From a plasmid: a stretch of 64,000 bases of DNA. How positions within the stretch are numbered: position 1 is the first letter of the stretch; each line of letters opens with the position of its first letter. A program made the position numbers and the translations under genes. The notes beneath the pieces were generated by a model. That model was not told the origin of the DNA. It saw only the letters and a list, made by a program, of their open reading frames with translations, and ran no database searches. Shown piece after piece: positions 1 through 64,000 of this stretch. The stretch lies in the sequence record NZ_LR134445.1. One strand, written 5' to 3'.

Positions 1-713
1 AGCAGCACCAGGCCCAGCACGATGGCGCCGACCGTCGCGGGCCAGGCCCACCAGGACCACCGCACGTCGTCGGCGATGCGGGGCACCGCGTCGATCCAGC
101 GGCTACCGGCGACCCAGCCGAGCGAGACCAGGGCGTCGCGGACCGCGATCACGCCGAGCGCGACCAGTGCCAGCAGGAGCGGCACCGTCGCGATGCTCGC
201 GCCGGCGGTGCGCCGCGGTGCGTGACGGCGCAGGTCCCGGGCCGTGGGAGCGTCGTCGGCCGTGGTGGTGACGGTGCCGGGCGCGTGCGCGGTGCGGGGG
301 CCGGTGCGTTCGTCGCTGATCCGGGTGATGTGCACGTGCACCTCCTTCGGGGGCGCGCCCAGGCTGCGGGCGAGCTCGTCGTCGACCGCGGACCGGACCG
401 CCGGCACCAGACGTGCGGACTCGAGCGGCCACTGCGCGGCGATCTGCACGTCGACGTCGGTGCGCGCGCGGTCGGCGAAGCGCACGGACGGCAGCTGGCG
501 CGTCGTGAGGCCGCGGACCCGCTCGGTGCCGGGCACCGAGAGCGCGGCGTGCTCGACCAACCGTCGGCGCACGCGGTCGTCGATGACGGTGCGGCCCCGG
601 CCGGCGGTGTCGACGGGGTTCCGGTCGCCGCTGTCGGCTCCGGTCGCCGCAGCGACGGTGTCGGCCGTGACCGCCGCGGCGAGCGGGCCGTCGGGGGTCA
701 CCGATTCGGTGGT
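1..713 (-). CDS. DUF6286/AmaP-like membrane protein of the Asp23 operon, partial (runs off window start)
   Basis: Open frame on - strand from ATG at ~713 to position 1. N-terminal soluble region (VIDDRVRRRLVEHAALSVPG...) then two hydrophobic helices (ATVPLLLALVALGVIAV; WSWWAWPATVGAIVLGLVLL). Position downstream of the Asp23/DUF2273 genes fits the usual actinobacterial locus. Confidence 0.4.
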
Positions 714-718
714 CATGG

Positions 719-904
719 TCAGCTCCGGTCGCGGCGCCGCAGGGCGGTGAGGTCGATGAGCCCGTCGAGGTGTGCGCCCACGGCCGCGCCGGCGGCGCCG
801 AGAACGATCGCGAGCAGGAAGCCGACCAGGCCGCCGACCACGACGGCGATCGCCACGAGCAGGCCGATCACGCCTCCCCACACGGTGAAGTGTCCTGGCG
901 TCAT
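719..904 (-). CDS. DUF2273-like small membrane protein (61 aa)
   Basis: Internal ATG of ORF 719..1270 (MTPGHFTVWGGVIGLLVAIAVVVGGLVGFLLAIVLGAAG...). 4-nt overlap with the upstream gene, typical Asp23-operon partner. Confidence 0.5.
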   Translation of the reverse strand: MTPGHFTVWGGVIGLLVAIAVVVGGLVGFLLAIVLGAAGAAVGAHLDGLIDLTALRRRDRS

Positions 905-1224
905 GCGGTGAACTCCTTCGGTGCTGCGGGGCCCTGGTCGGACACCGCGATATCGGATACGACGACGTCCACGGGGACTCCCGCGGCGTCGGAGGCGGCC
1001 ACGCGAACGCGGTCCGCGAGGTCGACGAGGTCGAGGTCGCGCCGGAACTCGAGGACGACGGAGACCTGTCCGCCGTCGTCGTCGAGCCGGACGCCGCGCA
1101 CCGTCCGGCCCGGGAGGTACGTGGCGGGGGATCCGGGCCCGCCGGCGTGGACGCCCACGACGCCGTCGATCGCCGTCACTGCGGCGACGACCCCGTCGAC
1201 CCGGGCGGCACGTGCGGCGCTCAC
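901..1224 (-). CDS. Asp23-like small protein / hypothetical
   Basis: ORF 901..1224, 107 aa with V/G/D-rich Asp23-like pattern. Overlaps neighbours by 4 nt on both sides (operon coupling). Confidence 0.5.
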   Translation of the reverse strand: MSAARAARVDGVVAAVTAIDGVVGVHAGGPGSPATYLPGRTVRGVRLDDDGGQVSVVLEFRRDLDLVDLADRVRVAASDAAGVPVDVVVSDIAVSDQGPAAPKEFTA

Positions 1225-1697
1225 TGGACCCGCGACTCCGTCGACGCCTCGCCGGTGGCGACGTCGTCATCGTCGGCGAAGTGGACGTCGTGGACGGTCA
1301 CGTTGACCTCGGTCACCTCGAGGCCGGTCATGGACTCGACGGCGTCGATGACGTTGCTGCGGATGCCGGCGGCCAGGTCGTGGATCGCGACGCCGTACTC
1401 GGCGACGATCGTCACGTCGACGGCGGCCTGCCGCTCGCCGACCTCCACGGTGACGCCCTGCGTCAGGTCCGGCGCGCCCGGAAGGGTCTCGCGGATGCGG
1501 CCCACGACGCGGGCGGCCTGGCCGCCGAGGTCGTAGACGCCGTCGACCTCGCGGGCCGCGATGCCGGCGATCTTGGACACGACCACGTCGGCGATGTTGG
1601 TGCTGCCGCGCCCGACCTGCGTCGCGACCGCGGTCCCGGGCTTCGTGGCCGTCGTCTCGTCGGCGGTCGCGGCGGGCTTGGTGGTGGTCGAGGTCAT
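1221..1697 (-). CDS. Asp23/Gls24 family envelope (alkaline shock) stress protein
   Basis: Internal ATG (MTSTTTKPAAT...) of ORF 1221..2072. Hallmark IAGIAAREVDGVYDLGG ... VTVHDVHFADDDD. Start set by codon arithmetic (158 aa). Confidence 0.8.
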   Translation of the reverse strand: MTSTTTKPAATADETTATKPGTAVATQVGRGSTNIADVVVSKIAGIAAREVDGVYDLGGQAARVVGRIRETLPGAPDLTQGVTVEVGERQAAVDVTIVAEYGVAIHDLAAGIRSNVIDAVESMTGLEVTEVNVTVHDVHFADDDDVATGEASTESRVQ

Positions 1698-1785
1698 GTT
1701 CGGTCTCCCTTGTGTCGACTGATGTACCGGGATCCGTTCCGGCACACTGGGTGAGTCGCCGTCTCGCGGAGATCGGCACGCGATT

Positions 1786-2373
1786 GTGACCCATCTCACA
1801 TTTGGAGGGTGGTTGTTCGACTCGGAGCTGCTGCCGTCGCTGTCCGACGAGACCCTGACGAGGCGCGCCCAGCGCGGCGACGCCGCGGCCTTCGACGTGC
1901 TCGTGCAGCGCCACGCGCCCGCCCTGCATCGCTTCGTCGCGCGGACGATGCCCGAACGCAGCGACTGCGACGACATCGTGCAGGAATCCCTCATCGCCGC
2001 GTGGAAGGCGCTCCCGAGCTTCGCCTTCCGCTCGACCCTGCGGACGTGGCTGTTCTCGATCGCGGCCCGCAAGACCGCTGACGTGCTGCGTCGCCGCGCC
2101 CCCGTCGTCGACTCGGAGGCCGTCGACGAGGCCGTCGCGCGGGAGCCCGGCCCCGTCGAGAAGGCGACCGACCGGGACTTCCTCGACGCCCTCGCGAGGG
2201 AACTGGGACGTCTGCCCTACCCGGCCCGTGCGGCGTGGTGGCTCCGCGAGGTCGACGGGCTCTCCATCGCCGAGATCGCGGGCGTCCTGCGGACCACGGA
2301 GGGGTCGGTGCGCGGCCACCTCCAGCGGACGCGGCAGCGCCTCGCGGACACGCTGGGGGAGTACTGGCCATGA
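1786..2373 (+). CDS. ECF-type RNA polymerase sigma-70 family factor
   Basis: Region 2 (RAQRGDAAAFDVLVQRHAPALHRFVARTM...IVQESLIAAWKAL) and region 4 (LSIAEIAGVLRTTEGSVRGHLQRTRQRL). A GGAGGG RBS precedes an in-frame TTG at 1813, which may be the true start. Confidence 0.8.
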   Translation: MTHLTFGGWLFDSELLPSLSDETLTRRAQRGDAAAFDVLVQRHAPALHRFVARTMPERSDCDDIVQESLIAAWKALPSFAFRSTLRTWLFSIAARKTADVLRRRAPVVDSEAVDEAVAREPGPVEKATDRDFLDALARELGRLPYPARAAWWLREVDGLSIAEIAGVLRTTEGSVRGHLQRTRQRLADTLGEYWP

Positions 2374-2966
2374 GCGATCCGACGCGGCCCGCGGAGGCCG
2401 GACCGTTGTGCAATCCGACAGGACGTGGTCACACTGGGGGAGCGATGAGTTTCAGGCGAGTGGAGAGTGGCGACGCCGAACCGGCGCAGGCCACCGATTG
2501 GATTGCCGACGCGACGCGTCGGCTCGCCGGGCTGTCCGCACCCGACGGTGAGGGGCCCGAGGTCGACCCGCGCTGGGGCGCGGACGCCATCGACCGGCTG
2601 CGTGAGGCCGTCGCCCTGCAGGTCTCCGCGCTGCCCCGGCGGTCCCGCCCGATCGCGACGGTGCGGCCGGGTGTGGCGGTCACCGAGCTGGCGCTGTCGA
2701 AGGCGATCACGGCCGCGCTCTCCGACACGGCAGCGGCCGAGTCCGCCGCCGTCGCCGATGTCGCGCTGGATCTCACCGGCGACGGGCTGGCCGCAGTGCA
2801 CGTGCACCTCGTCGCGGTCGGTGCCGACGGTCGCTCGCGCTCGCTGCTCGACGGTGGCGAACGCCTCCGCGCCCTCACGGCCGACGTCGTGCGGCGCATG
2901 GTCGGCACCGCCGACGCGCGCATCGACCTCACGTGGGAGGACGTGCTCACGCCGGAGCCGATCTAG
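2370..2966 (+). CDS. Asp23-like domain protein co-transcribed with the ECF sigma (possible anti-sigma/stress partner)
   Basis: ATG overlaps sigma stop (ATGA). C-terminal half (VAVTELALSKAITAALSDT...AVHVHLVAVGADG...ARIDLTWEDV) resembles Asp23 fold. Confidence 0.45.
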   Translation: MSDPTRPAEAGPLCNPTGRGHTGGAMSFRRVESGDAEPAQATDWIADATRRLAGLSAPDGEGPEVDPRWGADAIDRLREAVALQVSALPRRSRPIATVRPGVAVTELALSKAITAALSDTAAAESAAVADVALDLTGDGLAAVHVHLVAVGADGRSRSLLDGGERLRALTADVVRRMVGTADARIDLTWEDVLTPEPI

Positions 2967-3027
2967 GCGCCGTCGGACCCGTCGCGCGCATCCCGCGCGC
3001 GAACGGAGAATGACCAGCGGTTTTGTG

Positions 3028-3056
3028 GGTTGCGGAGAGGTTGTGTAATGTAGCTG
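3028..3056 (+). promoter_or_regulatory. Candidate promoter of the tRNA-Ser/tRNA-Arg pair (-35 TTGTGG, 17-nt spacer, -10 TAATGT)
   Basis: Sequence motif only; -10 fits the actinobacterial TANNNT. Confidence 0.2.
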
Positions 3057-3108
3057 CTCGGCGGTTGCGCGTGACCCGTAAGGATCGCTCGCGCATCGCG
3101 TCCGATTT

Positions 3109-3198
3109 GGAGGCGTGCCAGAGCGGCCGAATGGGACTCACTGCTAATGAGTTGTCCGGCCAACACCGGACCGGAGGTTCAAATCCTCTCGCCTCCGC
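3109..3198 (+). tRNA. tRNA-Ser (anticodon GCU)
   Basis: Cloverleaf read by eye: acceptor GGAGGCG/CGCCTCC, anticodon stem ACTCA/TGAGT, loop CUGCUAA, long variable arm, T-loop GGTTCAAATCC, 3' CCA encoded. Confidence 0.85.
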
Positions 3199-3238
3199 CA
3201 CGTCGGTCTTCGGACCGGCGAGAATTGAATATGGGTAT

Positions 3239-3311
3239 GCGCCCGTAGCTCAGTGGATAGAGCATCTGACTACGGATCAGAAGGTCAGGGGTTCGAATCC
3301 CTTCGGGCGCA
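3239..3311 (+). tRNA. tRNA-Arg (anticodon ACG)
   Basis: GCGCCCGTAGCTCAGTGGATAGAGCATCTGACTACGGATCAGAAGGTCAGGGGTTCGAATCCCTTCGGGCGCA, anticodon loop CUACGGA. Confidence 0.9.
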
Positions 3312-3319
3312 CAGTGACG

Positions 3320-3356
3320 GTCAGGGCCGGTTCTCCAGCGGAGAACCGGCCCTGAC
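3320..3356. terminator. Bidirectional hairpin terminator
   Basis: Perfect 16-bp inverted repeat GTCAGGGCCGGTTCTC / GAGAACCGGCCCTGAC between the tRNA genes and the convergent acyl-CoA synthetase gene. Confidence 0.6.
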
Positions 3357-3378
3357 TCGTATGGCGCGCGGTGCCGAC

Positions 3379-5022
3379 TCAGCCCTGGATCCGCTGGTGC
3401 CTGTCGGCCCACTCCGCGTCGCGGAGCTGCTTCTTCTGGATCTTCCCGGTCGAGTTGCGGGGGAGTTCGGGGACGACGGCGAAGACCCGCGGCGCCTTGA
3501 AGCCGGCGATCCGCTCGCGGGCGTGCGCGGAGAGTTCCTCCTCGTCGACCGACGACCCCGGCCGCAGGACGACGAAAGCCTTGGGGCGCTCTCCCCACTT
3601 CTCGTCGGGGATCCCGACGACGGCGACGTCCACCACCGCGGGATGGCTCGCGAGCGCCTGCTCCACCTCGATCGTGGAGATGTTCTCCCCGCCGGAGATG
3701 ATGACGTCCTTCGCCCGGTCGAGCAGTTGGACGTAGCCGTTCGGATGCATCACGCCGAGGTCGCCGGAGTGGAACCAGCCGCCGGCGAAGGCCTCGTCCG
3801 TGCGCTCGTCGTCGAGGTAGTAGCCCTTCATGACCATGTTTCCGCGCATCACGATCTCGCCCATCTCCGTGCCGTCCGGCGTGACGTCGACGAGGGCACC
3901 GTCGGAACCCGGTTCCGGGCGGACGACGCGGGCGCGGTCGGCGGTGAGCATGCCGACGCCCTGCCGCGCGAGCAGTCGCGGCAGTTCCTCGGCGGCGACG
4001 CCGGACCAGCTCGGGTCCGGCTCGCAGATCGTGTACGGCCCGTACGTCTCGGTCAGGCCGTAGACGTGGATGAGCTGAACGCCCAGGGCCCGCACCGCCG
4101 CGATGAGAGTGGGGCTCGGGGGCGCGGCCGCGGTGGTGACGGTGAGGACCCGATCCAGCGGGTGCGCCCGCTCGGAGGCGATCAAGAACGACAACACGGT
4201 CGGGGCGCCGTTGAGGTGGGTGATCCCCTCGCCGTCGATGAGCGCCCACATGTCGTCGCCGCGCACGGCGCGCAGGCACACCTGGGTCCCGGCCGCAGCC
4301 GCGACCGCCCAGGCGCCGCACCAGCCGTTGCAGTGGAACATGGGAAGCGTCCACAGGTACTTCGTGTCGATGCCGAAGCCGCTGTGGTGCACGTTGCCGA
4401 GGGCCGCGAGATAGGCGCCCCGGTGGGTGTACATGACGCCCTTCGGCTTCCCGGTGGTACCCGAGGTGTAGTTGATCGAGATCACCGAATCCTCATCGTC
4501 CACCTCCCACGGGAGCGGCGCATTGGAACCGCGGGCGAGCAGATCGGCGTAACTGGTCCCAGCGCCGGTGTACGCGCCGTCCTGCGCGGGCAGTTCGATG
4601 ACCTCGCGGATCGTGACCGGCTGCTGATCGGCGAGGGGAGCGAGCAGGGGCGCGTCGCCGAGGAGGATCGCCGCACCGGAATGCCCGCAGATGTAGGCGA
4701 CTTCGTCGGGCGAGAGGCGGGTGTTCGTGGCGACGAGCACGCCCCCGGCGAGCGGGACGGCGAAGTGCGCGACGAGGAGTTCGAGCGAGTTCGTCGCGAG
4801 GTAGGCCACCCGGTCGCCGGCCTCGATACCCGACGCGCGCAGAGCGTGCGCGAGGCGTGTGACGTGCGCGGCCAGCTCACGGTAGGTCGACCGGCGGTCG
4901 CCGTCCACCACGGCGGCGTGGTCGGGATGGACCTCCGCGGCGCGGCCGAGGAAGCGCAACGGCGTCAGCGGGGTGTCGAGGCCGGACCGCTGGGAGACGG
5001 AGCCGATAAGCGATGCGTTCAT
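3379..5022 (-). CDS. AMP-forming acyl-CoA synthetase (medium-chain fatty acid-CoA ligase-like)
   Basis: TSGTTGKPKG AMP-binding motif, YGLTET, GWFHSGDLG, PRNSTGKIQK. Start at MNASL preceded by AAGGAG RBS. Confidence 0.85.
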   Translation of the reverse strand: MNASLIGSVSQRSGLDTPLTPLRFLGRAAEVHPDHAAVVDGDRRSTYRELAAHVTRLAHALRASGIEAGDRVAYLATNSLELLVAHFAVPLAGGVLVATNTRLSPDEVAYICGHSGAAILLGDAPLLAPLADQQPVTIREVIELPAQDGAYTGAGTSYADLLARGSNAPLPWEVDDEDSVISINYTSGTTGKPKGVMYTHRGAYLAALGNVHHSGFGIDTKYLWTLPMFHCNGWCGAWAVAAAAGTQVCLRAVRGDDMWALIDGEGITHLNGAPTVLSFLIASERAHPLDRVLTVTTAAAPPSPTLIAAVRALGVQLIHVYGLTETYGPYTICEPDPSWSGVAAEELPRLLARQGVGMLTADRARVVRPEPGSDGALVDVTPDGTEMGEIVMRGNMVMKGYYLDDERTDEAFAGGWFHSGDLGVMHPNGYVQLLDRAKDVIISGGENISTIEVEQALASHPAVVDVAVVGIPDEKWGERPKAFVVLRPGSSVDEEELSAHARERIAGFKAPRVFAVVPELPRNSTGKIQKKQLRDAEWADRHQRIQG

Positions 5023-5048
5023 GAGGTTCTCCTTGGTGGTTCGAGGCG

Positions 5049-7730
5049 TCAACCGAGCAGCCGGGATTGCCGCACGAGGGCGACGGATTCACCGCGCGTG
5101 GAGACGCCGAGTTTGATGTTGATGTTCTTGAGGTGCCACTTGATCGTGTTGACGGCGACGCACAGCTCGGTGGCGATCCGCGCGTTCGTGTAGCCGCGAT
5201 CAACGAGTCGGAGGATCTCGATCTCCCTGGCGGACAGCTGCTTCAGGGCGGGGCTGAGGTTCCGGTTCGCGACGGCCCCGCCGGTCCGGTCGACGAGGTC
5301 GGCGAGATAGGTCGCGGGGATGGCCCCGAGGTCGAGCGCGCCCGCGTGCTCGGTGGGCGACGTCTGGACGCGATGCAGGAGCGCGACCACGTCGGCACCG
5401 GCATCGAGGAAGCTGCGGCGGAGGCCGGCGCGCGCCCCGAGTTCGAGCGCGGGTGCGATGGTGCGAATCGCCTGCTGTACTCGTCCCGCCGCGTGGAGGA
5501 CGCCCGCCAGGGCGATCCGCGTCGAGGTCTCCTTGCGCGGGTTACGCACCGGGTCAGTCTTTTCCAGGGCTACCGTCAGCCCAGCCACCGCCGCGGCGTG
5601 CCGGCCCTCAGCGCTGTCCATGATCGCCGCCGCCAGCGTGCGGGCGTGCTCCAGCGCACGCGAGACACCGTCCTGCCGCCCGGTGGGCCGCGGCATGGAC
5701 TGGACCAGGGCGTGCGCCCGCCCGAGGTCGCCGTCGTCGACGAGGAACCGGACCCGCTCGAGACTCAGCTCCGCGTGCAATCGCGGCAGTTCCAGGCGCA
5801 CAGCGGCGTCGCTCCCCTCTGTGAGGAGGCTCAGTGCCTCGGACCGCGCGCCCCGGGCGTCCCGAATCCGGGCGCGGGTGCGGTAGCTGGCGGACATGAA
5901 CTCGACCAGTCCGCCGTCCGAACCCAGGCGCGCGGCCTCCGCCGACAGCCGCTCGGCCTCGTCGACCCGATCCTGTTCGTACTGCAGCTCGGCCAGGAGC
6001 GCTGCCGCGAGTTGCGCTGCGTGCGAGTGGGCACCGGCGGAGTCTCGCGCGGTGGCGAGTGCGCTCCGGAGCAATTCCTCGGCGCGCCTCGTCTTCCACT
6101 GCGAGTACGCGGCAACACTCGCCAGGCACCGTCCGTAGACGGCGGGGAAACGGCCGGCTGTGAGGTCGTGGAAGGTGCGTGCCCACGCCTGCAGGTCCTC
6201 CGCGCGAGCGAACTCCTCGTCGTGGATCAGCACGACGGTTCGGAGGTTCGCCGCGACCCCGATCACGAACGGGCGGTGTTCGTCCGGCGCTGCGATCGCG
6301 CCGCCGACCAGGTGGTCCACGGCTGCGGGGCGGTCGGCGAAGACATCGATGCACGCCTGGACGACGTCCGCCTCCACCTCCCGCTGGTGACGATCACCGC
6401 CGTCGTCCGGAGCCGTGAACGAGTATCGGAGTTGATCCAGGGCGAGTTGCGCCGCGGCCGACCTCTGGAGGAGACAATTGGCCCAGCTCACCGCCATGAG
6501 TAGACGCGGCCGATCCCCGATGGCCCCGGCGGGGAGGCGGTCGATCAGCTGTAGGACAGCTACCATCCGGCTGTCCTCGATGAGCCGCATCGCCTCCCGC
6601 TCGACGAGATCGGCCGCGTCGTCGGCCCTTCCCGCCGCCATCGCGTGGTGGACGGCCTCGCCGATCATTCCGTTCTCGGCGAACCAGTCGGACGCGCGCG
6701 CGTGGAGTTCGGCGACACGACCAGCGTCGGTCACCGCCAGCCGGCGGCGGAGGAAGTCGGCGAAGAGATGGTGGTACCGGAACCACGTCGCGTCGTCCGC
6801 CATCCGGTCGAGGAACAGATCCCGGCGCTCCACGTCCTCCAATCGCGCGAGGCCGTCGCGCGAGCCGGTCAACGCGTCCGCGAGTGGGCCGCACACGCGC
6901 TCGGGAAGACAGGTCGCGAGCAGGAAGTCGTGCACGTCCGGGTCGAGTGCGTCCAGCACGTTCTCCGCCAGGAAGTCGCCGACCGCCCGGTGGCCGACCG
7001 CGTCGACCGGCGCCTGCGGATCGCCGCTGCGCAGCGACAGGGCCGCGAGCTTGAGAGCCGCCACCCAGCCGTCCGTCGAACGGATGAGATCCATGGTCGA
7101 CACCCCGGTATCGGCGCCGAGCCCGGTGAGGAGAGAGCGTGATTCGTCATCATCGAAACGGAGCTGGGCGCTGTCGATCTCGAGTAGCTCGTCGGTGATC
7201 AGCATCCTGCTGAGAGGCAACCCGGCACGGCTACGACTCGTCACCAACACGCGGAGACCGGAGCCGCCGTTGACGATGAGGTACTCAAGCGCCGACACCG
7301 TCTCGCGCGTGGTCACCCGGTGCCAGTCATCGATGATGAGCAGCACCGGACGGTCCGCCCGTTGCAGTCCGTTGATCAGCGACGTCAGCACGTAGTGCTC
7401 CGCGGGGATCCCGACGTCGTTCAGCATGGCCGACAGATCGCCGACGGCATCGGGCGCGACGCGGCTCACCGCTGCCACGACGTGCGCGAGGAACGACAGC
7501 ACCGGCTCGTCCCCGTCGATGGACAGCCACGCAACGGCGGCCCCGTCGGCCTGGAGGCGTTCGCGCCATTGCGCGGCGAGGGCGCTCTTCCCGAAGCCCG
7601 CCGGCGCGTGGACGAGGGTGAGCCGTACGTCGGCGTGGCGCTCCAGCGTCTGCAGGAGACGAACCCGTGCCACCAACCCGCGCGGCGGAAGCGCCGGGGT
7701 GAGGCGGGTGGTGAGTACGGATGTGTCCAT
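5049..7730 (-). CDS. LuxR-family transcriptional regulator, large ATP-binding (LAL/MalT-like)
   Basis: N-terminal P-loop (HAPAGFGKSALAAQW). C-terminal LuxR HTH (LSAREIEILRLVDRGYTNARIATELCVAVNTIKWHLKNI). Confidence 0.85.
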   Translation of the reverse strand: MDTSVLTTRLTPALPPRGLVARVRLLQTLERHADVRLTLVHAPAGFGKSALAAQWRERLQADGAAVAWLSIDGDEPVLSFLAHVVAAVSRVAPDAVGDLSAMLNDVGIPAEHYVLTSLINGLQRADRPVLLIIDDWHRVTTRETVSALEYLIVNGGSGLRVLVTSRSRAGLPLSRMLITDELLEIDSAQLRFDDDESRSLLTGLGADTGVSTMDLIRSTDGWVAALKLAALSLRSGDPQAPVDAVGHRAVGDFLAENVLDALDPDVHDFLLATCLPERVCGPLADALTGSRDGLARLEDVERRDLFLDRMADDATWFRYHHLFADFLRRRLAVTDAGRVAELHARASDWFAENGMIGEAVHHAMAAGRADDAADLVEREAMRLIEDSRMVAVLQLIDRLPAGAIGDRPRLLMAVSWANCLLQRSAAAQLALDQLRYSFTAPDDGGDRHQREVEADVVQACIDVFADRPAAVDHLVGGAIAAPDEHRPFVIGVAANLRTVVLIHDEEFARAEDLQAWARTFHDLTAGRFPAVYGRCLASVAAYSQWKTRRAEELLRSALATARDSAGAHSHAAQLAAALLAELQYEQDRVDEAERLSAEAARLGSDGGLVEFMSASYRTRARIRDARGARSEALSLLTEGSDAAVRLELPRLHAELSLERVRFLVDDGDLGRAHALVQSMPRPTGRQDGVSRALEHARTLAAAIMDSAEGRHAAAVAGLTVALEKTDPVRNPRKETSTRIALAGVLHAAGRVQQAIRTIAPALELGARAGLRRSFLDAGADVVALLHRVQTSPTEHAGALDLGAIPATYLADLVDRTGGAVANRNLSPALKQLSAREIEILRLVDRGYTNARIATELCVAVNTIKWHLKNINIKLGVSTRGESVALVRQSRLLG

Positions 7731-7837
7731 GGGTTCGGTGGCCTCGCTCCCACTCCTGGTGCGGATGATCGGTCAGGGGCGCCGACGGTACCTGCCTCCG
7801 CCGAGGGTAGTCAGGCACCGCGGGCGCTCGAGGAGGT

Positions 7838-8791
7838 TCACTCCCAGAGGCGCGGAGTCCAGCCGAGCCGGAATGCGGTGCGCAGATGCTCGCCCACGTC
7901 CTCCAATGCGGCGCGCCCGAAGTCGACGGCACCCGCGAGGTTCGCCGCGAAGGCGTGGATCTGCCCGTCGTACCGCTTGACCTGCGTCGGAACACCGGCG
8001 TCGCGCAGCTTCGCGGCGTACGCCTCGCCCTCGTCGCGGAGCGGGTCGTACTCCGCGGTGACCACCAGGGCGGGAGGGAGGCCGGCGTGGTCCGCGGCTC
8101 GGATCGGCGAGGCGCGCCAGTCGTCGGGGTCGGCGCGGTAGTGCTCGGAGAACCAGTCGAGCAGCGCGGTGGTGAGGAAGTAGCCCTCGCCGTTGTCGCG
8201 GGCGGAGTCGGTGTCTCGGCGGAAATCGGTCGCCGGATAGAGGAGCACCTGTCCCACCAGCTTCGGCCCGCCCTCGTCGCGGAGGGTCAATGCGGTCACT
8301 GCGGCGAGGTTGCCGCCCGCGCTGTCGCCGCCGACCGCGATCCGGTCGGGGTCGATGTTCAGCTCGGCCGCGTGCTCGGCCACCCAGCGGGTGGCGGCCA
8401 CGGCGTCGTCGACGGCCGCGGGGAAGGGGGCCTCCGGCGCCTTCCGGTAGTCCACGGAGACCACCACGGCGTGGGCGCGGTTCGCGAACAGGGTGCACGG
8501 CCCGTCGACGACGTCGGGGTCGCCGATGACCCAGCCGCCCCCGTGGAAGTACACGAGCACGGGGAAGGCACCGCTCCCCTTCGGTGTGTAGATCCGGACC
8601 GGGATGTCGCCGTCGGGCCCCGCGGCGACGGTGTCCGTCACCGAGATGACTTCCTCCGCGGGGAGCCCGCACTGGGCCACGACGGCACGGTACGTCGCGC
8701 GGGCGTCGGCGACCGGCATCTCGTCGAGGGGCGGTAGTCCGGTGTCCGCGACGGCCTGCAACCAAGCCGCGGTCTGCGTGTCGAGTGTCAT
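7838..8791 (-). CDS. alpha/beta hydrolase, hormone-sensitive-lipase family esterase
   Basis: HGGGW oxyanion motif and GDSAGG nucleophile elbow. Confidence 0.85.
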   Translation of the reverse strand: MTLDTQTAAWLQAVADTGLPPLDEMPVADARATYRAVVAQCGLPAEEVISVTDTVAAGPDGDIPVRIYTPKGSGAFPVLVYFHGGGWVIGDPDVVDGPCTLFANRAHAVVVSVDYRKAPEAPFPAAVDDAVAATRWVAEHAAELNIDPDRIAVGGDSAGGNLAAVTALTLRDEGGPKLVGQVLLYPATDFRRDTDSARDNGEGYFLTTALLDWFSEHYRADPDDWRASPIRAADHAGLPPALVVTAEYDPLRDEGEAYAAKLRDAGVPTQVKRYDGQIHAFAANLAGAVDFGRAALEDVGEHLRTAFRLGWTPRLWE

Positions 8792-8834
8792 GTCGAATCC
8801 TCTTCTCGGATGGATGGTGTGCTGAGCGGAGTGG

Positions 8835-10469
8835 TCAGTCGAAGCGGAAGCCGGCGTAGTCGGCGACTGCCTCGTCGCAGATCCGGCGGTATTCGGGGAA
8901 GCCCCCGCACCAGCTGAGCAGGCCGTTCGGCTTACCGTCGACGTTGGTGCCGGTCCACCAGGAGGCGGTGTCCGGGATGACCGTCATGTTCGAGATGGTG
9001 TCGTGCAGGGCGAGGAATTCGTCCGCCGCGTCCTGGCGGGTGTCCACGACACGATGGCCCTCGGATTCCATGTGGGCGAGGAAATCGCCGATCCACTCGC
9101 CCTGCTGCTCGATCAGGGTCGGACCGTTGGTGAGGATCGCGGGGTTCTGCGGGCCGCAGTAGTGCAGGAACATGTTCGGGAACCCGGGCACGGTCATCCC
9201 GATGTACGTGGCGGGCCGGTCGGCCCACCGCTCCTGCAGCAGGACCCCGTTCGTGTCGCGGATGTTCATGGAGTACAGCGCACCGGTGTAGGCGTCGAAG
9301 CCCGTGGCGAAGAGGATCACATCGACCTCGTGCTCGGTGCCGTCCGTCATGCGGATTCCGGTGGAGGTCACTTCGGCGACCGGGTTGTCCTTCATGTCCA
9401 CGATCGCGACGTTGTCGCGGTTGAACGCCGCGTAGTACCCGTGCTCGATCGGCGGGCGCTTGCTGACGAACGGCGATGTCGGCGAGAGCCGCTCGGCGAG
9501 GGCGGGATCGCGCACGACGTTCGCGATCTTCTCGCGGAGGAAGTCGAGGACGAACCCGTTCACCTCGCGGTCGGTGAGGACGTCGGCGAAGCCGGAGAAG
9601 GCCGGAGTGAGTCCGCCCTTCTCCCAGAGCCGCTCGAGCACGTCCCGTCGTTCCTCCGGCGACATCTCGGCACCGATTCCCGCGAAGTCCGGGTAGGGGA
9701 AGCCGCCGAAGTTCGCGCGGGCCTTCTCGAAGATCTCGGGATGGCTGGACTCGATCGCCTTCCAGTCCTCGGCGTCGAGTTCGTGATTGCGCCCGGGGAG
9801 GCAGTGGTACGGATTGCGGGAGAACTCGTAGACCTGGGCCGCGGTGCGGGCCACCACCGGGATGATCTGGACGGCGGTGGCTCCGTTGCCGATGACGGCG
9901 ACGCGCTTGCCGGTGAAGTCGATGTCCTGCTCGGGCATCCGCGCGGTGTGGTGCCACTGGCCTTCGAACGTGTCGAGGCCGGGAAACGCGGGCATGTTCG
10001 GCGTGCTCAGCACTCCGACGGCGGGGATGAAGTACTTGGCGGTCACCGTCCGGCCCGAATCCGTCTCGATCGTCCATCGCCCGGAGGCGGCGTCGAACTG
10101 CGCACCGGTCACCTTCGTCCCGAAAGTGATGTTCCCGCGGAGGCCCTCGCGGTCCGCGACCCACGCGAGGTAGCTCTGGATCTCCGGCTGCGACGGATAC
10201 CGCTCGCTCCACTTCCACTCGGCGAGAAGGTCCGGATTGAAGTAGTCCGAGAAGCTGTAGACGGTGCTGTCGCTGTCGGAGCGCGCGCCGGGGTAGCGGT
10301 TCCAGTGCCACGTGCCGCCCACGTCGGTGCCTGCCTCGAGGCAGCGGGCCGAGAGTCCGAGCTCACGCAGCCGCCGCAGGGTGTACAGGCCTGAGAATCC
10401 GGCGCCGACGACGACCGCATCGACCGTCTCGATCGCCGCCGGCGTTGTCTCCTGCGCTGTGGTGGTCAT
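8835..10469 (-). CDS. Baeyer-Villiger (flavin-containing) monooxygenase
   Basis: FAD Rossmann VVVGAGFSGL, BVMO fingerprint FEGQWHHTARMP, second dinucleotide site VIGNGATA. GGGAGA RBS before internal ATG. Confidence 0.9.
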   Translation of the reverse strand: MTTTAQETTPAAIETVDAVVVGAGFSGLYTLRRLRELGLSARCLEAGTDVGGTWHWNRYPGARSDSDSTVYSFSDYFNPDLLAEWKWSERYPSQPEIQSYLAWVADREGLRGNITFGTKVTGAQFDAASGRWTIETDSGRTVTAKYFIPAVGVLSTPNMPAFPGLDTFEGQWHHTARMPEQDIDFTGKRVAVIGNGATAVQIIPVVARTAAQVYEFSRNPYHCLPGRNHELDAEDWKAIESSHPEIFEKARANFGGFPYPDFAGIGAEMSPEERRDVLERLWEKGGLTPAFSGFADVLTDREVNGFVLDFLREKIANVVRDPALAERLSPTSPFVSKRPPIEHGYYAAFNRDNVAIVDMKDNPVAEVTSTGIRMTDGTEHEVDVILFATGFDAYTGALYSMNIRDTNGVLLQERWADRPATYIGMTVPGFPNMFLHYCGPQNPAILTNGPTLIEQQGEWIGDFLAHMESEGHRVVDTRQDAADEFLALHDTISNMTVIPDTASWWTGTNVDGKPNGLLSWCGGFPEYRRICDEAVADYAGFRFD

Positions 10470-10566
10470 CAGGATCTCCCTTCGTATCCGGCTCTCACTC
10501 GCCACCGGCGGCGGCTGCAGTTAGTGACTCCGGTCACACGAATATGGAGTTCGCGGTGCCCCACCT

Positions 10567-10647
10567 CCCCACCCGTTCGGGTGGTCTTCGGCGGTTCCGG
10601 CCCACCCCGCCCGGTGAGGCGGGGTGGCCCACCCGTTCGGGTGGGGG
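10567..10647. promoter_or_regulatory. Three stem-loops sharing the stem CCACCC/GGGTGG in the BVMO/ADH divergent intergenic region
   Basis: CCACCCGTTCGGGTGG occurs twice (~10567 and ~10628), flanking CCACCCCGCCCGGTGAGGCGGGGTGG. Confidence 0.35.
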
Positions 10648-10711
10648 CGGTCCCGGCGAGCGGCCCTACCGTGCTCGGCGAGTGATGTAGAACACAACGA
10701 AAGGGAATCTC

Positions 10712-11752
10712 ATGAAGGCGCTCAAGCTGACCGGGCCCGGCCGGATCGAACTCCAGGACGTCCCGGTGCCCGACATCGGGCCCGACGAGGTGCTCATCAA
10801 GGTCGTCGGCGCCGGGCTGTGCCATTCGGACCTGCACATCCTCCACCAGGGCGAGGAGTGGCCGTTCTTCGGCACGACGATGGGCCACGAGACGGCGGGC
10901 CTCGTCGACGCGGTGGGCGCCGACGTCCGCGACCTCGCCGTCGGAGAGCCCGTCCTGGTGCGCGCGGTGTGGTCGTGCGGCGAGTGCCGGCCCTGCACGG
11001 TCGGGCGAGAGAACGCGTGCTCGGTCAACGGCAGCCGGAACAAGTTCCCCCTGACCCCGGGGATCGGGGCCGACGGCGGCATGGCCGACTACATCAAGGC
11101 CCGGCCGGAGCATATCGATCGGCTCGGGGCCGTCGACGTGGCGAGCGCCGCGCCGCTCGCGGACGCGGGACTGACTCCCATGCACGCGATCCGCAGCGTG
11201 CGCGATCGCCTCGACGACGGGGCGACCGTCGTGGTGATCGGCATCGGCGGGCTCGGACACATGGCCGTGCAGATCCTGCGTGCGACCACATCGGCCCGGA
11301 TCATCGCCGTGGATGTCGATGCCGCGCGCCTCGAGGCCGCGCTGCGCAACGGCGCCGACCGCGCGATCCTCTCCGGGCCGGAAGCCGCGTCGGAGATCCT
11401 CGCGGAGAGCGACGGCTACGGGGTCGACGCCGTCCTCGACTTCGTGGGCGCCCAGGCCACCGTCGAACTCGCGACCGGCGTGGTCGCTCCGGAGGGGGCG
11501 GTCCGCCTCGTCGGACTCGCCGGTGGTTCGTTCCCGTTCAACGCGAGCCTCGAGGGCGAGGTGCTGCCGTGGGGCGCCAACGTCCAGAGGTCGTACGGCG
11601 GAACGCCCGCCGATCAGGCCGAGGTGCTGGCACTGGTCGCGGACGGCCGGATCGCGGTGGACGTCGTGATGTATCCGCTCGCGGACGCGCAGCGCGCCTT
11701 CGACGACCTCGAGGCCGGGCGAATCACCGGGCGAGCGATTCTCGTTCCCTGA
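10712..11752 (+). CDS. Zn-dependent alcohol dehydrogenase (MDR family)
   Basis: GroES-like N-terminus with catalytic Zn ligands (GAGLCHSDLH) and structural Zn Cys cluster (CGECRPC). Rossmann VIGIGGLGHMAVQ. Confidence 0.9.
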   Translation: MKALKLTGPGRIELQDVPVPDIGPDEVLIKVVGAGLCHSDLHILHQGEEWPFFGTTMGHETAGLVDAVGADVRDLAVGEPVLVRAVWSCGECRPCTVGRENACSVNGSRNKFPLTPGIGADGGMADYIKARPEHIDRLGAVDVASAAPLADAGLTPMHAIRSVRDRLDDGATVVVIGIGGLGHMAVQILRATTSARIIAVDVDAARLEAALRNGADRAILSGPEAASEILAESDGYGVDAVLDFVGAQATVELATGVVAPEGAVRLVGLAGGSFPFNASLEGEVLPWGANVQRSYGGTPADQAEVLALVADGRIAVDVVMYPLADAQRAFDDLEAGRITGRAILVP

Positions 11753-11801
11753 CCCCCGGTGACCGTCTCGCGTTACCGTCGAGGGGACGACGGGAGCGGG
11801 C

Positions 11802-12179
11802 ATGGACGAGCGGGTGGAATCGACGCAGGCGGCGCGGCAGATGCTGGGCGAGCTGTGGGACGGCAACGGGCCGCTGCTGATCCACCAGAGCGGCGGCTGC
11901 TGCGACGGCTCGTCGCCCATGGTCTTCACCGTCGACGAGTTCCGCGTGGGCGACGCCAACGTGCGGCTCGGCACCGTCGAGCTCGGGGACGGGCGCGACG
12001 TGCCGATCTGGGTGTCGGACGGCGAGGCGCGGGTGTGGGAGAGTAGCGTCCTCGTGCTGGACCTCGAACCCGGCCGCGCCGCCGGCTTCTCGCTCGAGGG
12101 CGCCACGGGGAAGCGCTTCGTCTCGCGGGTCCGGATCACGGGCGCCGACGATGCCGCCTGCCCGGTCCCGCAGTCCTGA
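11802..12179 (+). CDS. DUF779 domain protein
   Basis: 125 aa, GGCCDGSSPM motif. From memory, this family is usually found beside alcohol/aldehyde dehydrogenases. Confidence 0.55.
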   Translation: MDERVESTQAARQMLGELWDGNGPLLIHQSGGCCDGSSPMVFTVDEFRVGDANVRLGTVELGDGRDVPIWVSDGEARVWESSVLVLDLEPGRAAGFSLEGATGKRFVSRVRITGADDAACPVPQS

Positions 12180-12256
12180 GCGAGCGCGACCGGAGGCGCG
12201 CGGCTACCGTCGGTCGTGAGGCGTGCGAATGACACGCCGTCGATGGAGGTGAGGCC

Positions 12257-12667
12257 GTGCCCGAGCAGTACGACATCGACAGCGAGGCATCGATCGCACG
12301 CCGGGAGGCCGGCGTGGAGGTGCTCGAGGGCATCGACGGCGCCGAGGCCAGGACGGTGATCGACGGGCTGGCCGAGGTCAACCCCGCGCTCGCACACCAC
12401 ATCGCGGCATGGGGGTTCGGCGACGTCTACGCCCGGCCCGGCCTGAACCCGCGCGACCGGCAGCTGGTGACGCTGGGCATTCTGACCGCGCTCGGCGGGA
12501 CCGAGAACCAGCTGCGAGTGCACGTGAACACCTCGCTCAACGTGGGTATCACCCGCGAGGAGATCAACGAGGTCCTGCTGCACGCCGCCGTCTACACGGG
12601 TTTCCCTCGGGCGATCAACGCGACGCTGGTCGCGCGGGACGTGTTCGCGGAGCGCGACGACGCCTGA
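12257..12667 (+). CDS. Carboxymuconolactone decarboxylase family (AhpD-like) protein
   Basis: 136 aa, HHIAAWGFGDVYARPGL...REEINEVLLHAAVYTGFPRAINA. Confidence 0.75.
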   Translation: MPEQYDIDSEASIARREAGVEVLEGIDGAEARTVIDGLAEVNPALAHHIAAWGFGDVYARPGLNPRDRQLVTLGILTALGGTENQLRVHVNTSLNVGITREEINEVLLHAAVYTGFPRAINATLVARDVFAERDDA

Positions 12668-13325
12668 CGGTGTCGGCCAGCCGGCGGTCCCAGCGCGCCC
12701 ACGACGCGGGCGGGAGGAGAGCCAGGCCCACGGCGACGCCCGCGATCCCGATCGCGAAACCGGCCGCGGTGTCGGAGAACCAGTGCACGCCCAGGTACAG
12801 GCGGCTCGCCGCGACGGCACCGATCACCGCCGCGGGGACGACGAGCGCGAGCAGCCGCCGCCGGGCGGCCCAGCCTGCGGAGACGGCCACCGTCGTGGCC
12901 AGGAGCAGGGCGGTCGTGCCCGTGACGTGCCCCGACGGGAAGCCGTAGTCGGTCTCGTTCGCGAGGTGGTCGACGAGCGGTGGGCGCTGTCGGGCGAACG
13001 TGTATTTCAGCGCCAGGGTCGCCGCAGACGCGACCGCCGTACTCCCGAGCACGAAGACCGCGGACGCGGCGGACCGTCGCCACGCGAGGAGCGCAGCGAC
13101 GAACACGCCGAGCGCGATGGTGCCGCCCGGCGAGAAGACGTCAGTGATGAGCCGCATCGCGGTCGTGAGCGCCGTATCGCGGTGCTCGATCATCTCCTCC
13201 AGCACCTCGCCGTCGGCCTCGGTGACGGGGCGCCGGCCGACGAGCAGGCCTAGGGCGACGACGGCGCCGACGAGCGCCACCGCGGCGGCCAGGTAGTACC
13301 GGCCGCGCCGGTCGAGAGTGGGCAT
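12615..13325 (-). CDS. PAP2 family phosphatase (membrane)
   Basis: Motifs KYTFARQRP, PSGH, SRLYLGVHWFSD. Start taken at MPTLDRRG (residue 49 of ORF 12615..13469). Confidence 0.8.
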   Translation of the reverse strand: MPTLDRRGRYYLAAAVALVGAVVALGLLVGRRPVTEADGEVLEEMIEHRDTALTTAMRLITDVFSPGGTIALGVFVAALLAWRRSAASAVFVLGSTAVASAATLALKYTFARQRPPLVDHLANETDYGFPSGHVTGTTALLLATTVAVSAGWAARRRLLALVVPAAVIGAVAASRLYLGVHWFSDTAAGFAIGIAGVAVGLALLPPASWARWDRRLADTVRRRRAPRTRPARPASR

Positions 13326-13386
13326 CCGACCAGATTGCCCGCGCGAAAGTCGTTCGCGCAACCCAAGACCGGGTAAAGCGCACCTC

Positions 13387-14118
13387 ATGACCAGGGGTGT
13401 CGGGGGTAGCGTGGGCGGGGTGAGGAAGCGACTGAGGCGGGCGCGCGCGGCGCGGCTGCAGCGCGACACCCTGTACGCGGACGTCTCCGAGTGGCAGCCG
13501 CCGCTGCCCGAGAAGTACCCCTACCGGTGGGTCGCGATCCGCTCCAACGACGGCACCTACCGTGACCGCCGTTTCGCCGCCAATTGGGACACGGTGCGGC
13601 GGATGCTCGACGACGGCCGGCTGGTCGGCGCCATCGTCTACGCCGTGGTCCGTCCCAACTGGGAGGAGACCCTCGCGGTCCACCTGGAGATGCAGGGCGA
13701 GGACCGGCCCGACGTGGTGACCATGGCCGACGCCGAGTCCTGGGGCGGGCAGATCGTCGGCGACCATTCCGACGCCTTCAACCGCTTCACGTGGGGCGCC
13801 TCCGACTGGCGCGGCGGCGGCGCCGACCCGCGGCCCACCCGCTGCATCGGCTACCTCAACCCCAACGACATCGGCATCTGGCCGACGCTGCCCGACATGC
13901 CCTTCGTCGTGCCGTCCTACGGCGCGCTACCCGAGTTCTCCCGGGCACCGGAACTGGGGCGGCGCTTCGCGATCCACCAGTACACCGACGGCAGCGGTTA
14001 CGGCGGCGGGCTGCCCGAGGGCTACGGCCGCGTGCGGTGTGACATGAACGCCGCCAACGGCCTCGACCCGTGGCAGCTCGGCGATCTGCTCGGCACCACC
14101 ACGATCCCGGTGGACTGA
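13387..14118 (+). CDS. GH25-like glycoside hydrolase (muramidase-fold) protein, no signal peptide
   Basis: LYADVSEWQ near N-terminus and C-terminal HQYTDGSGYGGGLPEGYGRVRCDMN, resembling GH25 lysozymes and recalled Rv2525c-like proteins. Confidence 0.55.
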   Translation: MTRGVGGSVGGVRKRLRRARAARLQRDTLYADVSEWQPPLPEKYPYRWVAIRSNDGTYRDRRFAANWDTVRRMLDDGRLVGAIVYAVVRPNWEETLAVHLEMQGEDRPDVVTMADAESWGGQIVGDHSDAFNRFTWGASDWRGGGADPRPTRCIGYLNPNDIGIWPTLPDMPFVVPSYGALPEFSRAPELGRRFAIHQYTDGSGYGGGLPEGYGRVRCDMNAANGLDPWQLGDLLGTTTIPVD

Positions 14119-14119
14119 G

Positions 14120-14872
14120 TCAGTCGCCGTACGCGCTGTAGACGGTGTCCGGGAGAGTGGGCAGCCAGCCGTCGACCCACGCGCCGGCGTAGGCCCGGTC
14201 GCCGCCGGCGATCAGCTCGACGACGTGCCCGGGCAACTCCGCGGCGACGAGGGGCAGCAGCCGCAGGCCGTCGTCGCGGTACCGCTGTGCCGCGGCGTCC
14301 GAGCTCCAGCCCGTCTCCCAGTCCAGCTCGCTGTCCCAGATCGCCTGCCACGCCTGCAGTTCGGCCGCGAGGGCCGCGGGCAGGTTCAGGTGCTCGGGCC
14401 CGATGTTCCCGTAGGTGGCCCAGAGGGCGGTGCTGCCGTAGTCGCTCATCAGCCGGACCCACCGCTCGGGCGCCTCGTCGAACTGTCGCACGTCGGTGCC
14501 CGCGGGGAGCGGCGTCTCGCCCGACGGTGACCACCCCGTCGCCCACCCGCCGGCGTAGCCGCGCTCGGCGATCGGCCAGAGGCTGTACTCGATCACGAAG
14601 CCGGGCACCTCGACGACCAGCGCGTCGAGGATCGCGTGCGCCTCACGGGCGTAGTCCGCCTCGGCTTCCGCTGTGCGCCAGCCTTCGCGGCCACCGAGAT
14701 GGTCGGCCTCCAACAGCGCCTGCCAGGCGGCGATACGGGTGGCGAGTGCCCCGGAGAGGCCGAGGTCCTCAGCGCTCAGCGGGCGCAGCTGATCCACGCC
14801 GACGAGCGGGGGCCGATCGACGTCGGGCCACACGTGCAGGACGCGGGCTGGAATGAGCGGACTGTCGGGCAT
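14120..14872 (-). CDS. Hypothetical protein with internal tandem duplication
   Basis: Two ~90-aa repeats (L.AALA...AWQA...GW...Y...E.PG.V.E...YAG.W..GW.P). GC3-rich frame. Confidence 0.45.
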   Translation of the reverse strand: MPDSPLIPARVLHVWPDVDRPPLVGVDQLRPLSAEDLGLSGALATRIAAWQALLEADHLGGREGWRTAEAEADYAREAHAILDALVVEVPGFVIEYSLWPIAERGYAGGWATGWSPSGETPLPAGTDVRQFDEAPERWVRLMSDYGSTALWATYGNIGPEHLNLPAALAAELQAWQAIWDSELDWETGWSSDAAAQRYRDDGLRLLPLVAAELPGHVVELIAGGDRAYAGAWVDGWLPTLPDTVYSAYGD

Positions 14873-14941
14873 CCGGCCAGGCTACGCGGGTGGTTGTGCG
14901 AACGCATCGACATATGGCAGGAGTGATGGTAGGAAAATGGT

Positions 14942-15196
14942 ATGAGAACGACCATCGACGGGGCGGGCCGGATCGTGGTGCCGAAGGCGATCCGGGACGC
15001 GATGGGGTTGAGCGCGGGGAGGGCAGTGGACGTGACGTTCGCAGACGGGCGCATCGAGATCGAGGTGGCACCTGTTGAGATCGACATCGTGCCGGGCCAC
15101 CCGTTTCCGAAGGCCGTACCGCGGGAGCCGATTCCGCCACTGACCGACGAGATGGTCCGTCGGACCCTCGAAGAGGTCCGGCAGTGGCCGCGCTAG
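14942..15196 (+). CDS. vapB: AbrB/MazE-type antitoxin (VapB-like)
   Basis: 84 aa, GRIVVPKAIRDAMGLSAGRAVDV swapped-hairpin motif. Overlaps the PIN gene. Confidence 0.75.
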   Translation: MRTTIDGAGRIVVPKAIRDAMGLSAGRAVDVTFADGRIEIEVAPVEIDIVPGHPFPKAVPREPIPPLTDEMVRRTLEEVRQWPR

Positions 15197-15588
15197 CGTG
15201 CGACACCAGCGTCCTGCTTCCGTCGTTGCTGTCCTGGCACCATGCGCACACCAGGTGCGCATTCGCGTTGGCGCAGCAGGAGTTCGCGGTGCCCGCGCAT
15301 GTGCTGATGGAGACCTTCAGCGTGCTCACCAGGCTCCCCGAGAATCGTCTCTCGCCGGTGCAGGCCGCCGCGCTCATCGCAGGCGTCGACGCACCCTTGA
15401 TCGATCTTCCCGCCGCTGAGCACCGACGGGTGGTGGAGGCCCTGGGGGCGCGCGGAATCGGCGGCGGCGCGACCTACGACGCGCTGGTGGGTGCAACCGC
15501 GGCGCACCACGGAATGACACTCCTGACCGCTGACCTGCGGGCGCCGCGCACCTACGAGGCGGTCGGGGCCACCTACCGGACGGTGTGA
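15184..15588 (+). CDS. vapC: PIN-domain ribonuclease toxin (VapC)
   Basis: GTG start overlapping antitoxin by 13 nt. Acidic residues LACDTSVLLP...ETFSVLTR...TYDALVGATAAHHGMTLLTAD. Confidence 0.8.
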   Translation: MAALACDTSVLLPSLLSWHHAHTRCAFALAQQEFAVPAHVLMETFSVLTRLPENRLSPVQAAALIAGVDAPLIDLPAAEHRRVVEALGARGIGGGATYDALVGATAAHHGMTLLTADLRAPRTYEAVGATYRTV

Positions 15589-15926
15589 GGCGGCACCGTC
15601 GGGCGGGAACAGCGGACAGCGGATCGCTCAGTCCGATCTTCGGTGCATGTCGGCGAGGGATCGTTGGCGTGTCGTCGCAGGATTGGACCGAAGATCGGCG
15701 GGCGGGCGAGCTCCACAGAGCTCATCCGGTTGGAGCGAAGTGGCAGCGAAGGCGGGGTATGCGGATCGCGCATCGATCGGTCCCATGAAACAGCTGGAAC
15801 CTGCGTGTTCGCGGGTATGCGTGGGACGCATGGCTTGCGTGAGCAACACGACCCCACACGCCGCCGGCGGCCCGCTGCCCTGCCGGCCGGCCGCGCACCG
15901 TCGGGCAGGAGCACCCGGACGTGCGA

Positions 15927-15959
15927 GCGGCGCCGCCCCCGGATGGGGGACGGCGCCGC
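15927..15959. terminator. Hairpin between convergent vapC and aldehyde dehydrogenase genes
   Basis: GCGGCGCCGCCCCC-GGAT-GGGGGACGGCGCCGC near-perfect inverted repeat. Confidence 0.4.
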
Positions 15960-15990
15960 GGACACCCTCAGGCGTAGCCCGGGCAGGGGA

Positions 15991-17514
15991 TCAGAAGAAG
16001 CCCTGCGCACCCGGTGCGTACGAGACCAGCAGGTTCTTGGTCTGCTGGTAGTGATCGAGCATCATCTTGTGGTTCTCACGGCCGATGCCCGAGTCCTTGT
16101 AGCCGCCGAACGCCGCGTGCGCCGGGTACTGGTGGTAGGTGTTCGTCCAGACGCGGCCGGCCTGGATGTCGCGGCCAGCGCGGTAGGCGACGTCGCCGTT
16201 GCGCGACCACACGCCGGCGCCGAGGCCGTAGCGGGTGTCGTTGGCGATCTCCATCGCGTTGTCGTAGCCGTCGAAGGACGTCACCGCGAGCACCGGGCCG
16301 AAGATCTCCTCCTGGAAGATCCGCATGTCGTTCGTGCCGGAGAAGATCGTCGGCTGGATGTAGTAGCCGCCCGACAGATCGCCGCCCAGGTCGGCCGCCT
16401 CGCCGCCGGTCACCAGGGTCGCGCCCTCGTTCTTACCGATCTCGATGTACGACAGGATCTTCTCGTGCTGCTCCTTCGAGGCCTGCGCGCCGATCATGGT
16501 GTCGGTGTCCAGCGGGTCGCCCTGGATGATCGACTTGGTGCGGATGGAGCCGAGCTCGAGGAACTCGTCGAAGATCGGCTTCTCCAGCAGCGCGCGCGAC
16601 GGGCAGGTGCAGACCTCGCCCTGGTTGAGCGCGAACATCGTGAAGCCCTCGAGGGCCTTGTCCTGGTAGTCGTCGTTCGCGGCCATGACGTCCTTGAAGA
16701 AGACGTTCGGGCTCTTGCCGCCCAGCTCCAGGGTCACGGGGATGAGGTTGTCGGCGGCGTAGCCCGCGATCAGCTTGCCCGTGGTGGTCTCGCCGGTGAA
16801 GGCGATCTTGCGGATCCGCTTCGACGAGGCCAGCGGCTTGCCGGCCTCCAGGCCGAAGCCGTTGACGATGTTCACCACGCCCGCGGGCAGCAGGTCGCCG
16901 ATGAGCGACCACAGGTACAGCACCGACACCGGGGTCTGCTCGGCGGGCTTCAGGACGATCGCGTTGCCGGCGGCCAGCGCGGGCGCCAGCTTCCACACGG
17001 CCATGAGGATCGGGAAGTTCCACGGGATGATCTGGCCGACCACGCCGAGCGGCTCGTGGAAGTGGTACGCGACGGTGTTCTCGTCGATCTCCGAGATCCC
17101 GCCCTCCTGGGAGCGCAGGCACGACGCGAAGTACCGGAAGTGGTCGATGGCGAGGGGGATGTCCGCATTGAGGGTCTCGCGGATCGGCTTGCCGTTGTCC
17201 CAGGACTCGGCGAGGGCGATCGACTCGAGGTTGGCCTCCATGCGATCGGCGATCTTGAGCAGGATCCCCGCGCGGACGGCCGGCGCGGTCTTGCCCCAGG
17301 CGGGGGCGGCCGCGTGCGCGGCGTCCAGCGCCAGCTCGATGTCCTCGGCGGTGGACCGCGCCACCTCGCAGAAGCCCTGGCCGGTGACCGGGGTGACGTT
17401 CTCGAAGTACTGGCCCTTGACCGGGGCGACCCACTCGCCGCCGATCCAGTTGTCGTAGCGGGACTGGTAGCTCATGAGGGAGCCGGCGGCCCCGGGGCGT
17501 GCGTAAACGGTCAT
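15991..17514 (-). CDS. NAD(P)-dependent aldehyde dehydrogenase
   Basis: 507 aa from [24 protein letters not shown], catalytic EVCTC. The longer ORF 15991..18537 is upstream read-through. Confidence 0.9.
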
Positions 17515-17615
17515 GGCGGACCTCCAGATGAGTGGCGTGATGTCAGTCACATTCCACCCTACGCAGTGACCGTTGCAACAACGTTGCAGTCGGTTGCAGC
17601 CCTGATCCGCCCAGG

Positions 17616-18848
17616 TCAGGCCAGGTCGATCGCGATCGCCGCGAGCCGGCCGTCGGCCTCCGCGCGGGCACGCGCATCGCCGTGCGCGCGCAGCACCCGC
17701 CAGCCGTGCTCGTCGTCGCGCGCGTCGGGGAGGTCGAGCCACCGTCGCAGCAGGCCCAGATCCCGGCTCGCGAGCACGGCCGACCGGAGGCTGCCCGCCA
17801 GCTCGGTGCGCAGCCGCGCGACGCCGGGCGCCCCCGAATTGGGCAGCAGCGGCCCGCGGTAGACCGCGAGGGCGTCCGCGACCCGGCCCGCGCGGATGGC
17901 GCGCGCGGCGTCGTCGGCGTCGGAGGCCAGCGCCCCCAGCAGCCGGTAGGGGCGCGAGCCCAGTAGGTCGGCACCCACCGTCTTGCGCAGCCGCGAGACC
18001 TCCGCGCGGACGGTCACGACATCGAGGTCGCGCTCGTCGAGCAGCAGCGCCAGGTGGTCGGCGGTCAGGCCCTCGGGGTGCCGCGCGAGCAGCGCGAGGA
18101 TGTCGGCGTGCCGGCCCGTGAGCGGCACCTCGCCGCCGTCCTTCTCGAGCACCGGGCGGCCGCCCAGCAGCCGCAGCCGCGGGCCGGCCGCGGGGGCGGG
18201 CGGGGTCAGCCGCAGGATCGCCAGCTGCCCCTCGACGGCCATCGCCGCGGCCCGCACCAGCGCCAGGGCCTGCGGCGTCGCGACCTCGGGGCCGCCGGTC
18301 ACGTCGAGCACGCCGATCGGCGCGCGGGTCACCGGGTCGTGCACCGGGACCGCGGTGCAGTTCCACCGGTGCGCCCGCCGCGCGAAGTGCTCCGACCCGG
18401 CGATCTGCACCTCCGTGTCGAGCGCCAGCGCGGTGCCGGGTGCGTTGGTCCCCGCCGCGGTCTCGCTCCAGTTCGCGCCCGGGATGAAGTTCATCGCGGC
18501 GGCCCGGCGGACGGCGGCACCGTCGCCCTCCACCCACAGCAGAGTTCCGTCCCGGTCGCCCACGGCCACCATCGCGCCGGCGGAGTCGTCCACGAGGAGC
18601 CGCCGGATCACCGGCATCACGCCGGACAGGGGGTTCCGGGCGCGCAGGGCGTCGAGCGCGCCGTCGCCCGACGGGGCCTCCCCGTCCGGGTTCACGCCCA
18701 GGTCGCGGCTGCGCTGCCAGCTCTCGGCGATGAGGTGCCGCAACTGGGACGCGCGCAGCGCGGACTCGTCGACCGCACCGTCGACGAACATGCTGTGCAG
18801 CCGCGCGGCCGCACCCGCGGACGCGACGGCGTGGGAACCGGTCACCAT
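17616..18848 (-). CDS. GAF-domain transcriptional regulator (aldehyde/acetoin-type)
   Basis: 410 aa, central GAF-like region, C-terminal HTH-like segment. Located directly upstream of the ALDH on the same strand. Confidence 0.55.
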
Positions 18849-18879
18849 CGTGCTTCCGACGATAGCCCGGAAAGGGCGG

Positions 18880-20925
18880 TCACCAGCCCGGATCGCCCAC
18901 GATCTGCAGGCTCACGTAGGACGGCTGCTCGGGACTGAGCAGCACCGTCTGCTTGCCGAACCGGGTCTTCACCAGGTCGGGAACCGTGGCCAGGTAGCGG
19001 GGCACGCTGCCGGCGTAGACGTCCACGCGCAGGCGATGCCCCTCCTCGAGCACGGCGTCGGTGGGCACCACGTCGACGTCGAGCTCGATCGTCTCGCCCG
19101 CCACCACCTGCTGCTTCGCGGACCAGGTGAGCGGGTGGAAGGCTTCGAGCAGCTCGCCGTCGAGGTCGTAGGTGCTGCGCGCCGGGTCGAGGGCGCGGTT
19201 CGAGGCCATGAGGGCGCCGCCGGAGAGGACCGTCGACGTGCCGTCGGGCGCGACGTCGTTGACGGTGACCGTCCAGATCGCCTCCTCGCCCTCGCACTGT
19301 GTCACGAGGTGGACGTTGATCGCCCCGCTGAGCTGCACCGGCACACCGGCGGGCGGCGACGTGAAGGAGATCGCGCCGCGCTCCTGCACGCCGGCGTTCT
19401 CCAGCGCCGGGACGGCCTTCGTCAGCCCGGCCAGCACCTGCGTCAGGTCGGGCGAAGCGAGGCCGCGTAGGTCGATCCGCGTGGATGCGGACGCGCGCCG
19501 GCGCTCCGGGACGGTCGCGAGGCCACCGTCGTACTTGGCGTGCGCCGCCGTGCCCGACGGTGCCGGGGTCGCGTAGAGCCGCCGGGTGCGGGCACCCGCG
19601 CGGGGGAAGGACTCGCCCGCGCTCCAGCCGCCGCCCTGCTGCTGCAGCGTGACGGGGCCGTACCGGTCGACGCCGTTGTCGATGCCCTTGAGCCAGCGGT
19701 CGTACCAGGCCCGCTCGAGGACGTCGATGCGCGGCGGCGCCTGCGTGCCGCCGAAGCCGGCGCCCATGTCGAAGTGGTAACCGTCGGTGATCACCATCTG
19801 CTTGCGGCCCGCGGGCAGGTTGAGCCGCGAGTACATGCGCGGCGTGCTGCGGCCGAAGAGGTCGTGCCACCCGCCGAACAGGAACGTCGGGGCGGTGATC
19901 GCCTCGATCTTCGCGTTCCGCTCGGTGAAGTACGGGTTGTCGTTGACGCGGGGATCGCGGCCGGTGAGCACGCCCGTCACCACTGACGAGATCTCCGTCG
20001 CCGGCGAGACCAGGCGGCTGTGCAGCCAGCGGAAGACGTTGCCGTTCACGGTGTCGCGGAGCAGCGTGCGCGGGTTGTACAGCCACTTGAGGGCGTTCAC
20101 GGCGCCGAGCCACAGCGGGATGAACACCGACGGGAGGCCGCCGGTGATGTAGATGTCGCGGACGATGTCCTCGCTGCCCTCGATCGCGAAGACCGCGCCC
20201 AGCCCCTCGGGCGCGTGCCCCGCGGCCTGCAACGAGTTGATCGCCGAGTACGACCAGCCACCCATGCCGAGCGTGCCGTCGCACCAGTCCTGCGCACGGG
20301 CCCAGCGCAGCACCTCGACGGAGTCCAGCTGCTCGCGCGGGCCGAGGATCTGCCACACGCCGTGCGAGGTCCCGGTGCCCCGGACGTCGACGATCACCTG
20401 CACGTAGCCGCTGCGCACGAGTCGGCGGTTGATGCCGAAGCCCTGGAGCAGGCCGCCCGAGAAGTCGACCGTCCCGCCCGTGAGCGCCTTCGAGGCGTTC
20501 GTCAGCGCCGGCCCGACGAAGGCGGCGTGCGTGGTCTCGTCGATGGCGTCGACGACCATGCGGTTGTACGGGTTGAGGTTGAGGATCGCGGGGTAGGGGC
20601 GCTCGACGGGCACCCCGTCGAGCTCGGCGGGCCGCACGACGGTGGCCCGCAGGACCACCCCGTCGGACATGCGGATGTCGACGTTGCGGTCGATGTGGAC
20701 CCGCGGGTAGGTGAGCCGGCCGTCGACGGCCTCGCGCCAGGCGAGCGCGTCGGCGCCGCCGGTGGGATCGCCGAGGGGGAGCGTGTGGTCGACGCGCGGG
20801 TGGTGCTCGCCGCCCGACGGGGCGGGCAGCGCGGGGCTGCGGTCCCAGAGCGGGATGCGCACGCCGGACAGTCGTGCGTTCGCTCTACCGGATCGGCTGG
20901 TCACCATTGCAACCCCTTCCTTCAA
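18880..20925 (-). CDS. CocE/NonD family hydrolase (S15 X-Pro dipeptidyl-peptidase-like)
   Basis: GMGGWSYSA nucleophile motif, ~680 aa, C-terminal beta-sandwich typical of the family. Confidence 0.75.
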   Translation of the reverse strand: MKEGVAMVTSRSGRANARLSGVRIPLWDRSPALPAPSGGEHHPRVDHTLPLGDPTGGADALAWREAVDGRLTYPRVHIDRNVDIRMSDGVVLRATVVRPAELDGVPVERPYPAILNLNPYNRMVVDAIDETTHAAFVGPALTNASKALTGGTVDFSGGLLQGFGINRRLVRSGYVQVIVDVRGTGTSHGVWQILGPREQLDSVEVLRWARAQDWCDGTLGMGGWSYSAINSLQAAGHAPEGLGAVFAIEGSEDIVRDIYITGGLPSVFIPLWLGAVNALKWLYNPRTLLRDTVNGNVFRWLHSRLVSPATEISSVVTGVLTGRDPRVNDNPYFTERNAKIEAITAPTFLFGGWHDLFGRSTPRMYSRLNLPAGRKQMVITDGYHFDMGAGFGGTQAPPRIDVLERAWYDRWLKGIDNGVDRYGPVTLQQQGGGWSAGESFPRAGARTRRLYATPAPSGTAAHAKYDGGLATVPERRRASASTRIDLRGLASPDLTQVLAGLTKAVPALENAGVQERGAISFTSPPAGVPVQLSGAINVHLVTQCEGEEAIWTVTVNDVAPDGTSTVLSGGALMASNRALDPARSTYDLDGELLEAFHPLTWSAKQQVVAGETIELDVDVVPTDAVLEEGHRLRVDVYAGSVPRYLATVPDLVKTRFGKQTVLLSPEQPSYVSLQIVGDPGW

Positions 20926-21107
20926 TCGTCAACCTAGAGCACGGGTGACGAACCTCACAAACCGCGGGTGCGGTTGTTGCAGATCCGATGCAGAACAGTT
21001 GCATTCCCGGCAGGTCCCGATCAGCGCGGATGCAGCACCCCACACGCCGCCGGGAGGCCCGATAAGCTCGTTCTCGCAATCGCCCGAGCCACACCCGGAG
21101 GTACCCC

Positions 21108-21548
21108 ATGTCGCTGACCACCACGCTCCTCGATCCCGCGCGCCAGCCGGCCGTCGTCGCCGACTTCGCGTCGGTCGTCGAAGCCGAGGTGGGGGACAAG
21201 AGCGGGCTGTCCGGCACCGTCATCAAGACCGCGTACTCCGCGGTCAAGAAGGTCTCCCCGAACGTCATCGAGTCGGCGCTGACCAAGCTGCTGCCCGACT
21301 TCGCCGCCGCGCTCGACCCCTTCTGGACCGAGTTCCAGGCCCAGGGCCCCGGCGACTTCGGCCAGTTCCTCGCGGCCCGCGGCGACGCCGTCGGCGACGC
21401 GCTGCTCGCCGTCACCGACAAGAAGGCCGAGTCCACCAGCCAGCCCGCGCTGCGCAAGGCCTACTCGAGCCTGCGCGGCAAGGCCAAGGAGAACGTCGTC
21501 GCGGCGCTGCCCCGCGTCGGCGCGGCCGTCCAGAAGAACGCCGCCTGA
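21108..21548 (+). CDS. Hypothetical protein (146 aa)
   Basis: ORF with GC3 bias, no recognisable motif. Confidence 0.4.
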   Translation: MSLTTTLLDPARQPAVVADFASVVEAEVGDKSGLSGTVIKTAYSAVKKVSPNVIESALTKLLPDFAAALDPFWTEFQAQGPGDFGQFLAARGDAVGDALLAVTDKKAESTSQPALRKAYSSLRGKAKENVVAALPRVGAAVQKNAA

Positions 21549-21550
21549 TC

Positions 21551-21943
21551 ATGGGTGAGGTGCAGCTCCACGGCTCGGACCAGCTGACCACGGCGGTCGA
21601 GCACGCGTACAGCGCGACGGTGCCCGCGGGCGCCACCCTGCACGTCGCCGGCGTCGCCCCGCTCGACCAGGGCGGCACCACCGTCGCCCCGGGCGACGTG
21701 CAGGGCCAGGTCCGCGCGGCCGTCGCGAACCTCCGGGTGATCCTGGGCGAGCGCGGCGCGCAGCTGTCCGACGTCGCCCGGCTCACGGTCTTCGTCGCCG
21801 AGCATCTGCAGGTGGACCTGCAGGTCGCGGGCGAGACGCTGGCCGAGGTCTTCGTGGACCTGCCGCCCGTGTCGATCGTCGGCGTCAGCCGGCTCCGCTA
21901 CGACGATCAGGTCGTCGAGCTCGAGGCCGTCGCCGCCCTGTAG
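21551..21943 (+). CDS. RidA/YjgF family protein
   Basis: 130 aa, LTVFVAEHL...VSIVGVSRLRYDDQVVELEAVAAL. Start by codon arithmetic. Confidence 0.75.
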   Translation: MGEVQLHGSDQLTTAVEHAYSATVPAGATLHVAGVAPLDQGGTTVAPGDVQGQVRAAVANLRVILGERGAQLSDVARLTVFVAEHLQVDLQVAGETLAEVFVDLPPVSIVGVSRLRYDDQVVELEAVAAL

Positions 21944-22052
21944 CGGGCTCGATGGGCACGCCCCGTGTGAGCGGACGCACAGCGGCTCCGCGGGGCGTCC
22001 ACCGGCCACAGGGGTTCGTTCGCGCCCTATGTGAGGAGTTACCGTAGGGGAC

Positions 22053-22667
22053 GTGAGTACCCCTACATCCGCAGACGCAGTGGCCACCGTGATCACCGGC
22101 GCGAGCTGGCCCAGGATCCTCACCTGGCGGTCCGAGGACGGGAACCTCCTCGAGTCGGTGCGCGTGCAGCTCACGGGCGACCGGATCAAGGCCTACGGCC
22201 GGATCATCGCGGCCCCGTCGGCCGAGGGCCCGGCCTTCAACGCCTCGTACGACCTGGTCACCGACGACGAGGGCGTCACCAAGCGGCTCTCCGTGCACGC
22301 CCTCACCGAGGCCGGCGAGGCGCAGGTGACGATCGCGCGCGACGGCGAGAACCACTGGCTCGTGCAGGGCGCGCAGGGCTCCGAGCGCGGCTTCTTCTCC
22401 GGTGCGCTCAGCGTCGACGTGCTCAAGTCCGCGTTCTTCAACGCCCTCACGATCCGACGGTTCGACCTGCAGAGCCACCCCGAGGAGATCGACGTGCCGG
22501 TCGTGTACGTCGACCTGCCCAGCCTCGCGGTCAAGGAGACGGTCATCAACTACGACGGTGCCGCCGACGGCATCACGGTGATCTCCCCGATCAGCAGCTC
22601 GAAGGTGTCCGTCGACGCCGACGGCTTCATCGTCGACTACCCGGGCCTGTCGAGCCGCGTCGAGTAG
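22053..22667 (+). CDS. Hypothetical protein (204 aa), possibly glycolipid-binding-like
   Basis: ORF only. Family assignment from memory and weak. Confidence 0.4.
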   Translation: MSTPTSADAVATVITGASWPRILTWRSEDGNLLESVRVQLTGDRIKAYGRIIAAPSAEGPAFNASYDLVTDDEGVTKRLSVHALTEAGEAQVTIARDGENHWLVQGAQGSERGFFSGALSVDVLKSAFFNALTIRRFDLQSHPEEIDVPVVYVDLPSLAVKETVINYDGAADGITVISPISSSKVSVDADGFIVDYPGLSSRVE

Positions 22668-23627
22668 TCAGTCGAGTGCCGTGACCACGCCCCCGGCGTG
22701 GCCGGCCTCGCGCAGCGCCCGCTGCCACCCCGCCCCGTCGAGCACGGGGGAGAACGGGGTGCGGCGGGCGTTCTCGTACCTCCGGCGCGCCGCGTAGCCG
22801 CGCTCGGTGATCGCGCCGACGGTGCCCCGTTCGGCGAGCTCCGCCCGCGCGGCCCGCAGTTCCGCGATGGTGTCGTCGAGCGCGTCGAGGAGTGCCGGGG
22901 CGTTCGCCTCGCACATCGCGTTCACCAGCGACGGGGCCGTGCCCGCCACGCGCGTGACGTCGCGGAAGCTGCTCGCGGCCAGCGAGAGGGCCAGCTGCTT
23001 CGCGGCCGGGTCGAGCTCGGCGGTGATCGCGACGGCCTCGGCCACCACGTGCACGGAGTGCGAGATCCGCGCGACGGCAGCGTCGTGCTCGGTGGATCCC
23101 GCGGGCACGATGGCCGCCCCGCAGTCCAGCCCGACGCTCGCGGCGAGGCGCCAGGCGTCCGCCGGGGTCTCGTCGTCGGCGGTGACCACCCAGGTCGCGC
23201 CGTCGAACAGCGCGGCGTCGGTGGCCTCCCAGCCGGAGAAGGCGGTCCCGGCCATCGGGTGGCCGCCCGCGTACCGCCCCGTCAGGCCGGCGGCGGCGAC
23301 CCGCCGCGCGACGTCGCCCTTGACGCTCACCGCGTCGGTCAGCCAGGCGTTCGGGGCGTGCTCCGCGACGGCGGCGAGCACCCCGTCGAGCGCGGGGACG
23401 GGCACCGCGACCACGACGACGTGCCCGCCCTCCTCCGCGCGACGCAGGGTCGCGGCGAGGTCCGACGAGGCGTCGAAGCCGGCGGCTCCGGCGTCGTCGA
23501 CGGCGGCGGCCGAGCGGTTCCAGCCGTAGGCGGGGCGTCCCGTGCGGCCGAGGGCGCGGAGGATCGATCCGCCGATCAGGCCGAGGCCGAGGACGCACAC
23601 GGGGACGCCGGAATGAGGTGTGGACAC
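22668..23627 (-). CDS. tyrA: Prephenate dehydrogenase
   Basis: N-terminal Rossmann VCVLGLGLIGGSI, GGHPMAG. Position next to tadA mirrors my recollection of the M. tuberculosis neighbourhood. Confidence 0.8.
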   Translation of the reverse strand: MSTPHSGVPVCVLGLGLIGGSILRALGRTGRPAYGWNRSAAAVDDAGAAGFDASSDLAATLRRAEEGGHVVVVAVPVPALDGVLAAVAEHAPNAWLTDAVSVKGDVARRVAAAGLTGRYAGGHPMAGTAFSGWEATDAALFDGATWVVTADDETPADAWRLAASVGLDCGAAIVPAGSTEHDAAVARISHSVHVVAEAVAITAELDPAAKQLALSLAASSFRDVTRVAGTAPSLVNAMCEANAPALLDALDDTIAELRAARAELAERGTVGAITERGYAARRRYENARRTPFSPVLDGAGWQRALREAGHAGGVVTALD

Positions 23628-23706
23628 CCCGCTAGCGTTCCACAGCGGTGTGAGGAAGCCGTATGAGACGTGTCGCGGACGCGCGTTTACGGATACGGTT
23701 CAACAC

Positions 23707-24225
23707 ATGGCCGCAGAGACCTCACCGGAGCGTTACGACGACACCGACGGCTACGCCGTGGCCGTGATCCGCGGGGAGACCGCCTGGACGGTGCACCTGC
23801 TCGACCCCGGGGCCCTCGGCAGTATCGCCAAGGCCGAGCAGGAGCTCAAGGCGCTGCGCGCGACCGGCGCCGTGATCGGGCTGCTCAACGTGGACGACGA
23901 GTACTTCGTCATCGTGCGGCCCGGCCCGTCGGGCACGCGGCTGTTGCTCTCCGACGCGACCGCCGCCGTCTTCGACGAACTCGCCGTGCAGGCGCTGGAT
24001 CGGCTCGACGTCGACGTGCCGGACATCGACCCCGAGGAGATCGAGGACACCGACCCGTGGCCCGAGGGCGACCTCGGCATCCTCGGTGATCTCGGCCTCG
24101 GCGAGCAGGAGCTGAGCGTGCTGCTCGCCGACCCGGATCTCTACCCCGACGAGCAGCTCCAGGTGATCGCGGAGCGCCTCCGGTTCGACGCCGAGCTGGG
24201 CGTGATCCTCGACGCGCTGGGCTAG
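23707..24225 (+). CDS. tRNA adenosine deaminase-associated protein (Rv3753c-like), acidic C-terminus
   Basis: Internal ATG of ORF 23620..24225 (MAAETSPERYDDTDGYAVAV...). Lies immediately upstream of tadA. Confidence 0.55.
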   Translation: MAAETSPERYDDTDGYAVAVIRGETAWTVHLLDPGALGSIAKAEQELKALRATGAVIGLLNVDDEYFVIVRPGPSGTRLLLSDATAAVFDELAVQALDRLDVDVPDIDPEEIEDTDPWPEGDLGILGDLGLGEQELSVLLADPDLYPDEQLQVIAERLRFDAELGVILDALG

Positions 24226-24689
24226 TGGCGCTGCTGGACGCCGAGCGCACGGCGATGGGCTTCGCGCTCGAGGCCGCGCGGCTCGCGGGCCCCGACGACG
24301 TGCCGGTCGGTGCTGCGGTGATCGGGCCCGACGGTGCCGTGCTCGCGCTCGCCGGGAACCGTCGGGAGCAGCTCGGCGACCCGACCGCCCACGCCGAGAT
24401 CCTCGCGATCCGCGAGGCGGCCGCGACGTTCGGCGACGGCTGGCGGCTCGAGGGCTGCACCCTGGCCGTCACCCTGGAGCCCTGCGCCATGTGCGCCGGG
24501 GCGCTGGTCTCGGCCCGCATCGGCCACCTCGTCTTCGGCGCCTTCGAGCCCAAGACCGGCGCGGTCGGCTCGGTGTGGGACGTGGTCCGCGACCCCCGCG
24601 TCACCCACCGGGTCACCGTGCGCGGCGGCGTCCGGGAGGCCGAGTGTGCCGCGCTGCTGCACGACTTCTTCCGGCCGCACCGCTCCTGA
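24225..24689 (+). CDS. tadA: tRNA-specific adenosine-34 deaminase
   Basis: HAEILAIREAA and PCAMCAGAL zinc-binding motifs. GTG overlaps upstream stop by 1 nt. Confidence 0.9.
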   Translation: MALLDAERTAMGFALEAARLAGPDDVPVGAAVIGPDGAVLALAGNRREQLGDPTAHAEILAIREAAATFGDGWRLEGCTLAVTLEPCAMCAGALVSARIGHLVFGAFEPKTGAVGSVWDVVRDPRVTHRVTVRGGVREAECAALLHDFFRPHRS

Positions 24690-24735
24690 CCTGCCGATTT
24701 AACGCCTGAGTCGTCTTCCGGTAAAGTTTCGCGAC

Positions 24736-24823
24736 GGTGGCGTGTCCGAGCGGCCGAAGGTGCAGCACTCGAAATGCTGTGTGCGGTAACCCCGTACCGA
24801 GGGTTCAAATCCCTCCGCCACCG
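24736..24823 (+). tRNA. tRNA-Ser (anticodon CGA)
   Basis: Acceptor GGTGGCG/CGCCACC, anticodon stem CAGCA/TGCTG, loop CUCGAAA, long variable arm, T-loop GGTTCAAATCC. Confidence 0.85.
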
Positions 24824-25488
24824 CTGAGAGAGACCCTCTCCGACCCCGGTCGGAGGGGGTCTTTCCCGTTCCGGGCCCGGGTGCCCGGCGTGCGGCGCCG
24901 CGGGGTTCGCCGCAGCCACCACTCGCAGAAGCCGATCGCGATCAGCCAGCTCGGCCACGCGACGATCGCCGGCCCCCACGAGTCCATGAAGGACTCCGGC
25001 ACCCCGGCGGCGTCGAGGACGAGGAACGAGATCGGGCCCAGGATCCGGTTGATGATCACCGAGTACATGAGCGCCGCGCTGCGCAGCATCCAGCGACGGT
25101 GGGCCGCCACGTCGCCGCCGACGATCGCCCGCACACCGAGCGCCGTGAACAGCAGCATCAGCGAGCCCAGCGTCACGTTGGACGCGGCGTTGACCGGCCC
25201 GAACGGCGTCACCGTGCCGATCGCGATGGCCGCGAGCCCGACGGGCAGCGCGCACGCGACGTAGATCCGGCCCGCGATCCAGTGGTACTTCGCGAACCAG
25301 CGGCGGCCCAGCTGCACCAGCCCGGCGAGCATCGCGACGGAGCCGAGCAGGATGTGCCCGACGAGCAGCCCGTAGTACCAGTTCGGCTGGTCGTCGAGCG
25401 GCACCCGGCTGCCGCCCGTGAGGTATGGGGGAAGGGAGTAGGCGAGGAAGACGAGCACCAGCAGGGCGCCCACCAGCAGTTTCTTCAT
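24805..25488 (-). CDS. DUF2306-like membrane protein
   Basis: 227 aa with 5-6 hydrophobic helices. Its C-terminal 19 nt overlap the 3' end of the tRNA-Ser gene. Confidence 0.55.
   Translation of the reverse strand: MKKLLVGALLVLVFLAYSLPPYLTGGSRVPLDDQPNWYYGLLVGHILLGSVAMLAGLVQLGRRWFAKYHWIAGRIYVACALPVGLAAIAIGTVTPFGPVNAASNVTLGSLMLLFTALGVRAIVGGDVAAHRRWMLRSAALMYSVIINRILGPISFLVLDAAGVPESFMDSWGPAIVAWPSWLIAIGFCEWWLRRTPRRRTPGTRARNGKDPLRPGSERVSLSGGGGI
24831..24864. terminator. Rho-independent terminator after tRNA-Ser(CGA)
   Basis: AGACCCTCTCCGACC-CCGG-TCGGAGGGGGTCT followed by TTT. Confidence 0.55.
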
Positions 25489-25599
25489 GCGGGAAACGCT
25501 AGGGACGGAGCCCGCGGCGGAGGATCACCCGCGCGGGTGGACCTGCGTAGTCCGCACGGGTGAGGCACCATGATCCGGGGTTCTTTTCAGGAGGAAACG

Positions 25600-26436
25600 A
25601 TGAACGACGACGGTGCCTGGGGCGCGCCCGCCCTCGACCTGCCGCGGTACCTGGAGCGCGTCGGCCTGAGCGACCCGCCGACGCCCGACCTCACCGGCCT
25701 GTCCGCGCTGGTCCGGGCGCACGCGACCACCCTGCCGTGGGAGAACTTCGACGCCGTCCGGGGTGTCCCGGGCGAGCTCACCGTCGACGCCCTGCAGCGG
25801 CGGATGATCGACGGCCGCCGCGGCTACGGCTGTACGGGCCACGTCCCGCTGCTCGCCGCGGTCCTGCAGCGCACGGGCTTCCGGTTCGGCGCCGCGTCCG
25901 GGCGGGTTCTGGTCGACGGCCGCCCGTCGGCGAGCACGCACGCCCTGCTCGTCGTGGAGGTCGACGGTGCGCCGCACCTCGCGGAGGTCGGCTTCGGCGC
26001 CGTCCCGCTCGCGCCGCTCCGGCTGGAGAGCGGCCTGGAGCAGGACGCCGGCGGCTGGCGCTACCGGCTCACCGCCGAGACCGTCGGCTTCGGCGAGGAG
26101 TGGCGGCTCGACTTCCTCGACCCGAGCTCGGGGCAGTGGCGGCCCCAGTACCGGTTCGCGCTCACCGACCGCACGTGGTCCGACCTGCGGATGACGAACT
26201 TCTACGTGGCGACCTCGCCGCACTCGCCGTTCCGCGGGCGGCTCATGGCCGTGGTCAACCGGCCCGGTGAGCGGCGCGTCCTCACGCGCGACGCGGTGAT
26301 CACGACCCGCCCCGACGGGGGCAAGGAGTCCGTGCCGTACGCGGCGGCGGACCGTCGGGCGATCCTCGCCGAGACCTTCGCGATCGACCTGCCCGAGGGC
26401 GAGGCCGCCGCGCTCGCGGCCGTCAGTGGGAGCTGA
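25600..26436 (+). CDS. nat: Arylamine N-acetyltransferase
   Basis: GRRGYGCTGHVPLLAAVL contains the catalytic Cys. Strong AGGAGG RBS before ATG at 25600. Confidence 0.85.
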   Translation: MNDDGAWGAPALDLPRYLERVGLSDPPTPDLTGLSALVRAHATTLPWENFDAVRGVPGELTVDALQRRMIDGRRGYGCTGHVPLLAAVLQRTGFRFGAASGRVLVDGRPSASTHALLVVEVDGAPHLAEVGFGAVPLAPLRLESGLEQDAGGWRYRLTAETVGFGEEWRLDFLDPSSGQWRPQYRFALTDRTWSDLRMTNFYVATSPHSPFRGRLMAVVNRPGERRVLTRDAVITTRPDGGKESVPYAAADRRAILAETFAIDLPEGEAAALAAVSGS

Positions 26437-26818
26437 AGAAGCCGATCGCCTTGTCGCCGCTGTCGCAGCGCGCGAGCATGCCGGGGGTCTGCGGGAACGT
26501 GCAGTTCCAGCCCTCGACGGTGGCGGGCTTCGCCATCGCGATCTGCGGTCCGAAGGCGTTGGCGACGCGCATGGCCTCGGCGCAGTCGACCTTCGTGGTG
26601 CCCAGCGCGTGCACGTACAGGGCGCCGTCGGGGCCGCGGGTCTGCCCGCACATCTCGGCGCGGGTCTCGGCCACCGTCGTCGTGGCCGACGGTGCGCCGG
26701 ACGGCGCGGGGCTCGCGGCCGGGTCGGAGGAACTGCCGCAGCCCGCGAGGAGCAGGCCGCACACTGTTGCAGTTGCGACGGCTGTGACAGGCGTTGCGAA
26801 GTGCTGAAATGCGGTCAT
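26423..26818 (-). CDS. Lipoprotein (132 aa)
   Basis: Signal peptide plus lipobox LLAGC (MTAFQHFATPVTAVATATVCGLLLAGCGSS). Confidence 0.55.
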   Translation of the reverse strand: MTAFQHFATPVTAVATATVCGLLLAGCGSSSDPAASPAPSGAPSATTTVAETRAEMCGQTRGPDGALYVHALGTTKVDCAEAMRVANAFGPQIAMAKPATVEGWNCTFPQTPGMLARCDSGDKAIGFFSSH

Positions 26819-26961
26819 GCCCTGCACGCTACCCGCGAACTGGTGATGAGCCTCACAAAAGTGCCGGTCAGCGACATTATTGCGGGCGGCAACGATCGGT
26901 ACACTCGACAGCGACCCGTATCGCGCAGCCCGTCGCGCCTCGACGACCTGGAGTGACTCGC

Positions 26962-29900
26962 ATGGCACTGTTCCTGTACCGGCTGGGGAGGTTCGCCTAC
27001 CTCAACCGCTTCAAAGTCATCGTGGCGTGGCTGCTGATCTTCGCCGGCATGCTCACCGGCGGCGCGCTTCTCAAGGGCGCCACGGTCGACAACTTCTCCC
27101 TGCCGGGTCTTCCCTCGGCGAAGGCGACGGACATCGTCTCCGAGAACTTCGGCGACAGCGGCGGCGACCCGTTCACCACCGCCTCGGCGACCATCGTCTT
27201 CCACACCAAGGACGGCAAGCTCACCGATCCGGCGGCCGCGGCGGGCATCGACCGCACGATCGCCGACCTCAAGAACCTCACCAAGGACCAGGACGGCCGT
27301 CAGGTCTCCGTGGTCCAGGATCCGGAGCTCCTGCACAACCCGACGGGCAAGCTGGACACCGACGCGCTGACGCCGGAGCAGCGCTCGAAGCTCGAGGCGG
27401 TCGCGGCGCAGGGCAAGGACATCGCGTCGACCAAGACGCAGGCGCAGAAGGACGCCGACGCGGCGGCCACCTCGTCGGTGAGCCCCGACGGCAAGACCGC
27501 CAAGATCACGGTCGACTTCGTCGGCAAGGTCACGGAGCTGCCGGACACCCTGTCCGAGGACATCAAGAAGGCCCGCGAGGCCGGCGAGGCCGCGTCGAAC
27601 GGCACGCTGCAGGTCGAGGCCGACGGTTCCGCCGCCCGCGGTGCCGAGGACATGGGCATGACCAGCGAGATCATCGGCATGATCGTCGCGGCGATCGTCC
27701 TGATCATCACCTTCGCCTCGCTCGTCGCCTGGGGCCTGCCGCTGCTGAACGCGATCATCGCGGTCCCGGTGGCCATCGGCGGCGTCATGATCGCCTCGCA
27801 CTTCATCGAGCTCGGCACCTTCCCCACGGTCCTGACCTCGATGATCGGCCTGGCCGTCACCATCGACTACGCGCTGTTCATCGTGTCCCGGTACCGGCAC
27901 GAACTGCGGCGCCTCGGCGCCACCACCAAGGAGCAGCGGGCCGAGGCCGCGGGCATCGCCGTCGGCACCGCCGGCACCGCCGTGATCTTCGCCGGCCTGA
28001 CGGTGATCATCGCGCTCGCCGCGCTCGCCTTCATCGGCATGGACTTCCTCGGTCAGATGGGCGTCGCCGCCGCGTGGGGCGTGTTCATCGCCGTCATCGT
28101 GGCGCTGACGCTGCTCCCGGCCCTGCTGGGCCTGTTCGGCTCCAAGGTCTTCGCCGGCCGGGTCAAGGGCCTGCATCCGCAGGACACGGACCAGGGCGAG
28201 GGCCGCGTCGCCAACGGCCTGCGCTGGGCCAACCTGGTCAAGAAGGTTCCCGTCGTGACCCTCGTCGCGGGCGTCGCCATCCTCGGCATCCTCGCCATCC
28301 CGATGAAGGACATGAAGACCGCCCTGCCCGGCTCGGGCATGAGCGAGAAGAGCACGTCGGAGCGCCAGGCCTACGACCTCATCTCCGACGCCTGGGGCAA
28401 GGGCGCCAACGGCACCCTCCTCGTCGCGGTCGACGGTGCCGGGGCCCAGCCGAACCAGCGCCTGGGCGCCTACAAGCAGATCGTCGACCAGCTCAACACC
28501 AACCCCAACATCGCGCCGCTCATCGCGAACGCGCAGCTCGCCCAACTCGCGCAGGACAACAAGGCCGCCACCATCATGGTGACGCCCAAGTCCGGCCCGA
28601 ACGACGACGACACCAAGACGCTGGTCACCAAGCTCCGCACCATGACCAACGGTGACGCCGGCACGAAGGCGCGGCTCGGCGTGGACCTCGGCGTCGCGGG
28701 CAGCACGGCCATCGAGATGGACATCTCGGAGAAACTCGGCGACGCGCTGTGGATCTACCTCGGAATCGTCGTGGGTCTGGCGTTCCTGCTGCTGCTCGTC
28801 GCCTTCCGCTCGATCCTGGTGCCGCTCACCGCGGTTCTGGGCTTCCTGCTGTCCGTCGTCGCCACGTTCGGCGTCACCTCCGCGATCTTCACCGACGGTG
28901 CCCTCGGCCTCATCGACAACACGCAGCCGCTGGTCTCGTTCCTGCCGATCTTCCTGATCGGCATCGTCTTCGGCCTCGCGATGGACTACCAGGTCTTCCT
29001 CGTCTCCCGGATGCGCGAGGAGTTCGTGCACACCGGCGACGCCACACAGTCCGTGGTGACGGGCGTGCAGTACGGCGCCCGTGTGGTGACCGCCGCTGCG
29101 ATCATCATGATCTCGGTCTTCGCCTCGTTCATCCTCAACGAGCAGGTCTTCATCAAGGAGATCGGCTTCGGCCTCGCCGCGGCCGTGCTGCTCGACGCCT
29201 TCGTCGTGCGGATGGTCCTGATCCCGTCGGTGATGATGCTGCTCGGCAAGTGGGCGTGGTGGCTGCCGAAGTGGCTCGACAAGATCCTGCCGAACGTCGA
29301 CATCGAGGGCGAGGCGCTCGTCGCCCAGCTCGGCCGCGGCGACGCGAACGCCGATACCGCCGCGATCCCCGCGCCGATCACGGCCGAGATCCCGGTGCCC
29401 ACCGAGCAGCTCGTGGCCGCCGGTGCGACCGATGTCCACGCCCGCGGCAAGGCGCGCGTCGAGCACGCCGGCGTGAACGGCCACACCAACGGCACCACCA
29501 ACGGTGCCGCCCACGGTGCCGAGCTCCCGACGGCCGCCCCGACGGTGCCCGTGCCGCTGCCCCTCGGCAAGGACGACGAGCACGTCACGGAGCAGGCACC
29601 GGTGTACGCGGACACGGAGCAGGTCGCCACGGCGGAGGCGGACGCGGCGGAGGCCGGCGCACCGGACACCGCCGAGTACCCGGTCGCGCGTCCGGGCGTC
29701 CCGCGCCCCGACCAGACCGCGACGGGCCCGATCCGCCCGCGCGACCGGACCCGCGACGAGATCGCGCAGCTGCGCGAGCAGAACAAGGCGATCGCGGCGG
29801 AGCTCAGCGCGCTGCGCTCTGACTACCGGTCGATGGCCAGCCGCACGCGACTGCAGAGCGAGCACATCAGCGATCCCACGCGGTTCGAGATCGAGGGTCG

Positions 29901-31134
29901 CCTCGAGGGGCCCGACGGTCCGCTCGGCCGCGCCGGCCGGCTGCTCACGCCGCACGGCGAGATGCTCACCCCCGCGTTCATCCCCGTCGGCACCAAGGCG
30001 ACGGTGAAGACCGTACTGCCCGAGGCGGTCTCGGAGCTGGGCGCGCAGGCGGTGCTGGCGAACGCCTACCACCTGTACCTGCAGCCCGGACCGGAGATCG
30101 TGGAGCAGGCCGGCGGCCTCGGCGCGTTCATGAACTGGGACGGTCCCACCTTCACCGATTCCGGTGGCTTCCAGGTGATGTCGCTCGGGTCGGGGTTCAA
30201 GAAGGTCATCGACATGACCGGCGGCGAGGAACTGCAGGGCGACGACGCGATCGCCGAGGGCAAGGACCGTCTCTCCCGCGTCGACGACGACGGCGTGACC
30301 TTCCTCAGCCACCTCGACGGCACCGAGCACCGGTTCACTCCGGAGCGGTCGATGCAGATCCAGCACCAGCTCGGCGCCGACGTGATCTTCGCGTTCGACG
30401 AGCTGACCACCCTGCACAACACCCGCGCGTACCAGGTGGAGTCGCTGGAGCGGACCCGCCTGTGGGCGCGGCGCTGCCTCTCCGAGCACAACTGGCTCAC
30501 CGCGCAGCGGCACGATGCGATCTCGCTGTGGGGCGTCGTGCAGGGCGCGCAGTACGAGGACCTGCGCCGCAAGGCCGCCCGCGACCTGCGGGCGCTGAGC
30601 GAGGAGGACCGGTTCTCCGGCGGCCTCGGCTTCGGCGGCTACGGCATCGGCGGGGCGCTGGAGAAGGCGAACCTGTCGACCATCGTGCGCTGGGTGAACC
30701 AGGAGCTCGAGGAGGACAAGCCGAAGCACCTGCTGGGCATCTCCGAGCCGGACGACATCTTCGCCGCGGTGGAGCAGGGCATCGACACGTTCGACTGCGT
30801 CTCCCCGTCGCGGGTGGCCCGCAACGGCGCGATCTACTCGCTCGACGGCCGCTACAACGTGACCAATTCGCGGTTCAAGACGGACTTCCGCCCGCTGGAC
30901 CCGGACACGCAGAACTACACCTCGCAGTACACCCGCGCGTACATCCATCACCTGTTCAAGGCGAAGGAGGGCCTCGCGGCCACGCTGTGCACCATCCATA
31001 ACGAGCAGTTCGTCGTCTCCCTGGTCGCGAAGATCCGGCAGTCGATGATCGACGGGACGTACTGGGACTTCAAGGAGGAGTTCCTGGGGCGCTACTACAA
31101 GGGCACCCAGCAGCACCTCGCCAAGTCCGACTAG
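26962..31134 (+). CDS. MmpL-family RND transporter fused in-frame to a C-terminal TGT-like (queuine tRNA-ribosyltransferase fold) domain, ~1390 aa
   Basis: Single stop-free ORF (track 26794..31134). Residues 1-~780 have 12 TM helices and two periplasmic loops typical of MmpL. A GC3-biased Ala/Pro/Thr-rich linker with a heptad-like segment (DEIAQLREQNKAIAAELSALRSDY) follows. The last ~420 aa carry TGT motifs: TPAFIPVGT, ANAYHLYLQPG, TDSGGFQ, LGADVIFAFDE, WGVVQGAQYEDLR, GIDTFDCV, RAYIHHL. Confidence 0.8.
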   Translation: MALFLYRLGRFAYLNRFKVIVAWLLIFAGMLTGGALLKGATVDNFSLPGLPSAKATDIVSENFGDSGGDPFTTASATIVFHTKDGKLTDPAAAAGIDRTIADLKNLTKDQDGRQVSVVQDPELLHNPTGKLDTDALTPEQRSKLEAVAAQGKDIASTKTQAQKDADAAATSSVSPDGKTAKITVDFVGKVTELPDTLSEDIKKAREAGEAASNGTLQVEADGSAARGAEDMGMTSEIIGMIVAAIVLIITFASLVAWGLPLLNAIIAVPVAIGGVMIASHFIELGTFPTVLTSMIGLAVTIDYALFIVSRYRHELRRLGATTKEQRAEAAGIAVGTAGTAVIFAGLTVIIALAALAFIGMDFLGQMGVAAAWGVFIAVIVALTLLPALLGLFGSKVFAGRVKGLHPQDTDQGEGRVANGLRWANLVKKVPVVTLVAGVAILGILAIPMKDMKTALPGSGMSEKSTSERQAYDLISDAWGKGANGTLLVAVDGAGAQPNQRLGAYKQIVDQLNTNPNIAPLIANAQLAQLAQDNKAATIMVTPKSGPNDDDTKTLVTKLRTMTNGDAGTKARLGVDLGVAGSTAIEMDISEKLGDALWIYLGIVVGLAFLLLLVAFRSILVPLTAVLGFLLSVVATFGVTSAIFTDGALGLIDNTQPLVSFLPIFLIGIVFGLAMDYQVFLVSRMREEFVHTGDATQSVVTGVQYGARVVTAAAIIMISVFASFILNEQVFIKEIGFGLAAAVLLDAFVVRMVLIPSVMMLLGKWAWWLPKWLDKILPNVDIEGEALVAQLGRGDANADTAAIPAPITAEIPVPTEQLVAAGATDVHARGKARVEHAGVNGHTNGTTNGAAHGAELPTAAPTVPVPLPLGKDDEHVTEQAPVYADTEQVATAEADAAEAGAPDTAEYPVARPGVPRPDQTATGPIRPRDRTRDEIAQLREQNKAIAAELSALRSDYRSMASRTRLQSEHISDPTRFEIEGRLEGPDGPLGRAGRLLTPHGEMLTPAFIPVGTKATVKTVLPEAVSELGAQAVLANAYHLYLQPGPEIVEQAGGLGAFMNWDGPTFTDSGGFQVMSLGSGFKKVIDMTGGEELQGDDAIAEGKDRLSRVDDDGVTFLSHLDGTEHRFTPERSMQIQHQLGADVIFAFDELTTLHNTRAYQVESLERTRLWARRCLSEHNWLTAQRHDAISLWGVVQGAQYEDLRRKAARDLRALSEEDRFSGGLGFGGYGIGGALEKANLSTIVRWVNQELEEDKPKHLLGISEPDDIFAAVEQGIDTFDCVSPSRVARNGAIYSLDGRYNVTNSRFKTDFRPLDPDTQNYTSQYTRAYIHHLFKAKEGLAATLCTIHNEQFVVSLVAKIRQSMIDGTYWDFKEEFLGRYYKGTQQHLAKSD

Positions 31135-31168
31135 CGCGGCGGGGCGGGGCCGGCCGTAGGATTCGGAC

Positions 31169-32158
31169 ATGTCCCACGTGGTGGCGCTGCCCGTCTGCGA
31201 CGGGATGACGATGCTCGAGTACGGCACCGTGCTGGAGGCGCTCAGCTTCGAGTGGAACGACCTCCCCTCGCTCGGCTACGACGTGCGCGGCTGCGGGCCG
31301 GCCGACGGGGTGCGGACGCTCGGCGGCGCGGTGCTGCGGCCGGCGTACGGACTGGACGAGATCGCGGGCGCCGACACCGTCATCATCACGGCCGTGTCGG
31401 ACCCGCGGACCGATTCGAACCCGGAGTGGCACGAGCCGCTGCGCGCGGCTGCGGCGAACGGCGCGCGGATCGTCTCGATCTGCACGGGTGCCTTCGCGCT
31501 CGCGGCGGCCGGCCTGCTCGACGGCCGGCGGGCCACGACGCACTGGCGCCACGCGGGCCTCCTGCAGTTCCGCTTCCCGCGGGTGCACGTCACGCCCTCG
31601 GAGCTCTACATCCAGGACGGCCCGGTGCTCACCGGTGCGGGCTCCGCGGCGGGCCTGGACCTGTGCCTGCACCTGATCCGCTCCGATCACGGGGCCGGCA
31701 CCGCGAATGAGGTGGCCCGCCGCCTCGTCGTCGCGCCGCACCGCGACGGCGATCAGTCGCAGTTCGTCAACATCGACACCCTGCGGCCCGACATGGACAA
31801 GCGCTTCGCCGACTTCCTGCAGGGTCTCGCGCACGGCATCGGCGGCGTCAAGGGGCTCGACGACATGGCGGCCCGCGCGGGCGTCTCCCGCCGCACCCTG
31901 CACCGCCGGTTCCGGCAGTACACCGGCGTCGCACCGCTGGAATGGCTGATGCGGCAACGGGTCTACCGCGCCATGCGGTTGTTGGAGACGACGAACGACT
32001 CCGTCACGGCGATCACCGGCCGCGCGGGTTTCGACGCCGAGGAGACGCTGCGCTACCACTTCAAGCGGCAGACCGGCCTCGCTCCCACCGCCTACCGTGA
32101 GCGCTTCCGCGGCAGCGACGTGGGGCGCAGCTCCGCCCGGACGGTGGCCGGATCTTGA
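31169..32158 (+). CDS. GlxA-type AraC family regulator (DJ-1/PfpI domain + AraC HTH)
   Basis: N-terminal GATase1-like with conserved Cys (IVSICTGAFALAAAG). C-terminal AraC HTH (GVSRRTLHRRFRQYTGVAPLEWLMRQRV...). Confidence 0.85.
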   Translation: MSHVVALPVCDGMTMLEYGTVLEALSFEWNDLPSLGYDVRGCGPADGVRTLGGAVLRPAYGLDEIAGADTVIITAVSDPRTDSNPEWHEPLRAAAANGARIVSICTGAFALAAAGLLDGRRATTHWRHAGLLQFRFPRVHVTPSELYIQDGPVLTGAGSAAGLDLCLHLIRSDHGAGTANEVARRLVVAPHRDGDQSQFVNIDTLRPDMDKRFADFLQGLAHGIGGVKGLDDMAARAGVSRRTLHRRFRQYTGVAPLEWLMRQRVYRAMRLLETTNDSVTAITGRAGFDAEETLRYHFKRQTGLAPTAYRERFRGSDVGRSSARTVAGS

Positions 32159-32215
32159 GGAATTCCGGCACCGCACACCTGGGCGGCGCGGCGCGGCCCG
32201 GATAGCGTTTCGGAC

Positions 32216-32431
32216 ATGAGGATTCAGCAGATGAGGAAGGTCTTCGGCGGCACCCGGGCGGCCCCGACGACGAACCGGACCCTGGGATGGCTGCGGGAGT
32301 TCGCCTCCGGTGTCGCGGCGGGCAACCTCGTCCGGCACGGCGCCGGCGTGCCCGGCGCGCACGACTCGCGGATCTGCGAGCGGCCGCGGCTGGGCCCCGC
32401 TCCCGCTGGGCGGCACGCCTCAGAGCGGTAG
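32216..32431 (+). CDS. Small hypothetical ORF (71 aa), uncertain
   Basis: GC3-biased open frame in the convergent gap, overlaps gluQ 3' end by 12 nt. No homology recognised. Confidence 0.15.
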
Positions 32432-33277
32432 CGTCCAGGGCTCGCGCGGCAGCCGCGCGGGGTCGAAGTCGTCGAGCATCTCGCGCGGCGTGCGACCGCG
32501 CAGCCCCAGGCTCGCGGCCAACTCGGGGAGCACCACCGCCGGCCCGCCGCGCTCGGCGAGGGTGACGGCACCGTCGCGCTTCGCGAGCCGGACGCCGGTG
32601 GGCCCCAGCACCATCGGCACGTGGGCGTAGGTCGGAGGCGCCCCGCCGAGGAGGGTCGTCAGGTACGCCTGGCGGGGCGCGGAGGAGAGCAGGTCGTCGC
32701 CGCGCACCACCTGGTCGACACCCTGCGCGGCGTCGTCGACCACCACGGCCAGGTTGTAGGCGTACGTCCCGTCGCCCCGTCGCAGCACGACATCGTCCAC
32801 GGCACCGGTGTACTCGCCGTGCAGCAGATCCGTCACGGTGAACGACGGGACCGTCGCGCGCAGGCGCACCGCCGCCGGCCGCTCCCGCCGCCGGACCACC
32901 CGCTCGGCCTCCGTGAGGTCGCGGCAGGTGCCCGGGTACGCGCCCTCCGGCGCGTGCGGCGCCGACGGTGCGGCGAGGATCTCCCGCCGCGTGCAGTAGC
33001 ACTCGTAGACGTCGAGCCGCTCCAGCGCCGCCGCGTAGCGTGCGGTTCGCTCCGACTGCCGCACCGTCTCGCCGTCCCAGTCCAGGCCCAGCGCGGCGAG
33101 GTCGGCGAGCTGTCGCGCCTCGGCACCGTCGGCCGTGCGGCCGGTGTCCAGGTCCTCGACGCGCATCAGGAAGTCCCGCCCCGTCGAGCGGGCGAAGAGC
33201 CAGGCGAGCAGGGCTGTCCGCAGGTTGCCCACGTGCAGGTCGCCCGACGGGCTCGGCGCGTACCGTCCAGCTGTCAC
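32420..33277 (-). CDS. gluQ: Glutamyl-Q tRNA(Asp) synthetase (GluRS-like catalytic-domain paralogue)
   Basis: [19 protein letters not shown] (HIGH-type) motif, Zn-binding Cys cluster (YECYCTRRE...GTC), [14 protein letters not shown] (KMSKS-like), ~285 aa without an anticodon-binding domain. Confidence 0.85.
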
Positions 33278-33286
33278 CGCCCCAGC

Positions 33287-34258
33287 TTACGAGCGCGCGC
33301 GGGAGAGATTGTCGGCCCAGCGGGCCAGGTGGGCCGTCAGCTCCGCGGGCGCGACGACGGTGACCTCGGCGTCGAGGACGGCGATCGCCATCGCGGGCCA
33401 GTCCAGGGAATCGGCCTCCATCCGCACGACGGTGCCGTCCGGCACCTCCTCGAGGCGCGCGTACCGGCCGATGAGCGGGCGCACGTGCTCGACGGGCGCG
33501 GCCACGCGGAACTCGATCCGATGGGCGGGCGCGCGCTGGCCGACGGACGCGCGCACGTAGGCGGCGGCGTCCTCGGCGGGGAGGTCGCGCGGCCGGAACC
33601 GCACGCCCGTGCTCGACGGTCCGCTGATCCGGTCGAGCCGGAAGCTGCGCCAGTCGTGGCGGTACAGGTCGTAGGCGACGAGGTACCAGCGGCGCCCGAG
33701 CGGCACGAGCCGCATCGGCTCGGCCAGGCGGTCGGTGCGCGCCCCGTCGGCGGCCGTGTAGCCGAACTCGATCCGCTCTTCCGCCCGGCACGCCTCCGCG
33801 AGGCCGGTGAGGACCCGCGGGTCGACGGCGGGCCCGCCGGTCAGGACGGCTGGTTGGGTGACGGCGCCCAACGCCTCGACGCGCTTGCGCAGCCGCGGCG
33901 GCATCACCGCGGCCACCTTGCCCAGCGCGCGCACCGAGGTCTCGGCGATGCCCGCGATCCCGCCCTGCGCCGCGGTCTGCAGGCCGACGGCGATCGCCAC
34001 CGCCTCCTCGTCGTCGAGGACCAGCGGCGGTAGTGCGGCGCCGGCGGCCAGCTGATAGCCGCCGTCGACGCCGCGGGACGCGGAGACGGGGTAGCCGAGG
34101 TCGCGCAGGCGCTCGATGTCGCGCCGCAGGGTGCGCACCGACACCTCGAGCCGGTCGGCCAGCTCGGAGCCCGGCCAGTAGCGGTGGGTCTGCAGGAGGG
34201 ACAGCAGCCGCAGGGTTCGAGAGCTCGTGTTCGCCATGTTTTCCAGTGTGTTCTGCAT
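33287..34258 (-). CDS. WYL-domain transcriptional regulator (HTH + WYL, YafY-like)
   Basis: N-terminal HTH (RTLRLLSLLQTHRYWPGSELADRLEVSVRTLRRDIERL). WYL region (RRWYLVAYD). Confidence 0.75.
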   Translation of the reverse strand: MQNTLENMANTSSRTLRLLSLLQTHRYWPGSELADRLEVSVRTLRRDIERLRDLGYPVSASRGVDGGYQLAAGAALPPLVLDDEEAVAIAVGLQTAAQGGIAGIAETSVRALGKVAAVMPPRLRKRVEALGAVTQPAVLTGGPAVDPRVLTGLAEACRAEERIEFGYTAADGARTDRLAEPMRLVPLGRRWYLVAYDLYRHDWRSFRLDRISGPSSTGVRFRPRDLPAEDAAAYVRASVGQRAPAHRIEFRVAAPVEHVRPLIGRYARLEEVPDGTVVRMEADSLDWPAMAIAVLDAEVTVVAPAELTAHLARWADNLSRARS

Positions 34259-34300
34259 TAAGGACAGAAACTGACACTAATACCTCATAGCCTTCTTCAC

Positions 34301-34831
34301 ATGACCGAGACACAGACCATCTCCGCCGAACGCAACGACATCCTCAGCCTCCTCGCCGAGCGCCGCCACTTCTTGCGTTTCACCGCACAGGGCCTGACCG
34401 ACGAGCAGGCCAACACCCGCAGCACCGTCAGTGAGCTGACCGTGGGCGGCCTCATCAAGCACGTCACCGAGGTCGAGAAGGGATGGCAGGACTTCGCCGT
34501 CGGCAGGCCGCACGCCACCGCCGACATCGACTTCGACAACCCCACCCCCGAGCAGATCGCCGCCTTCCAGGACACCTTCCGGCTGGCGGAGGGCGAGACC
34601 CTGGAGGGCGTGCTCGCCGAGCACGAACGGGTCGCGGCCGCCACCGATGAGCTGGTGCGCACGCTCGACCTCGACGTCGCCTACGAGCTGCCGGAGGCGC
34701 CCTGGCAGCCGCCCGGCGTCTTCTGGACCGTCCGCCGCGTCTTCCTGCACATCGCAGGCGAGACGGCCCACCACTCCGGGCACGCCGACATCATCCGCGA
34801 GACCATCGACGGCCAGAAGAGCATGGGCTGA
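34301..34831 (+). CDS. DinB/DUF664 family (four-helix bundle, mycothiol-dependent enzyme-like) protein
   Basis: 176 aa, HxxxE-like metal site pattern, C-terminal HHSGHADIIRETIDG. Confidence 0.7.
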   Translation: MTETQTISAERNDILSLLAERRHFLRFTAQGLTDEQANTRSTVSELTVGGLIKHVTEVEKGWQDFAVGRPHATADIDFDNPTPEQIAAFQDTFRLAEGETLEGVLAEHERVAAATDELVRTLDLDVAYELPEAPWQPPGVFWTVRRVFLHIAGETAHHSGHADIIRETIDGQKSMG

Positions 34832-34912
34832 ACGACCCTCGGGAGCGGGGCCTCGCGGTGGCGGGGTCCCGCTTACGGCCTTTTGGTCGGTGTCCGCGCC
34901 TAGGATCGAGGC

Positions 34913-35941
34913 GTGGACCTCCCCGTGAACCCGCCGCTCGACCCGATGCTCGCCAAGGCCGCGAAAGCAGTGCCCGGCGAGGGCTACTCCCACGAGCCGA
35001 AGTGGGACGGCTTCCGCGCGCTGATCTTCCGCGACGGCGACGAGGTCTTCATCGGCTCCCGCAGCGGCAAGGACCTCGGCCGCTACTTCCCCGAGGTCGT
35101 CGCCGCGGCCCGGGCCGAGCTCCCCGAGCGCTGCGTGCTCGACGGGGAGATCGCCGTCGCCGTGCACCGCGAGGGCCGCAAGCGGCTCGACTGGGAATCG
35201 CTCTCCGCCCGCATCCACCCCGCCGAGTCGCGCATCACGAAGCTCTCGGAGGAGACCCCGGCGATCTTCATCGGCTTCGACGCGATCGCCATGGCCGACG
35301 TGGATCTCACCGGTAAGCCCTTCAGCGCGCGCCGTCAGGTGCTCGTCTCCGCCTACGCCGGCACCGGGACCTGCAAGATCAGCCGCGTCACCACCGATGC
35401 GGATGCCGCCGCCGATTGGTTCGAGCGGTTCGAGGGAGCCGGGCTCGACGGGGTGATCTCCAAGCGGGTCGACGGGCACTACCTGCCCGGCAAGCGGGAG
35501 ATGATCAAGGTCAAGCACGCCCGCACGGGCGAGGCCGTGGTCATCGGGTACCGCCCGCACAAGTCGCAGCCGAACGCCGTCGGCTCGGTGTTGCTCGGTC
35601 TCTACCAGGACGGGCAGCTGCTGCCGATCGGCGGCATCGGTGCCTTCACCGCCGCCAAGCGGGAGGAGTACCTGCAGCTCCTCGAGCCCATGCGTACCGC
35701 CGACTCCGTGCAGGGCGAGCCCAACCGCTGGGCCACCCCGGAGAAGACGGGGGAGTGGGTGCCCGTGCGCCCCGAGCTGGTCGTCGAGTTCGACTACGAC
35801 CAGATGGAGGGCATGCGCCTGCGGCACACCGCCAAGTTCAAGCGCTGGCGCCCCGACCGCGAACCGTCGAGCTGCGGCTACGACCAGCTCGAGGTCCCCG
35901 TCAACTACGACCTCGACGACGTCCTGCAGGAGGGGGAGTGA
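34913..35941 (+). CDS. ligC: ATP-dependent DNA ligase (LigC-type)
   Basis: Adenylation motif I EPKWDGFRA. N-terminus MDLPVNPPLDPMLAKA resembles my recollection of mycobacterial LigC. Motifs III-V present. Confidence 0.85.
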   Translation: MDLPVNPPLDPMLAKAAKAVPGEGYSHEPKWDGFRALIFRDGDEVFIGSRSGKDLGRYFPEVVAAARAELPERCVLDGEIAVAVHREGRKRLDWESLSARIHPAESRITKLSEETPAIFIGFDAIAMADVDLTGKPFSARRQVLVSAYAGTGTCKISRVTTDADAAADWFERFEGAGLDGVISKRVDGHYLPGKREMIKVKHARTGEAVVIGYRPHKSQPNAVGSVLLGLYQDGQLLPIGGIGAFTAAKREEYLQLLEPMRTADSVQGEPNRWATPEKTGEWVPVRPELVVEFDYDQMEGMRLRHTAKFKRWRPDREPSSCGYDQLEVPVNYDLDDVLQEGE

Positions 35942-37029
35942 TGGCCAAGGCCCCGGCAGCCGAGGTGATCGTCCCCGGGCCCGACGGTGACCGCCCCGTT
36001 CGGGTCTCGAGCCCCGACCGGATCATCTACCCCGCCACCGACCTCACGCCAGAGGTGTCCAAACTTCAGGTGGCGCAGTACTTCGCCGCCGTCGGCGAGC
36101 CGCTGCTCGCGGCCATCGGTGACCGCCCCACCGCGCTCGAACGCTGGCCCGGCGGAGTCCATCCCGGCGGCCGGCTCGCGCAGGGCCCGCAGGACAAGGA
36201 CGCCGACGGCTTCTACCAGAAGCGGATGATGAAGGGCGCGCCCGAGTACGCGCAGACGGTGCGCATCGCCTTCCCGTCCGGCCGCCCCGCCGACGAGCTG
36301 TGCCCCTCCGAGATCGCCATCCCGGTGTGGTGTGCGCAGATGGGCACCATCACCTTCCATCCGTGGCCGGTGCGCAGCGCCGATGTCGACCATCCCGACG
36401 AGCTGCGGATCGATCTCGATCCCCAGCCGGGCACCGACTTCCACGACGCGGTCCGCGTCGCGGGCATCGCCCGTGAGCTGGCGGACGACCTCGGCCTGCG
36501 GGCGTACTGCAAGACCTCCGGCAACCGTGGCGTGCACGTCTTCATCCGCATCGCGCCGCGCTGGGACTTCGTGGACGTGAGGCACGCCGCGATCGCGTTC
36601 GGCCGCGAGCTGGAGAAGCGCGACAGCGGCGTCACCACCGCGTGGTGGAAGGAGGAGCGGGGGGAGCGGATCTTCGTGGACTACAACCAGAACAGCCGCG
36701 ACCGCACCATCGCCTCCGCATGGTCGCTGCGCGCCGTGCAGGGCGCCACCGTCTCCACCCCGCTCACCTGGGATCAGCTGGCGGAGCTGAAGGACCCGCA
36801 CGAGCTCAACCTGTTCACCGTGCCCGAGCGCCTCGCCGACGGGAATCCGTGGGCCGACATCGACGAGGTCGCGCACGACCTCACACCCCTGTTGGATCTG
36901 TGGGAGCAACACCCCGTCGAGCTGAACTACCCGCCCGACTACCCGAAGATGCCCGGCGAGCCTCCGCGCGTGCAGCCCAGCAAGAAGGTCGCCGAGCACT
37001 GGGACGCCGAGGGCAACCGCATCGAGTAG
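35941..37029 (+). CDS. LigD-type primase-polymerase domain protein (PrimPolC/Prim-PolC)
   Basis: KTSGNRGVHVF signature of AEP/LigD-POL. Start overlaps ligC stop by 1 nt. Confidence 0.85.
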   Translation: MAKAPAAEVIVPGPDGDRPVRVSSPDRIIYPATDLTPEVSKLQVAQYFAAVGEPLLAAIGDRPTALERWPGGVHPGGRLAQGPQDKDADGFYQKRMMKGAPEYAQTVRIAFPSGRPADELCPSEIAIPVWCAQMGTITFHPWPVRSADVDHPDELRIDLDPQPGTDFHDAVRVAGIARELADDLGLRAYCKTSGNRGVHVFIRIAPRWDFVDVRHAAIAFGRELEKRDSGVTTAWWKEERGERIFVDYNQNSRDRTIASAWSLRAVQGATVSTPLTWDQLAELKDPHELNLFTVPERLADGNPWADIDEVAHDLTPLLDLWEQHPVELNYPPDYPKMPGEPPRVQPSKKVAEHWDAEGNRIE

Positions 37030-37077
37030 CCGATCACCGTCCACGCGCGGTTCACGGAGGTCTGGTAAGCACAGGGC

Positions 37078-38601
37078 ATGCGTTCGAACCGCCGCCTTGC
37101 CGTTGCCCTCGTCGCCGTCCTCGCGGGCGGTGCGCTCGCCGCCTGCTCCTCGGGCGGGGGCGAGGACGCCGCGAAGCTCGATCTGAAGACCGGCACGAAC
37201 TCGCCGCTCACCATCACCGCGGCGCAGCTCGCCGGACTGGCGCAGGGCGGCGCGGTCGTCGACGTCAAGCCCACTCCCGACGGCACCGTCGAGGCCGCGA
37301 AGGGCGGCGCCCTCGTCTTCAAGCCCAAGGCCGGGTTCACCGGCTCGGTGCAGCTCAAGGCCGTCGTCTCGCCGGCGGTCGCACTGTACTCGTCGAACAT
37401 CCCGCCGCTCGCCACCGTCGGCGGCGTCTCCATCGACGGCAGCGGCTACGGCTCGTCGTGGACGCCGGTCCCGGGCGCTCCCGGCGAGTTCTACGGCTTG
37501 ACCGACCGCGGCCCCAACGTCGACGGCCCGAACAAGGACGAGAAGGTCGCGGCCACCCCCGACTTCACCCCGCAGATCGGCCGGTTCAAGCTCGAGGACG
37601 GCGCCGCGGTGCTGCAGAGCGTCATCACGCTCAAGGGGCGCGACGGCCGCCCGCTCAACGGCCGGAACGACACCGCCGCGCCCACGGGCGAGAAAATGCT
37701 CGACCTCGACGGCGTCGAACTCCGGCCCACCGACCACGGCATCGACTCCGAGGGCCTCGTCGCTCTGCCCGACGGTTCCTTCTGGGTCTCCGACGAGTAC
37801 GGCCCCTTCCTCATCCACTTCGACGCCAACGGCCAGGAGCTCGAGCGACTCCTCCCGGGGAAGGGCCTGCCCGAGGTTCTCAAGAGCCGCACGCCCAACC
37901 AGGGCATGGAGGGCCTGACGGTGACGCCCGACGGCAAGCGGCTGGTGGGAATCATGCAGTCCGCCTTGAACGTTCCCGGTCTGAGCGGCAGCGCCAAGGA
38001 GGTGCCCGTCACCCGCATCGTCGCGATCGACCTCGCCACCAAGGCCGTCCAGCAGTACGCCTACCTCCTCGACAACCCGAAGGACACCAAGAAGGCCGTC
38101 TCCGAGATCACCGCGATCTCCGACACCGAGTTCCTCGTCGACGAGCGCGACGGGAAGGCCGCGCCCAAGGCGAACAAGACGATCTACCGGATCAGCCTCG
38201 ACGGCGCGACCCCGCTCGGCGAGCAGAACCCCGAGACCATCGCCGGCGTGACCGGCACCGCGGAGGCGGAGACCGCGCTCAAGGGCGCGGGCATCACACC
38301 GGTCCGCAAGACGGTGGCCCTCGACCTCAGCGGCCTCGTCGACAAGCTCAACCCCGCCGGGAAGTTCTTCGGCCACGACAAGGTGGAGGGCCTCGCCTCG
38401 CCCGACGGGGGCAAGACCCTGTTCATCGCCAACGACAGCGACTTCGGCCTGGCCGGCATCGCGGGGCCGAAGACGCCGTTCCAGCTCAAGGCGAAGGTCC
38501 TCGCCAACGGCCTGCAGGACAGCCTCGAAGTGCTCAAGGTCGACACCACCAAGCTGAACGAGCCCACCGCTGAGCGGACGATCACCGTCACCGTCGGGTG
38601 A
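37078..38601 (+). CDS. Lipoprotein of the esterase-like-activity-of-phytase family
   Basis: Signal peptide + lipobox LAAC. Beta-propeller-like repeats with DEYGPF, GMEGLTVTPDGKRL, ANDSDFG. Confidence 0.6.
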   Translation: MRSNRRLAVALVAVLAGGALAACSSGGGEDAAKLDLKTGTNSPLTITAAQLAGLAQGGAVVDVKPTPDGTVEAAKGGALVFKPKAGFTGSVQLKAVVSPAVALYSSNIPPLATVGGVSIDGSGYGSSWTPVPGAPGEFYGLTDRGPNVDGPNKDEKVAATPDFTPQIGRFKLEDGAAVLQSVITLKGRDGRPLNGRNDTAAPTGEKMLDLDGVELRPTDHGIDSEGLVALPDGSFWVSDEYGPFLIHFDANGQELERLLPGKGLPEVLKSRTPNQGMEGLTVTPDGKRLVGIMQSALNVPGLSGSAKEVPVTRIVAIDLATKAVQQYAYLLDNPKDTKKAVSEITAISDTEFLVDERDGKAAPKANKTIYRISLDGATPLGEQNPETIAGVTGTAEAETALKGAGITPVRKTVALDLSGLVDKLNPAGKFFGHDKVEGLASPDGGKTLFIANDSDFGLAGIAGPKTPFQLKAKVLANGLQDSLEVLKVDTTKLNEPTAERTITVTVG

Positions 38602-38641
38602 CGCGACCCGGCGGACCCAGCCGGAGACTAATTCACTCTTG

Positions 38642-38653
38642 ACTTATATAAGT
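38642..38653. promoter_or_regulatory. AT-rich perfect palindrome ACTTATATAAGT within an AT island (TTGACTTATATAAGTTGA), candidate ArsR operator/promoter
   Basis: Only AT-rich stretch in the region, ~25 nt upstream of the arsR-like GTG start. Confidence 0.4.
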
Positions 38654-38675
38654 TGAGGGTGAAATACTCGATCTC

Positions 38676-39026
38676 GTGCACGCCTTCGACATTCTCGGTG
38701 ACCCCGTTCGACGCCACCTGATCGAGCTCCTCGCTCGCGGTGAGCTCTCGGCGGGGGAGCTGAGCGATGACGTGCGTGCGCGCTTCGGCATCAGCCAGCC
38801 CGCGGTCTCCCAGCACCTGAAGGTGCTCCGGGAGGCGGGGTTCGTCACCGTCCGGCCGGAGGGCACGCGCCGCCTGTACGCGGTGCAACCCGAGCCGCTG
38901 CGGGAGGTCGACGACTGGCTGGTCCCGTTCCGGCACTTCTGGGAGCCCAAGCTGTGGGCCCTGGGGACGGAGATCTCGCGCGGCAAGAAGGCGCGCCGAA
39001 CGGCTACCGAGAAGGACGAACAATGA
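38676..39026 (+). CDS. ArsR/SmtB family transcriptional regulator
   Basis: HTH GELSAGELSDDVRARFGISQPAVSQHLKVLREAGFV. Confidence 0.85.
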   Translation: MHAFDILGDPVRRHLIELLARGELSAGELSDDVRARFGISQPAVSQHLKVLREAGFVTVRPEGTRRLYAVQPEPLREVDDWLVPFRHFWEPKLWALGTEISRGKKARRTATEKDEQ

Positions 39027-39664
39027 CGTACGACATCGACGATCTCGCTGCGGCCCAGCCCGCAGCGGTCACCCGGCGCGCCGAGGTGCGCGACAGCGGC
39101 GAGGGGGACGTGTACGTCTCCGGCTCGCTCAGCCAGACCTACCCCACCGACGTCGCCGACCTCTGGGACGCGGTCACCAGCGCTGAGCGTCTTCCCCGTT
39201 GGTTCGCCCCCGTCCACGGCGATCTCGCCCTCGGCGGCCGCTTCCAGGTGGAGGGCAACGCCGGCGGCACGGTCCTCGAGTGCGACGCCCCGCGCCGCTA
39301 CCTCGTCTCGTGGGAGATCATGGGCGGCGCCTCGCAGGTCGAGGTCGTCGTCGAGCCCGACGGTGACGGCGCCCGCCTCACGCTCACCCACTCGGGCGAG
39401 AACGTGCGGGACTTCTACGAGCAGTTCGGCCCCGGCGCCACGGGCGTCGGCTGGGATCTCGCGTTCCTCGGCTTGAACGCGCTCCTCACCACCGGGCAGG
39501 ACCGCCCCGAGGACGCCGAGGCGTTCTTCGCGACGCCCGCGGCCAAGAACCTCGTCGCGGCGGCGGCGAAGGCGTGGGCCGAGGCCACGATCGCCGCCGG
39601 CGTGCCCGCGGATCAGGCGAACGCGCAGGGCGAGCGCACCGCCGCCTTCTTCGCGGGAGAGTAG
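39023..39664 (+). CDS. SRPBCC family protein (AHSA1/Aha1-like)
   Basis: ATGA overlap with arsR stop. 213 aa beta-grip fold pattern. From memory, this pairing with ArsR is very common. Confidence 0.75.
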   Translation: MTYDIDDLAAAQPAAVTRRAEVRDSGEGDVYVSGSLSQTYPTDVADLWDAVTSAERLPRWFAPVHGDLALGGRFQVEGNAGGTVLECDAPRRYLVSWEIMGGASQVEVVVEPDGDGARLTLTHSGENVRDFYEQFGPGATGVGWDLAFLGLNALLTTGQDRPEDAEAFFATPAAKNLVAAAAKAWAEATIAAGVPADQANAQGERTAAFFAGE

Positions 39665-39668
39665 CCGC

Positions 39669-41192
39669 TCAGGCCGCGGCGGCGGCCACCACCGGCTCGT
39701 CCGCGGCGGGCTCGACCGCCTCGGGCTTCTCCTCGGTCGCCGCCGGAGACGTGGTCTTCTCGGCCGCGCTCGCGGCGGGTGCGGACGTCTCCTCCGCGCT
39801 CGTCTCCTCCGCCGCCGTGCCGGGCGCGACCGGTTCGGTCGCACCCGCCGGCCCGCTCGGCTCGACGGTGCCGGTCGGCGCGGCCGGTGCAGTCGTCGGG
39901 GACGGATCGGACTGCGGCTCCGTGGTCTTCGGCTCCGCGGTCTTCACGAGCTGCAGCACCGGCGCCTGCTCCTGCGTCGTCTGCGGCGCGGAGGTCTCCG
40001 TGGTCTTCGGGGCGGTCGTATCCGCGGCGTCGGTCGTCGCCGGGGCGGCGGGCTTGGGCGCGAGGAACTTCGACGCGTCGCCCGTGCCGGTCGCGGCCTG
40101 CCCGACACCCTGCACAGCGGCGCCGATCAGGTCCACGCCGAGGCGCAGCGGGTCGAGCACGGGGAACAGCCCGAAGGGACTGGCCGCGCCGTAATCGCGA
40201 CGGTCGTAACCGGTCTCGATGAGCACGCGCGCCACCGGCGAGACCAGATCGACGAAGGGCGTCACCAGTCCGGTGGTGCCCGTGGCCTTGCCGAGATCGA
40301 GCAGCGGCAGCATGAGCGGGAGGATCTTCGCCGGCAGTGTCACGTAGCGGGTGTCGCCGCTCACCTGGCAGTAGGTGCCGGCGGAGCAGTTCGCGGTGGC
40401 GGCCTCGACGGCCGCGCGGACCTCGTCCGGGGTGTAGCCGATCGGCGTGGCCGACGGATCGTCGGAGCCCTTGGGGGTCAGCATCTTCCCGTGCACGTAC
40501 CAGAACCCGGCGAGTGCGTTGGCCGTCGCGAGCAGGTTGGCCGGGTACTTGGGGAAGTCGGTGACGCCGTCGTACTGGAAGCCCACGTCAGTGGTGTTGA
40601 CGGGGCGGGTAGGGGTGCCCGTGTTCGTGGGCGTGCCCGGGCCGAAGGTCACATCGAGGATCGGGGTGTGGCCGAGGAACGACGGCCGGGTGAAGAACCC
40701 GCCGTTGGGGCGGCTCGCGTTGCCGATGAGCACGAAGGAGACGTTGTCGGGGACGCCGCCGTTCTCGGCCAGCTGCTTCTTCACCGCCGTGACCACCGTG
40801 CCGCCCTGGGAGTACCCGAAGATCACGATCGGGGAGTCCTTGTCGGCGGCGGCGTACTGCTCGTTCAGGCTGGTGACGCCGCTCGCCACAGAGTCGTCCC
40901 ACTTCGCACCCTCGAGCCCGCCCCAGCCGGAGAGCGGGATCGGCCAGAACTCGGCAATGTAGGGCACGGGCTTCGCGACGCAGGCGGTCGCGCCGCACGC
41001 GCCCGTGGGCTGCACGTAGTAGCCGATGACGTTCTCCTGGTACCCCGTCACCTTCGACGGATCCTTGGTCCCCGTCCCGGGGACGACGAGCACCGTCGTG
41101 GCCGCCCAGGCGACTGCGGACGTGAAGGTGAGGGCGATCGCACCGAACAGTGCGACCAGGACGTAGCCGAGCTTGCGGGCGGTTTCGCGCAT
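39669..41192 (-). CDS. PE-PPE domain-containing secreted serine hydrolase-like protein with disordered Pro/Thr/Ala/Glu-rich C-terminal tail
   Basis: Signal peptide MRETARKLGYVLVALFGAIALTFTSAVAWA. GYSQGG nucleophile elbow. Last ~150 aa low complexity. Confidence 0.7.
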   Translation of the reverse strand: MRETARKLGYVLVALFGAIALTFTSAVAWAATTVLVVPGTGTKDPSKVTGYQENVIGYYVQPTGACGATACVAKPVPYIAEFWPIPLSGWGGLEGAKWDDSVASGVTSLNEQYAAADKDSPIVIFGYSQGGTVVTAVKKQLAENGGVPDNVSFVLIGNASRPNGGFFTRPSFLGHTPILDVTFGPGTPTNTGTPTRPVNTTDVGFQYDGVTDFPKYPANLLATANALAGFWYVHGKMLTPKGSDDPSATPIGYTPDEVRAAVEAATANCSAGTYCQVSGDTRYVTLPAKILPLMLPLLDLGKATGTTGLVTPFVDLVSPVARVLIETGYDRRDYGAASPFGLFPVLDPLRLGVDLIGAAVQGVGQAATGTGDASKFLAPKPAAPATTDAADTTAPKTTETSAPQTTQEQAPVLQLVKTAEPKTTEPQSDPSPTTAPAAPTGTVEPSGPAGATEPVAPGTAAEETSAEETSAPAASAAEKTTSPAATEEKPEAVEPAADEPVVAAAAA

Positions 41193-41276
41193 GACGGTGC
41201 GACCTCTCGTGTTCAGGTTGCGCTCAGTTTCGCACGACTCGTCTCGTTGTGCTTGCGAACTCAATCGGCGCGGGGG

Positions 41277-42119
41277 CTACCGCCCGGCGGCGGCCAGGAC
41301 GCGCTCCGCGCGGTCGGGGAGCAGGTGCCCCGCACCGGGCAGCAGGGTGACCGCGTCGTCGCCGAAGACGGCCCGCGCGTGCGCGGCGGCCCGCGGACCG
41401 TCGAGCATCTTGTCCCGGTCGCCGAACGCGGCGGTGACCGGCGCGGTGATGCCGGACAGGGCCTCGTCGGCGAAGACGGGTAGGCCGTCGGTGCGCGGCC
41501 GGAAGGCCCGGAACGTGAGGTCGCTGAACGCGGCGAGGTCGCGCTCGAGGCCCGGCTCGTCCGACGGCGTCCAGCCCGTGAAGTAGCGCATCGCGGCGCG
41601 CCGGCCGGGCGCGCCCAGCAGGCTCAGCAGGCCCGCGACCAGGAGCGGGGCCGTCCGGCGCGGCCCGAGACCGCCCGGCACGAGCAGGCCCAGCGACCGC
41701 ACGCGCGACGGGTGCTCGGTGGCGTAGTCCAGGGCGACCCAGCCGCCGAGCGACTCGCCGATCACCGCGGCGCGCGGCGCGCCCAGGGCGTCGGTCACGC
41801 CCGCGAGCCAGGCGGCGTGCGCCCCGGGCTCCAGCGGCAGCCGTTCGACGACGGTGCCGCCCGGCTCGCCGGGGAGGTCCAGGGCGTGCACGCGATGGGA
41901 CTGCGCCAGCAGGGGGATCTCCGTCGCCCAGTTCAGCGACGTGCCGCCCGAGCCGTGCAGGAGCACGACCGTGGGCGCACCGTCGGGCCCGGCGCTGAGG
42001 ACGTGCGTCCCGTCGACGACGGTGCGCTCCACGTCCGGCAGGTGCGCCGACAGCAGCCGGTCGTACTCCTCGCGCACCGCGCGGCCACCCTCGTCGTTGC
42101 GGAATCGGTCGTCGGTCAT
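41277..42119 (-). CDS. alpha/beta hydrolase
   Basis: HGSGG oxyanion region, GESLGG nucleophile elbow, 280 aa from MTDDRF. Confidence 0.75.
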   Translation of the reverse strand: MTDDRFRNDEGGRAVREEYDRLLSAHLPDVERTVVDGTHVLSAGPDGAPTVVLLHGSGGTSLNWATEIPLLAQSHRVHALDLPGEPGGTVVERLPLEPGAHAAWLAGVTDALGAPRAAVIGESLGGWVALDYATEHPSRVRSLGLLVPGGLGPRRTAPLLVAGLLSLLGAPGRRAAMRYFTGWTPSDEPGLERDLAAFSDLTFRAFRPRTDGLPVFADEALSGITAPVTAAFGDRDKMLDGPRAAAHARAVFGDDAVTLLPGAGHLLPDRAERVLAAAGR

Positions 42120-42204
42120 CGCGCCCCCTCGTTCCGGTTCAGTCTGGCAGGCGCGAAGACCCCGGGGCGAGGCGCGACCGTGGTCTACTGGTCGCGTGTT
42201 CGAG

Positions 42205-42645
42205 ATGGAGCGCGACCCGGCGATCGTGGAGCTCGACCGCTTCGTTCCGCGAGCCCCGGCAACGGTCTGGCGCGCCCTCACCGAGCCCGACATCGTGGAG
42301 CAGTGGCTGGTGCGGTCCGTCGGGCTCCGGCCCGCGGAGGGCACGACGTTCATCCTGGAGATCCCGTCGGACCCGCCGGGGGAGGTGTCCTGCGAAGTCA
42401 TCAACGCCGTTCCCGCCGAGCGCTTCACGCACAGCTACACCGACCTCCGCGCCCCGCGTCCGGCGCGGTGGATCGTGGATTGGCGGCTGGTCCCGGAGGG
42501 CAAGGGCACCCGCGTCGTGATGACCATGTCGGGTTTCGACGCCGGCGACCGCAAGCAGATGTTCGCCCGCAACGCCGTGGAACGCGGCTACCGCAACACG
42601 CTGATCCCCAAGCTGGCCGACGCCGCCCTAGCGCTCGACGTCTGA
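42205..42645 (+). CDS. SRPBCC family protein
   Basis: 146 aa from MERDPAIV. AHSA1-like beta-grip pattern (WRALTEPDIVEQWL). Confidence 0.7.
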   Translation: MERDPAIVELDRFVPRAPATVWRALTEPDIVEQWLVRSVGLRPAEGTTFILEIPSDPPGEVSCEVINAVPAERFTHSYTDLRAPRPARWIVDWRLVPEGKGTRVVMTMSGFDAGDRKQMFARNAVERGYRNTLIPKLADAALALDV

Positions 42646-42667
42646 CCGACGCCCCGCGGATACAGGA

Positions 42668-42700
42668 ACGGCCCGTGACCAACAGAGCTGGTCACGGGCC
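42668..42700. terminator. Hairpin CCCGTGACC-AACAGAGCT-GGTCACGGG between SRPBCC gene and tRNA
   Basis: 9-bp perfect inverted repeat. Confidence 0.45.
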
Positions 42701-42706
42701 GTTCCG

Positions 42707-42795
42707 TGGCGGAGGATAGGGGATTTGAACCCCTGAGGGCTATTAACCCAACCCGCGTTCCAGGCGAGCGCCATAGGCCACTAGGCGAATCCTCC
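42707..42795 (-). tRNA. tRNA-Ser (anticodon GGA)
   Basis: Reverse complement gives GGAGGATTCGCCTAGTGGCC...CGCCTGGAACGCGGG...GGTTCAAATCCCCTATCCTCCGCCA. Long variable arm, CCA encoded. Confidence 0.85.
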
Positions 42796-42886
42796 GTGGA
42801 CCACTGTAGACGAAGGCCCCCGTCGACCCAAACCAGCCCGGACCCGTATAGTGGTCCACGGACTCCGCGCGGCGTCCATCCTGTGA

Positions 42887-44272
<1,386 letters not shown>

Positions 44273-44300
44273 GGCGCGCCTGAGCAGGAGGATCGCGCCG

Positions 44301-45605
44301 GTGGCGGACGAGAACAGCCGGCGGTTCCCCCGGCAGTGGTGGGTGCTGGCCCTCTTCGCGGTGTCCGCGGGCGTGGCGGTGTGGCAGCAGTTCGTGCGGA
44401 TCCCGTTCTCCACGCCGATGTACGGGCTCTTCCACAACCAGATCGACGCCGAGGTCTACCGCAAGGGCGGGGAGATCGTCGCGCACGGGGGCGACGGGCT
44501 GTACGACGGTCCGCTGCTCAACGGCATCCTGCCCTTCACCTACACCCCGTTCGCGGGCGTGCTGTTCGTGCCGCTGAGCTGGATGTCGACCGACGTGCTG
44601 CGGTGGGTGTGGTCGATCGCGGTGCTGCTCGCGCTCCTCGCCTGCATCCTCATCGCCTTCCGGCTCGTCGGCTTCGTGCGCGACGGCCGCGTGTGGTTCG
44701 CGGCGATCTGCCTCACGCTGGTCGCGACGGTCCTCGAGCCCGTCCGCACGACCCTCTGGTTCGGCCAGATCAACGTCTTCCTGATGCTGCTCCTGCTGTG
44801 GGACCTCGGCCGCCCCGCGGGGTCGCGGTTCAAGGGCTTCAGCATCGGCATCGCCGCGGGCATCAAGCTCACCCCGCTCTTCTTCCTCGCCTACCTCGTC
44901 GTCACGCGGCAGTGGCGCGAGGCCCGCACGGCCCTCGCGACCCTGGCCGGCACCGTCGTGATCGGTTTCCTGGTGATCCCGCAGGAGTCGTGGCAGTACT
45001 GGTCGGGCACGTTCCTCGACGCGAATCGCGTCGGCGAGCCCAACCAGGTCGGCAACCAGTCCATCAACGGCCTCATCGCCTTCCTGACCAACGCGGAGAA
45101 GCCGTCGACGGTCGTCTGGCTTGCGGTCGCCGTCCCGGCCGCGCTCGCGGGCCTCGCCATCGCGGCCTGGGCGTTCCGGCGCGGCGTGGTCCTGCTCGCG
45201 GTCACCGTCGTGGGGCTCACGGCCTGCGCGGTCTCGCCCTTCTCGTGGGGCCACCACTGGGTGTGGATCGTGCCGCTCCTGGTCCTCCTCCTCGCCCTGG
45301 CGATGCTGACCGACGACCCGCGCCGGCGGGTGCTCGCGCTGCTCGCGGCGGCCGGTCTCGTTGCGGCGACCTTCATCTGGGTCACCTACTTCCCGACGCT
45401 GCAGCCCACCGGGGTCGAGGACGTCCACGACACGTACGCGATCGGCATCTTCCTGCGGCCGATGGACAACCCCGTGCTCAAGGCCCTCGCGGGCGGCGTC
45501 TACGTGTGGATCTTCGTCGCGACCCTGATCGGGTCGGCCTGGTACCTGCGGAGTACGGACGGGTCCGTGCCGGCGAGCGCGGAGCCGGCCGGCCGTGCAG
45601 CCTGA
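44301..45605 (+). CDS. GT87/DUF2029 family membrane glycosyltransferase (alpha-1,2-mannosyltransferase-like)
   Basis: ~10 TM helices. First periplasmic loop with DxD-like DAEVY and LPFTYTPFAG. Confidence 0.7.
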   Translation: MADENSRRFPRQWWVLALFAVSAGVAVWQQFVRIPFSTPMYGLFHNQIDAEVYRKGGEIVAHGGDGLYDGPLLNGILPFTYTPFAGVLFVPLSWMSTDVLRWVWSIAVLLALLACILIAFRLVGFVRDGRVWFAAICLTLVATVLEPVRTTLWFGQINVFLMLLLLWDLGRPAGSRFKGFSIGIAAGIKLTPLFFLAYLVVTRQWREARTALATLAGTVVIGFLVIPQESWQYWSGTFLDANRVGEPNQVGNQSINGLIAFLTNAEKPSTVVWLAVAVPAALAGLAIAAWAFRRGVVLLAVTVVGLTACAVSPFSWGHHWVWIVPLLVLLLALAMLTDDPRRRVLALLAAAGLVAATFIWVTYFPTLQPTGVEDVHDTYAIGIFLRPMDNPVLKALAGGVYVWIFVATLIGSAWYLRSTDGSVPASAEPAGRAA

Positions 45606-46818
45606 CCGGGTCGACGACGACCGCCGCCTCCTCGCCTACCTCGGCGCCGCGATGATCGCGGGCGGCCAGCCCGTGCACGAGGTCGAGGACGAGCTCAAGA
45701 GCGTCGCCACCGCCATGGGGCATCCACTGGCGCAGATCGGGGCCACGCCCACCGGGCTCACCCTGGGCCTCGAACCCGGTGCCGCCGCCACGTTCGAGTC
45801 CGTCGACGGGCCGATGCGGCTCGACCAGTCGGCCGTCGTCGCTGACGTCCGACGGGGCCTCGTCGCACGAACCCTCTCGGTCGACGAGGCCTTCGCCCGC
45901 CTCGGCACCCTGCGCTCGCTGCCGCACCACTACCCGCAGTGGGTGCAGGACGTGTCGTGGCCGGTCATCGCCATCGGCATCGCGATGCTGCTGCAGCCCG
46001 GGTGGCCCAACATCCTCGCGGCGGCCATCGGCGGCGTGGTGGTGATGCTGCTGGTCAAGCTCGCGGGCCGCGTGCGGCTCGCCGCGACGCTGCTGCCGAC
46101 GATCGCCGCGTTCACGGTGGGCGCGGGGGTCTTCGCCGCCGCGCAGGCGGGGTGGCTCGACGGTCCGCTGCGCACCCTCCTCGCGCCGCTCGCGGTGCTC
46201 CTCCCGGGCGCGCTGATGGTGACCGGCATGTCGGAGCTCGCCGCGGGCGCGATGGTCGCGGGCAGCGCTCGCCTCACCTTCGGCACGGTGCAGCTGCTGA
46301 TGTTCTCGCTCGGCATCCTCGCCGCGACGACGGCGCTGGGCGTCGGGCCGGAGCTGCTGGTCAACGAGCGCGTGAATCAGCTGGGCTGGTGGGGCCCGCC
46401 CGTGGGCCTCGCACTGATCTGCGTGGGGGTGTGCCTCAACGAGGGCGCCTCGATGCGGTTGCTTCCGGCGATCGGCCTCGTGGTCGCGGCGGCGTTCGGC
46501 GCGCAGATCGCCGGGCAGCACGTCTCCGGCGCGGTGCTCGGCGGCTTCTTCGGCGCGATCGCGGGCAGCCTCGGCGCCTCGCTGGTGGCCTACCTGCGGC
46601 CGCAGTTGCCGCGCCTCGTGGTCTTCCTGCCGGCGTTCTGGGTGCTCGTGCCCGGCAGTCTCGGGCTGCTGTCGGTCACGTCGGTGGGGATCGACCCGGA
46701 GCAGGGCGCGCGCACCGTCGTGGACGTGGCCGCCGTGATCTGCGCGCTCGCGCTCGGCCTGCTGTTCGGTTCGGCGCTGGCGCAGGCGGTGATCGGTCGC
46801 GCGGAACGGGTTCGTTAG
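45595..46818 (+). CDS. Threonine/serine exporter family (ThrE-like, DUF1212+DUF3815) membrane protein
   Basis: N-terminal soluble DUF1212-like region then 8-10 TM helices. GTG start overlapping upstream gene by 11 nt. Confidence 0.7.
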
Positions 46819-46883
46819 CGACGATCACGGGAAGTTCACCCGCGCATCCATACATGTTCACATGCGCATGTTTCGCTGCAGCA

Positions 46884-48353
46884 ATGACGAATCTCGGTAG
46901 GGGCAAGGCCCGGACGGCGCTGGCCGTCAGTGCGGTGGCGGTTCTCGGTGTGGTCGCCGCGTGCGGCAGCAACGACAGCGGTCCCGGCACGTCCGGCGAC
47001 ACCGCGGCGAAGGTGGAGATCAACCGCCAGGCGGCCGGTGATATCACCACCCACGGCGGCGCCAAGCGGCTCGCCGGCGACCAGACGCAGGCGATCGCCG
47101 ACTCGATCCAGCGCTCCACGGCCAAGAACGTGATCCTCGTGATCGGCGACGGCACCGCCAACCAGGAGCTCACGCTGGCCCGCGACTACGAGTGGGGCGC
47201 GGGCGGGAAGATCCCCGGCATCGACGAGCTGCCGCTCTCGGGCGACTACACCACCTACGCGCTCGACAAGACCACCAAGAAGCCCGACTACACCACCGAT
47301 TCCGCGGCCTCCGGCTCCGCCTGGGCCACCGGCACCAAGACCTACAACGGGGCCGTCGGCGTCGACGTGAACGGCAAGCCGCAGCGCTCGATCCTCGAGA
47401 TCGCCAAGGCCAACGGCCGCAAGACGGGCAACGTCACCACCACCGAGCTGCAGGACGCCACCCCGGCCGTGCAGGTCGCGCACGTGTCCCAGCGCAAGTG
47501 CTACGGCCCCGTCGCCACCAAGGAGAAGTGCAGCTCCGACGCGCTCGAGAACGGCGGACTCGGGTCCATCACCGAGCAGCTGATCGCGGCCCGCGCCGAC
47601 GTCACCCTCGGCGGCGGCTGGAAGACCTTCCAGGAGACCGCGACCGCCGGTCAGTACAACGGCAAGACGCTCGAGGTGCAGGCCAAGGAACGCGGCTACC
47701 GGATCGTGCGGTCGGGCTCCGAGCTCGACGCCGTCTCCACCGCGAGTCAGGACGAGCCGGTGCTCGGCGTCTTCGCCGACGGCAACCTGCCGCGCGTGTG
47801 GGACAAGGCCACCGCCACCAAGGAGGGCGGTAGGGAGCCGGCCGTCACCTGCGCGCCCAACCCCGCCTTCGGCGCCACCCCGAAGCTCGCGTCGATGACG
47901 AAGAAGGCCATCGACCTGCTCAAGGGCGACAAGGGCTTCTTCCTCCAGGTCGAGTCCGGCTCCGTCGACAAGGCCAACCACGACGCCGACCCCTGCGGCC
48001 AGATCGGCGAGACGGTGCAGCTGTCCGAGGCCGTCTCCGCGGCGCTCGACTTCGCCAAGCAGGACAAGGACACCCTCGTCATCGTGACGGGCGACCACGC
48101 CCACACCAGCCAGATCATCGAGGCGGGCACCGTCACCCCCGGCCTCACCCGGACGCTGAACACCAAGGACGGCGGCGTGCTCACCGTCAACTACGGCACG
48201 TCGCTCGACCCGGGCGAGGAGCAGCACACCGGCGGCCAGGTCCGCATCGCCGCCTACGGTCCCGGCGCCGCCAACGTCGTGGGGCTGACGGACCAGACCG
48301 ACCCGTTCTTCTACATCACCGACGTGCTCGGCCTGGATCGCGAGAAGAAGTAG
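46884..48353 (+). CDS. phoA: Alkaline phosphatase (PhoA family) lipoprotein
   Basis: 489 aa by codon arithmetic. Lipobox VVAACGS. Active-site Ser in [15 protein letters not shown]. Metal ligands DHAHTSQ. Confidence 0.85.
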
Positions 48354-48468
48354 GCGGGTGGGGCCGTTCGGCCATCACGACGTGCTCGGCCTGGATCGCG
48401 ACAAGAAGTAGGCGGGTGGGGCCGTTCGGCCATCACGACGTGCTCGGCCCGGATTGCGACAAGAAGTA
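48315..48468. repeat. 58-bp tandem repeat, 2.65 copies, first copy contains the last 11 codons and stop of phoA
   Basis: ATCACGACGTGCTCGGCCTGGATCGCGAGAAGAAGTAGGCGGGTGGGGCCGTTCGGCC repeated head-to-tail with 1-3 substitutions per copy. Confidence 0.8.
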
Positions 48469-48595
48469 GCCCCTATCCGCGCCGCAGTGGCCCGGGCCGG
48501 TTCCGGGCCGCTGCTCTCGGCTTTCGCCCTTCTCCGCCGACGGTCCGCCCGCTACCGTGGGGTGCAGACGCAAACGTCGGAGGGGGAGGGCCCGC

Positions 48596-49177
48596 ATGTA
48601 TCCGATCGCCGCACCGCCGGTGCCACGCATCTATCGCGCGCTCGCGCTGATCCAGGCGTTGATCGCCGCGCTCACCCTGGTGGGCCTCGTGATCTGGTGG
48701 ATGGCGTCGTACTCGTCGATGGGGGACGACTACGACGACGATCTCGGCTTCGGCGGGATGATGTTCATCCTGCTCGCGCCCACGCTGATCCAAGTGGCGC
48801 TCCTGTTCGTGCCGCTCATCGGCCTCGCGGTCTTCGTGGCGCGCGGTTCCCTCCCGGCCCGCGTCGCCAGCTGCTGCATCTGGGGTGTGCTCATGCTGCT
48901 GGGTCTCGTCGCGGTGCAGGTGCACCCCGCCTACGTCCTGGTGCTGTTCGTCGCGCTGTGCATGCTGCTCGCGCTGTCGTTCGCCGACCGCCTCGGCGGC
49001 GCACGCCCGGCCGGACCGCCGGTGCCGGGACCGGGCGGGTTCGCGCCCCCGCCGCCTTACCCGACGGGGCAGTTCCCTGCGGTCCCGCCGCACCCGACCG
49101 GCCAGTTCCCTGTCGATCCGCCGCACCCGTCGGGCCAGTTCCCCGCGGTCCCGCCGCAGGAGGACACGCGGCTGTGA
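48596..49177 (+). CDS. Membrane protein with Pro-rich C-terminal repeats
   Basis: Four predicted TM helices then 3x 11-aa repeat PTGQFPAVPPH encoded by 3x33-bp DNA repeats (49061..49159). Confidence 0.5.
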   Translation: MYPIAAPPVPRIYRALALIQALIAALTLVGLVIWWMASYSSMGDDYDDDLGFGGMMFILLAPTLIQVALLFVPLIGLAVFVARGSLPARVASCCIWGVLMLLGLVAVQVHPAYVLVLFVALCMLLALSFADRLGGARPAGPPVPGPGGFAPPPPYPTGQFPAVPPHPTGQFPVDPPHPSGQFPAVPPQEDTRL

Positions 49178-49254
49178 CGGGACCGTCCGGCGGGCGCGCG
49201 GACGGTGTCGGAGCGAGCTGCGCCGCTGTCGGACCCTGCCGGTAGCCTGGCACC

Positions 49255-51582
49255 GTGGCTCTCTACCGCAAGTACCGTCCAGCGACGTTCGCCGAGGTCG
49301 TGGGGCAGGAGCACGTCACCGAGCCGCTGAGCACCGCGTTGGATTCCGGGCGGGTGAACCATGCCTACCTGTTCTCCGGCCCGCGCGGCTGCGGCAAGAC
49401 GTCGTCGGCCCGCATCCTGGCCCGCTCGCTGAACTGCGAGCAGGGCCCCACCAGCACGCCGTGCGGCGTCTGCAACTCCTGCGTCGCGCTCGCCCCGGGC
49501 GGTCCGGGCAACCTCGACGTCACCGAGATGGACGCTGCCAGCCACGGCGGCGTGGACGACGCACGTGAGCTGCGCGACCGCGCGTTCTACGCGCCCGCCG
49601 AGTCGCGCTACCGCGTCTTCATCGTCGACGAGGCGCACATGGTCACCCCGCAGGGCTTCAACGCGCTGCTGAAGATCGTCGAGGAGCCTCCGGAGCACCT
49701 CATCTTCATCTTCGCCACCACGGAGCCGGAGAAGGTGCTCACCACCATCCGCTCCCGCACGCACCACTACCCGTTCCGGCTGCTCGCGCCGAACGTCATG
49801 CGGCCGCTGCTGGAGAAGATCACGGGCGCCGAGCACGTCTCGGTCGAGCCGCAGGTGTACCCCCTGGTCATCCGCGCGGGCGGCGGTTCGCCGCGTGACT
49901 CGCTGTCGATCATGGACCAGCTCCTGGCCGGCGCCGGGCCCGAGGGCGTCACCTACCAGCGAGCCCTCGGGCTGCTCGGTGTCACCGACACCGCGCTCAT
50001 CGACGCCGCCGTCGACGCGCTGGCCTCCGCGGACGGCGCGGCCCTGTTCGGCGCCGTCGAGCGGGTGATGGAGGCCGGGCACGACCCCCGCCGGTTCGCC
50101 ACCGACCTGCTCGAACGCCTCCGCGACCTGATCCTCTTGCACACTGTCCCCGACGCCGCCGACCGCGGCCTCATCGACGTGCCGCAGGACGTGCTCGAGA
50201 CCATGCGCGGGGAGGCCGCGAAGCTCGGCCTCGCCACCCTCACGCGCTGCGCCGAGGTCACGCACGCCTCGCTCGCCGAGATGCGCGGCGCCACCTCACC
50301 GCGCCTGCTGCTCGAGGTCATGTGCGCCCGCATGCTGCTCCCCGCCGCGGACGAGTCGCAGGCCGCACTGCTGCAGCGCATCGAGGCGCTGGAGCGCCGG
50401 CCCGCAGGTGCCCCCGTCGACGGTGCCGTCCCCGCCGCCGCGGCACCCGTCGCCGCGCCCGCAGCGCCCACGGGTGGCGGCGCTCCGCAGTCCGACGGTC
50501 CGCCGTCGCGTTTCGTCCGGCCCAGCCAGCGCCAGGCAGAGGCCGCCGCCGAGCCGGCCGCTGCGGCCGCTCCCGCCCCTCCGGCTCCGCCCGCGCCGAC
50601 GCCGCAGCCGGTCGCTCCCGAGCCGGCGGCGCCCGCCGTCACCCCGCCCGTGCAGCCCGCCGCGGTCGCGGAACCCGCGTCGGAGGCCGTGGTCGCGGAG
50701 CCCGAACCGCGGGCCGCCCCGGCCGAGCCGGAGCCCGTCGCCCCGGCCGCCGAGCCGGCCGCCCCGGCCGAGCCGGAGCGCCCCATCGAATCGGAGCCGG
50801 TGCTCCACCGGCCCGAGCCGGACCCGGAACCCGTTGCGCCCCCGCGCCCGGCCGAGCCCGTCGCCCCGGCCCCTGCGGCCCCGGAGCGTGCCGCTGCGCC
50901 GGAGCCCGCGGCGCCCGCCGTCACCCCGCCCGTGCAGCCCGCCGCGGTCGCGGAACCCGCGGCCCCGGCGCCGTCCGGCCCCTCCGTGGAGGAGGTCCGC
51001 ACGGCCTGGCCCAAGGTCCTCCGGGCGGTCAAGGACCGCAGCACGGTGACTTTCGCCCTCATGCCGAACGTGCAGGTGCTCGGCCTCGCCGGAGACGTTC
51101 TGCACCTCGCGCTGCCGATCCCCGCCCTGCTCAGCCGGTTCAGCGATCAGCAGCATGTCGGCAACTTGCGGGACGCGGTCCGCGAGGTCTTCGGGACGCA
51201 GTGGAACGTCGAGGTCGGCGACGGCAGCGGCGCCCGCGCGCAAGGGGCGCCCGCCGCCGCGCCCGCGCAGCAGCAGCGCCCCGCCGCCGAGCCGAAGAAG
51301 GCGCCGCCCACGTTCGAGCGGCGCAGCCGTGCAGGCGATCAGCGGCCGGACCCGCGGCCGGCGGGCCGGGAGAACCGCGCACCGTCGCACCACGACGACA
51401 TCCCGCTGCCGCCCGAGCCGGACCCCGAGCCGGCACCGGTCGAGGAGGTCTCCGAGGAGGAGATGATCGACGCGGCGCACCGCGAGGACGCCGTCTCCGG
51501 CGGCACCACCGCCCCGCGCCGCGACCCGGACGAGATCGCCCTCGAGCTCCTCAAGAACGAACTCGGCGCCCGCCCCATCTGA
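49255..51582 (+). CDS. dnaX: DNA polymerase III subunits gamma/tau
   Basis: Walker A GPRGCGKTS, Zn module CGVCNSC, SRC motif, long Pro/Ala-rich tau linker, C-terminal domain V. Confidence 0.9.
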   Translation: MALYRKYRPATFAEVVGQEHVTEPLSTALDSGRVNHAYLFSGPRGCGKTSSARILARSLNCEQGPTSTPCGVCNSCVALAPGGPGNLDVTEMDAASHGGVDDARELRDRAFYAPAESRYRVFIVDEAHMVTPQGFNALLKIVEEPPEHLIFIFATTEPEKVLTTIRSRTHHYPFRLLAPNVMRPLLEKITGAEHVSVEPQVYPLVIRAGGGSPRDSLSIMDQLLAGAGPEGVTYQRALGLLGVTDTALIDAAVDALASADGAALFGAVERVMEAGHDPRRFATDLLERLRDLILLHTVPDAADRGLIDVPQDVLETMRGEAAKLGLATLTRCAEVTHASLAEMRGATSPRLLLEVMCARMLLPAADESQAALLQRIEALERRPAGAPVDGAVPAAAAPVAAPAAPTGGGAPQSDGPPSRFVRPSQRQAEAAAEPAAAAAPAPPAPPAPTPQPVAPEPAAPAVTPPVQPAAVAEPASEAVVAEPEPRAAPAEPEPVAPAAEPAAPAEPERPIESEPVLHRPEPDPEPVAPPRPAEPVAPAPAAPERAAAPEPAAPAVTPPVQPAAVAEPAAPAPSGPSVEEVRTAWPKVLRAVKDRSTVTFALMPNVQVLGLAGDVLHLALPIPALLSRFSDQQHVGNLRDAVREVFGTQWNVEVGDGSGARAQGAPAAAPAQQQRPAAEPKKAPPTFERRSRAGDQRPDPRPAGRENRAPSHHDDIPLPPEPDPEPAPVEEVSEEEMIDAAHREDAVSGGTTAPRRDPDEIALELLKNELGARPI

Positions 51583-51612
51583 TCGGGGCGAGCGCCGGAT
51601 TCGGGCGTTGTC

Positions 51613-52914
51613 CTAGGCGTCCCACCACGGGCGCAGCGGCAGGTCGCCGGCACCGCCCTTCTCGTCGAGCTTCACCGCGAGCACCTGGTGCAGCTGGACG
51701 ACGTTGCGCTCGAAGCCGAGTCGCGAGCCGGCCATGTACAGGCCCCACACGCGGGCGGTGCCCAGGCCGACCTCCGCGACGGCCTCGTCCCAGTTCGCGA
51801 CGAGGTTGCGGCACCAGGCGGCCAACGTGAGGGCGTAGTGCTCACGGAGGTTCTCCTCGTGCCGCACCTCCATCCCGCCGATGTCCTGGATCGCGGCGAT
51901 CACCCGGCCGGAGCCGGTGAGCTCCCCGTCGGGGAAGACGTACCGGTCGATGAACTGGCCGCCCTTGCCCGACAGTTTGTTGTCATGCCGCGTGATCGTG
52001 TGGTTCAGCAGCAGCCCACCGGTCTTCAGCTTCTCGCGCAGCGACGTGAAGTACGACGGATAGTTGTGCACGCCGATGTGCTCGGTGAGCCCGATCGAGC
52101 TGATCGCGTCGAAGTCGCCCTCGGGCACGTCGCGGTAGTCGCTGTAGCGGACCTCGGCGAACTCGCCCAGGCCCTCGGCCTCGATCGCGGCCTGCGCCCA
52201 CTCCGCCTGCTCCTTGGACAGCGTCGCGCCGATGACGTGCACGCCGCGGCGGGCCGCGAAGCGCACCATGCCGCCCCAGCCGCAGCCGACGTCCAGCAGC
52301 CGGTCGCCCGGCTTCAGGCGGAGCTTCTCGAAGACGAGGCGGTACTTGTTCTCCTGCGCCTCCTCCAGCGTCGCGTCGGCGTCCGGGTAGCACGCGCAGG
52401 TGTAGGTCATCGACGGGCCGAGCACCAGCTCGTAGAACCGGTTGGAGACGTCGTAGTGGTGGTGGATCGCGTCGGCGTCGCGGGCCTTGCTGTGCCGCAA
52501 CCCCTCCGCGATGCGCCGCCAACGCGGGATCGCCTCCTGCGGCGGCGGGGCGATCGGGATCATGTGCTCGGCACCCACCGAGCGGGCGATCTGTGCGATG
52601 AGCCGTGGGCCCGGCTTGGCGAACTTCAGATCGTCGGACAGGGCCCGGAGCGCCTCGTACGGATCTCCCGGCGGCGCGCCGGTCAGTTCCAGGTCGCCGG
52701 CGATGTAGGCGCGGGCGAGGCCCATGTCGCCGGGTGCCGTGGCGAGGTAGGTCGTTCCGCGCGGGGTGAGCAGGTCGAGGCCGTAGGGCGCGTCGTCCGG
52801 TCCGGCCGACGAGCCGTCGTAGGCCTTCACCCGGATGGCGAGTTTCCCGCCCGCCACCTTCTCGATGATCTCGGCGAGGCTGAGCTTGGGGAGATGCTCA
52901 GTGGATCGCGTCAA
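51613..52914 (-). CDS. Cyclopropane-fatty-acyl-phospholipid-synthase family SAM methyltransferase (BfaB/Cfa-like)
   Basis: SAM motif LLDVGCGWGGM, YDVSNRFYELVL. TTG start with GGAGGC RBS (53067-153). Confidence 0.8.
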   Translation of the reverse strand: MTRSTEHLPKLSLAEIIEKVAGGKLAIRVKAYDGSSAGPDDAPYGLDLLTPRGTTYLATAPGDMGLARAYIAGDLELTGAPPGDPYEALRALSDDLKFAKPGPRLIAQIARSVGAEHMIPIAPPPQEAIPRWRRIAEGLRHSKARDADAIHHHYDVSNRFYELVLGPSMTYTCACYPDADATLEEAQENKYRLVFEKLRLKPGDRLLDVGCGWGGMVRFAARRGVHVIGATLSKEQAEWAQAAIEAEGLGEFAEVRYSDYRDVPEGDFDAISSIGLTEHIGVHNYPSYFTSLREKLKTGGLLLNHTITRHDNKLSGKGGQFIDRYVFPDGELTGSGRVIAAIQDIGGMEVRHEENLREHYALTLAAWCRNLVANWDEAVAEVGLGTARVWGLYMAGSRLGFERNVVQLHQVLAVKLDEKGGAGDLPLRPWWDA

Positions 52915-52915
52915 T

Positions 52916-54367
52916 TCACTGCCTCCTGACTGTCTTGTCGTACAGCCCCAGCAGGCGATCCTCCGGGTCGTAGCGGGACTTGTACTTCTCCAAGTGGGTT
53001 CCGCCGTAGAGCTCGTCGAATTCGGCGCGCTCGTAGAAGGACTCGGAGTACAGGGACTTGTGTCCACCGAGCTCCGACACCTTCTCCTCGATCAGGCGGT
53101 TCGCCCGGCCCTCGATCTGGCCGGGTTGCTTCGGGACCGCGGACCAGAAACCGACGTTGACGTAGGTCTCGCGGGGTTCCAACGGGTACAGCGGCCACGG
53201 GCGGTCCGGATCGGCGCCGTGCGGCAGCGGCTCGCGCAACCGCAACGGGCACAGCCAGATCGGCTCGATGGGGATCTCGTCCAGGAACCATTCGAGGAAG
53301 TCGACGGTCTCGTCGATGTGCACCTCGATGTCCTGCACCACACGCTCGCCGGGCGGCTCGCCCTTGCGTGCGGACAGCCGGTCGCCGATGTCCCAGCGGC
53401 GGTCCAGCGCCACGAGCTTCCAGTAGAAGCTGCTGCGCAGCAGGTGTTTCGGCCACAGGCGTCGCACCTTCGGGTTCTGCGCGCCGAAGGCGCGCGAGCA
53501 CCAGAACCAGTCCGTGTCCCACCGCCACAAGTAGTCGTGCGTGGTGAGGCGGTCGCGCTTCACCCCGTCGTCGTGCTGGATCGACCGGTAGTAGATCGCG
53601 CGGTCGGTGTAGTCGCTGAGCGGCCCCGGTTCGTCGGTCTTACGACCGAGGACGAGGTAGGACTCCGTGGCGGAGAAGACCACCCCGTCGAGGTAGTCGA
53701 CGGGCTCGCCCTGGTACTCCCGTGCATCGACGATGGCCGCCATCGACTCCTGCAGGTCGTCGAGCGTGTGGAAGCGCACGTGCCGCAGTTCGACGTACCG
53801 CGCGACGGGCTCCAGTTCGACGGTCAGCCTCGTCGAATAGCCCAGCGTGCCGTACGAATTGGGGAAGCCGAAGAACAGCTCCGCATCGGGCCCGTCGGGG
53901 GAGGCCGTCACCACCTCGCCGCTGCCGGTGAGGATGTCCATGGACAGCACGGCCTCGTGCGGCAGGCCGGCCCGGAAGGAGCTGGATTCGATGCCCATGC
54001 CGCTGACGGCGCCCCCGAGGGTGATGGTCTTGAGCTGGGGCACCACCGTCGGGGCGAGCCCGAAGGGGAGCGTCGCCGCGACCAGGTCCTCGTAGGTGCA
54101 CATGCCGCCGACATCCGCGGTGCGGGCCTCGGGGTCGATCGAGATGACCGATGCCAGGCCGGAGACGTCGAGCCCGGGGGCGTCGGTGGCCGCACGGGCG
54201 CGGAACAGGTTGGAGGTCTTCTTGGCCAGGCGGACCCGCGCGTTCGGCGGGATGGCGCGATAGCTGTCGCGCAGCCTCGCGAGGCCCTCCTGGTAGGCGG
54301 CTTCGCCTGCGATCGGGACCGTCGACGGGGTTCGCGCCGGCGTTACGTTGCGAGCACTCACGATCAC
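52916..54367 (-). CDS. FAD-binding oxidoreductase (BfaA-like partner of the Cfa-like methyltransferase)
   Basis: FAD-binding PCMH-type domain (GGAVSGMGIESSSFRAGLPHE). 483 aa. 1-nt gap to downstream methyltransferase. Confidence 0.8.
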   Translation of the reverse strand: MIVSARNVTPARTPSTVPIAGEAAYQEGLARLRDSYRAIPPNARVRLAKKTSNLFRARAATDAPGLDVSGLASVISIDPEARTADVGGMCTYEDLVAATLPFGLAPTVVPQLKTITLGGAVSGMGIESSSFRAGLPHEAVLSMDILTGSGEVVTASPDGPDAELFFGFPNSYGTLGYSTRLTVELEPVARYVELRHVRFHTLDDLQESMAAIVDAREYQGEPVDYLDGVVFSATESYLVLGRKTDEPGPLSDYTDRAIYYRSIQHDDGVKRDRLTTHDYLWRWDTDWFWCSRAFGAQNPKVRRLWPKHLLRSSFYWKLVALDRRWDIGDRLSARKGEPPGERVVQDIEVHIDETVDFLEWFLDEIPIEPIWLCPLRLREPLPHGADPDRPWPLYPLEPRETYVNVGFWSAVPKQPGQIEGRANRLIEEKVSELGGHKSLYSESFYERAEFDELYGGTHLEKYKSRYDPEDRLLGLYDKTVRRQ

Positions 54368-54502
54368 CGACGCTATACCTCTCGGGCGCGACGCGCGCGG
54401 GCCGTTACCGATTGGTTAGGCTGGCATCGAACCCGTCGGCGGTGCCGACACCCAGGCCTCCGACCTCCTCGGGGGCACCGATACTCAGAGGATCGAAGTA
54501 CG

Positions 54503-54952
54503 TTGGCCCAGGTAACCGCCACAAAGTCCATCACCATCGCCGCCGCGCCCGAGAAGGTCCTGGCGGCCATCGCGGACTACACCCGCCGCGCCGAGATCCT
54601 GCCCCCGAACTACCGCGAGTACCGCGTGATCGAGGGCGGCCAGGGCTCGGGCACCGTCGCCGAGTGGATCCTGCAGGCCACCGAGAAGCGCTCGCGCGAC
54701 GTGCGCGCCACCGTCACCGTCGACGGTGCGACCGTGACCGAGACCGACGCGAACAGCTCGATGGTCACCACGTACCGCGCCGTCGCCGCCGACAGCGCGG
54801 GCGACGCGACCACCGCCACCATCACCACCACGTGGCAGGGCGCCGGCGGCATCGGCGGCTTCTTCGAGAAGACCTTCGCGCCCAAGGGCCTCGGCCGCAT
54901 CTACGACGAGCTGCTCACCAACCTCAAGGTGCAGGTCGAGTCCAACGGCTAG
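54503..54952 (+). CDS. SRPBCC family protein (polyketide cyclase/dehydrase-like)
   Basis: ~149 aa C-terminal part of a long spurious ORF. Start assigned to an in-frame TTG (uncertain). Confidence 0.55.
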   Translation: MAQVTATKSITIAAAPEKVLAAIADYTRRAEILPPNYREYRVIEGGQGSGTVAEWILQATEKRSRDVRATVTVDGATVTETDANSSMVTTYRAVAADSAGDATTATITTTWQGAGGIGGFFEKTFAPKGLGRIYDELLTNLKVQVESNG

Positions 54953-55100
54953 GCGACCCCGCCGGCACCGCGGCGCGCCCGTCGCGCCGCTGCCGCTACG
55001 CGACGGGGTCGACCCGACGCGGCTCGTCATCGCCGAGGAGGAGGCCGGGCGCACGCTCGGCGACGTCCTGGAGGCCCGGTTCCCGGGCACCGCGGAGTAC

Positions 55101-55928
55101 GTGGCGCGGGAGAGCGCGGCCGGGGCCGTCCTGAGCTCCGACGGTGCCCGCCTCGCCCCGTCGACGATCGTGACCGCCCGGCAGGCGGTGTGGATGTACC
55201 GCGAGCTGCCCGACGAGATCGACGTGCCGTTCGCGATGCCGGTCCTGTACGAGGACGAGCGGATCGTCGTCGTGGACAAGCCGCACTTCCTCGCGACGAT
55301 GCCGCGCGGCGCGCGCGTCGTGCAGAGCGCCCTCGTGCGGCTGCGCCGCGAGCTCGGCGAACCGCTGCTCTCGCCCGCGCACCGGCTCGACCGGCTCACC
55401 GCCGGCGTGCTGCTGTTCACCCGCGACCCGGCGGTGCGCGGCGCCTACCAGCAGCTCTTCGCCACCGGGCGGGCACGCAAGGAGTACGCGGCGCTCGCCC
55501 CGCTGCGCGCCGGTCTCGAGCTGCCGGTGGTCGTGGAGTCCCGCATCGAGAAGACGCCCGGCATCATGCGCGCCTACGAGGTCGACGGCCCGGTGAACGC
55601 GCGCTCCCACGTCGAGCTGGAGGCCGAGGTCCCGGGCGGGCGGGGCGGCACCGTCGGGCGGTACCGGTTGCGCCCGGAGACGGGCAAGACCCACCAGCTC
55701 CGCCTGCACATGTCGGGCCTGGGGGTGCCGATCCTGGGCGACCCGCTGTACCCGGAGCCGCGGGAGTTCGTGGACGGCGACTTCTCCGACCCGCTGCGCC
55801 TGCTGGCGCGCACGCTCGCCTTCGCCGACCCGGTGGACGGCACCGAGCGTGAATACGTGAGCGGGCGGGAACTGGCGGTCGTGAATGCGGCGGCTCCGTG
55901 CATCAGCGAGCCGGATGTGGCTTCGTAG
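55101..55928 (+). CDS. RluA-family pseudouridine synthase
   Basis: Catalytic HRLDRLTAGVLLF, VVVDKPHFLATMP. Confidence 0.75.
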   Translation: MARESAAGAVLSSDGARLAPSTIVTARQAVWMYRELPDEIDVPFAMPVLYEDERIVVVDKPHFLATMPRGARVVQSALVRLRRELGEPLLSPAHRLDRLTAGVLLFTRDPAVRGAYQQLFATGRARKEYAALAPLRAGLELPVVVESRIEKTPGIMRAYEVDGPVNARSHVELEAEVPGGRGGTVGRYRLRPETGKTHQLRLHMSGLGVPILGDPLYPEPREFVDGDFSDPLRLLARTLAFADPVDGTEREYVSGRELAVVNAAAPCISEPDVAS

Positions 55929-55952
55929 CCCCGAATTCGGCAGGTTTCACGA

Positions 55953-56777
55953 CTAGCGCGTCGCAGGAGAGCCCAGGTACGCGGCGAGCCCCGCGGCGAT
56001 CGCATCGGCGAGCCGCTGCTGACCGTCGGCGGATTCGAGCATCTTCGCCTCGGTCGCGTCCCGGAGGTTACCCGCCTCGACCAGCACCGACGGCACCGTC
56101 GCGAGGTTGAGCCCGGCCAGGTCGGAGCGCGGGTAGAGGCCGCCCGAGCCGATGTAGGAGGCGGGGGTGAAGCCGCCCGCCACGAGCGCGTCGCGCATCT
56201 TCGCGGCGTACGCGGGGCTCGCGGTCTGTTGCGCGGGGTTGAGCGGCGGCGAGGAGAGATTCACGTGAAACCCTCGGTTACCGGGGGCGGAGCCGTCGGC
56301 GTGAATGCTCACGGCGGCGTCGGCGCCCCACGAGTTGGCGGCCGCTGCGCGGGCGTCGATGCAGGACGCGACCGAGGTGTCGTCGTTGCGGGAGAGCATC
56401 ACCTGCGCGCCTGCGGCGGTGAGCGCCTGGTAGAGCTTGTACGCCACGGCGTAGTTGAAGGTGTGCTCGGGCACGCCGTTCACGCTGGTCGTTCCGGTGG
56501 TCTGGCAGGGCTTGGTGCCGCCGCGGCCGGTGGGGACCTGCTTGTTGATCGAGGCGTCGTTCGCGCCGTTGTGGCCGGGATCGACGAAGATCTTCTTCCC
56601 GGTCAGCGCGCCTGCGGCGAGCGGCGCCGCGTTGTTCACGAGGGCGGGCCCGGCGGGCGATAGGCTGGAGGGTGCGGCCGCGTTCCGCTGCTGTCCGGCG
56701 TCACCGATGGTGCAGCCGGACAGGACCAGTGCGGGGAGCATGGTCGCGGCGAGGAGGGTGGAACGGCGGTTCGTCAC
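55953..56777 (-). CDS. N-acetylmuramoyl-L-alanine amidase (Amidase_3), lipoprotein
   Basis: GTG start giving MTNRRSTLLAATMLPALVLSGC signal/lipobox. Amidase_3 Zn ligands (DPGHNG...SIHADG). Position matches my recollection of the M. tuberculosis Rv3717 neighbourhood. Confidence 0.75.
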   Translation of the reverse strand: MTNRRSTLLAATMLPALVLSGCTIGDAGQQRNAAAPSSLSPAGPALVNNAAPLAAGALTGKKIFVDPGHNGANDASINKQVPTGRGGTKPCQTTGTTSVNGVPEHTFNYAVAYKLYQALTAAGAQVMLSRNDDTSVASCIDARAAAANSWGADAAVSIHADGSAPGNRGFHVNLSSPPLNPAQQTASPAYAAKMRDALVAGGFTPASYIGSGGLYPRSDLAGLNLATVPSVLVEAGNLRDATEAKMLESADGQQRLADAIAAGLAAYLGSPATR

Positions 56778-56869
56778 GGATCGCACTGTACCGCCCCAAC
56801 CGGCACAGTGGTAACACAAGTAACACGAATCAGACATAGCGGGTCACCTGACCGGCGGAGGGAGACGGC

Positions 56870-57178
56870 ATGCAGCCCGGAGGCTCGATGGAAGACCTGA
56901 TGGCTCAGGTCGGCGCGATGCAGCAGCAGCTCATGGCGGCGCAGCAGGAACTCGCGGTGACGACGGTCGAGGGCCAGGCCGGTGGCGGCCTCGTCACGGT
57001 CACCGGCACCGGCGACGGCCAGGTGAAGTCGGTGACCATCGACCCCAAGGTGGTCGACCCGGAGGACGTCGAGACCCTGCAGGACCTGGTCCTGGGTGCG
57101 CTCTCGAACCTGGCGGACAACACCGCCGCCATCGCGCAGCAGAAGATGGGTCCGCTGGCCGGCGGCCTGCCCTTCTGA
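56870..57178 (+). CDS. ybaB: Nucleoid-associated protein YbaB/EbfC
   Basis: MQPGG...[45 protein letters not shown]. Confidence 0.9.
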
Positions 57179-57188
57179 CGGTCCGCCC

Positions 57189-57842
57189 GTGTACGAAGGA
57201 CCCGTTCAGGAGCTGATCGACGAGTTGGCCAAGCTCCCGGGGGTGGGGCCGCGCGGTGCTCAGCGCATCGCGTTCCACCTCCTGGGGGTGCAGCCCACCG
57301 ACATCGATCGGCTCACGAACGCGCTCACCCGCGTGCGCAACGACGTGCGGTACTGCGAGGTGTGCGGCAACGTCTCCGCCGAGACCCGGTGCCGGATCTG
57401 CTCCGATCCGCGCCGCGACGCCTCCAAGATCTGCGTGGTCGAGGAGGCCAAGGACGTCCAGGCCGTCGAGCGCACCCGCGAGTACCGCGGCCTCTATCAC
57501 GTGCTCGGCGGCGCGTTGAACCCGATCAAATCGGTCGGCCCCGACAAGCTGCGGATCCGTGAGTTGCTCGTCCGCCTCGGCACGTCGGTCGACGGGGTCG
57601 ACGTCGACGAGGTGATCATCGCGACCGACCCGAACACCGAGGGCGAGGCCACAGCGGCCTTCCTCGTGCGGATGCTCAAGGACTTCCCCGGCCTCACCGT
57701 CACGCGCCCCGCCGCGGGCCTGCCGATGGGTGCGGAGCTCGAGTTCGCCGACGAGCTGACCCTCGGCCGCGCCATGAGCGGCCGTCGGTCCCTGTCCGAG
57801 CCGCCGCGCGTGCTCGAGGAGTTCCCGCCCGCGGGCGGGTGA
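57189..57842 (+). CDS. recR: Recombination protein RecR
   Basis: GTG start. HhH ([15 protein letters not shown]), C4 zinc finger ([16 protein letters not shown]), Toprim ([14 protein letters not shown]). Confidence 0.9.
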
Positions 57843-57845
57843 GGT

Positions 57846-58394
57846 ATGGAGGCCCCCGAACTGCTGGCCCGGCTGGGCGGCGCCGAGGGCATCGTCGCGA
57901 TCGACGGTCCGTCCGGCGCCGGCAAGTCGACGTACGCGCAGCGCCTCGTCGGCGATCTCCGGGCCGACGGTGCCCGCGTCGCCCTGATCCGCACGGACCA
58001 CTACGCCACCTGGGACGACCCGGTCTCGTGGTGGCCGCAGCTCGTCGCCGAGGTGATCGATCCGCTGGTGCGCGGCCGCGACGCCTTCTACCGCCCCATG
58101 GTGTGGCGCGACGGCGTACCGACTCCCGGGGAGGAGCTGCGGGTGCCGCGCGCCTCGCTCATCGTCGTCGAGGGCGTCTCGAGCGCCCGCCGCTCGTTCG
58201 CCGACCGCTTGTCGCTGGGGCTCTGGCTGGACGGCGGCACCGCCGAGCAGCGGCTCGAGCGGGCCGTCGCGCGCGACGGTGAGGAGTCGCGGGCCGAGCT
58301 GGTGCGCTGGCAGGAGTTCGAGCGCGGCTGGTTCGCGGTCGACGGGACGCGCGAGCGCTGCGTCGTCGTCGAGCCCCGGTCGGTCGGGGCCTAG
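57846..58394 (+). CDS. P-loop NTPase (uridine-kinase/AAA-like) of unknown function
   Basis: Walker A IDGPSGAGKST, Walker B LIVVEG. Confidence 0.5.
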   Translation: MEAPELLARLGGAEGIVAIDGPSGAGKSTYAQRLVGDLRADGARVALIRTDHYATWDDPVSWWPQLVAEVIDPLVRGRDAFYRPMVWRDGVPTPGEELRVPRASLIVVEGVSSARRSFADRLSLGLWLDGGTAEQRLERAVARDGEESRAELVRWQEFERGWFAVDGTRERCVVVEPRSVGA

Positions 58395-58426
58395 AACCTG
58401 TCGGTGCCGTGTGGCACCGTCGGGGC

Positions 58427-59023
58427 ATGGCAGACCCGTCCTACGACGCGGCCCTCAAGGCCGATATTCAGCACTACTTGGATCGGGCGCGCGACGCGCT
58501 GCTCTGGAAGGTCGAGGGTCTCGGCGAGTACGACCTGCGGCGCCCGCTCACGCCCACGGGCACCAACCTCCTAGGCCTGGTCAAGCATTGCGCGATGGTG
58601 GACTCCGGCTATCTCGGCGGCTGCTTCGGCCGGCCGTTCACGCATCCGCACCTCCCCGATCCGGAGTCACCCGATTACGTCCCGGACGACGACCTGTGGG
58701 TCCGCGCCGACGAGCCGACCGCGGCGATCGTCGACCTGTTCACGCGAGCTCGCGCGCATGCCACCGCGACCCTCACCGAGCTCCCGCTCACCGCGACGGG
58801 CGTCGTACCGTGGTGGGGCGAGCGCGGCCGGGCGGTCACCCTGCACCGGCTCGCGATGCACACCTTCTACGACCTCGACCGGCACGCCAGCCAGGCCGAT
58901 ATCGTCCGCGAGAGCATCGACGGTGCCGCCGGCCTGCAGCCCGGCAACAGCAACCTCCCCGACGGCGTCGACTGGACCGCGTACCGCGCGAAGGTCGAGG
59001 CCGCTGCGCGGGCCGCGGAATAG
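58427..59023 (+). CDS. DinB/DUF664 family protein
   Basis: Second DinB_2-like four-helix-bundle protein in window (HCAMVDSGYL...HRLAMHTFYDLDRHASQADIVRE). Confidence 0.65.
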   Translation: MADPSYDAALKADIQHYLDRARDALLWKVEGLGEYDLRRPLTPTGTNLLGLVKHCAMVDSGYLGGCFGRPFTHPHLPDPESPDYVPDDDLWVRADEPTAAIVDLFTRARAHATATLTELPLTATGVVPWWGERGRAVTLHRLAMHTFYDLDRHASQADIVRESIDGAAGLQPGNSNLPDGVDWTAYRAKVEAAARAAE

Positions 59024-59032
59024 AATCGAGCC

Positions 59033-59521
59033 ATGCGCCTGCGCGACCATCCGATCGTCGAGGTCTCCCGGAAGCTCCCCTGCTCGCCGGAGGAGGCGTG
59101 GCGCCTCGTCACGGACATCACGCTCCCCACGCGGGCCGAGGGGGAACTGCAGCGCGCCGAATGGCTCGACGGTGCCGACGGCGTCGCAGTCGGCGCGCGG
59201 TTCCGCGGCCACAACGCCGACCCCGAGATCGGCGAGTGGTTCACCGAGCCCGAGGTCACCGAGGTCGAGGACGGGCGGCGTTGGGTCTGGCGGGTGGGTC
59301 CGGCCGGTGATCCGTTGGCCACCTGGGGATTCGAGGTCGAGCCCGCGGAGGGCGGCGCGCTGGTGCGGCAGTGGGCCCGTGCGGGAACGGGGACGTCGCC
59401 GCTGAGCGAGTACATCGCGCAGCACCCGGAGCAGGAGGCGCAGATCATCGACTTCCGCCTCGGCCTCTGGCGCGACTACATGGAGGCCAACCTCGATCTC
59501 CTCGCGCGGGAAGTGGGCTGA
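59033..59521 (+). CDS. SRPBCC family protein
   Basis: 162 aa, AHSA1-like. Confidence 0.65.
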   Translation: MRLRDHPIVEVSRKLPCSPEEAWRLVTDITLPTRAEGELQRAEWLDGADGVAVGARFRGHNADPEIGEWFTEPEVTEVEDGRRWVWRVGPAGDPLATWGFEVEPAEGGALVRQWARAGTGTSPLSEYIAQHPEQEAQIIDFRLGLWRDYMEANLDLLAREVG

Positions 59522-59522
59522 C

Positions 59523-60047
59523 GTGCCCGCCGGGTTCGCCCTCTTCGACACCGCGGTCGGGCGGTGCGGGATCGCCTGGGGCACCGACGGTGCCGTGACC
59601 GCCGTTCGGCTGCCGGAGGACTCCGACGAGGCCACCGCGCAGCACCTCGGCGGTGGCGAAGCACCCTCCGAACCGCCGGAGTCGGTCGCGCGAGTGATCG
59701 CGGCCGTGGTCGCCCTGGTCTCCGGCGCGAACCTCGACGACGACCTCGCCTGGGTTTCGCTGGACATGCAGGGGCTCACCGATTTTCAGCGCGCCGTGTA
59801 CGACGTCGCGCGGCGGATCCCGCCCGGCTCCACCCGGACCTACGGCGAGATCGCCACGGAGATCGGCCTCCCCGGCTCCGCCCGTGCGGTCGGCCGGGCG
59901 TTGGGCGAGAACCCCTTCCCGCCGGTCGTGCCCTGCCACCGCGTGACCGCGGCGAACGGCCGCACCGGCGGCTTCTCCGCCGGCGGCGGCGTCACCACCA
60001 AGATGCGCCTCCTCGCGACCGAACAGGCGGTTCTGGGGCTCTGGTGA
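59523..60047 (+). CDS. ogt: Methylated-DNA-[protein]-cysteine S-methyltransferase
   Basis: Active site PCHRV, RTYGEIA HTH. Confidence 0.85.
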   Translation: MPAGFALFDTAVGRCGIAWGTDGAVTAVRLPEDSDEATAQHLGGGEAPSEPPESVARVIAAVVALVSGANLDDDLAWVSLDMQGLTDFQRAVYDVARRIPPGSTRTYGEIATEIGLPGSARAVGRALGENPFPPVVPCHRVTAANGRTGGFSAGGGVTTKMRLLATEQAVLGLW

Positions 60048-60257
60048 CTACTCCGCGCCTGGCGAGACCACAGTGAGCCCCTCGACCTCGGCTGCGTCGC
60101 GAAGGCGCTTGTCGTCCGTGACGAACGCGCTGATCTGATCGCGGATGCTGATAGCTGACGCCAAATGCTCTCGGGCGAGCACGTCGCTGATGACGGCTTC
60201 CAGGAGTTCCACGAGTGCCCGCTGAACCGGGCAGACGAAGCCATGCGTCGCGCGCAT
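60048..60257 (-). pseudogene. Possible truncated PIN-domain (VapC) remnant, 69 aa
   Basis: C-terminal-like ...DDKRLRDAAEVEGLTVVSPG. No room for a full PIN domain before the gatD stop. Weak. Confidence 0.2.
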
Positions 60258-60329
60258 GGCTTCGCGCGGAGAGACACCTGTTCCGCAGGCCGGGCCGACC
60301 GCGCGTGAACCCGGACAGCCCCGCCGGTC

Positions 60330-61067
60330 CTACTTCCGGAGGCGCTCGCGCCGGAGCAGCTCCACGTCCGGCAGGTCCAACGGCTCCAGCGACCGCCCGG
60401 TCGCGCGGGACAGGAGGTGGTCGGCCAGCTCGGGGTTCCGGGCGAGCGCGGGGCCGTGCATGTACGTGCCGAGCACGCTGCCCTGGACGACACCGTCGAC
60501 CGGCGAGCCGGCGCCGTTGCCCGTGCCCCGGACCACGCGCATCAGCGGCGCGGCGTCCGGGCCGAGAGCCGAACCGCCGCGGTGGTTCTCGAAGCCCGTG
60601 AGCGGCTGCGTGAGCCCGTCGACCAGCGGCACGCCCTCGATCTCGCCGATCGAACGGGTGGCCTGGGGAGTGGTGGTGAGGTCGAAGAGCGAGATGCCGT
60701 CCACGCGCTCGCCCTCGGAGGTCTCGTACCAGTGGCCGAGCACCTGGATCGCGGCGCAGATCGCGAGCACCGGCGCGCCCTTCGCCGCGGCCTCCTGCAT
60801 GCCCGGGTACTGCGTGAGGTGGCGGGTGGCGAGCCGCTGCGCGTAGTCCTCGGCGCCGCCCAGCGTGTAGATGTCGCACGACGCGGGCACCGGATCGGCC
60901 AGCGTGATCGGCAGCACCTCGGCGTCGATGCCGCGCAGCCGCGCGCGCTGGCGCAGCACGAGGGCGTTGCCGCCGTCGCCGTAGGTGCCCATCACGTCGG
61001 GCAGCACCAGGCCGATGACCAGGGTGGACTCGGTGATCCGGGCCTCGGATCCGGAGAAGTCGATCAC
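60330..61067 (-). CDS. gatD: Lipid II isoglutaminyl synthase glutaminase subunit (CobQ/CobB-type GATase)
   Basis: 245 aa, catalytic Cys in PVLAICAAIQVLG, His in YMHGPA. Confidence 0.8.
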   Translation of the reverse strand: MIDFSGSEARITESTLVIGLVLPDVMGTYGDGGNALVLRQRARLRGIDAEVLPITLADPVPASCDIYTLGGAEDYAQRLATRHLTQYPGMQEAAAKGAPVLAICAAIQVLGHWYETSEGERVDGISLFDLTTTPQATRSIGEIEGVPLVDGLTQPLTGFENHRGGSALGPDAAPLMRVVRGTGNGAGSPVDGVVQGSVLGTYMHGPALARNPELADHLLSRATGRSLEPLDLPDVELLRRERLRK

Positions 61068-62305
61068 GCGCGCCGCCCTTCCAGAGCCGTGTTCAGGTCG
61101 CGGAACGCCGTGTAATTGGCGAGCACCTCGACGCGCCCGGGCGGGCACGAGGCGATCGCCGCGACCGGATCGGCGACGAGCGAATGCTCGGCGCCGGCGT
61201 AGGTGAGCCGCACGGCGAGGTCCGCGCCGCGCTCGCCCGACGCCACGACCTTGCCGTTCTCGAACCGCTCGAACTGCACGTCCCACAGCCAGGAGAGGTC
61301 CTCGCCGTCGGGGACCTGCCCGTTCACCGCGATCACCAGGCCCTCGGCGGTGCCGTCGATCATCGACATGGCCTCCTGCCAGCCGGCCGGGTTCTTCGCG
61401 AGCAGCATCCGCACGGTGTGCTCGCCGACGGTGACCGTCGCATACCGTCCGGCGACCTCGCCGACGGTGCCGACGGCCTCGACCGCGGCCCGGGCGTCGG
61501 CGCCCATGGCGACCGCTGCGGCCACCGCCTGCGCCGCGTTGCCGCGGTTGGCCCGGCCGGGCAGGCGCAGGGTGAGCGGCGCGACGAAGCCGTCGGGCCC
61601 GTGGATGTTCTCGTCGTCGACCCACCAGTCCGGCTCCGGGCGGGAGAAATCGGTCCCCGTCGAGTACCAGTGCGCGCCGTCGCGGACGATGGGCTCGCCC
61701 GAGCGGGGGCACGACGTGGAGTCGCTGGTCCAGCCCGCGCCGGCCGCGACCCAGACGACGTTCTTCGCGTCGTAGGCGACGGAAGTGACGAGCACGTCGT
61801 CGCAGTTGGCGATCACCGTGAGCTCGGGGTGCGCGTCGACGCCCGCACGCAGCCGTCGCTCGATGGCGTTGATCTCGCCGACCCGGTCCAACTGGTCACG
61901 GGACAGGTTCAGCAGCACCAGCGCCTCGGCAGTGGTCGCGTCCAGCACGTGCGGGACGTGCAACTCGTCGACCTCGAGGGCCGCGAGCGGCGCGCGCTGG
62001 TGCGCGGTGAGCGCGGCGACGATCCCGGCGTCCATGTTGGCCCCGTCGGCCTGCGTGGCGACCTCGCGGCCGAGCGTGCCGAGGGCGGCGGCGGTCATGC
62101 GGGTGGTGGTCGACTTGCCGTTGGTGCCGGTCACGACCACTGTGCGCTTGCCGGCGGCGAGCCGTGACATCAGGTTCGGCTCGATCTTGAGCGCGACGAG
62201 GCCGCCGATCATCGAGCCCTTGCCGCGCCCGGCGCGCTGCGACGCCCAGGCTGCGGATCGGGCGGCGAGCAGCGCCGCGCGGGCGCGGAGGGGAAGTCCG
62301 GGCAT
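61064..62305 (-). CDS. murT: Lipid II isoglutaminyl synthase Mur-ligase-family subunit
   Basis: Mur ligase P-loop VVTGTNGKSTTT. C-terminal DUF1727 with Cys cluster region. 4-nt overlap with gatD. Confidence 0.8.
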   Translation of the reverse strand: MPGLPLRARAALLAARSAAWASQRAGRGKGSMIGGLVALKIEPNLMSRLAAGKRTVVVTGTNGKSTTTRMTAAALGTLGREVATQADGANMDAGIVAALTAHQRAPLAALEVDELHVPHVLDATTAEALVLLNLSRDQLDRVGEINAIERRLRAGVDAHPELTVIANCDDVLVTSVAYDAKNVVWVAAGAGWTSDSTSCPRSGEPIVRDGAHWYSTGTDFSRPEPDWWVDDENIHGPDGFVAPLTLRLPGRANRGNAAQAVAAAVAMGADARAAVEAVGTVGEVAGRYATVTVGEHTVRMLLAKNPAGWQEAMSMIDGTAEGLVIAVNGQVPDGEDLSWLWDVQFERFENGKVVASGERGADLAVRLTYAGAEHSLVADPVAAIASCPPGRVEVLANYTAFRDLNTALEGRRA

Positions 62306-62333
62306 GCGCTCCAGGATAGGGCAAGCTGGATTC

Positions 62334-63080
62334 ATGGCTGAACTGCACGAAGATCGGCGCCGCGCCCTCTCGTTCGGGGCGATCGCCGACGACTACGACA
62401 GGCTCCGGCCCCGCTACAGCGACGTCACGCTCGATGCGATCGCCACCGGCGGCACCGCGCTCGACGTCGGCGCGGGCACGGGCATCCTCGCCCGGCAGCT
62501 CCGGGACCGTGGGATGGACGTGCTGGCGGTGGAGCCCGACGGCGCCATGGCCGACGTCGCGCGGGCCTCGGGCGTGCCCGCCGAGGTCGCGACGTTCGAG
62601 GAGTGGGACGCGCGGGGCCGCACCTTCGACCTGGTCACCTTCGGCCAGTCCTGGCACTGGGTCGACGCCGACACCGCGGTCCCGCGCCTCGCCGGACTGC
62701 TCAACCCGGGCGGCCGCGTCGTGCTGCTCTGGAACAAGCTGCGGCCGACGGCACCGTCGAACGACGACCTGCGCGCCGCGAGCGAGGACTACGTCAACGT
62801 CGAGGCCGCGGGCGCGGGCACCGCGCACGACCAGATGTACGCGATGGCCGAGCTGCGCGGCCGTTTCGAGGCGGCCGGCTTCACCGTGGCCGAGCGCGAG
62901 GACTCGTGGACCGAGACGCAGGAGAAGGACCGATGGCTCGACCTGGTCTTCACCTACTCGGGGCACTCAACCCTGCCGGACGACCGCCGGGTCGCGCTGC
63001 GTGCCGCGCTCGCCGAGGTCATCGGCGACGGTGACGTCGAGCTCGCCGCCGGCACCATCGCCCTCGTCGCCGAGCGGTAG
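62334..63080 (+). CDS. Class I SAM-dependent methyltransferase
   Basis: Motif I LDVGAGTGILARQL, motif II VDLVTFGQSWHWVD. Confidence 0.7.
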   Translation: MAELHEDRRRALSFGAIADDYDRLRPRYSDVTLDAIATGGTALDVGAGTGILARQLRDRGMDVLAVEPDGAMADVARASGVPAEVATFEEWDARGRTFDLVTFGQSWHWVDADTAVPRLAGLLNPGGRVVLLWNKLRPTAPSNDDLRAASEDYVNVEAAGAGTAHDQMYAMAELRGRFEAAGFTVAEREDSWTETQEKDRWLDLVFTYSGHSTLPDDRRVALRAALAEVIGDGDVELAAGTIALVAER

Positions 63081-63962
63081 CGGCGCGGGCCGGCGCAGCA
63101 TCCCCAGTAGGCAACCCGCGATCACGATCGCCGCGCCCGTCAGTGCCAGCGCCGTCGGGTGCTCGCCGAGGACCACGGCGCTCGCGGCGATGCCGACGAC
63201 CGGGACGAGGAGCGTCGCGGGCGCGACCGTGGATGCGGGGTAGCGGGCCATCAGCGCGCCCCACAGCCCGTATCCGACGACGGTGCTGAGGATCGCGATG
63301 TACGCGACGCCCAGGAGCGCGAGGCGGCCGTCGGCACCGTCGAGGCTGTGGGCCAAGGCCTTCCAGCCCGTGGTGGGCCCCTCGAAGACGGCGCTGAGCG
63401 CCAGCATGGGCAGGGGCGGGATCACCGACATCCAGAGGGTGAAGCGGAAGGGCTCCGACGGTGCCGCCAGCCGCTGTCCGATGTTGCCGAACGCCCAGCT
63501 GAGGCCGCCGAGAAGCGTGAGGACGACGCCGAGCACTCCGACGCCCGCCGCGGCGTCCGCGCGGTCGGCGATGATCAGGCCCATGCCGACGACGGCGATG
63601 CCGATGCCCGCGATCTGCCGCACGGTGAGCTTCTCGTGCAGGAGGACGGCGCCGAGCAACACGGTGAACGGCGCCGACGACTGCAGTACCAGCGAGGCGA
63701 GTCCGGTCGGCATGCCGATGTGCATCGCCGTGAACAGCAGGCCGAACTGGAAGGTGCCCGAGCCGATGCCGTAGAGCAGCAGCCACTTCACCGGTCCCTT
63801 CGGCGGCCGCACGAAGAGCAGCACCGGCAGCGCCAGCACGAGGAAGCGCAGGGCGCCCAGGAAGAGCGGCGGGAAGTAGTCGAGGCCGTAGCGGATGGCG
63901 AGGAAGTTCAGCCCCCAGAGCACGACGACGGTGAGGGCGACGAGGCGGTGGCGGGGGCTCAT
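62967..63962 (-). CDS. EamA/DMT family transporter
   Basis: 10 TM helices in two EamA repeats. 3' end overlaps the convergent methyltransferase gene by ~110 nt. Confidence 0.65.
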   Translation of the reverse strand: MSPRHRLVALTVVVLWGLNFLAIRYGLDYFPPLFLGALRFLVLALPVLLFVRPPKGPVKWLLLYGIGSGTFQFGLLFTAMHIGMPTGLASLVLQSSAPFTVLLGAVLLHEKLTVRQIAGIGIAVVGMGLIIADRADAAAGVGVLGVVLTLLGGLSWAFGNIGQRLAAPSEPFRFTLWMSVIPPLPMLALSAVFEGPTTGWKALAHSLDGADGRLALLGVAYIAILSTVVGYGLWGALMARYPASTVAPATLLVPVVGIAASAVVLGEHPTALALTGAAIVIAGCLLGMLRRPAPLPLGDEGDGAGGELDVTVADDLGERGTQRDPAVVRQG

Positions 63963-64000
63963 GCGCTCCACTCTCCAGCGCCGAGACCGGAAGGACAATC

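What the first reader, a model, noticed from the sequence alone, without database searches (positions are those of the whole stretch)
26962..31134. One uninterrupted ORF fuses a complete MmpL/RND transporter to a TGT (tRNA-guanine transglycosylase)-fold domain
The six-frame track shows a single 4341-nt stop-free frame. Reading it, residues 1-~780 are a canonical MmpL: N-terminal TM, periplasmic domain, TM bundle, second periplasmic domain, TM bundle ending ...LGKWAWWLPKWLDKILPNVD. A ~190-aa Ala/Pro/Thr/Glu-rich linker follows. Its third codon positions are almost all G/C, so this frame is genuinely coding rather than chance read-through. The linker ends in a heptad-like segment (DEIAQLREQNKAIAAELSALRSDY). 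The last ~420 aa align motif-by-motif with bacterial Tgt: TPAFIPVGT, ANAYHL, TDSGGFQ, FAFDE, VVQGA..EDLR, GIDTFDCV, RAYIHHL. MmpL C-termini are cytoplasmic, so this would tether a TGT-like enzyme to the inner face of a lipid/small-molecule exporter. I have not seen this architecture described. An internal ATG at ~29833 (MASRTRLQSEHISDPTRFEIEG...) lies 13 codons before the canonical Tgt N-terminus (KFELD-equivalent), so a free TGT-like isoform is also possible.
Basis: partly seen in the sequence, partly recalled or inferred. Interest (0 to 1): 0.9.

Follow-up and report, generated by a model that had tools for sequence, protein, structure and literature searches.

The report
Membrane-anchored tRNA enzyme fused to MmpL
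In Tsukamurella the gene for the tRNA-modifying enzyme Tgt has merged in frame with the lipid/drug-pump gene in front of it, so the enzyme is made tethered to the cell membrane; the fusion is real and conserved across the genus, but it was already listed in a 2024 paper and its purpose is still untested.

Summary
Window 26962..31134(+) is one 1390-codon ORF (Tsukamurella tyrosinosolvens; UniProt A0A1H5C6U4) made of an MmpL/RND transporter, a ~145-aa disordered linker, a conserved 39-residue helix and a full bacterial Tgt. It is not an artefact. The exact protein is on 5 independently assembled contigs. All 16 Tsukamurella species loci support one frame, despite 10 linker lengths and 42 frame-preserving gap blocks. 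Linker GC3 is 0.945.

In Williamsia and Jongsikchunia the two genes are separate neighbours with a stop codon, so the fusion arose by stop loss in the Tsukamurella ancestor.

The proposed internal ATG (29833) is what RefSeq uses as the Tgt start. It has no Shine-Dalgarno, is ACG in the deepest branches, and lies inside the helix at a leucine-zipper core position. The helix upstream of it has dN/dS of about 0-0.1.

The claim of novelty fails. Epigenomes 2024 (PMC11130926) Table S1 lists this very protein as an MMPL-TGT fusion and a candidate queuosine-precursor transporter.

Not discussed in that paper's main text: the zipper, loss of the Tgt zinc cysteines, and a second genus-wide fusion. In that one a different MmpL carries the same zipper plus a catalytically degenerate, selectively maintained Tgt-like domain.

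The parts
26950..26953 (+). Shine-Dalgarno-like GGAG, 9 nt upstream of the ATG start of the fusion ORF
   Evidence: Read directly from the sequence. All orthologues start at the same MAL(F/L)LYR.
26962..31134 (+). Whole fusion ORF, 1390 codons plus stop; identical to GenBank SED62201.1 / UniProt A0A1H5C6U4 (Tsukamurella tyrosinosolvens)
   Evidence: 0 differences to P0506.
26962..29313 (+). MmpL/RND transporter module (residues 1-784), with two MMPL halves and proton-relay Asp-Tyr pairs D302/Y303 and D675/Y676; ends ...AWWLPKWLDKILPNVDIEGE
   Evidence: Pfam PF03176, 2 stretches. Closest solved structure is MmpL3, E 7e-49. DY pairs are invariant in A1. It is not an MmpL3 orthologue (213 bits against a cutoff of 1400).
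29314..29742 (+). Hypervariable Ala/Pro/Thr/Glu-rich disordered linker (residues 785-927)
   Evidence: GC3 0.945. Ten distinct lengths (170-241 codons from WWLPKWLD to the Tgt core) and 42 distinct gap blocks, all preserving the frame. dN/dS is 0.14-0.5 in close pairs. AF2 pLDDT is below 50.
29743..29859 (+). Conserved 39-residue helix (residues 928-966). Its core at 29761-29835 (I934 L937 N941 I944 L948 L951 Y955 M958) has the a/d pattern of a short leucine zipper with a buried Asn and E-R pairs at g/e positions.
   Evidence: AF2 helix at model residues 32-70, pLDDT about 77-93. The heptad register score is 0.88 against 0.55 or less for all other registers, and the core residues are invariant in 16 type-1 and 13 type-2 sequences. 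dN/dS is 0-0.1. g/e residues.
29833..29835 (+). Internal ATG (Met958), used by RefSeq as the start of a 433-aa Tgt (WP_082791514.1); here read as a zipper core residue
   Evidence: P0503 is an exact suffix of the ORF. No SD in -18..-4 in any species, and ACG in sp. 8F and T. soli. Leu/Ile at this position in type-2. It lies inside the predicted helix.
29860..31131 (+). Bacterial-type tRNA-guanine(34) transglycosylase domain (residues 967-1390). Catalytic D1066 (Zm D102), D1146 (D156) and D1278 (D280) are present, as are dimer hot-spot residues F1056, Y1323, Y1327 and H1330.
   Evidence: AF2 core pLDDT is above 90, and Foldseek gives TM 0.90-0.93 to Z. mobilis Tgt. Hot-spot residues as defined in bioRxiv 10.1101/2020.09.01.277731.
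30649..30666 (+). Substrate-pocket loop GGALEK, replacing the canonical GGLAVGE; Leu1148 replaces Zm Cys158
   Evidence: (Leu in 116 of 120 closest homologues; ALEK-type loop).
30898..30933 (+). Former zinc-binding segment DPDTQNYTSQYT: the three Cys ligands are gone; the fourth ligand His (H1346) is retained
   Evidence: Alignment to Z. mobilis Tgt. 0 Cys in 73 and 3 Cys in 20 of 93 close homologues. Mycobacterium deserti keeps CDCYTC.
32420..33277 (-). GluQRS (tRNA glutamyl-Q34 synthetase). This is context rather than part of the fusion; it marks the locus as the clade's conserved queuosine locus.
   Evidence: NF004315 311 bits (cutoff 250) and TIGR03838 299 bits (cutoff 276.7). By N-terminal sequence similarity the same gene lies downstream of tgt in Gordonia, Rhodococcoides and Jongsikchunia, and a PF00749 gene follows tgt in T. 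soli and W. soli.

Best explanation
This is a real translational gene fusion. It arose in the ancestor of Tsukamurella when the stop codon of an MmpL (RND) transporter gene was lost, so that it ran into the tgt gene immediately downstream. The product is a 148-kDa inner-membrane protein with four parts: a 12-TM proton-driven MmpL, a roughly 145-residue disordered cytoplasmic tether, a short parallel leucine zipper, and a catalytically equipped Tgt. Bacterial Tgt works only as a homodimer. I infer that the zipper and the long tether let the Tgt domains of two membrane-bound protomers pair up, so the enzyme exchanges G34 of tRNA-Asp/Asn/His/Tyr for a salvaged 7-deazaguanine base at the inner face of the membrane. 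That base is probably queuine, given the clade's altered pocket and the published pathway prediction for Actinomycetota. The sequence evidence shows the continuous coding frame, its conservation, selection on the pre-ATG helix, and retention of the catalytic and dimer-interface residues. Membrane tethering of the mature protein, dimerisation through the zipper, the substrate, and any functional link between the pump and the enzyme are all inferred.
For: One frame with no stop, and the exact protein on 5 contigs. 14 of 16 Tsukamurella species loci are uninterrupted. The T. soli locus in that scan is cut by a contig end, and a second T. soli assembly is in frame from mid-MmpL through Tgt. The PLM1 'frameshift' is two single-C deletions in C-runs relative to an otherwise identical short-read assembly. 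Linker GC3 is 0.945, with 10 lengths and 42 gap blocks all in frame. The helix upstream of the internal ATG has dN/dS 0-0.1 at dS 0.17-0.73. In the outgroups mmpL stops (TGA) and is followed by 52 nt and a GTG-start tgt in Williamsia soli, with similar arrangements in Jongsikchunia and other Williamsia. The Tgt equivalog score is above cutoff, D102/D156/D280 equivalents are present, and the fold has TM 0.9 to Z. mobilis Tgt. Tgt is active only as a homodimer, and the hot-spot residues are retained. The zipper has one clear register and an invariant core Asn. GluQRS lies 1.3 kb away. Most Actinomycetota are predicted to be direct queuine salvagers. The cytoplasmic location of the MmpL C-terminus and the precedent of a disordered C-terminal domain in cluster-II MmpLs come from PMC10171966.
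Against: There is no protein-level evidence: no proteomics, Ribo-seq or TSS data were available. RefSeq models the locus as a separate 433-aa Tgt. Leaderless or SD-independent initiation is common in this order (my own knowledge), so an additional free isoform in the crown species cannot be excluded. Proteolysis in the disordered linker could release Tgt. The zinc site, which is structural in characterised Tgts, is missing, so activity is not guaranteed, although the stand-alone orthologues in Gordonia and Williamsia share this loss. I could not check whether the genome holds another Tgt or which que genes it has. Zipper oligomeric state and geometric compatibility with the Tgt dimer were not modelled.
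Confidence: 0.72

Rival explanations
1. Two functionally separate genes that merely share a frame (the RefSeq model). Tgt is made mainly as a free 433-aa cytosolic enzyme from the internal ATG at 29833, and the read-through fusion is a minor or irrelevant by-product.
For: RefSeq/PGAP annotates 433-436-aa Tgt proteins starting at this Met in many Tsukamurella. The ATG is present in 14 crown-group species. The stand-alone orthologues in Gordonia and Williamsia are about 410-430 aa.
Against: With no stop codon, every ribosome that starts at the MmpL ATG must make the fusion. The ATG is ACG in sp. 8F and T. soli, where the NCBI calls begin at ATC and CTG codons, and RefSeq start calls are inconsistent (433, 422 and 414 aa). 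No SD was found in any species, and no promoter-like site (a weak test). Met958 lies inside a predicted continuous helix at a heptad d position that is Leu/Ile in type-2. The 27 codons upstream are as constrained as the enzyme core. 42 frame-preserving indels in the linker are unexpected if the frame link were irrelevant.
Confidence: 0.15
2. Substrate channelling (the published hypothesis). The MmpL half imports a queuosine precursor (queuine or preQ1) and hands it directly to the tethered Tgt. This adds to the best explanation and is compatible with it.
For: PMC11130926 used the fusion as a Rosetta-stone clue and found that MMPL is the top family clustering with tgt (326 sequences, 84% in predicted direct-queuine-salvage organisms, z 2.88). 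mmpL is immediately upstream of tgt in Williamsia and Jongsikchunia. The known transporter QPTR (PF02592) sits beside tgt in Rhodococcoides, but is absent from all Tsukamurella, Williamsia and Gordonia loci and from this 64-kb window.
Against: Characterised MmpL/RND proteins are proton-driven exporters; I know of no importer precedent. The only experimental test, Corynebacterium propinquum MmpL in E. coli, did not restore preQ0/preQ1 uptake, although the authors note expression caveats. About 45 Gordonia loci have the orthologous tgt without an MmpL within 7 kb, although Gordonia has the MmpL orthologue elsewhere. A different MmpL and MFS efflux-type pumps in the same genus carry Tgt-like domains, at least one of which lacks the base-binding and catalytic residues, and channelling does not explain that.
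Confidence: 0.25
3. The zipper plus Tgt-fold module is mainly a portable cytoplasmic dimerisation or regulatory domain for efflux-type transporters. Catalysis in the type-1 copy is a retained ancestral extra, and live and dead copies may pair as QTRT1 and QTRT2 do in eukaryotes.
For: A second fusion family (13 clusters, 70-99% identity, 1158-1199 aa) places the same zipper and a Tgt-like domain on a different MmpL. That MmpL is 40% identical to this one and 63-73% identical to stand-alone MmpLs of other genera. Its Tgt-like domain has lost the SGGFQ loop, D156, Q203 and the pocket loop, and D280 is Glu. It nevertheless folds confidently (pLDDT 80-94), has dN/dS 0.20, and keeps RAY(V/L)HHL (Y330/H333). 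EmrB/QacA-type MFS-TGT fusions also exist in the genus, and this genome has all three kinds. Eukaryotic TGT is a catalytic plus non-catalytic paralogue pair.
Against: No interaction data exist. The type-1 Tgt keeps every catalytic residue under strong purifying selection (dN/dS about 0.06-0.14) and sits in the conserved tgt-gluQRS locus, so catalysis is clearly its selected function. F92 and W95 equivalents are not invariant in type-2. The MFS-TGT sequences could not be retrieved, so I could not test whether they carry the zipper or are degenerate.
Confidence: 0.15
4. Assembly or sequencing artefact: an indel removed a stop or joined two frames.
For: Two public assemblies do show frame breaks (Tsukamurella sp. 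PLM1 in the linker; T. soli GCA_042666795.1 inside the MmpL half).
Against: The exact 1390-aa protein is on 5 contigs from different projects. 14 species have the uninterrupted frame. The PLM1 breaks are two single-C deletions in C-homopolymers relative to a short-read assembly with no other differences. The second T. soli assembly lacks the MmpL frameshift (P0010).
Confidence: 0.01

Closest known systems
MMPL-TGT fusions of Tsukamurella listed in Epigenomes 2024;8(2):16 (PMC11130926): Tpau_4044 / UniProt D5UNC0 in the text; A0A1H5C6U4_TSUTY in Table S1
   Same: It is the same protein family, and Table S1 lists the very protein of this window. The domain call is the same (PF03176 + PF01702).
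   Different: The paper's main text gives the fusions two sentences, treats all of them as 'bTGT' fusions and uses them only as a clue for Q-precursor transporters. The passages I read do not mention the zipper, the missing zinc cysteines, the internal-start and annotation conflict, the stop-loss origin, or that one fusion family has a degenerate Tgt domain.
Canonical bacterial Tgt (Zymomonas mobilis / E. coli; TIGR00430)
   Same: Same fold (TM 0.9, rmsd 2.1-2.5 A), about 38-39% identity. The catalytic Asp triad equivalents, Gln203, and the dimer hot-spot residues F92, Y330 and H333 are retained.
   Different: It is N-terminally fused to a transporter through a tether and zipper. The Cys3 part of the Zn site is lost. 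The pocket loop is GGALEK instead of GGLAVGE, and C158 is Leu. There is an insertion of about 25 residues after the SGGFQ loop.
Stand-alone Tgt next to an MmpL gene in Williamsia and Jongsikchunia (e.g. W. soli L005)
   Same: The orthologues are 74-78% identical in Tgt and about 45-49% in MmpL. Gene order and orientation are the same, the Zn-less and ALEK features are the same, and gluQRS is nearby.
   Different: There is a stop codon and an intergenic gap of about 50-130 nt. The frames differ in most loci. There is no long linker and no zipper helix.
Cluster-II MmpL transporters with a cytoplasmic C-terminal domain (MmpL3, MmpL11, MmpL13)
   Same: RND/MmpL architecture with Asp-Tyr proton relay pairs and a long, disordered, cytoplasmic C-terminal extension. 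In MmpL3 that extension serves localisation, partner binding and phosphoregulation and is dispensable for transport.
   Different: It is not an MmpL3 orthologue (213 bits against a cutoff of 1400). Here the disordered tail ends in a folded enzyme domain.
Eukaryotic TGT: catalytic QTRT1 plus non-catalytic paralogue QTRT2
   Same: A queuine-type enzyme accompanied in the same genome by a paralogue that has lost catalytic residues but keeps the fold. From my own memory, untested here: the eukaryotic enzyme has been reported to associate with the mitochondrial outer membrane.
   Different: No evidence that the Tsukamurella live and dead domains pair. Both are covalently attached to transporters. 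Origin is independent.
TGT-QPTR (PF01702 + PF02592) fusions in Bacillota
   Same: Tgt is covalently joined to a membrane transporter.
   Different: There the partner is a proven Q-precursor importer family and the domain order is different. Here the partner is an exporter-type RND protein with no demonstrated link to queuosine.

Membership tests
Bacterial tRNA-guanine(34) transglycosylase (Tgt; TIGR00430 / PF01702) | Profile score above the curated equivalog cutoff | tested here: met
   377.1 bits against a cutoff of 306.75; Pfam TGT E 2.4e-113.
Bacterial tRNA-guanine(34) transglycosylase (Tgt; TIGR00430 / PF01702) | Catalytic residues: nucleophile Asp280, Asp102, base-binding Asp156, Gln203 (Z. 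mobilis numbering; roles from my own knowledge) | tested here: met
   D1278, D1066, D1146 and Q1194 are aligned and present, and nearly invariant in the fusion orthologues.
Bacterial tRNA-guanine(34) transglycosylase (Tgt; TIGR00430 / PF01702) | Structural Zn site Cys318-Cys320-Cys323-His349 | tested here: not met
   The three Cys positions are T1316, N1318 and a gap; only the His (H1346) remains. The loss is shared with the Gordonia, Williamsia and Jongsikchunia orthologues; the triad is retained in Rhodococcoides and Mycobacterium deserti.
Bacterial tRNA-guanine(34) transglycosylase (Tgt; TIGR00430 / PF01702) | preQ1-type pocket (Cys158; Leu231-Ala232-Val233-Gly234-Glu235 loop) | tested here: not met
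   Leu1148 and a shortened GGALEK loop. This is consistent with, but does not prove, a switch to queuine as predicted for Actinomycetota.
Bacterial tRNA-guanine(34) transglycosylase (Tgt; TIGR00430 / PF01702) | (beta/alpha)8 Tgt fold with C-terminal helical subdomain | tested here: met
   AF2 pLDDT is above 90 in the core. Foldseek top hits are all Z. mobilis Tgt, TMt 0.90-0.93.
Bacterial tRNA-guanine(34) transglycosylase (Tgt; TIGR00430 / PF01702) | Homodimer interface aromatic cluster (Phe92', Trp/Tyr/Phe326, Tyr330, His333) | tested here: met
   F1056, Y1323, Y1327 and H1330 are present. The cluster is defined in bioRxiv 10.1101/2020.09.01.277731. Dimerisation itself is not testable here.
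Bacterial tRNA-guanine(34) transglycosylase (Tgt; TIGR00430 / PF01702) | Base-exchange activity on tRNA G34 | not testable with these tools
   Indirect support only: a GluQRS gene, whose substrate is Q34-tRNA-Asp, lies 1.3 kb away.
MmpL / RND transporter (PF03176) | Two MMPL repeats forming a 12-TM core with two periplasmic porter loops | tested here: met
   Pfam MMPL, 2 stretches, E 1.8e-87. Matches MmpL3 structures in two stretches. The AF2 model of the type-2 paralogue shows the expected helices and porter domains.
MmpL / RND transporter (PF03176) | Proton-relay Asp-Tyr pairs in TM4 and TM10 | tested here: met
   D302-Y303 (TIDYALF) and D675-Y676 (AMDYQVF), invariant in the A1 alignment. 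The feature is as described in PMC10171966.
MmpL3 (trehalose monomycolate exporter) orthologue | NF052608 equivalog score at or above 1400 | tested here: not met
   213 bits. This is a different MmpL subfamily, so its substrate is unknown.
Parallel dimeric leucine zipper (GCN4-like) | Continuous a/d hydrophobic heptads with a buried polar Asn at an a position, and complementary g/e charges | tested here: met
   Core I/L, L, N, I/L, L, L, Y, M/L/I at 3-4 spacing, invariant in 29 sequences. Register score is 0.88 against 0.55 or less. g/e pairs are E933-R938 and E947-R952. That a core Asn specifies parallel dimers is from my own knowledge.
Parallel dimeric leucine zipper (GCN4-like) | Actual dimer formation and orientation | not testable with these tools
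   Only a monomer AF2 model was possible; it shows a single 39-residue helix.
Queuosine-precursor transporter | Demonstrated uptake of preQ0, preQ1 or queuine, or membership of QPTR (PF02592) or QrtT (PF12822) | tested here: not met
   The transporter half is PF03176, not PF02592 or PF12822. The only published functional test of an MmpL neighbour of tgt was negative. Transport by this protein has not been tested.
QTRT1/QTRT2-like catalytic + non-catalytic TGT pair | A catalytically dead paralogue encoded in the same genome | tested here: met
   Type-2 fusions are found in T. tyrosinosolvens (P0394; A0A1H4YVQ5 in Table S1). Their catalytic motifs are lost.
QTRT1/QTRT2-like catalytic + non-catalytic TGT pair | Physical heterodimer required for activity | not testable with these tools
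   No multimer modelling or interaction data were available.

The most novel reading that the evidence does not exclude
In Tsukamurella a 'zipper + Tgt-fold' cassette has become a mobile cytoplasmic module installed on several unrelated efflux-type pumps: two MmpLs and one or two EmrB/QacA MFS proteins per genome. The catalytically dead copies might pair, through the shared zipper and the conserved Tgt dimer interface, with the one live copy encoded in this window. That would give a membrane-anchored heterodimeric TGT that evolved independently of the eukaryotic QTRT1/QTRT2 enzyme, and it would physically couple tRNA queuosine modification to transporter complexes.
Probability: 0.1. Interest if true: 0.8.

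Novelty: already known. Interest (0 to 1): 0.45.

Why it matters
The fusion makes one open question directly testable: how Actinomycetota that lack known queuosine-precursor transporters obtain the base. It is also a natural example of a tRNA-modifying enzyme confined to the membrane. On the practical side, RefSeq currently splits the ORF. It annotates a 414-436-aa Tgt with inconsistent and sometimes non-canonical starts, and in at least one assembly leaves the MmpL half without a protein call. Pan-genome and transporter surveys that rely on RefSeq will therefore miss both the pump and the fusion. The details that are new relative to the passages of that paper I read turn a database curiosity into specific experiments. 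These are a conserved zipper, a Zn-less Tgt clade, and selectively maintained dead-Tgt domains on other pumps.

Tried and rejected
(1) Assembly artefact: rejected by cross-assembly comparison.

(2) Chance open frame in GC-rich DNA. Stop absence alone is not significant (P 0.15). A 1470-aa antisense ORF (26815..31227) shows how easily such frames arise. The idea is rejected on GC3 periodicity, dN/dS and frame-preserving indels.

(3) Looked for a copy of the type-2 paralogue and for a QPTR gene in the window: none.

(4) Tried to recover the MFS-TGT fusions with a degenerate zipper DNA pattern in metagenome contigs. Only one type-1 and one type-2 locus came back, so whether the MFS fusions carry the zipper or a degenerate Tgt remains untested.

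(5) The promoter/terminator consensus scan of 29200-29950 found nothing, but the tool is not suited to high-GC actinobacterial promoters.

(6) Considered that MmpL-tgt adjacency is universal in the clade: rejected, because most Gordonia loci lack it.

(7) Considered filing the MmpL half as MmpL3: rejected (213 bits against a cutoff of 1400).

(8) The AF2 models could not be inspected at coordinate level, so pocket geometry and the compatibility of a parallel zipper with the Tgt two-fold axis were not evaluated.

Full report
**Observation**

The window holds a 4341-nt stop-free frame at 26794..31134(+). The biologically sensible start is ATG 26962. It is preceded by GGAG at 26950-26953 and shared by all orthologues, giving 1390 residues. 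Pfam finds MMPL in two stretches and TGT over residues 989-1379. The NCBIfam Tgt equivalog model scores 377 bits against a cutoff of 306.75.

The protein is identical to GenBank SED62201.1 / UniProt A0A1H5C6U4 of Tsukamurella tyrosinosolvens. Codon-position GC in the linker is 0.81/0.58/0.945, the same periodicity as in the MmpL and Tgt parts. Absence of stops by itself would not be significant in this 70-77% GC DNA (P about 0.15 in shuffles). A 1470-aa antisense ORF illustrates that point.

**Is the fusion real?**

- The exact protein is encoded on 5 contigs from different projects, including an independent Logan assembly.
- Nine protein clusters at 67-100% identity have the full MMPL+TGT architecture.
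- A genome-collection scan with the Tgt domain returned 16 Tsukamurella species loci.
  - In 14 of them the MmpL and Tgt parts share one uninterrupted frame.
  - The T. soli locus in that scan is cut by a contig end. A second T. soli assembly is in frame from mid-MmpL through Tgt, and its frameshift inside the MmpL half is absent from the first assembly's 939-aa partial protein.
  - Tsukamurella sp. PLM1 shows frame changes in the linker. These are two single-C deletions in C-homopolymers relative to a short-read assembly that is otherwise identical over 4113 nt.
- The linker has 10 different lengths (170-241 codons) among 15 species, and 42 distinct gap blocks, all preserving the frame.
- Linker dN/dS is 0.14-0.5 in close pairs. 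For the 27 codons just upstream of the internal ATG it is 0-0.1 at dS 0.17-0.73, as constrained as the Tgt core. That segment must therefore be translated in this frame.

**Origin**

In Williamsia soli a 782-aa MmpL orthologue ends with TGA, followed by 52 nt and a GTG-start 420-aa tgt. Jongsikchunia and most Williamsia loci have the same separate, co-directional pair. Rhodococcoides has the MmpL 3.7 kb away, and about 45 Gordonia loci have none within 7 kb. The fusion therefore arose in the Tsukamurella lineage by loss of the mmpL stop and growth of a linker.

GluQRS lies just downstream on the opposite strand in the window (32420..33277, above equivalog cutoffs). By sequence it is also there in Gordonia, Rhodococcoides and Jongsikchunia. 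This is the clade's conserved queuosine locus, and the fused Tgt is the orthologue of their stand-alone Tgt.

**Anatomy**

- **Residues 1-784** form an MmpL with both proton-relay Asp-Tyr pairs, D302/Y303 and D675/Y676 (feature per PMC10171966). Its closest solved relative is MmpL3, but it is not an MmpL3 orthologue.
- **Residues 785-927** are disordered (AF2 pLDDT below 50).
- **Residues 928-966** are predicted as one continuous helix.
  - Its core residues I934, L937, N941, I944, L948, L951, Y955 and M958 fall in a single heptad register. The score is 0.88, against 0.55 or less for the other registers.
  - It has an invariant Asn at an a position and E-R pairs at g/e positions. From my own knowledge, this is the pattern of a short parallel dimeric zipper.
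- **Residues 967-1390** are a bacterial Tgt fold (Foldseek TM 0.90-0.93 to Z. mobilis Tgt). The equivalents of D102, D156, Q203 and D280 are intact, and so are the dimer hot-spot residues F92, Y326, Y330 and H333.
- **Departures from canonical Tgt.**
  - The three zinc-ligand cysteines are replaced.
  - The GGLAVGE pocket loop is GGALEK.
  - C158 is Leu.
  - There is an insertion of about 25 residues after the SGGFQ loop.
- The zinc loss is shared by the Gordonia, Williamsia and Jongsikchunia orthologues: 0 Cys in 73 of 93 close homologues and 3 Cys in the other 20. The pocket variant is general in this actinobacterial group.

**The internal ATG**

RefSeq uses ATG 29833 as the start of a 433-aa Tgt that is an exact suffix of the ORF. 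Five observations argue against this being the main route.

- No species has a Shine-Dalgarno in -18..-4.
- The codon is ACG in sp. 8F and T. soli. The NCBI calls there begin at ATC and CTG codons, and RefSeq start calls vary (433, 422 and 414 aa).
- Met958 lies inside the predicted helix.
- Met958 occupies a heptad d position that is Leu/Ile in the paralogous fusion.
- With no stop, ribosomes starting at 26962 must produce the fusion anyway.

An extra free isoform in crown species cannot be excluded without expression data.

**Prior art**

Epigenomes 2024;8(2):16 (PMC11130926) searched for transporter-bTGT fusions. It reports that two kinds, MFS (Tpau_0550/D5USC3) and MMPL (Tpau_4044/D5UNC0), are unique to Tsukamurella. 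D5UNC0 is my P0008. Table S1 lists this window's protein by name and length.

The authors found MMPL to be the top family clustering with tgt: 326 sequences, 84% in predicted direct-queuine-salvage organisms. They tested a Corynebacterium propinquum MmpL for preQ0/preQ1 uptake in E. coli and saw no complementation, with an expression caveat. They also state that most Actinomycetota lack QueA and QueG/H and are predicted to salvage queuine. So the architecture is already known, and its function is still untested.

**Beyond that paper**

An exhaustive representative search found a second fusion family (P0241).

- It comprises 13 clusters at 70-99% identity in T. tyrosinosolvens, ocularis, pulmonis, pseudospumae, strandjordii and others. 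NCBI annotates these at full length.
- Its MmpL half is only about 40% identical to the window's MmpL. It is 63-73% identical to stand-alone MmpLs of Luteipulveratus, Pimelobacter, Nocardia and Amycolatopsis.
- After a hypervariable linker comes the same zipper (ELRASNRALxxELSELRSDYRS). Then comes a Tgt-like domain that has lost the SGGFQ loop, about 50 residues, D156, Q203 and the pocket loop. D280 has become Glu.
- The domain is still predicted to fold confidently (pLDDT 80-94) and has dN/dS 0.20, while its helix has 0.08 and its linker 0.79.
- It keeps the RAY(V/L)HHL interface motif.
- It sits behind a HisKA_3/GerE two-component system.
- Table S1 of the paper shows that this genome also has an EmrB/QacA MFS+TGT protein and that T. 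pulmonis has four such fusions. I could not retrieve those sequences.

**Interpretation**

The best-supported reading is a genuine membrane-anchored Tgt whose tether and zipper allow the obligate dimer to form between two membrane-bound protomers. It acts on tRNA at the inner membrane face, probably with a salvaged base.

Whether the pump supplies that base is open. In favour: the conserved adjacency, and the absence of QPTR near tgt in this sub-clade. QPTR is next to tgt only in Rhodococcoides and one MAG. Against: the exporter nature of MmpLs, the negative published test, the lack of linkage in Gordonia, and the dead-Tgt paralogues on other efflux-type pumps.

Those paralogues suggest an additional, non-catalytic role for the zipper plus Tgt-fold module, such as dimerisation, scaffolding, or a QTRT2-like partner. 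That remains speculation.

Noticed in passing
Not in the window; P0241, P0390-P0401; loci L086, L087-L089, L090: A second, genus-wide MmpL-linker-zipper-Tgt-like fusion on a different MmpL (about 40% identical to this one, 63-73% to stand-alone MmpLs of other genera). Its Tgt domain lacks the catalytic motifs yet is under purifying selection (dN/dS 0.20) and is predicted to fold. It is preceded by a HisKA_3 kinase and a GerE response regulator.
   Followed up: yes
window 30898-30933 (Tgt residues 1313-1324); homologues P0121-P0240: The Cys3 part of the Tgt zinc site is missing in Tsukamurella, Gordonia, Williamsia and Jongsikchunia Tgt (73 of 93 close homologues) and is kept in Rhodococcoides and Mycobacterium deserti. 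I found no mention of a Zn-less bacterial Tgt clade in the papers I read.
   Followed up: partly
window 29833 onward; RefSeq WP_082791514.1 (433 aa), WP_225536148.1 (414 aa), WP_410468452.1 (422 aa): Public annotation is split. GenBank and UniProt call the 1390-aa fusion. RefSeq calls a short Tgt with three different starts, one of them at an ATC codon. In T. soli (L003) the 3.2 kb holding the MmpL half has no protein call at all.
   Followed up: partly
window 26815..31227 (-): A 1470-aa antisense ORF spans the whole fusion gene. It has no homology evidence and is explained by the extreme GC3 of the sense strand, so it is most likely not a gene.
   Followed up: no
L065 3328-10719 (Rhodococcoides corynebacterioides); also L074, L081: An alternative layout of the same locus: two ABC exporter-fold genes (PF00664+PF00005), with the second overlapping tgt by 4 nt. 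A QPTR/Vut_1 queuosine-precursor transporter and, by sequence, gluQRS follow on the opposite strand.
   Followed up: partly
P0246 (542 aa): A Tgt homologue whose TGT domain is split by an inserted DUF559 / MTES_1575 endonuclease-like domain (residues about 238-340).
   Followed up: no
L018 (Tsukamurella sp. PLM1, AP025688.1) and L003 (T. soli GCA_042666795.1): Two assemblies carry frame-breaking indels in this gene. The PLM1 ones are single-C losses in C-runs relative to a short-read assembly, which is typical of long-read homopolymer error and is a caution for pseudogene calls in these genomes.
   Followed up: yes
window 31169..32158 (+): An FtrA-like AraC/DJ-1 family regulator starts 34 nt after the fusion's stop codon. 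It is present in T. tyrosinosolvens and PLM1-like strains but is replaced by a methyltransferase in T. soli. No link to the fusion was examined.
   Followed up: no
PMC11130926 Table S1 (A0A1H4M6N2_TSUTY 1021 aa; A0A1H1C539 982 aa; D5USC3 1062 aa): EmrB/QacA-type MFS efflux permease + TGT fusions exist in the same genomes.
   Followed up: partly

Follow-up and report, generated by a model that had tools for sequence, protein, structure and literature searches.

A tRNA-guanine transglycosylase domain without zinc-site cysteines, fused to an MMPL transporter in Tsukamurella

Canonical bacterial tRNA G34 transglycosylases (Tgt), such as those of Zymomonas mobilis and E. coli, combine a (beta/alpha)8 fold with a C-terminal subdomain carrying a Cys3His zinc site that was formerly described as absolutely conserved. 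Zinc-cysteine mutants of E. coli Tgt (in work by Chong et al. from 1995) reportedly lose both zinc binding and activity, which counts against zinc-free function. The enzyme has also been found joined to a membrane protein: an MMPL-TGT fusion was published in 2024 (Epigenomes 2024;8:16, Table S1; PMC11130926), where it served solely to propose MMPL as a candidate transporter of queuosine (Q) precursors, and the main text of that paper contains no occurrence of zinc. Failure of a C. propinquum MmpL to complement preQ0/preQ1 uptake in E. coli counts against the import proposal.

The window analyzed here is a stretch of 64,000 nucleotides from a plasmid (NZ_LR134445.1), and it encodes a member of the protein family represented in that study by Tpau_4044 (D5UNC0) and A0A1H5C6U4; the T. 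tyrosinosolvens entry in its table is the window's own product. The open reading frame (26794..31134, plus strand) has a translation that matches the one quoted in an earlier, sequence-only reading of this DNA. Within it, a single frame of 1390 codons plus stop (26962..31134, plus strand) specifies an MMPL transporter joined through a linker to a TGT domain; it is the ortholog of Tpau_4044 in Tsukamurella tyrosinosolvens. No stop codon separates the Pfam hit for MMPL from that for TGT, the frame is unbroken in five other Tsukamurella species, indels notwithstanding, and the 1390-residue product is an exact entry in GCA_900104775.1. The membrane transporter portion, of the RND superfamily (26962..29313, plus strand; PF03176, E = 2e-87), scores under the MmpL3 equivalog cut-off and is thus regarded as a generic MMPL. 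The Ala/Pro/Thr-rich linker (29314..29871, plus strand) is coding but weakly constrained, with a GC3 of 0.93-0.97 and every indel a multiple of three. Immediately 5′ of the TGT domain is a segment, TRDEIAQLREQNKAIAAELSALRSDYRS (29749..29832, plus strand), that is conserved in T. soli and also precedes the TGT-like domain in MFS-fused paralogs; it is probably helical as judged from its sequence, and could conceivably have a role in dimerization. The TGT domain itself comprises 420 in-frame residues (29872..31131, plus strand; PF01702, 379 bits). The sequence-only reading had placed its end correctly but its start at 29870, one base out of frame.

The former zinc site (30898..30999, plus strand) reads DPDTQNYTSQY...TIH, and its loss is agreed upon by three alignment approaches: pairwise to E. 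coli K-12 Tgt, HMMER to Z. mobilis TGT structures, and MAFFT across 83 loci plus Z. mobilis. In Z. mobilis numbering, Cys318 is replaced by Thr (codon 30907-30909) and Cys320 by Asn (30913-30915), and the fourth ligand, His349, is retained (30997-30999); in the pairwise alignment, LDPDTQNYTSQ-YTRAYIHHL...CTIHN lies opposite ...NTIHN of the E. coli enzyme. The earlier proposal that the three cysteines had become Thr, Asn and Ser, with the histidine kept, is therefore borne out, with Cys323 either deleted or opposite Ser, depending on the placement of a one-residue gap. Because the loop holds no cysteine at all, a reading in which the ligands are present but shifted is excluded.

Loss of the zinc cysteines is fixed in 34 sequences from four genera (Tsukamurella, Gordonia, Williamsia and Jongsikchunia), which form one clade (bootstrap 86/100) in a neighbor-joining tree built with the zinc-loop columns removed; it is a single event common to all of them and no product of chance or decay. 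Their closest relatives, in Rhodococcus, Mycobacterium, Nakamurella and Rothia, retain CxCxxC...H. Among the Cys-less sequences, position 318 may be L, T, I or V, a variability to be anticipated of a residue engaged in packing and not of one that ligates metal; Asn320 and His349 are invariant (34/34), and a change from Ile to Gly at position 340 co-varies with the loss. The cysteines are also missing from about 19% of related TGT cluster representatives, Devosia included, and since 20 such representatives outside the clade, Devosia among them, have intact catalytic residues, the TGT fold evidently tolerates the loss.

It might be argued that a metal is still bound by His349 and, in place of thiolates, by the carboxylate and Asn side chains close to it (D316, E317, D/E319, N320), as the invariance of His349 and Asn320 and the acidic flanks in LDP(E/D)x(E/D/Q)N could suggest. 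This arrangement seems unlikely, however. Identical acidic residues occur in the Cys-containing relatives and so do not constitute a new ligand set, position 318 is aliphatic in 22/30 loci, one loop residue is deleted, the glycine at 340 suggests tighter packing, and other zinc-less lineages, for example Devosia (S-N-C-I), have dispensed with the histidine as well. The C-terminal subdomain most likely folds zinc-free, the Cys3His site having presumably been replaced in the common ancestor of the four genera by an aliphatic residue or Thr at 318, the invariant Asn320, the loss of one residue at 323 and Gly340 as a compensating change.

The remainder of the enzyme appears to be intact. An AF2 model of the TGT domain (pLDDT 82) superposes on Z. 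mobilis TGT with a TM of 0.92 and an rmsd of 2.2 A; the former zinc subdomain is modeled at pLDDT 83-96, and the base pocket region less confidently, at about 70. The dimer-interface residues K52, F92, W95, Y330, H333 and E339 are all kept, as are R286 and R289, which, like the interface, are used in tRNA binding. Neither these residues nor the superposition lends support to the altered dimerization or tRNA-binding mode that had been suggested. The 83 loci show no variation in the catalytic, base-binding and dimer-interface residues, among them the Asp equivalent to D102 in TDSGGFQ (30157..30159, plus strand) and the nucleophile D280 in GIDTFDCV (30793..30795, plus strand), each found in 83/83; D156, Q203 (30541-30543) and G229/G230 are likewise retained. 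Between Tsukamurella species, dN/dS is 0.06-0.10 for the TGT domain, against 0.14-0.24 for the MMPL portion and 0.12-0.38 for the linker, and purifying selection on the domain is strong. It also exceeds the cut-off of TIGR00430, the NCBIfam Tgt equivalog (381.5 bits; cut-off 306.75). The view that this is not a decayed pseudo-domain is thus upheld, and an active enzyme is predicted. As one polypeptide with the transporter, the domain could instead be imagined to have no catalytic function and to serve MMPL as a ligand sensor or regulator, but this is the least probable of the readings weighed here, given the invariant catalytic residues, a dN/dS below that of the other two parts, the stand-alone orthologs lacking a transporter in Gordonia, Williamsia and Rhodococcus, and the different appearance of truly degenerate TGT-like paralogs in the same genus.

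Several features of the pocket differ from the canonical enzyme. In the D156-E-L158 motif (30397..30405, plus strand), the base-binding Asp is kept (30397-30399) and the preQ1-selective Cys158 is Leu (30403-30405), as had been recognized; Leu158 is present in 76/83 loci, with Cys158 limited to Nakamurella and some MAGs. Tyr106 is Phe. The GGALEK pocket loop (30649..30666, plus strand), three residues shorter than the canonical GGLAVGE, with gap placement that differs between alignments, is common to the whole actinobacterial Tgt subfamily, and "GGALE" was already noted for the Nakamurella TGT (PMC11570991). An alignment gap in the loop following the DSGGFQ motif marks an insertion, KKVIDMTGGEELQGDDAIAEGKDR (30199..30270, plus strand), which stands after DSGGFQVMSLGSGF, represents unaligned query residues 110-133 in the HMMER alignment to Z. 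mobilis structures, and measures 24 residues, close to the estimate of about 25. It is modeled at pLDDT < 50 and occurs in every actinobacterial ortholog whose sequence was read, Cys-containing or Cys-less, with some positions invariant. As far as the alignments indicate, Leu158, Phe106, GGALEK and the insertion belong to the actinobacterial subfamily as a whole, are unrelated to zinc loss and appear in part in the literature; they do not mark this domain as divergent. Nor is the domain strongly diverged, since it shares 64-71% identity with its ordinary Cys-containing actinobacterial orthologs (Rhodococcus, Mycobacterium/Mycolicibacterium, Nakamurella, Rothia), the figure being 65-70% for those of Rhodococcus and Mycobacterium. 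It falls inside actinobacterial tgt, and its substitutions are widespread in the subclade, as the sequence-only reading had allowed for, though not already characterized.

The neighborhood points to queuosine. At 1.3 kb from the TGT domain is gluQ (32420..33277, minus strand), encoding tRNA glutamyl-Q(34) synthetase (GluQRS; NF004315, 311, cut-off 250; TIGR03838, 299, cut-off 276.7). GluQRS glutamylates queuosine on tRNA-Asp, modifying the cyclopentenediol of full queuosine. The tgt gene is syntenic with gluQ and tadA, and a gluQ homolog lies ~0.1-8 kb downstream of it in 62/83 loci. Strong purifying selection, the TM of 0.92 and the proximity of gluQ therefore make a working, zinc-free tRNA G34 transglycosylase the most likely identity of the domain; on balance, it is probably an ordinary Tgt ortholog, predicted to insert salvaged queuine. 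No QueA homolog occurs in the window or in any flank. Gordoniaceae have 64 TGT against 1 QueA, 0 QueG and 0 QueH (PMC11570991 Table S1), and Mycobacteriales retain tgt alone, with queuine-type specificity predicted (PMC11570991, PMC11130926). Retention of tgt without queA, queG and queH, together with the adjacent gluQ, is the reason for regarding queuine as the most likely base.

Conceivably, the enzyme could insert preQ1 (or preQ0), with the tRNA halting at preQ1 as proposed for Bartonella; Bartonella and Pelagibacter have tgt alone and yet use preQ1 (PMC11570991). GGALEK, moreover, does not match the published q-type pocket signature, GG[LS][AS]G, and when queuine was docked into a published Nakamurella model, the loop clashed with it at a distance of 1.8 A, such that queuine binding would need a loop rearrangement. 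Still, selectivity for preQ1 is conferred by Cys145/158 and queuine is favored by a hydrophobic Val (PMC3074131), and here Leu takes the place of the selective cysteine and the GGLAVGE loop has been remodeled; GluQRS beside tgt would be pointless were the tRNA halted at preQ1. This outcome consequently has only a small chance of being correct, and a base change to queuine is plausible from the sequences.

The suggestion of a different substrate thus survives as regards the base, but not as regards the nucleic acid. Re-purposing for DNA (as in DpdA), for a different RNA or for a small molecule in free form might be read into the lost zinc site, the transporter fusion and the insertion next to the lid of the active site, and is nonetheless very unlikely. 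The domain scores 16.7 bits with the DpdA model (cut-off 200) and 108 with the archaeosine model (cut-off 350); the flanks of the orthologous locus in T. ocularis, as annotated with Pfam, contain no dpd-type genes; unfused, Cys-containing orthologs have the same insertion and pocket; and the tRNA-binding residues, dimer interface and synteny with gluQ and tadA are retained. Furthermore, no canonical Tgt able to take over the tRNA function came to light: a second TGT homolog is missing from the window, and base-binding residues are degenerate in the only further TGT-family genes observed in Tsukamurella.

In the favored scheme, a zinc-free Tgt inserting queuine, catalysis would proceed as in the canonical homodimer, with D280 attacking C1′ of G34, D102 acting as general acid/base, and the 7-deazaguanine held by D156, Q203 and G230. 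Queuine from outside the cell would most likely be inserted, yielding Q34 directly, which GluQRS may then glutamylate on tRNA-Asp. In Tsukamurella, the enzyme would be translated as the cytoplasmic C-terminus of the MMPL transporter, the proposed importer of a queuosine precursor.

Relative to canonical bacterial Tgt, with which it shares 37-40% identity, its overall fold and all of the catalytic, base-binding and interface residues listed above, the window domain lacks Cys318/Cys320/Cys323, carries the altered residues 158 and 106, the shortened loop and the insertion, has no adjacent queA and, in Tsukamurella, is fused to a transporter. The Cys-containing actinobacterial enzymes likewise have the insertion, Phe106, GGALEK, the gluQ neighborhood and, in most cases, Leu158, and differ from the window clade in having CxCxxC rather than (T/I/L/V)-x-N with a one-residue deletion, [AT][HN] rather than [ST]Q, and Met/Ile340 rather than Gly340. 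Queuine-inserting TGTs (Chlamydia trachomatis bTGT; eukaryotic QTRT1) likewise have a non-Cys hydrophobic residue at 158, Phe106 in the case of QTRT1, and tgt without queA/G/H, matching the lifestyle predicted for the window lineage; their GG[LS][AS]G signature differs from GGALEK, however, and QTRT1 and QTRT2 retain the zinc site. Incomplete zinc sites are also found in phage 9g DpdA, Devosia Tgt and Candidatus Kaiserbacteria Tgt, lineages independent of the window clade that further illustrate the tolerance of the fold. Phage DpdA acts on DNA, and Devosia Tgt resembles the window domain in having Asn at position 320, but has kept the canonical preQ1 pocket (C158, GGLAVGE) and lost His349. 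Overall, loss of the TGT zinc cysteines is recurrent and apparently unreported, representing a structural variant of a known enzyme rather than a new kind.

The TGT domain occupies window positions 29872 to 31131 on the plus strand, in DNA whose high-GC base composition is that of actinobacteria. The sequence-only reading had found the right place, although the start it gave, 29870, is out of frame and the domain reads in frame from 29872. Its principal claim, that this TGT-like domain lacks all three zinc-binding cysteines, was confirmed by three independent alignments (HMMER against the Z. mobilis TGT structures, BLASTP against E. coli K-12 Tgt, and MAFFT over 83 actinobacterial tgt loci with Z. 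mobilis TGT), and the residue coordinates were checked by translation. All three agree that the zinc loop, LDPDTQNYTSQ-YTRAYIHHL...TIHN, contains no cysteines; the aligned region of E. coli K-12 Tgt likewise ends in TIHN. In the Z. mobilis numbering used throughout, C318 is replaced by Thr and C320 by Asn, and C323 is either a one-residue deletion or Ser, depending on gap placement. From the ligand set Cys318, Cys320, Cys323 and His349 (bioRxiv 10.1101/2020.09.01.277731; PMC5699537), described as “absolutely conserved” in all three domains of life (PMC3074131), only His349 is left. In our reading the zinc site is a conserved hallmark and not a prerequisite for catalysis; because the domain is clearly orthologous to cysteine-containing Tgt (identity 65-70%, shared synteny), it is filed on its sequence as a zinc-site-free variant of the Tgt family.

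The catalytic apparatus is intact. The catalytic residues D280 (nucleophile) and D102 (general acid/base), and the base-recognition residues D156, Q203 and G229/G230, are all present in the window domain and are invariant across the 83 loci. The base-binding pocket is altered, with Cys158 replaced by Leu, Tyr106 by Phe, and a loop (GGALEK) three residues shorter than the GGLAVGE of the reference. The preQ1-selective pocket, defined by Cys158 and the Leu231-Ala232-Val233-Gly234-Glu235 loop, is thus not found, the residue correspondence here being ambiguous among the three aligners. A 24-aa insertion follows DSGGFQVMSLGSGF. At the sequence level, the domain retains the dimer-interface residues K52, F92, W95, Y330, H333 and E339 together with R286 and R289 (roles as given in bioRxiv 10.1101/2020.09.01.277731 and PMC5699537); against the interface set Lys52/Phe92/Trp326/Tyr330/His333/Glu339, the only change is W326 to Tyr, shared by all the actinobacterial members. 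With these interface residues and both arginines retained, the proposal of a new mode of dimerization or tRNA binding is unsupported.

Family placement points to an ordinary Tgt ortholog. The domain scores 381.5 bits against the NCBIfam Tgt equivalog TIGR00430 (cut-off 306.75) and 379 bits against PF01702 (cut-off 26.3). An AF2 model of the domain (pLDDT 82) superposes on Z. mobilis TGT with a TM-score of 0.92 and an rmsd of 2.2 A over ~410 columns, predicting the TIM-barrel TGT fold with its attached C-terminal subdomain. Residues 321-410, which span the former zinc subdomain, are modeled at pLDDT 83-96, the pocket loop at ~70, and the insertion below 50. The sequence-only reading had raised the possibility of a non-tRNA substrate, which finds no support: the profile of DpdA, the DNA 7-deazaguanine transglycosylase (NF041059), yields 16.7 bits, its cut-off being 200, and the Pfam-annotated flanks of the T. 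ocularis ortholog show no dpd-type neighborhood, tgt being accompanied there by genes for an AraC/DJ-1 regulator, gluQ, tadA (upstream), tyrA and ligD. Archaeosine TGT (TgtA), which carries C1, C2 and PUA domains, was likewise rejected, with 108 bits against a TIGR00432 cut-off of 350 and a protein that ends ~10 aa past the TGT domain. A non-catalytic TGT-like subunit of the QTRT2 type was ruled out by the retention of all catalytic and base-binding residues. New enzymatic activity is not indicated on present evidence.

Comparison across actinobacteria separates what is particular to this gene from what is shared. Sequence identity of the window domain is 97% with T. ocularis Tgt and 64-78% with the Tgt proteins of Gordonia, Williamsia, Rhodococcus, Mycobacterium, Nakamurella, Rothia and Kocuria. 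Phe106, GGALEK and, for the most part, Leu158 are common to the whole 83-locus set, and all ortholog sequences that were read carry the insertion; judged from these alignments, all four are traits of an actinobacterial Tgt subfamily rather than of the window gene. The earlier bundling of “divergent” features had therefore conflated a subfamily-wide signature with a zinc loss specific to one clade. To our knowledge, this subfamily has so far received no biochemical characterization.

Among the features compared over the 83 loci, the zinc ligands alone divide the set. C-C-C-H is found at the zinc positions of 53 loci; the other 30, from Tsukamurella, Gordonia, Williamsia and one contig labeled Kitasatospora, have (L/T/I/V)318, N320, an empty position 323 and H349. 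Two further changes co-vary with zinc loss, [AT][HN] to [ST]Q at 324/325 and Met/Ile340 to Gly. A neighbor-joining tree was built without the zinc-loop columns and with 13 additional outgroups. In it, the 34 cysteine-less sequences (the 30 loci plus four further Tsukamurella and Jongsikchunia sequences) form one clade with bootstrap support of 86/100, and this monophyly indicates a single ancestral loss. A first tree, rooted on Z. mobilis and including degenerate paralogs, rendered the cysteine-less set paraphyletic, an arrangement we judge to be long-branch attraction.

The Kitasatospora contig (NZ_JNYV01000002.1, labeled Kitasatospora arboriphila; locus L006) carries a Williamsia-like cysteine-less tgt, 77% identical to the window domain, with MMPL upstream and gluQ downstream, which is unexpected in a Streptomycetaceae genome. 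A mislabeled or contaminated assembly, or horizontal transfer, is the likely cause.

Similar losses can be found elsewhere in the family. An exhaustive HMMER search covered 1.84 billion cluster representatives, of which the 150 closest were examined; 112 of these are full-length with D102, D156, Q203, G230 and D280 intact, and 21 of the 112 retain at most one of the three cysteines. Only one of the 21 belongs to the window's own clade, and zinc-site loss is therefore recurrent. Devosia Tgt (P0194/P0278, a cluster of 358 members) pairs a canonical preQ1 pocket with S-N-C-I at the zinc positions, and Candidatus Kaiserbacteria Tgt (P0127) has T-S-G-H; by sequence, the cysteine losses in these and 18 other representatives fall in independent, unrelated lineages. 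Phage 9g DpdA is missing two of the four zinc ligands (PMC5699537). Open-access papers and bioRxiv yielded no description of a zinc-free TGT, and the main texts of PMC11130926 and PMC11570991 do not mention zinc. Recurrent loss of the TGT zinc site thus appears to be unreported so far.

In E. coli Tgt, mutation of the zinc ligands reportedly destroys activity. Between Tsukamurella species, dN/dS is 0.06-0.10 for the TGT domain, lower than the 0.14-0.24 of the MMPL domain, with 0.12-0.38 for the linker; these values and the invariant catalytic residues lead us to reject a pseudogene. An assembly artifact is rejected as well, the cysteine-less state being common to 34 independent genomes. The earlier description of the domain as active and not decayed is supported by the intact catalytic residues, the low dN/dS and the passing of the Tgt equivalog cut-off. 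Transglycosylase function has probably been conserved despite loss of the zinc site.

The open reading frame that contains the domain (26794..31134, plus strand) encodes an MMPL transporter domain and the TGT domain in a single frame. The fusion gene (26962-31134, plus strand) begins at an ATG at 26962 (MALFLYRLGRF) with GGAG 10 nt upstream and yields a product of 1390 aa, which is on record in identical form from Tsukamurella tyrosinosolvens GCA_900104775.1. GC3 is continuous along the fusion, with linker values of 0.93-0.97 and no drop between MMPL and TGT, and the arrangement is conserved in six Tsukamurella species, with no intervening stop in T. ocularis, T. conjunctivitidis, T. sputi, T. 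pseudospumae and T. soli. Lengths vary between species with the frame kept, so all indels are multiples of three. PGAP-type records instead call a Tgt of 426-436 aa and leave the ~3-kb MMPL part without a gene, using in T. ocularis an internal ATG that corresponds to 29833. An independently initiated, stand-alone Tgt of this kind is unlikely, because GC3 is continuous, the ATG at 29833 has no Shine-Dalgarno sequence in the window, and T. soli lacks that ATG. The fusion itself is already published: Tpau_4044 (D5UNC0) and the 1390-aa protein of T. tyrosinosolvens both appear in PMC11130926, where MMPL is put forward as a candidate transporter of Q precursors. There, C. propinquum MmpL did not complement preQ0/preQ1 uptake in E. 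coli, with expression problems as a possible cause.

Two additional features of the fusion locus can be noted. In T. soli (locus L083, 3020-7281), a frameshift near 3760-4117 splits MMPL, leaving the remaining MMPL, the linker and TGT in one frame; this is either a sequencing error or the onset of decay in the transporter half. The ~260 nt located 5′ of the fusion gene (window ~26700-26961) are 86-95% identical across five Tsukamurella species, a conservation at least as high as that of synonymous sites. This stretch contains an intergenic leader of ~140 nt and, at its far end, runs into the divergent gene upstream. A search here for a riboswitch, whether of the preQ1 or another class, gave no Rfam match; the stretch may act as a promoter or operator, or encode a leader RNA not described so far.

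Downstream of tgt, at a distance of 1.3 kb, is gluQ (32420-33277, minus strand), which encodes a 285-aa GluQRS that passes two NCBIfam equivalog cut-offs. In 62 of the 83 loci, from the cysteine-less and cysteine-containing groups alike, tgt is followed by a GluQRS homolog at a distance of ~0.1-8 kb. GluQRS glutamylates queuosine-34 of tRNA-Asp and needs the full queuosine side chain. Its conservation beside tgt suggests that the window Tgt produces Q34 directly from queuine, and the predicted reaction is exchange of G34 in tRNA Asp/Asn/His/Tyr. The accessible parts of two papers on these proteins contain no mention of the gluQ-tgt linkage. No QueA homolog was found in the window or in the 83 loci with ±10 kb flanks, in agreement with published comparative genomics, in which the Gordoniaceae counts are 64 TGT, 1 QueA, 0 QueG and 0 QueH (PMC11570991). 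Replacement of Cys158 fits direct use of queuine, since this residue (E. coli Cys145) selects preQ1, and the eukaryotic Val favors queuine (PMC3074131). The pocket signature of the C. trachomatis-type queuine-salvage TGT, GG[LS][AS]G (PMC11570991), differs from the GGALEK of the window domain. In a published Nakamurella model, the GGALEK loop is 1.8 A from docked queuine. The changed base specificity suggested by the sequence-only reading is thus plausible but not new, having been predicted earlier by others, and queuine salvage in these organisms, like the fusion, is an idea already in print.

The window also contains tRNA-Ser(GCT), tRNA-Arg(ACG), tRNA-Ser(CGA), tRNA-Ser(GGA) and the small SRP RNA (3109-3312, 24736-24824, 42707-42795, 42857-42951). 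None of these four tRNAs is a queuosine substrate.

The mechanism that we propose starts from a Tgt active site that is intact and a dimer interface that is retained, from the absence of thiolate ligands and from linkage to gluQ, in a clade where the cysteine-less state is fixed under purifying selection. The C-terminal subdomain would fold without zinc. Position 318 would serve as a variable packing residue, aliphatic or Thr, the invariant Asn320 and His349 would probably be hydrogen-bonded, and the deletion at 323 together with Gly340 would pack the loop more closely onto the helix. The enzyme would then swap G34 of tRNA Asp/Asn/His/Tyr for imported queuine, with tRNA-Asp subsequently modified by GluQRS. 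In Tsukamurella, Tgt would act while tethered to the MMPL transporter.

A natural clade of at least 34 species, and about one-fifth of the related cluster representatives, have an intact active site without the zinc ligands, which makes the zinc site a structural brace that can be replaced rather than a requirement of the fold. This contradicts the textbook statement of “absolute conservation” and calls for caution in annotation rules and inhibitor design that presume a zinc subdomain. For structural biologists, Asn320, His349, the one-residue deletion and Gly340 represent a natural “rescue” solution. The predicted direct salvage of queuine bears on micronutrient competition by soil and opportunistic-pathogen actinobacteria.

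Tsukamurella also contains degenerate relatives of the domain. The twelve closest protein clusters in the search (48-95% identity; Tsukamurella wherever named, four being unnamed metagenomic clusters) represent a TGT-like paralog specific to Tsukamurella, of the Tpau_0550 type, whose fusion partner is an MFS (DHA2) transporter (P0308, P0143, P0323-P0333, P0135). In this paralog D102, D280 and the Y330/H333 dimer-interface helix remain; D156, Q203 and the GG motif are gone, and there are no cysteines. In MMPL and MFS fusions alike, the TGT domain is preceded by a segment of the form E(I/L)xxLRxxNxxLAAELxxLRxxYR (in the window, TRDEIAQLREQNKAIAAELSALRSDYRS at 29749-29832, immediately before the domain). 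Its presence in both suggests that helix and TGT domain were duplicated as one unit, and from its sequence the segment may serve pairing as a coiled coil. A second, less diverged paralog type (P0121 from T. soli, P0333 from an unclassified Tsukamurella) is 58% identical to the window domain, with D102 changed to Glu, Q203 to Gly and GG to AD/TG; this brings the TGT-family genes of T. soli to three.

By analogy, the MFS-fused paralog may be a QTRT2-like partner. On a more speculative and rather improbable reading, MMPL-TGT would pair with the MFS-fused degenerate domain instead of forming a homodimer, through the Y330/H333 interface and the preceding helix, as a membrane-anchored bacterial counterpart of QTRT1-QTRT2; if true, such a heterodimer would couple queuine uptake directly to tRNA insertion. 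The occurrence of MMPL-TGT alongside a degenerate MFS-fused TGT-like protein in Tsukamurella resembles the pairing of catalytic and non-catalytic subunits in eukaryotic QTRT1/QTRT2, and the loss of catalytic and base-binding residues with retention of the interface that characterizes QTRT2 is the pattern of the MFS-fused paralogs, not of the window domain.

Follow-up and report, generated by a model that had tools for sequence, protein, structure and literature searches.

The analyzed stretch of DNA (64 kb in total, here called the window) originates from Tsukamurella tyrosinosolvens. An MmpL-TGT ORF, a GlxA-type regulator gene, and gluQ had originally been predicted to lie side by side in this stretch, and all three were found in place by ORF calls, Pfam annotation, and NCBI models. 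Together with two further reading frames, the region comprises the following features:

26962..31134, plus strand: MmpL-TGT fusion, a single ORF of 1390 aa with Pfam matches to MMPL (E 1.8e-87) and TGT (E 2.4e-113)
26962..29331, plus strand: MmpL transporter part of the fusion (aa 1-790), with orthologues of ~780 aa lacking TGT elsewhere
29332..29826, plus strand: linker (aa 791-955), in which a conserved predicted helix comes after a variable stretch rich in Ala, Pro, and Thr
29827..31134, plus strand: TGT domain (aa 956-1390), of the actinobacterial 'GGALE'-pocket type, zinc cysteines lost
31169-32158, plus strand: GlxA/FtrA-like regulator, 329 aa, with DJ-1_PfpI and HTH_18/HTH_AraC domains
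32216..32431, plus strand: 71-codon ORF that some gene finders report, without Pfam matches
32420-33277, minus strand: gluQ (GluQRS), 285 aa, with a GTG start, convergent with tgt
33287..34258, minus strand: HTH-WYL-WCX (YafY/PafBC-like) regulator with Pfam domains HTH_11, WYL, and WCX, ending 9 nt upstream of gluQ

The fusion ORF (UniProt A0A1H5C6U4_TSUTY) encodes an MmpL-family RND transporter followed in frame by a tRNA-guanine transglycosylase (TGT). It is one of the MMPL-TGT proteins listed in Table S1 of PMC11130926 (Yuan et al. 2024), a catalogue that contains QPTR-TGT, MFS-TGT (Tpau_0550), and MMPL-TGT (Tpau_4044) fusions. Full-length fusions were confined to Tsukamurella (nine 90% clusters, 67-100% identity), and the fused frame was maintained throughout the genus; TGT-less MmpL orthologues of 46-50% identity were present in Gordonia, Williamsia, and Rhodococcus. 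Stand-alone "Tgt" entries of 433-436 aa in PGAP annotations raised the idea that the fusion is an artifact, which was rejected: the DNA forms one uninterrupted frame, and another Tsukamurella locus (L002) was 100% identical over the MmpL part. The PGAP split looks like an annotation convention.

Within the linker, the predicted helix lies at about 29743-29829 ('DEIAQLREQNKAIAAELSALRSDYRSM') and was also predicted at residues 3-37 of the TGT-domain model. Alignment of Tsukamurella species revealed that linker length varies in frame while the helix segment is conserved. In a comparison with T. conjunctivitidis, the linker had a dN/dS of 0.314 and a 30-nt net indel that leaves the frame intact, and the MmpL part had a dN/dS of 0.147. 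The mmpL gene of Tsukamurella, upstream of tgt, has lost its stop codon and reads through a linker of ~165 aa into the TGT frame.

The TGT domain scored 377.1 bits on the TIGR00430 Tgt model (cut-off, 306.75) and matched Zymomonas mobilis TGT with an E value of 6e-89. Its structural model (pLDDT 80.9) yielded Foldseek TM scores of 0.88-0.91 to Z. mobilis TGT, with an rmsd of 2.3-2.7 Å in most top matches and up to 4.3 Å. In Z. mobilis numbering, residues D102, D156, Q203, D280, and H349 were retained in the domain as well as in all 72 aligned actinobacterial TGTs; D280 is the nucleophile, D156 recognizes the base, and D102 and D156 are also referred to as bases. The dN/dS of 0.059 against T. 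conjunctivitidis indicated strong purifying selection. By synteny, the domain is the orthologue of stand-alone Tgt in related genera (65-78% identity), with single Tgt orthologues in Gordonia, Williamsia, Rhodococcus, Nocardia, and Mycobacterium.

While fold, catalytic residues, and Tgt model score are thus shared with the Z. mobilis and E. coli enzymes, the domain differs from them in several respects, including its position at the C terminus of a 12-helix MmpL protein, to which it is connected via the linker. The preQ1 pocket 'GGLAVGE' with C158 and V233 was not matched; instead, 'GGALEK' stands opposite 'GGLAVGEGQ', with a 3-residue deletion and Leu in place of C158. Moreover, a 25-aa insertion of low model confidence follows 'GFKKV'. 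Both the 'GGALE' pocket and the insertion were common to all 72 aligned actinobacterial TGTs, including stand-alone, zinc-site-bearing ones encoded beside yhhQ. Finally, the zinc ligands C318, C320, and C323 are replaced by T, N, and a deletion/S, with H349 retained, and all three cysteines were likewise gone in 12 loci of Tsukamurella, Williamsia, and Gordonia, which form a subgroup of the actinobacterial 'GGALE' TGTs additionally lacking the zinc cysteines. To our knowledge, zinc is structural in the TGTs studied to date. The loss of the zinc cysteines in TGTs of these three genera is a new result of the alignment.

The identical pocket type occurs in Nakamurella multipartita C8X7A7, which has been modeled previously (PMC10723273). 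In contrast, the motif GG[LS][AS]G, described as characteristic of TGTs that insert queuine and found in the queuine-salvage enzyme of the Chlamydia trachomatis type, is absent from the domain and replaced by GGALE. Since the 'GGALEK' pocket differs from this motif, we infer the substrate, which may be queuine, preQ1, or another one. A genome context without queCDEF, queA, and queG/H is probably common to the Chlamydia type and Tsukamurella. None of these genes was found in the window, and the literature describes the genus as lacking them: for T. paurometabola, a published table gives no queD/E/C/F, no queA, and no queG/H, but two tgt genes, and the classification 'q salvage' (PMC10570037, Data S4). 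For the genome from which the window comes, an MFS-TGT fusion has been listed as a second TGT (PMC11130926). No MFS-TGT was among the best 150 HMMER matches to the TGT domain; the long proteins among these matches combined TGT with a methyltransferase or DUF559 or had no second domain detected.

The product of gluQ passed the cut-offs of both GluQRS equivalog models (NF004315, 311.4 bits, cut-off 250; TIGR03838, 299.0 bits, cut-off 276.7), whereas its 208 bits on the GluRS model TIGR00464 were below the cut-off of 290. Pfam detected only tRNA-synt_1c (residues 5-240), with the anticodon-binding domain absent. The best solved relative was E. coli YadB/GluQRS (1NZJ, E 9e-43; see also 4A91), which shares the truncated GluRS catalytic domain, the HIGH-like segment, and the Cys-x-Cys...Tyr...Cys zinc positions ('yeCyCtr...gaYpgtCr' opposite 'yyCtCtr...giYdghCr' of 1NZJ), and whose 'LSKQN' aligned with 'LAKRD'. 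The two proteins differ in that identity is ~40% and the zinc loop of the Tsukamurella protein carries an 8-residue insertion. gluQ is under purifying selection (dN/dS 0.161 against T. conjunctivitidis). Its identification as GluQRS thus held, and glutamylation of Q34 of tRNA-Asp is the predicted function. In contrast to the dksA-linked gluQ of gammaproteobacteria (PMC3542578), it has tgt nearby and the WYL regulator gene directly upstream. This regulator gene was found beside gluQ by tblastn only in four Tsukamurella loci (L001-L004), was absent in T. soli, and is probably part of one transcript with gluQ in T. tyrosinosolvens only.

Besides the tgt domain and gluQ, no other queuosine (Q) genes were found in the window. 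Pfam annotation of the called genes detected neither Que families nor QPTR, in agreement with the original prediction that queCDEF is missing here, and an actinobacterial YhhQ used as tblastn query gave no matches in the window, nor was a queuine transporter recognized there. A scan of the whole window at Rfam gathering thresholds returned only tRNAs and the SRP RNA; neither a riboswitch nor another RNA element was seen close to tgt or gluQ. Between 26300 and 34500, a promoter/terminator scan yielded no sigma-70-like sites, a method that is uninformative for an actinomycete of 70% G+C, and terminator-like matches were confined to the interior of the fusion ORF, on the wrong strand.

The proposal that these genes form a small island was not supported by their genomic setting. 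The window is part of the core chromosome and contains tadA, tyrA, dnaX-ybaB-recR, the SRP RNA, and tRNAs; G+C content is flat (0.70-0.76) across its whole length, and no mobility genes were found in it. A block running from tadA through tgt and gluQ to ligC is kept across Mycobacteriales. Neither odd composition nor mobility genes nor patchy presence, by which genomic islands are recognized, was thus observed. Judging from gene order, the tgt-gluQ pairing is an inheritance common to the whole order Mycobacteriales, and no special island.

The linkage itself proved to be real. In the window, the stop codons of the TGT and gluQ reading frames are 1285 nt apart. Of 51 Mycobacteriales loci, 40 carried gluQ on the strand opposite to tgt, 89-7186 nt farther downstream, a recurrence that argues against chance, and the pairing was kept in Williamsia, Gordonia, Rhodococcus, Rhodococcoides, Nocardia, and Mycobacterium/Mycolicibacterium. 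Outside the order, gluQ was downstream of tgt in only 6 of 29 loci. Of 80 actinobacterial loci, 35 had a QPTR/YhhQ gene no more than 10 kb from tgt, typically at a distance of 24-120 nt and in convergent orientation. It directly followed tgt in Nocardia, most Rhodococcus loci, and one of the three Rhodococcoides loci, and was 4-9 kb downstream of tgt in the remaining two of the latter. In Tsukamurella, Williamsia, and Gordonia, no YhhQ/QPTR gene (PF02592) was found up to 10 kb from tgt. Taken together, the Tgt equivalog model, catalytic residues, fold, purifying selection, orthology, gluQ linkage, and the presence of QPTR/YhhQ after tgt in many genera bear out the proposed tie of the TGT-like domain to queuosine. 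As evidence that would speak against such a tie, a canonical tgt elsewhere in the genome combined with linkage to gluQ in this strain only had been named; a second TGT, the MFS-TGT, indeed exists in the genome, but the linkage to gluQ is order-wide.

We therefore consider it probable, on the basis of these sequence comparisons, that the region is the Tsukamurella version of an old queuosine-salvage neighborhood of Mycobacteriales in the core chromosome. In such a pathway, free queuine from other organisms would be taken up by the cell. The TGT domain, with its 'GGALEK' pocket instead of 'GGLAVGE', would then insert queuine directly in place of G34 in tRNA-Asp, -Asn, -His, and -Tyr, and GluQRS would activate glutamate and attach it as an ester to the cyclopentenediol that Q34 carries in tRNA-Asp. 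Since GluQRS requires the diol of Q, and gluQ is retained beside tgt, it can be argued that these tgt-only bacteria install full Q and not preQ1.

A less likely, though still appreciable, alternative is that the proximity carries no functional meaning: the ancestor of Mycobacteriales would have had both tgt and gluQ in the interval from tadA to ligC, and the two would simply not yet have been separated, being transcribed independently and without co-regulation. The convergent orientation of the two genes makes a shared transcript impossible, and in combination with the variable genes between them and their variable spacing, it suggests that proximity may reflect inherited synteny and not selected clustering. 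Furthermore, the non-Q genes of the block are equally conserved (tadA upstream, ligC and ligD-PrimPol downstream), and gluQ was not within 10 kb of tgt in 11 of the 51 Mycobacteriales loci. Against this, tgt and gluQ have stayed within 7 kb of each other in the six genera named above despite many insertions and rearrangements, and a third Q-salvage gene, yhhQ, is closely attached to tgt at many of these loci, which exceeds the expectation from drift. Whatever the linkage means, family assignment places tgt and gluQ in one pathway.

It is unlikely that the MmpL part is the missing transporter for queuine or a Q precursor, the fusion channeling the base into tRNA at the membrane and replacing QPTR/YhhQ. 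MmpL/RND proteins are proton-driven exporters, which counts against a role in import. Such a role would fit the absence of yhhQ from the 64-kb window and from the vicinity of tgt in the three genera mentioned above, as well as the preservation of the fused frame across the genus. However, frame maintenance is also explicable by loss of the TGT's own translation start, and the low-complexity, fast-evolving linker matches a simple loss of the stop codon. An mmpL orthologue immediately precedes tgt in Williamsia and lies at a distance of 3.7-7 kb in Rhodococcus and Nocardia, but mmpL was not near tgt in Gordonia and Mycobacterium. The transporter idea has already been published (PMC11130926): MMPL ranked high there among transporter families that cluster with tgt, and attention was drawn to the MMPL-TGT and MFS-TGT fusions of Tsukamurella. 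In the same study, however, an MMPL protein of Corynebacterium propinquum showed no transport of preQ0 or preQ1 when expressed in E. coli, with a caveat of the authors concerning expression. We found no report of a test of this protein with queuine.

On a further reading, which extends the original prediction, the regulator, MmpL-TGT, and gluQ would form one regulated unit, in which the DJ-1/PfpI domain would sense a Q-related or stress metabolite and control mmpL-tgt and gluQ. The regulator shares the two-domain architecture (DJ-1/PfpI plus AraC) of the GlxA/FtrA family, and its orthologues bear the NCBI name 'GlxA family transcriptional regulator'. On the FtrA model NF006902 it reached 315 bits, below the cut-off of 425, and it is therefore best described from its sequence as GlxA/FtrA-like but not FtrA, with agreement at the level of family architecture only; in addition, it lacks a conserved link to Q genes. 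A gap of 34 nt without terminator-like sites separates it from the stop of the fusion gene (31134) on the same strand, with which it is probably co-transcribed. Its dN/dS of 0.062 against T. conjunctivitidis indicates strong purifying selection, and it adjoins tgt in most Tsukamurella species (clusters of 72-98% identity). However, the regulator was missing from T. soli, in which an O-methyltransferase gene is located between tgt and gluQ instead, and from all other genera examined. Its closest relatives outside Tsukamurella occur in unrelated contexts: next to a Rieske oxygenase and an MFS gene in an ICE-like region, among unrelated genes, or beside the pentose-phosphate operon (Kocuria, 69% identity; Mycolicibacterium, 60%; Rhodococcus, 56%). 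This patchy taxonomy suggests lateral acquisition. The homologue and neighborhood checks ruled out the regulator as a conserved partner of the Q genes, and a regulated unit of this kind appears improbable.

The 71-codon ORF was likewise rejected as a fourth component, as it had no family match and a 5-nt net indel disrupts its frame in T. conjunctivitidis; it is probably not a gene. RNA folding of the spacer (32150-32430) was no better than that of shuffled sequences (z = +0.83). Both regulators, GlxA/FtrA-like and WYL, as well as the 71-codon ORF are insertions specific to the lineage, and nothing in the analysis pointed to a role for them in Q metabolism.

It is highly improbable that the zinc-less TGT domain no longer places a Q precursor at tRNA position 34 and instead has a regulatory or sensing role as an appendage of MmpL or acts on another base or nucleic acid, with gluQ having another substrate or being a relic: the loss of all zinc cysteines together with one deleted residue, the Leu in place of C158, the pocket 3 residues shorter than GGLAVGEGQ, the low-confidence insertion, and a second TGT paralogue that could take over the tRNA function are outweighed by the presence of the same pocket and insertion in zinc-site-bearing TGTs next to yhhQ, the invariant D280, D102, and D156, the dN/dS of 0.059, an intact gluQ in the zinc-less clade, and a score above the curated Tgt cut-off.

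The queuosine-salvage reading of the region largely confirms the annotation, as two known Q-pathway genes are adjacent and the neighboring fusion has already been published, as have the second MFS-TGT in the same genome and the tgt-only status of the genus. PMC11130926 does not mention gluQ, and neither the zinc-site loss nor the order-wide tgt-yhhQ-gluQ layout, both results of the present analysis, was found described in it. Overall, the finding is ordinary, with modest new comparative detail. Our literature search found no report of Q or gluQ in tRNA of Mycobacteriales and nothing usable on gluQ in tgt-less Streptomyces.

A more far-reaching version of this reading, which we regard as improbable, would have Tsukamurella perform membrane-anchored, zinc-independent queuine salvage, with MmpL as an importer or scaffold feeding its own TGT, Q34 being formed at the membrane, and GluQRS completing gluQ on tRNA-Asp. 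If true, this would place an RND-family protein in nucleobase uptake and tether a bacterial TGT to the membrane, and the second fusion, MFS-TGT, would point to a genus-wide preference for coupling transporters to TGT. For the order as a whole, which is tgt-only, the inserted base may be queuine or preQ1, since the Bartonella precedent shows that preQ1 can be preferred even in a genome with tgt alone; the conserved GluQRS gene beside tgt, and in several genera also beside QPTR, favors full queuosine, because GluQRS requires its diol. The loss of the zinc site in a strongly constrained clade of TGTs may provide a natural test of the dispensability of zinc.

The fusion, with its tRNA-guanine transglycosylase (TGT) domain, the regulator, and gluQ were confirmed as neighbors in a stretch whose G+C content (70 to 76%) is that of an actinobacterial chromosome segment. 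The original prediction had joined them in a small queuosine (Q)-related island. The link to Q stood, but the island and the regulator's membership in it did not: the segment is core chromosome, with tadA upstream and ligC downstream conserved. By exact protein match, the stretch belongs to contig FNSA01000003.1 of assembly GCA_900104775.1. The genes are arranged as follows.

24225-24689, + strand, tadA
24805-25488, - strand, DUF2306 membrane protein
25570-26436, + strand, arylamine N-acetyltransferase
26423-26818, - strand, small putative lipoprotein (lipobox LLLAGCGSS), divergent from mmpL-tgt
26962-31134, + strand, MmpL-TGT open reading frame (ORF)
31169-32158, + strand, DJ-1/PfpI-AraC regulator
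32420-33277, - strand, gluQ
33287-34258, - strand, HTH-WYL-WCX (PafBC-like) regulator
34301-34831, + strand, mycothiol-S-transferase (MST)/DinB protein
beyond the MST/DinB gene, in the same cluster ending at 37029, LigC and a LigD-type primase-polymerase

As tadA, coding for the tRNA A34 deaminase, is conserved upstream in the tgt/gluQ synteny block, three genes for modification of the tRNA wobble position are found within 9 kb; tRNA-Ser(CGA) directly follows tadA (24225 to 24824). In Williamsia and Gordonia, relatives of the small lipoprotein gene (36 to 40% identical) are found shortly before mmpL or tgt. Between 33287 and 37029, the genes for the WYL regulator, MST/DinB, LigC, and the LigD-type primase-polymerase form a DNA-damage-flavored cluster. 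A gap of 9 nt separates the end of the WYL gene from gluQ, and in this species gluQ may therefore ride on the WYL transcript. Farther off in the window are tyrA, the SRP RNA, tRNA-Ser genes, dnaX-ybaB-recR, and ogt. A VapBC-type pair (MazE-like antitoxin and PIN-domain toxin) was found at 14942 to 15588. An EamA-family transporter gene (62967 to 63998, - strand) lies 30 kb from tgt; EamA is among the untested candidate families of Q-precursor transporters (PMC11130926).

The TGT part scored 377.1 bits against a Tgt equivalog cutoff of 306.75, and is orthologous to the stand-alone Tgt (∼410 to 430 amino acids [aa]) of related genera, with 65 to 78% identity and the same synteny. Mapped on Zymomonas mobilis TGT, residues D102, D156, Q203, the nucleophile D280, and H349 were invariant in 72/72 actinobacterial sequences. 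All 72 differ from the Z. mobilis enzyme in having GGALEK in place of GGLAVGEGQ and an insertion of ∼25 aa, and C158 is replaced by Leu in 70, Cys being present in Nakamurella and a Propionibacteriaceae metagenome-assembled genome (MAG). The GGALE pocket was noted earlier for Nakamurella (PMC10723273). The ratio dN/dS between two Tsukamurella species was 0.059, and an AlphaFold model of the domain (mean pLDDT, 80.9) superposed on Z. mobilis TGT with a TM score of ∼0.9. Orthology, invariant catalytic residues, constraint, and model fit together make it very probable that the domain is an active TGT; these features and the gluQ linkage bear out its predicted tie to Q. The assignment of gluQ was likewise borne out: its product cleared two curated GluQRS cutoffs (311.4 versus 250 and 299.0 versus 276.7 bits), has the class I Glu/Gln catalytic domain as its sole domain, and aligned best with Escherichia coli YadB, with zinc-ligand positions conserved (dN/dS of 0.161 between two Tsukamurella species). 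As predicted for queCDEF, Que biosynthesis families are absent from all 64 kb, and no YhhQ-type Q-precursor transporter (QPTR) is encoded in the window.

To examine linkage, we collected TGT-domain relatives from one genome per species and searched the 80 top-ranking loci, each with flanks of 10 kb, by tblastn with the window proteins. In 40 of the 51 Mycobacteriales loci among these 80, gluQ lay 89 to 7,186 nt downstream of tgt on the opposite strand (Tsukamurella, 1/1; Williamsia, 2/2; Gordonia, 4/7; Rhodococcus, 6/9; Rhodococcoides, 2/3; Nocardia, 9/9; Mycobacterium, 7/10; Mycolicibacterium, 8/8; unclassified Mycobacteriales MAGs, 1/2), compared with 6/29 other loci (five MAGs and Nakamurella). 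In two Rhodococcus loci (L042, 14628 to 15502; L053, 14839 to 15721), gluQ matched as two pieces in different frames: it may be a pseudogene with a frameshift, or the sequence may contain an error. There, tgt and yhhQ seem undamaged. Clustering of all flanking ORFs revealed that the immediate downstream neighbor of tgt, encoded on the opposite strand, can be a membrane protein of 250 aa; judging by its sequence, we take it to be the YhhQ/QPTR Q-precursor transporter. By tblastn, a YhhQ/QPTR-like gene was present within 10 kb of tgt in 35/80 loci, usually 24 to 120 nt away, including all Nocardia, most Rhodococcus, all Brevibacterium and Arthrobacter, and Nanopelagicales; none was found within that distance in Tsukamurella, Williamsia, Gordonia, or Mycobacterium. 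In many actinobacterial genera it stands tail to tail with tgt (0 to 11 nt apart in two Brevibacterium loci), at ∼11200 to 12100 in each of the following loci.

L016, L024, L025, L031, L034, L035, L040, L042, L045, L047, L052, L053
L057-L059, L061, L065, L067, L068, L071, L077-L079

From both linkages we infer an older arrangement in which tgt was followed by yhhQ and gluQ, both encoded on the strand opposite to it; this is a Q-salvage cluster. Alternatively, tgt and gluQ might be close merely by inherited synteny. Since tadA and ligC belong equally to the conserved block, part of the signal is indeed of this kind; as the whole explanation, we consider plain synteny rather unlikely.

The regulator directly follows the fusion, as predicted, starting 34 nt past its stop codon; a scan of the intervening stretch revealed no terminator-like site, and the two are probably cotranscribed. 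It has GlxA/FtrA architecture, scoring 315 bits, below the FtrA equivalog cutoff of 425, and its dN/dS (0.062) indicates a real gene under constraint. In the locus set, tblastn showed Tsukamurella to be the sole genus with this regulator between tgt and gluQ, and this does not hold for every species: T. soli carries an O-methyltransferase gene in its place (locus L088, 8286 to 8873), and the genes for the WYL regulator and MST are missing there as well. Its closest relatives elsewhere (Kocuria, 69%; Leucobacter, 60%; Mycolicibacterium, 60%; Rhodococcus, 55 to 56%) are found in an ICE-like setting with a Rieske oxygenase and an MFS gene as neighbors, amid unrelated genes, or beside the pentose-phosphate operon. 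Given its absence from T. soli and these scattered contexts, nothing ties the regulator to Q. A 71-codon ORF between regulator and gluQ was rejected, its frame being lost in the sister species and no family matching.

Full-length MmpL-TGT proteins were confined to Tsukamurella (nine clusters, 67 to 100% identity), with a linker of variable length, always in frame, that ends in a conserved predicted helix. The mmpL orthologue is a separate gene directly upstream of tgt in Williamsia. Its distance upstream is 3.7 to 7 kb in Rhodococcus and ∼5 kb in Nocardia, where it is on the other strand; it was not found within the 10-kb flanks in Gordonia or Mycobacterium. In T. soli, the C-terminal MmpL part, linker, and TGT share one frame; the N-terminal MmpL part (L088, 4020 to 5117, within 4020 to 8281) is off frame relative to the remaining ORF (4760 to 8281), through either a frameshift or an error in the assembly. 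Public annotations conflict (window, 26962 to 31134; locus L002, 12144 to 16316): some give one 1,390-aa protein, and the NCBI pipeline gives a 433- to 436-aa Tgt, with the MmpL part labeled "partial" or left without a call. The DNA itself runs in one frame throughout, and we read this split as an annotation convention. An antisense ORF (26815 to 31227, - strand; 1,470 codons) failed the codon-position G+C/overlap filter that retained the sense ORF, and we read it as a high-G+C by-product, not a gene. The window ORF matches the 1,390-aa MMPL+TGT protein A0A1H5C6U4 (SAMN04489793_5322) of T. tyrosinosolvens (PMC11130926) in length and architecture, the two features on which we liken them. The fusion is thus not new: Yuan et al. 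(2024) reported it together with another fusion encoded by that genome, MFS-TGT (PMC11130926). The latter (SAMN04489793_0789; 1,021 aa; EmrB/QacA-type MFS plus TGT; PMC11130926, Table S1) lies outside the window and accounts for the "tgt = 2" listed for the genus (PMC10570037). Those authors put MMPL forward as a candidate Q-precursor transporter; in E. coli, they found no uptake of preQ0/preQ1 by a Corynebacterium MMPL (PMC11130926). We regard such a role of the MmpL part as quite improbable.

What seems to be new is the loss of the zinc cysteines. In 12/12 TGTs of Tsukamurella, Williamsia, and Gordonia, Thr and Asn take the place of C318 and C320, and C323 is lost to a deletion; the zinc-binding CxCxxC is kept in every other actinobacterial TGT examined. 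The replacement, T-x-N plus a one-residue deletion aligned to C318-C323, lies at 30907 to 30924 of the window and in loci L004-L011, L013, and L015. This clade retains H349, the catalytic residues, strong constraint (dN/dS between two Tsukamurella species, 0.059), and gluQ.

Tgt-only status is itself already published: most Mycobacteriales keep tgt alone (PMC10723273), and a COG-based table classes T. paurometabola as "q salvage," with queD/E/C/F = 0, tgt = 2, queA = 0, and queG/H = 0 (PMC10570037). GluQRS esterifies the cyclopentenediol of Q, as established for the family (cited in PMC3542578). Since gluQ is retained beside tgt, these tgt-only bacteria would make full Q from salvaged queuine, rather than preQ1-tRNA.
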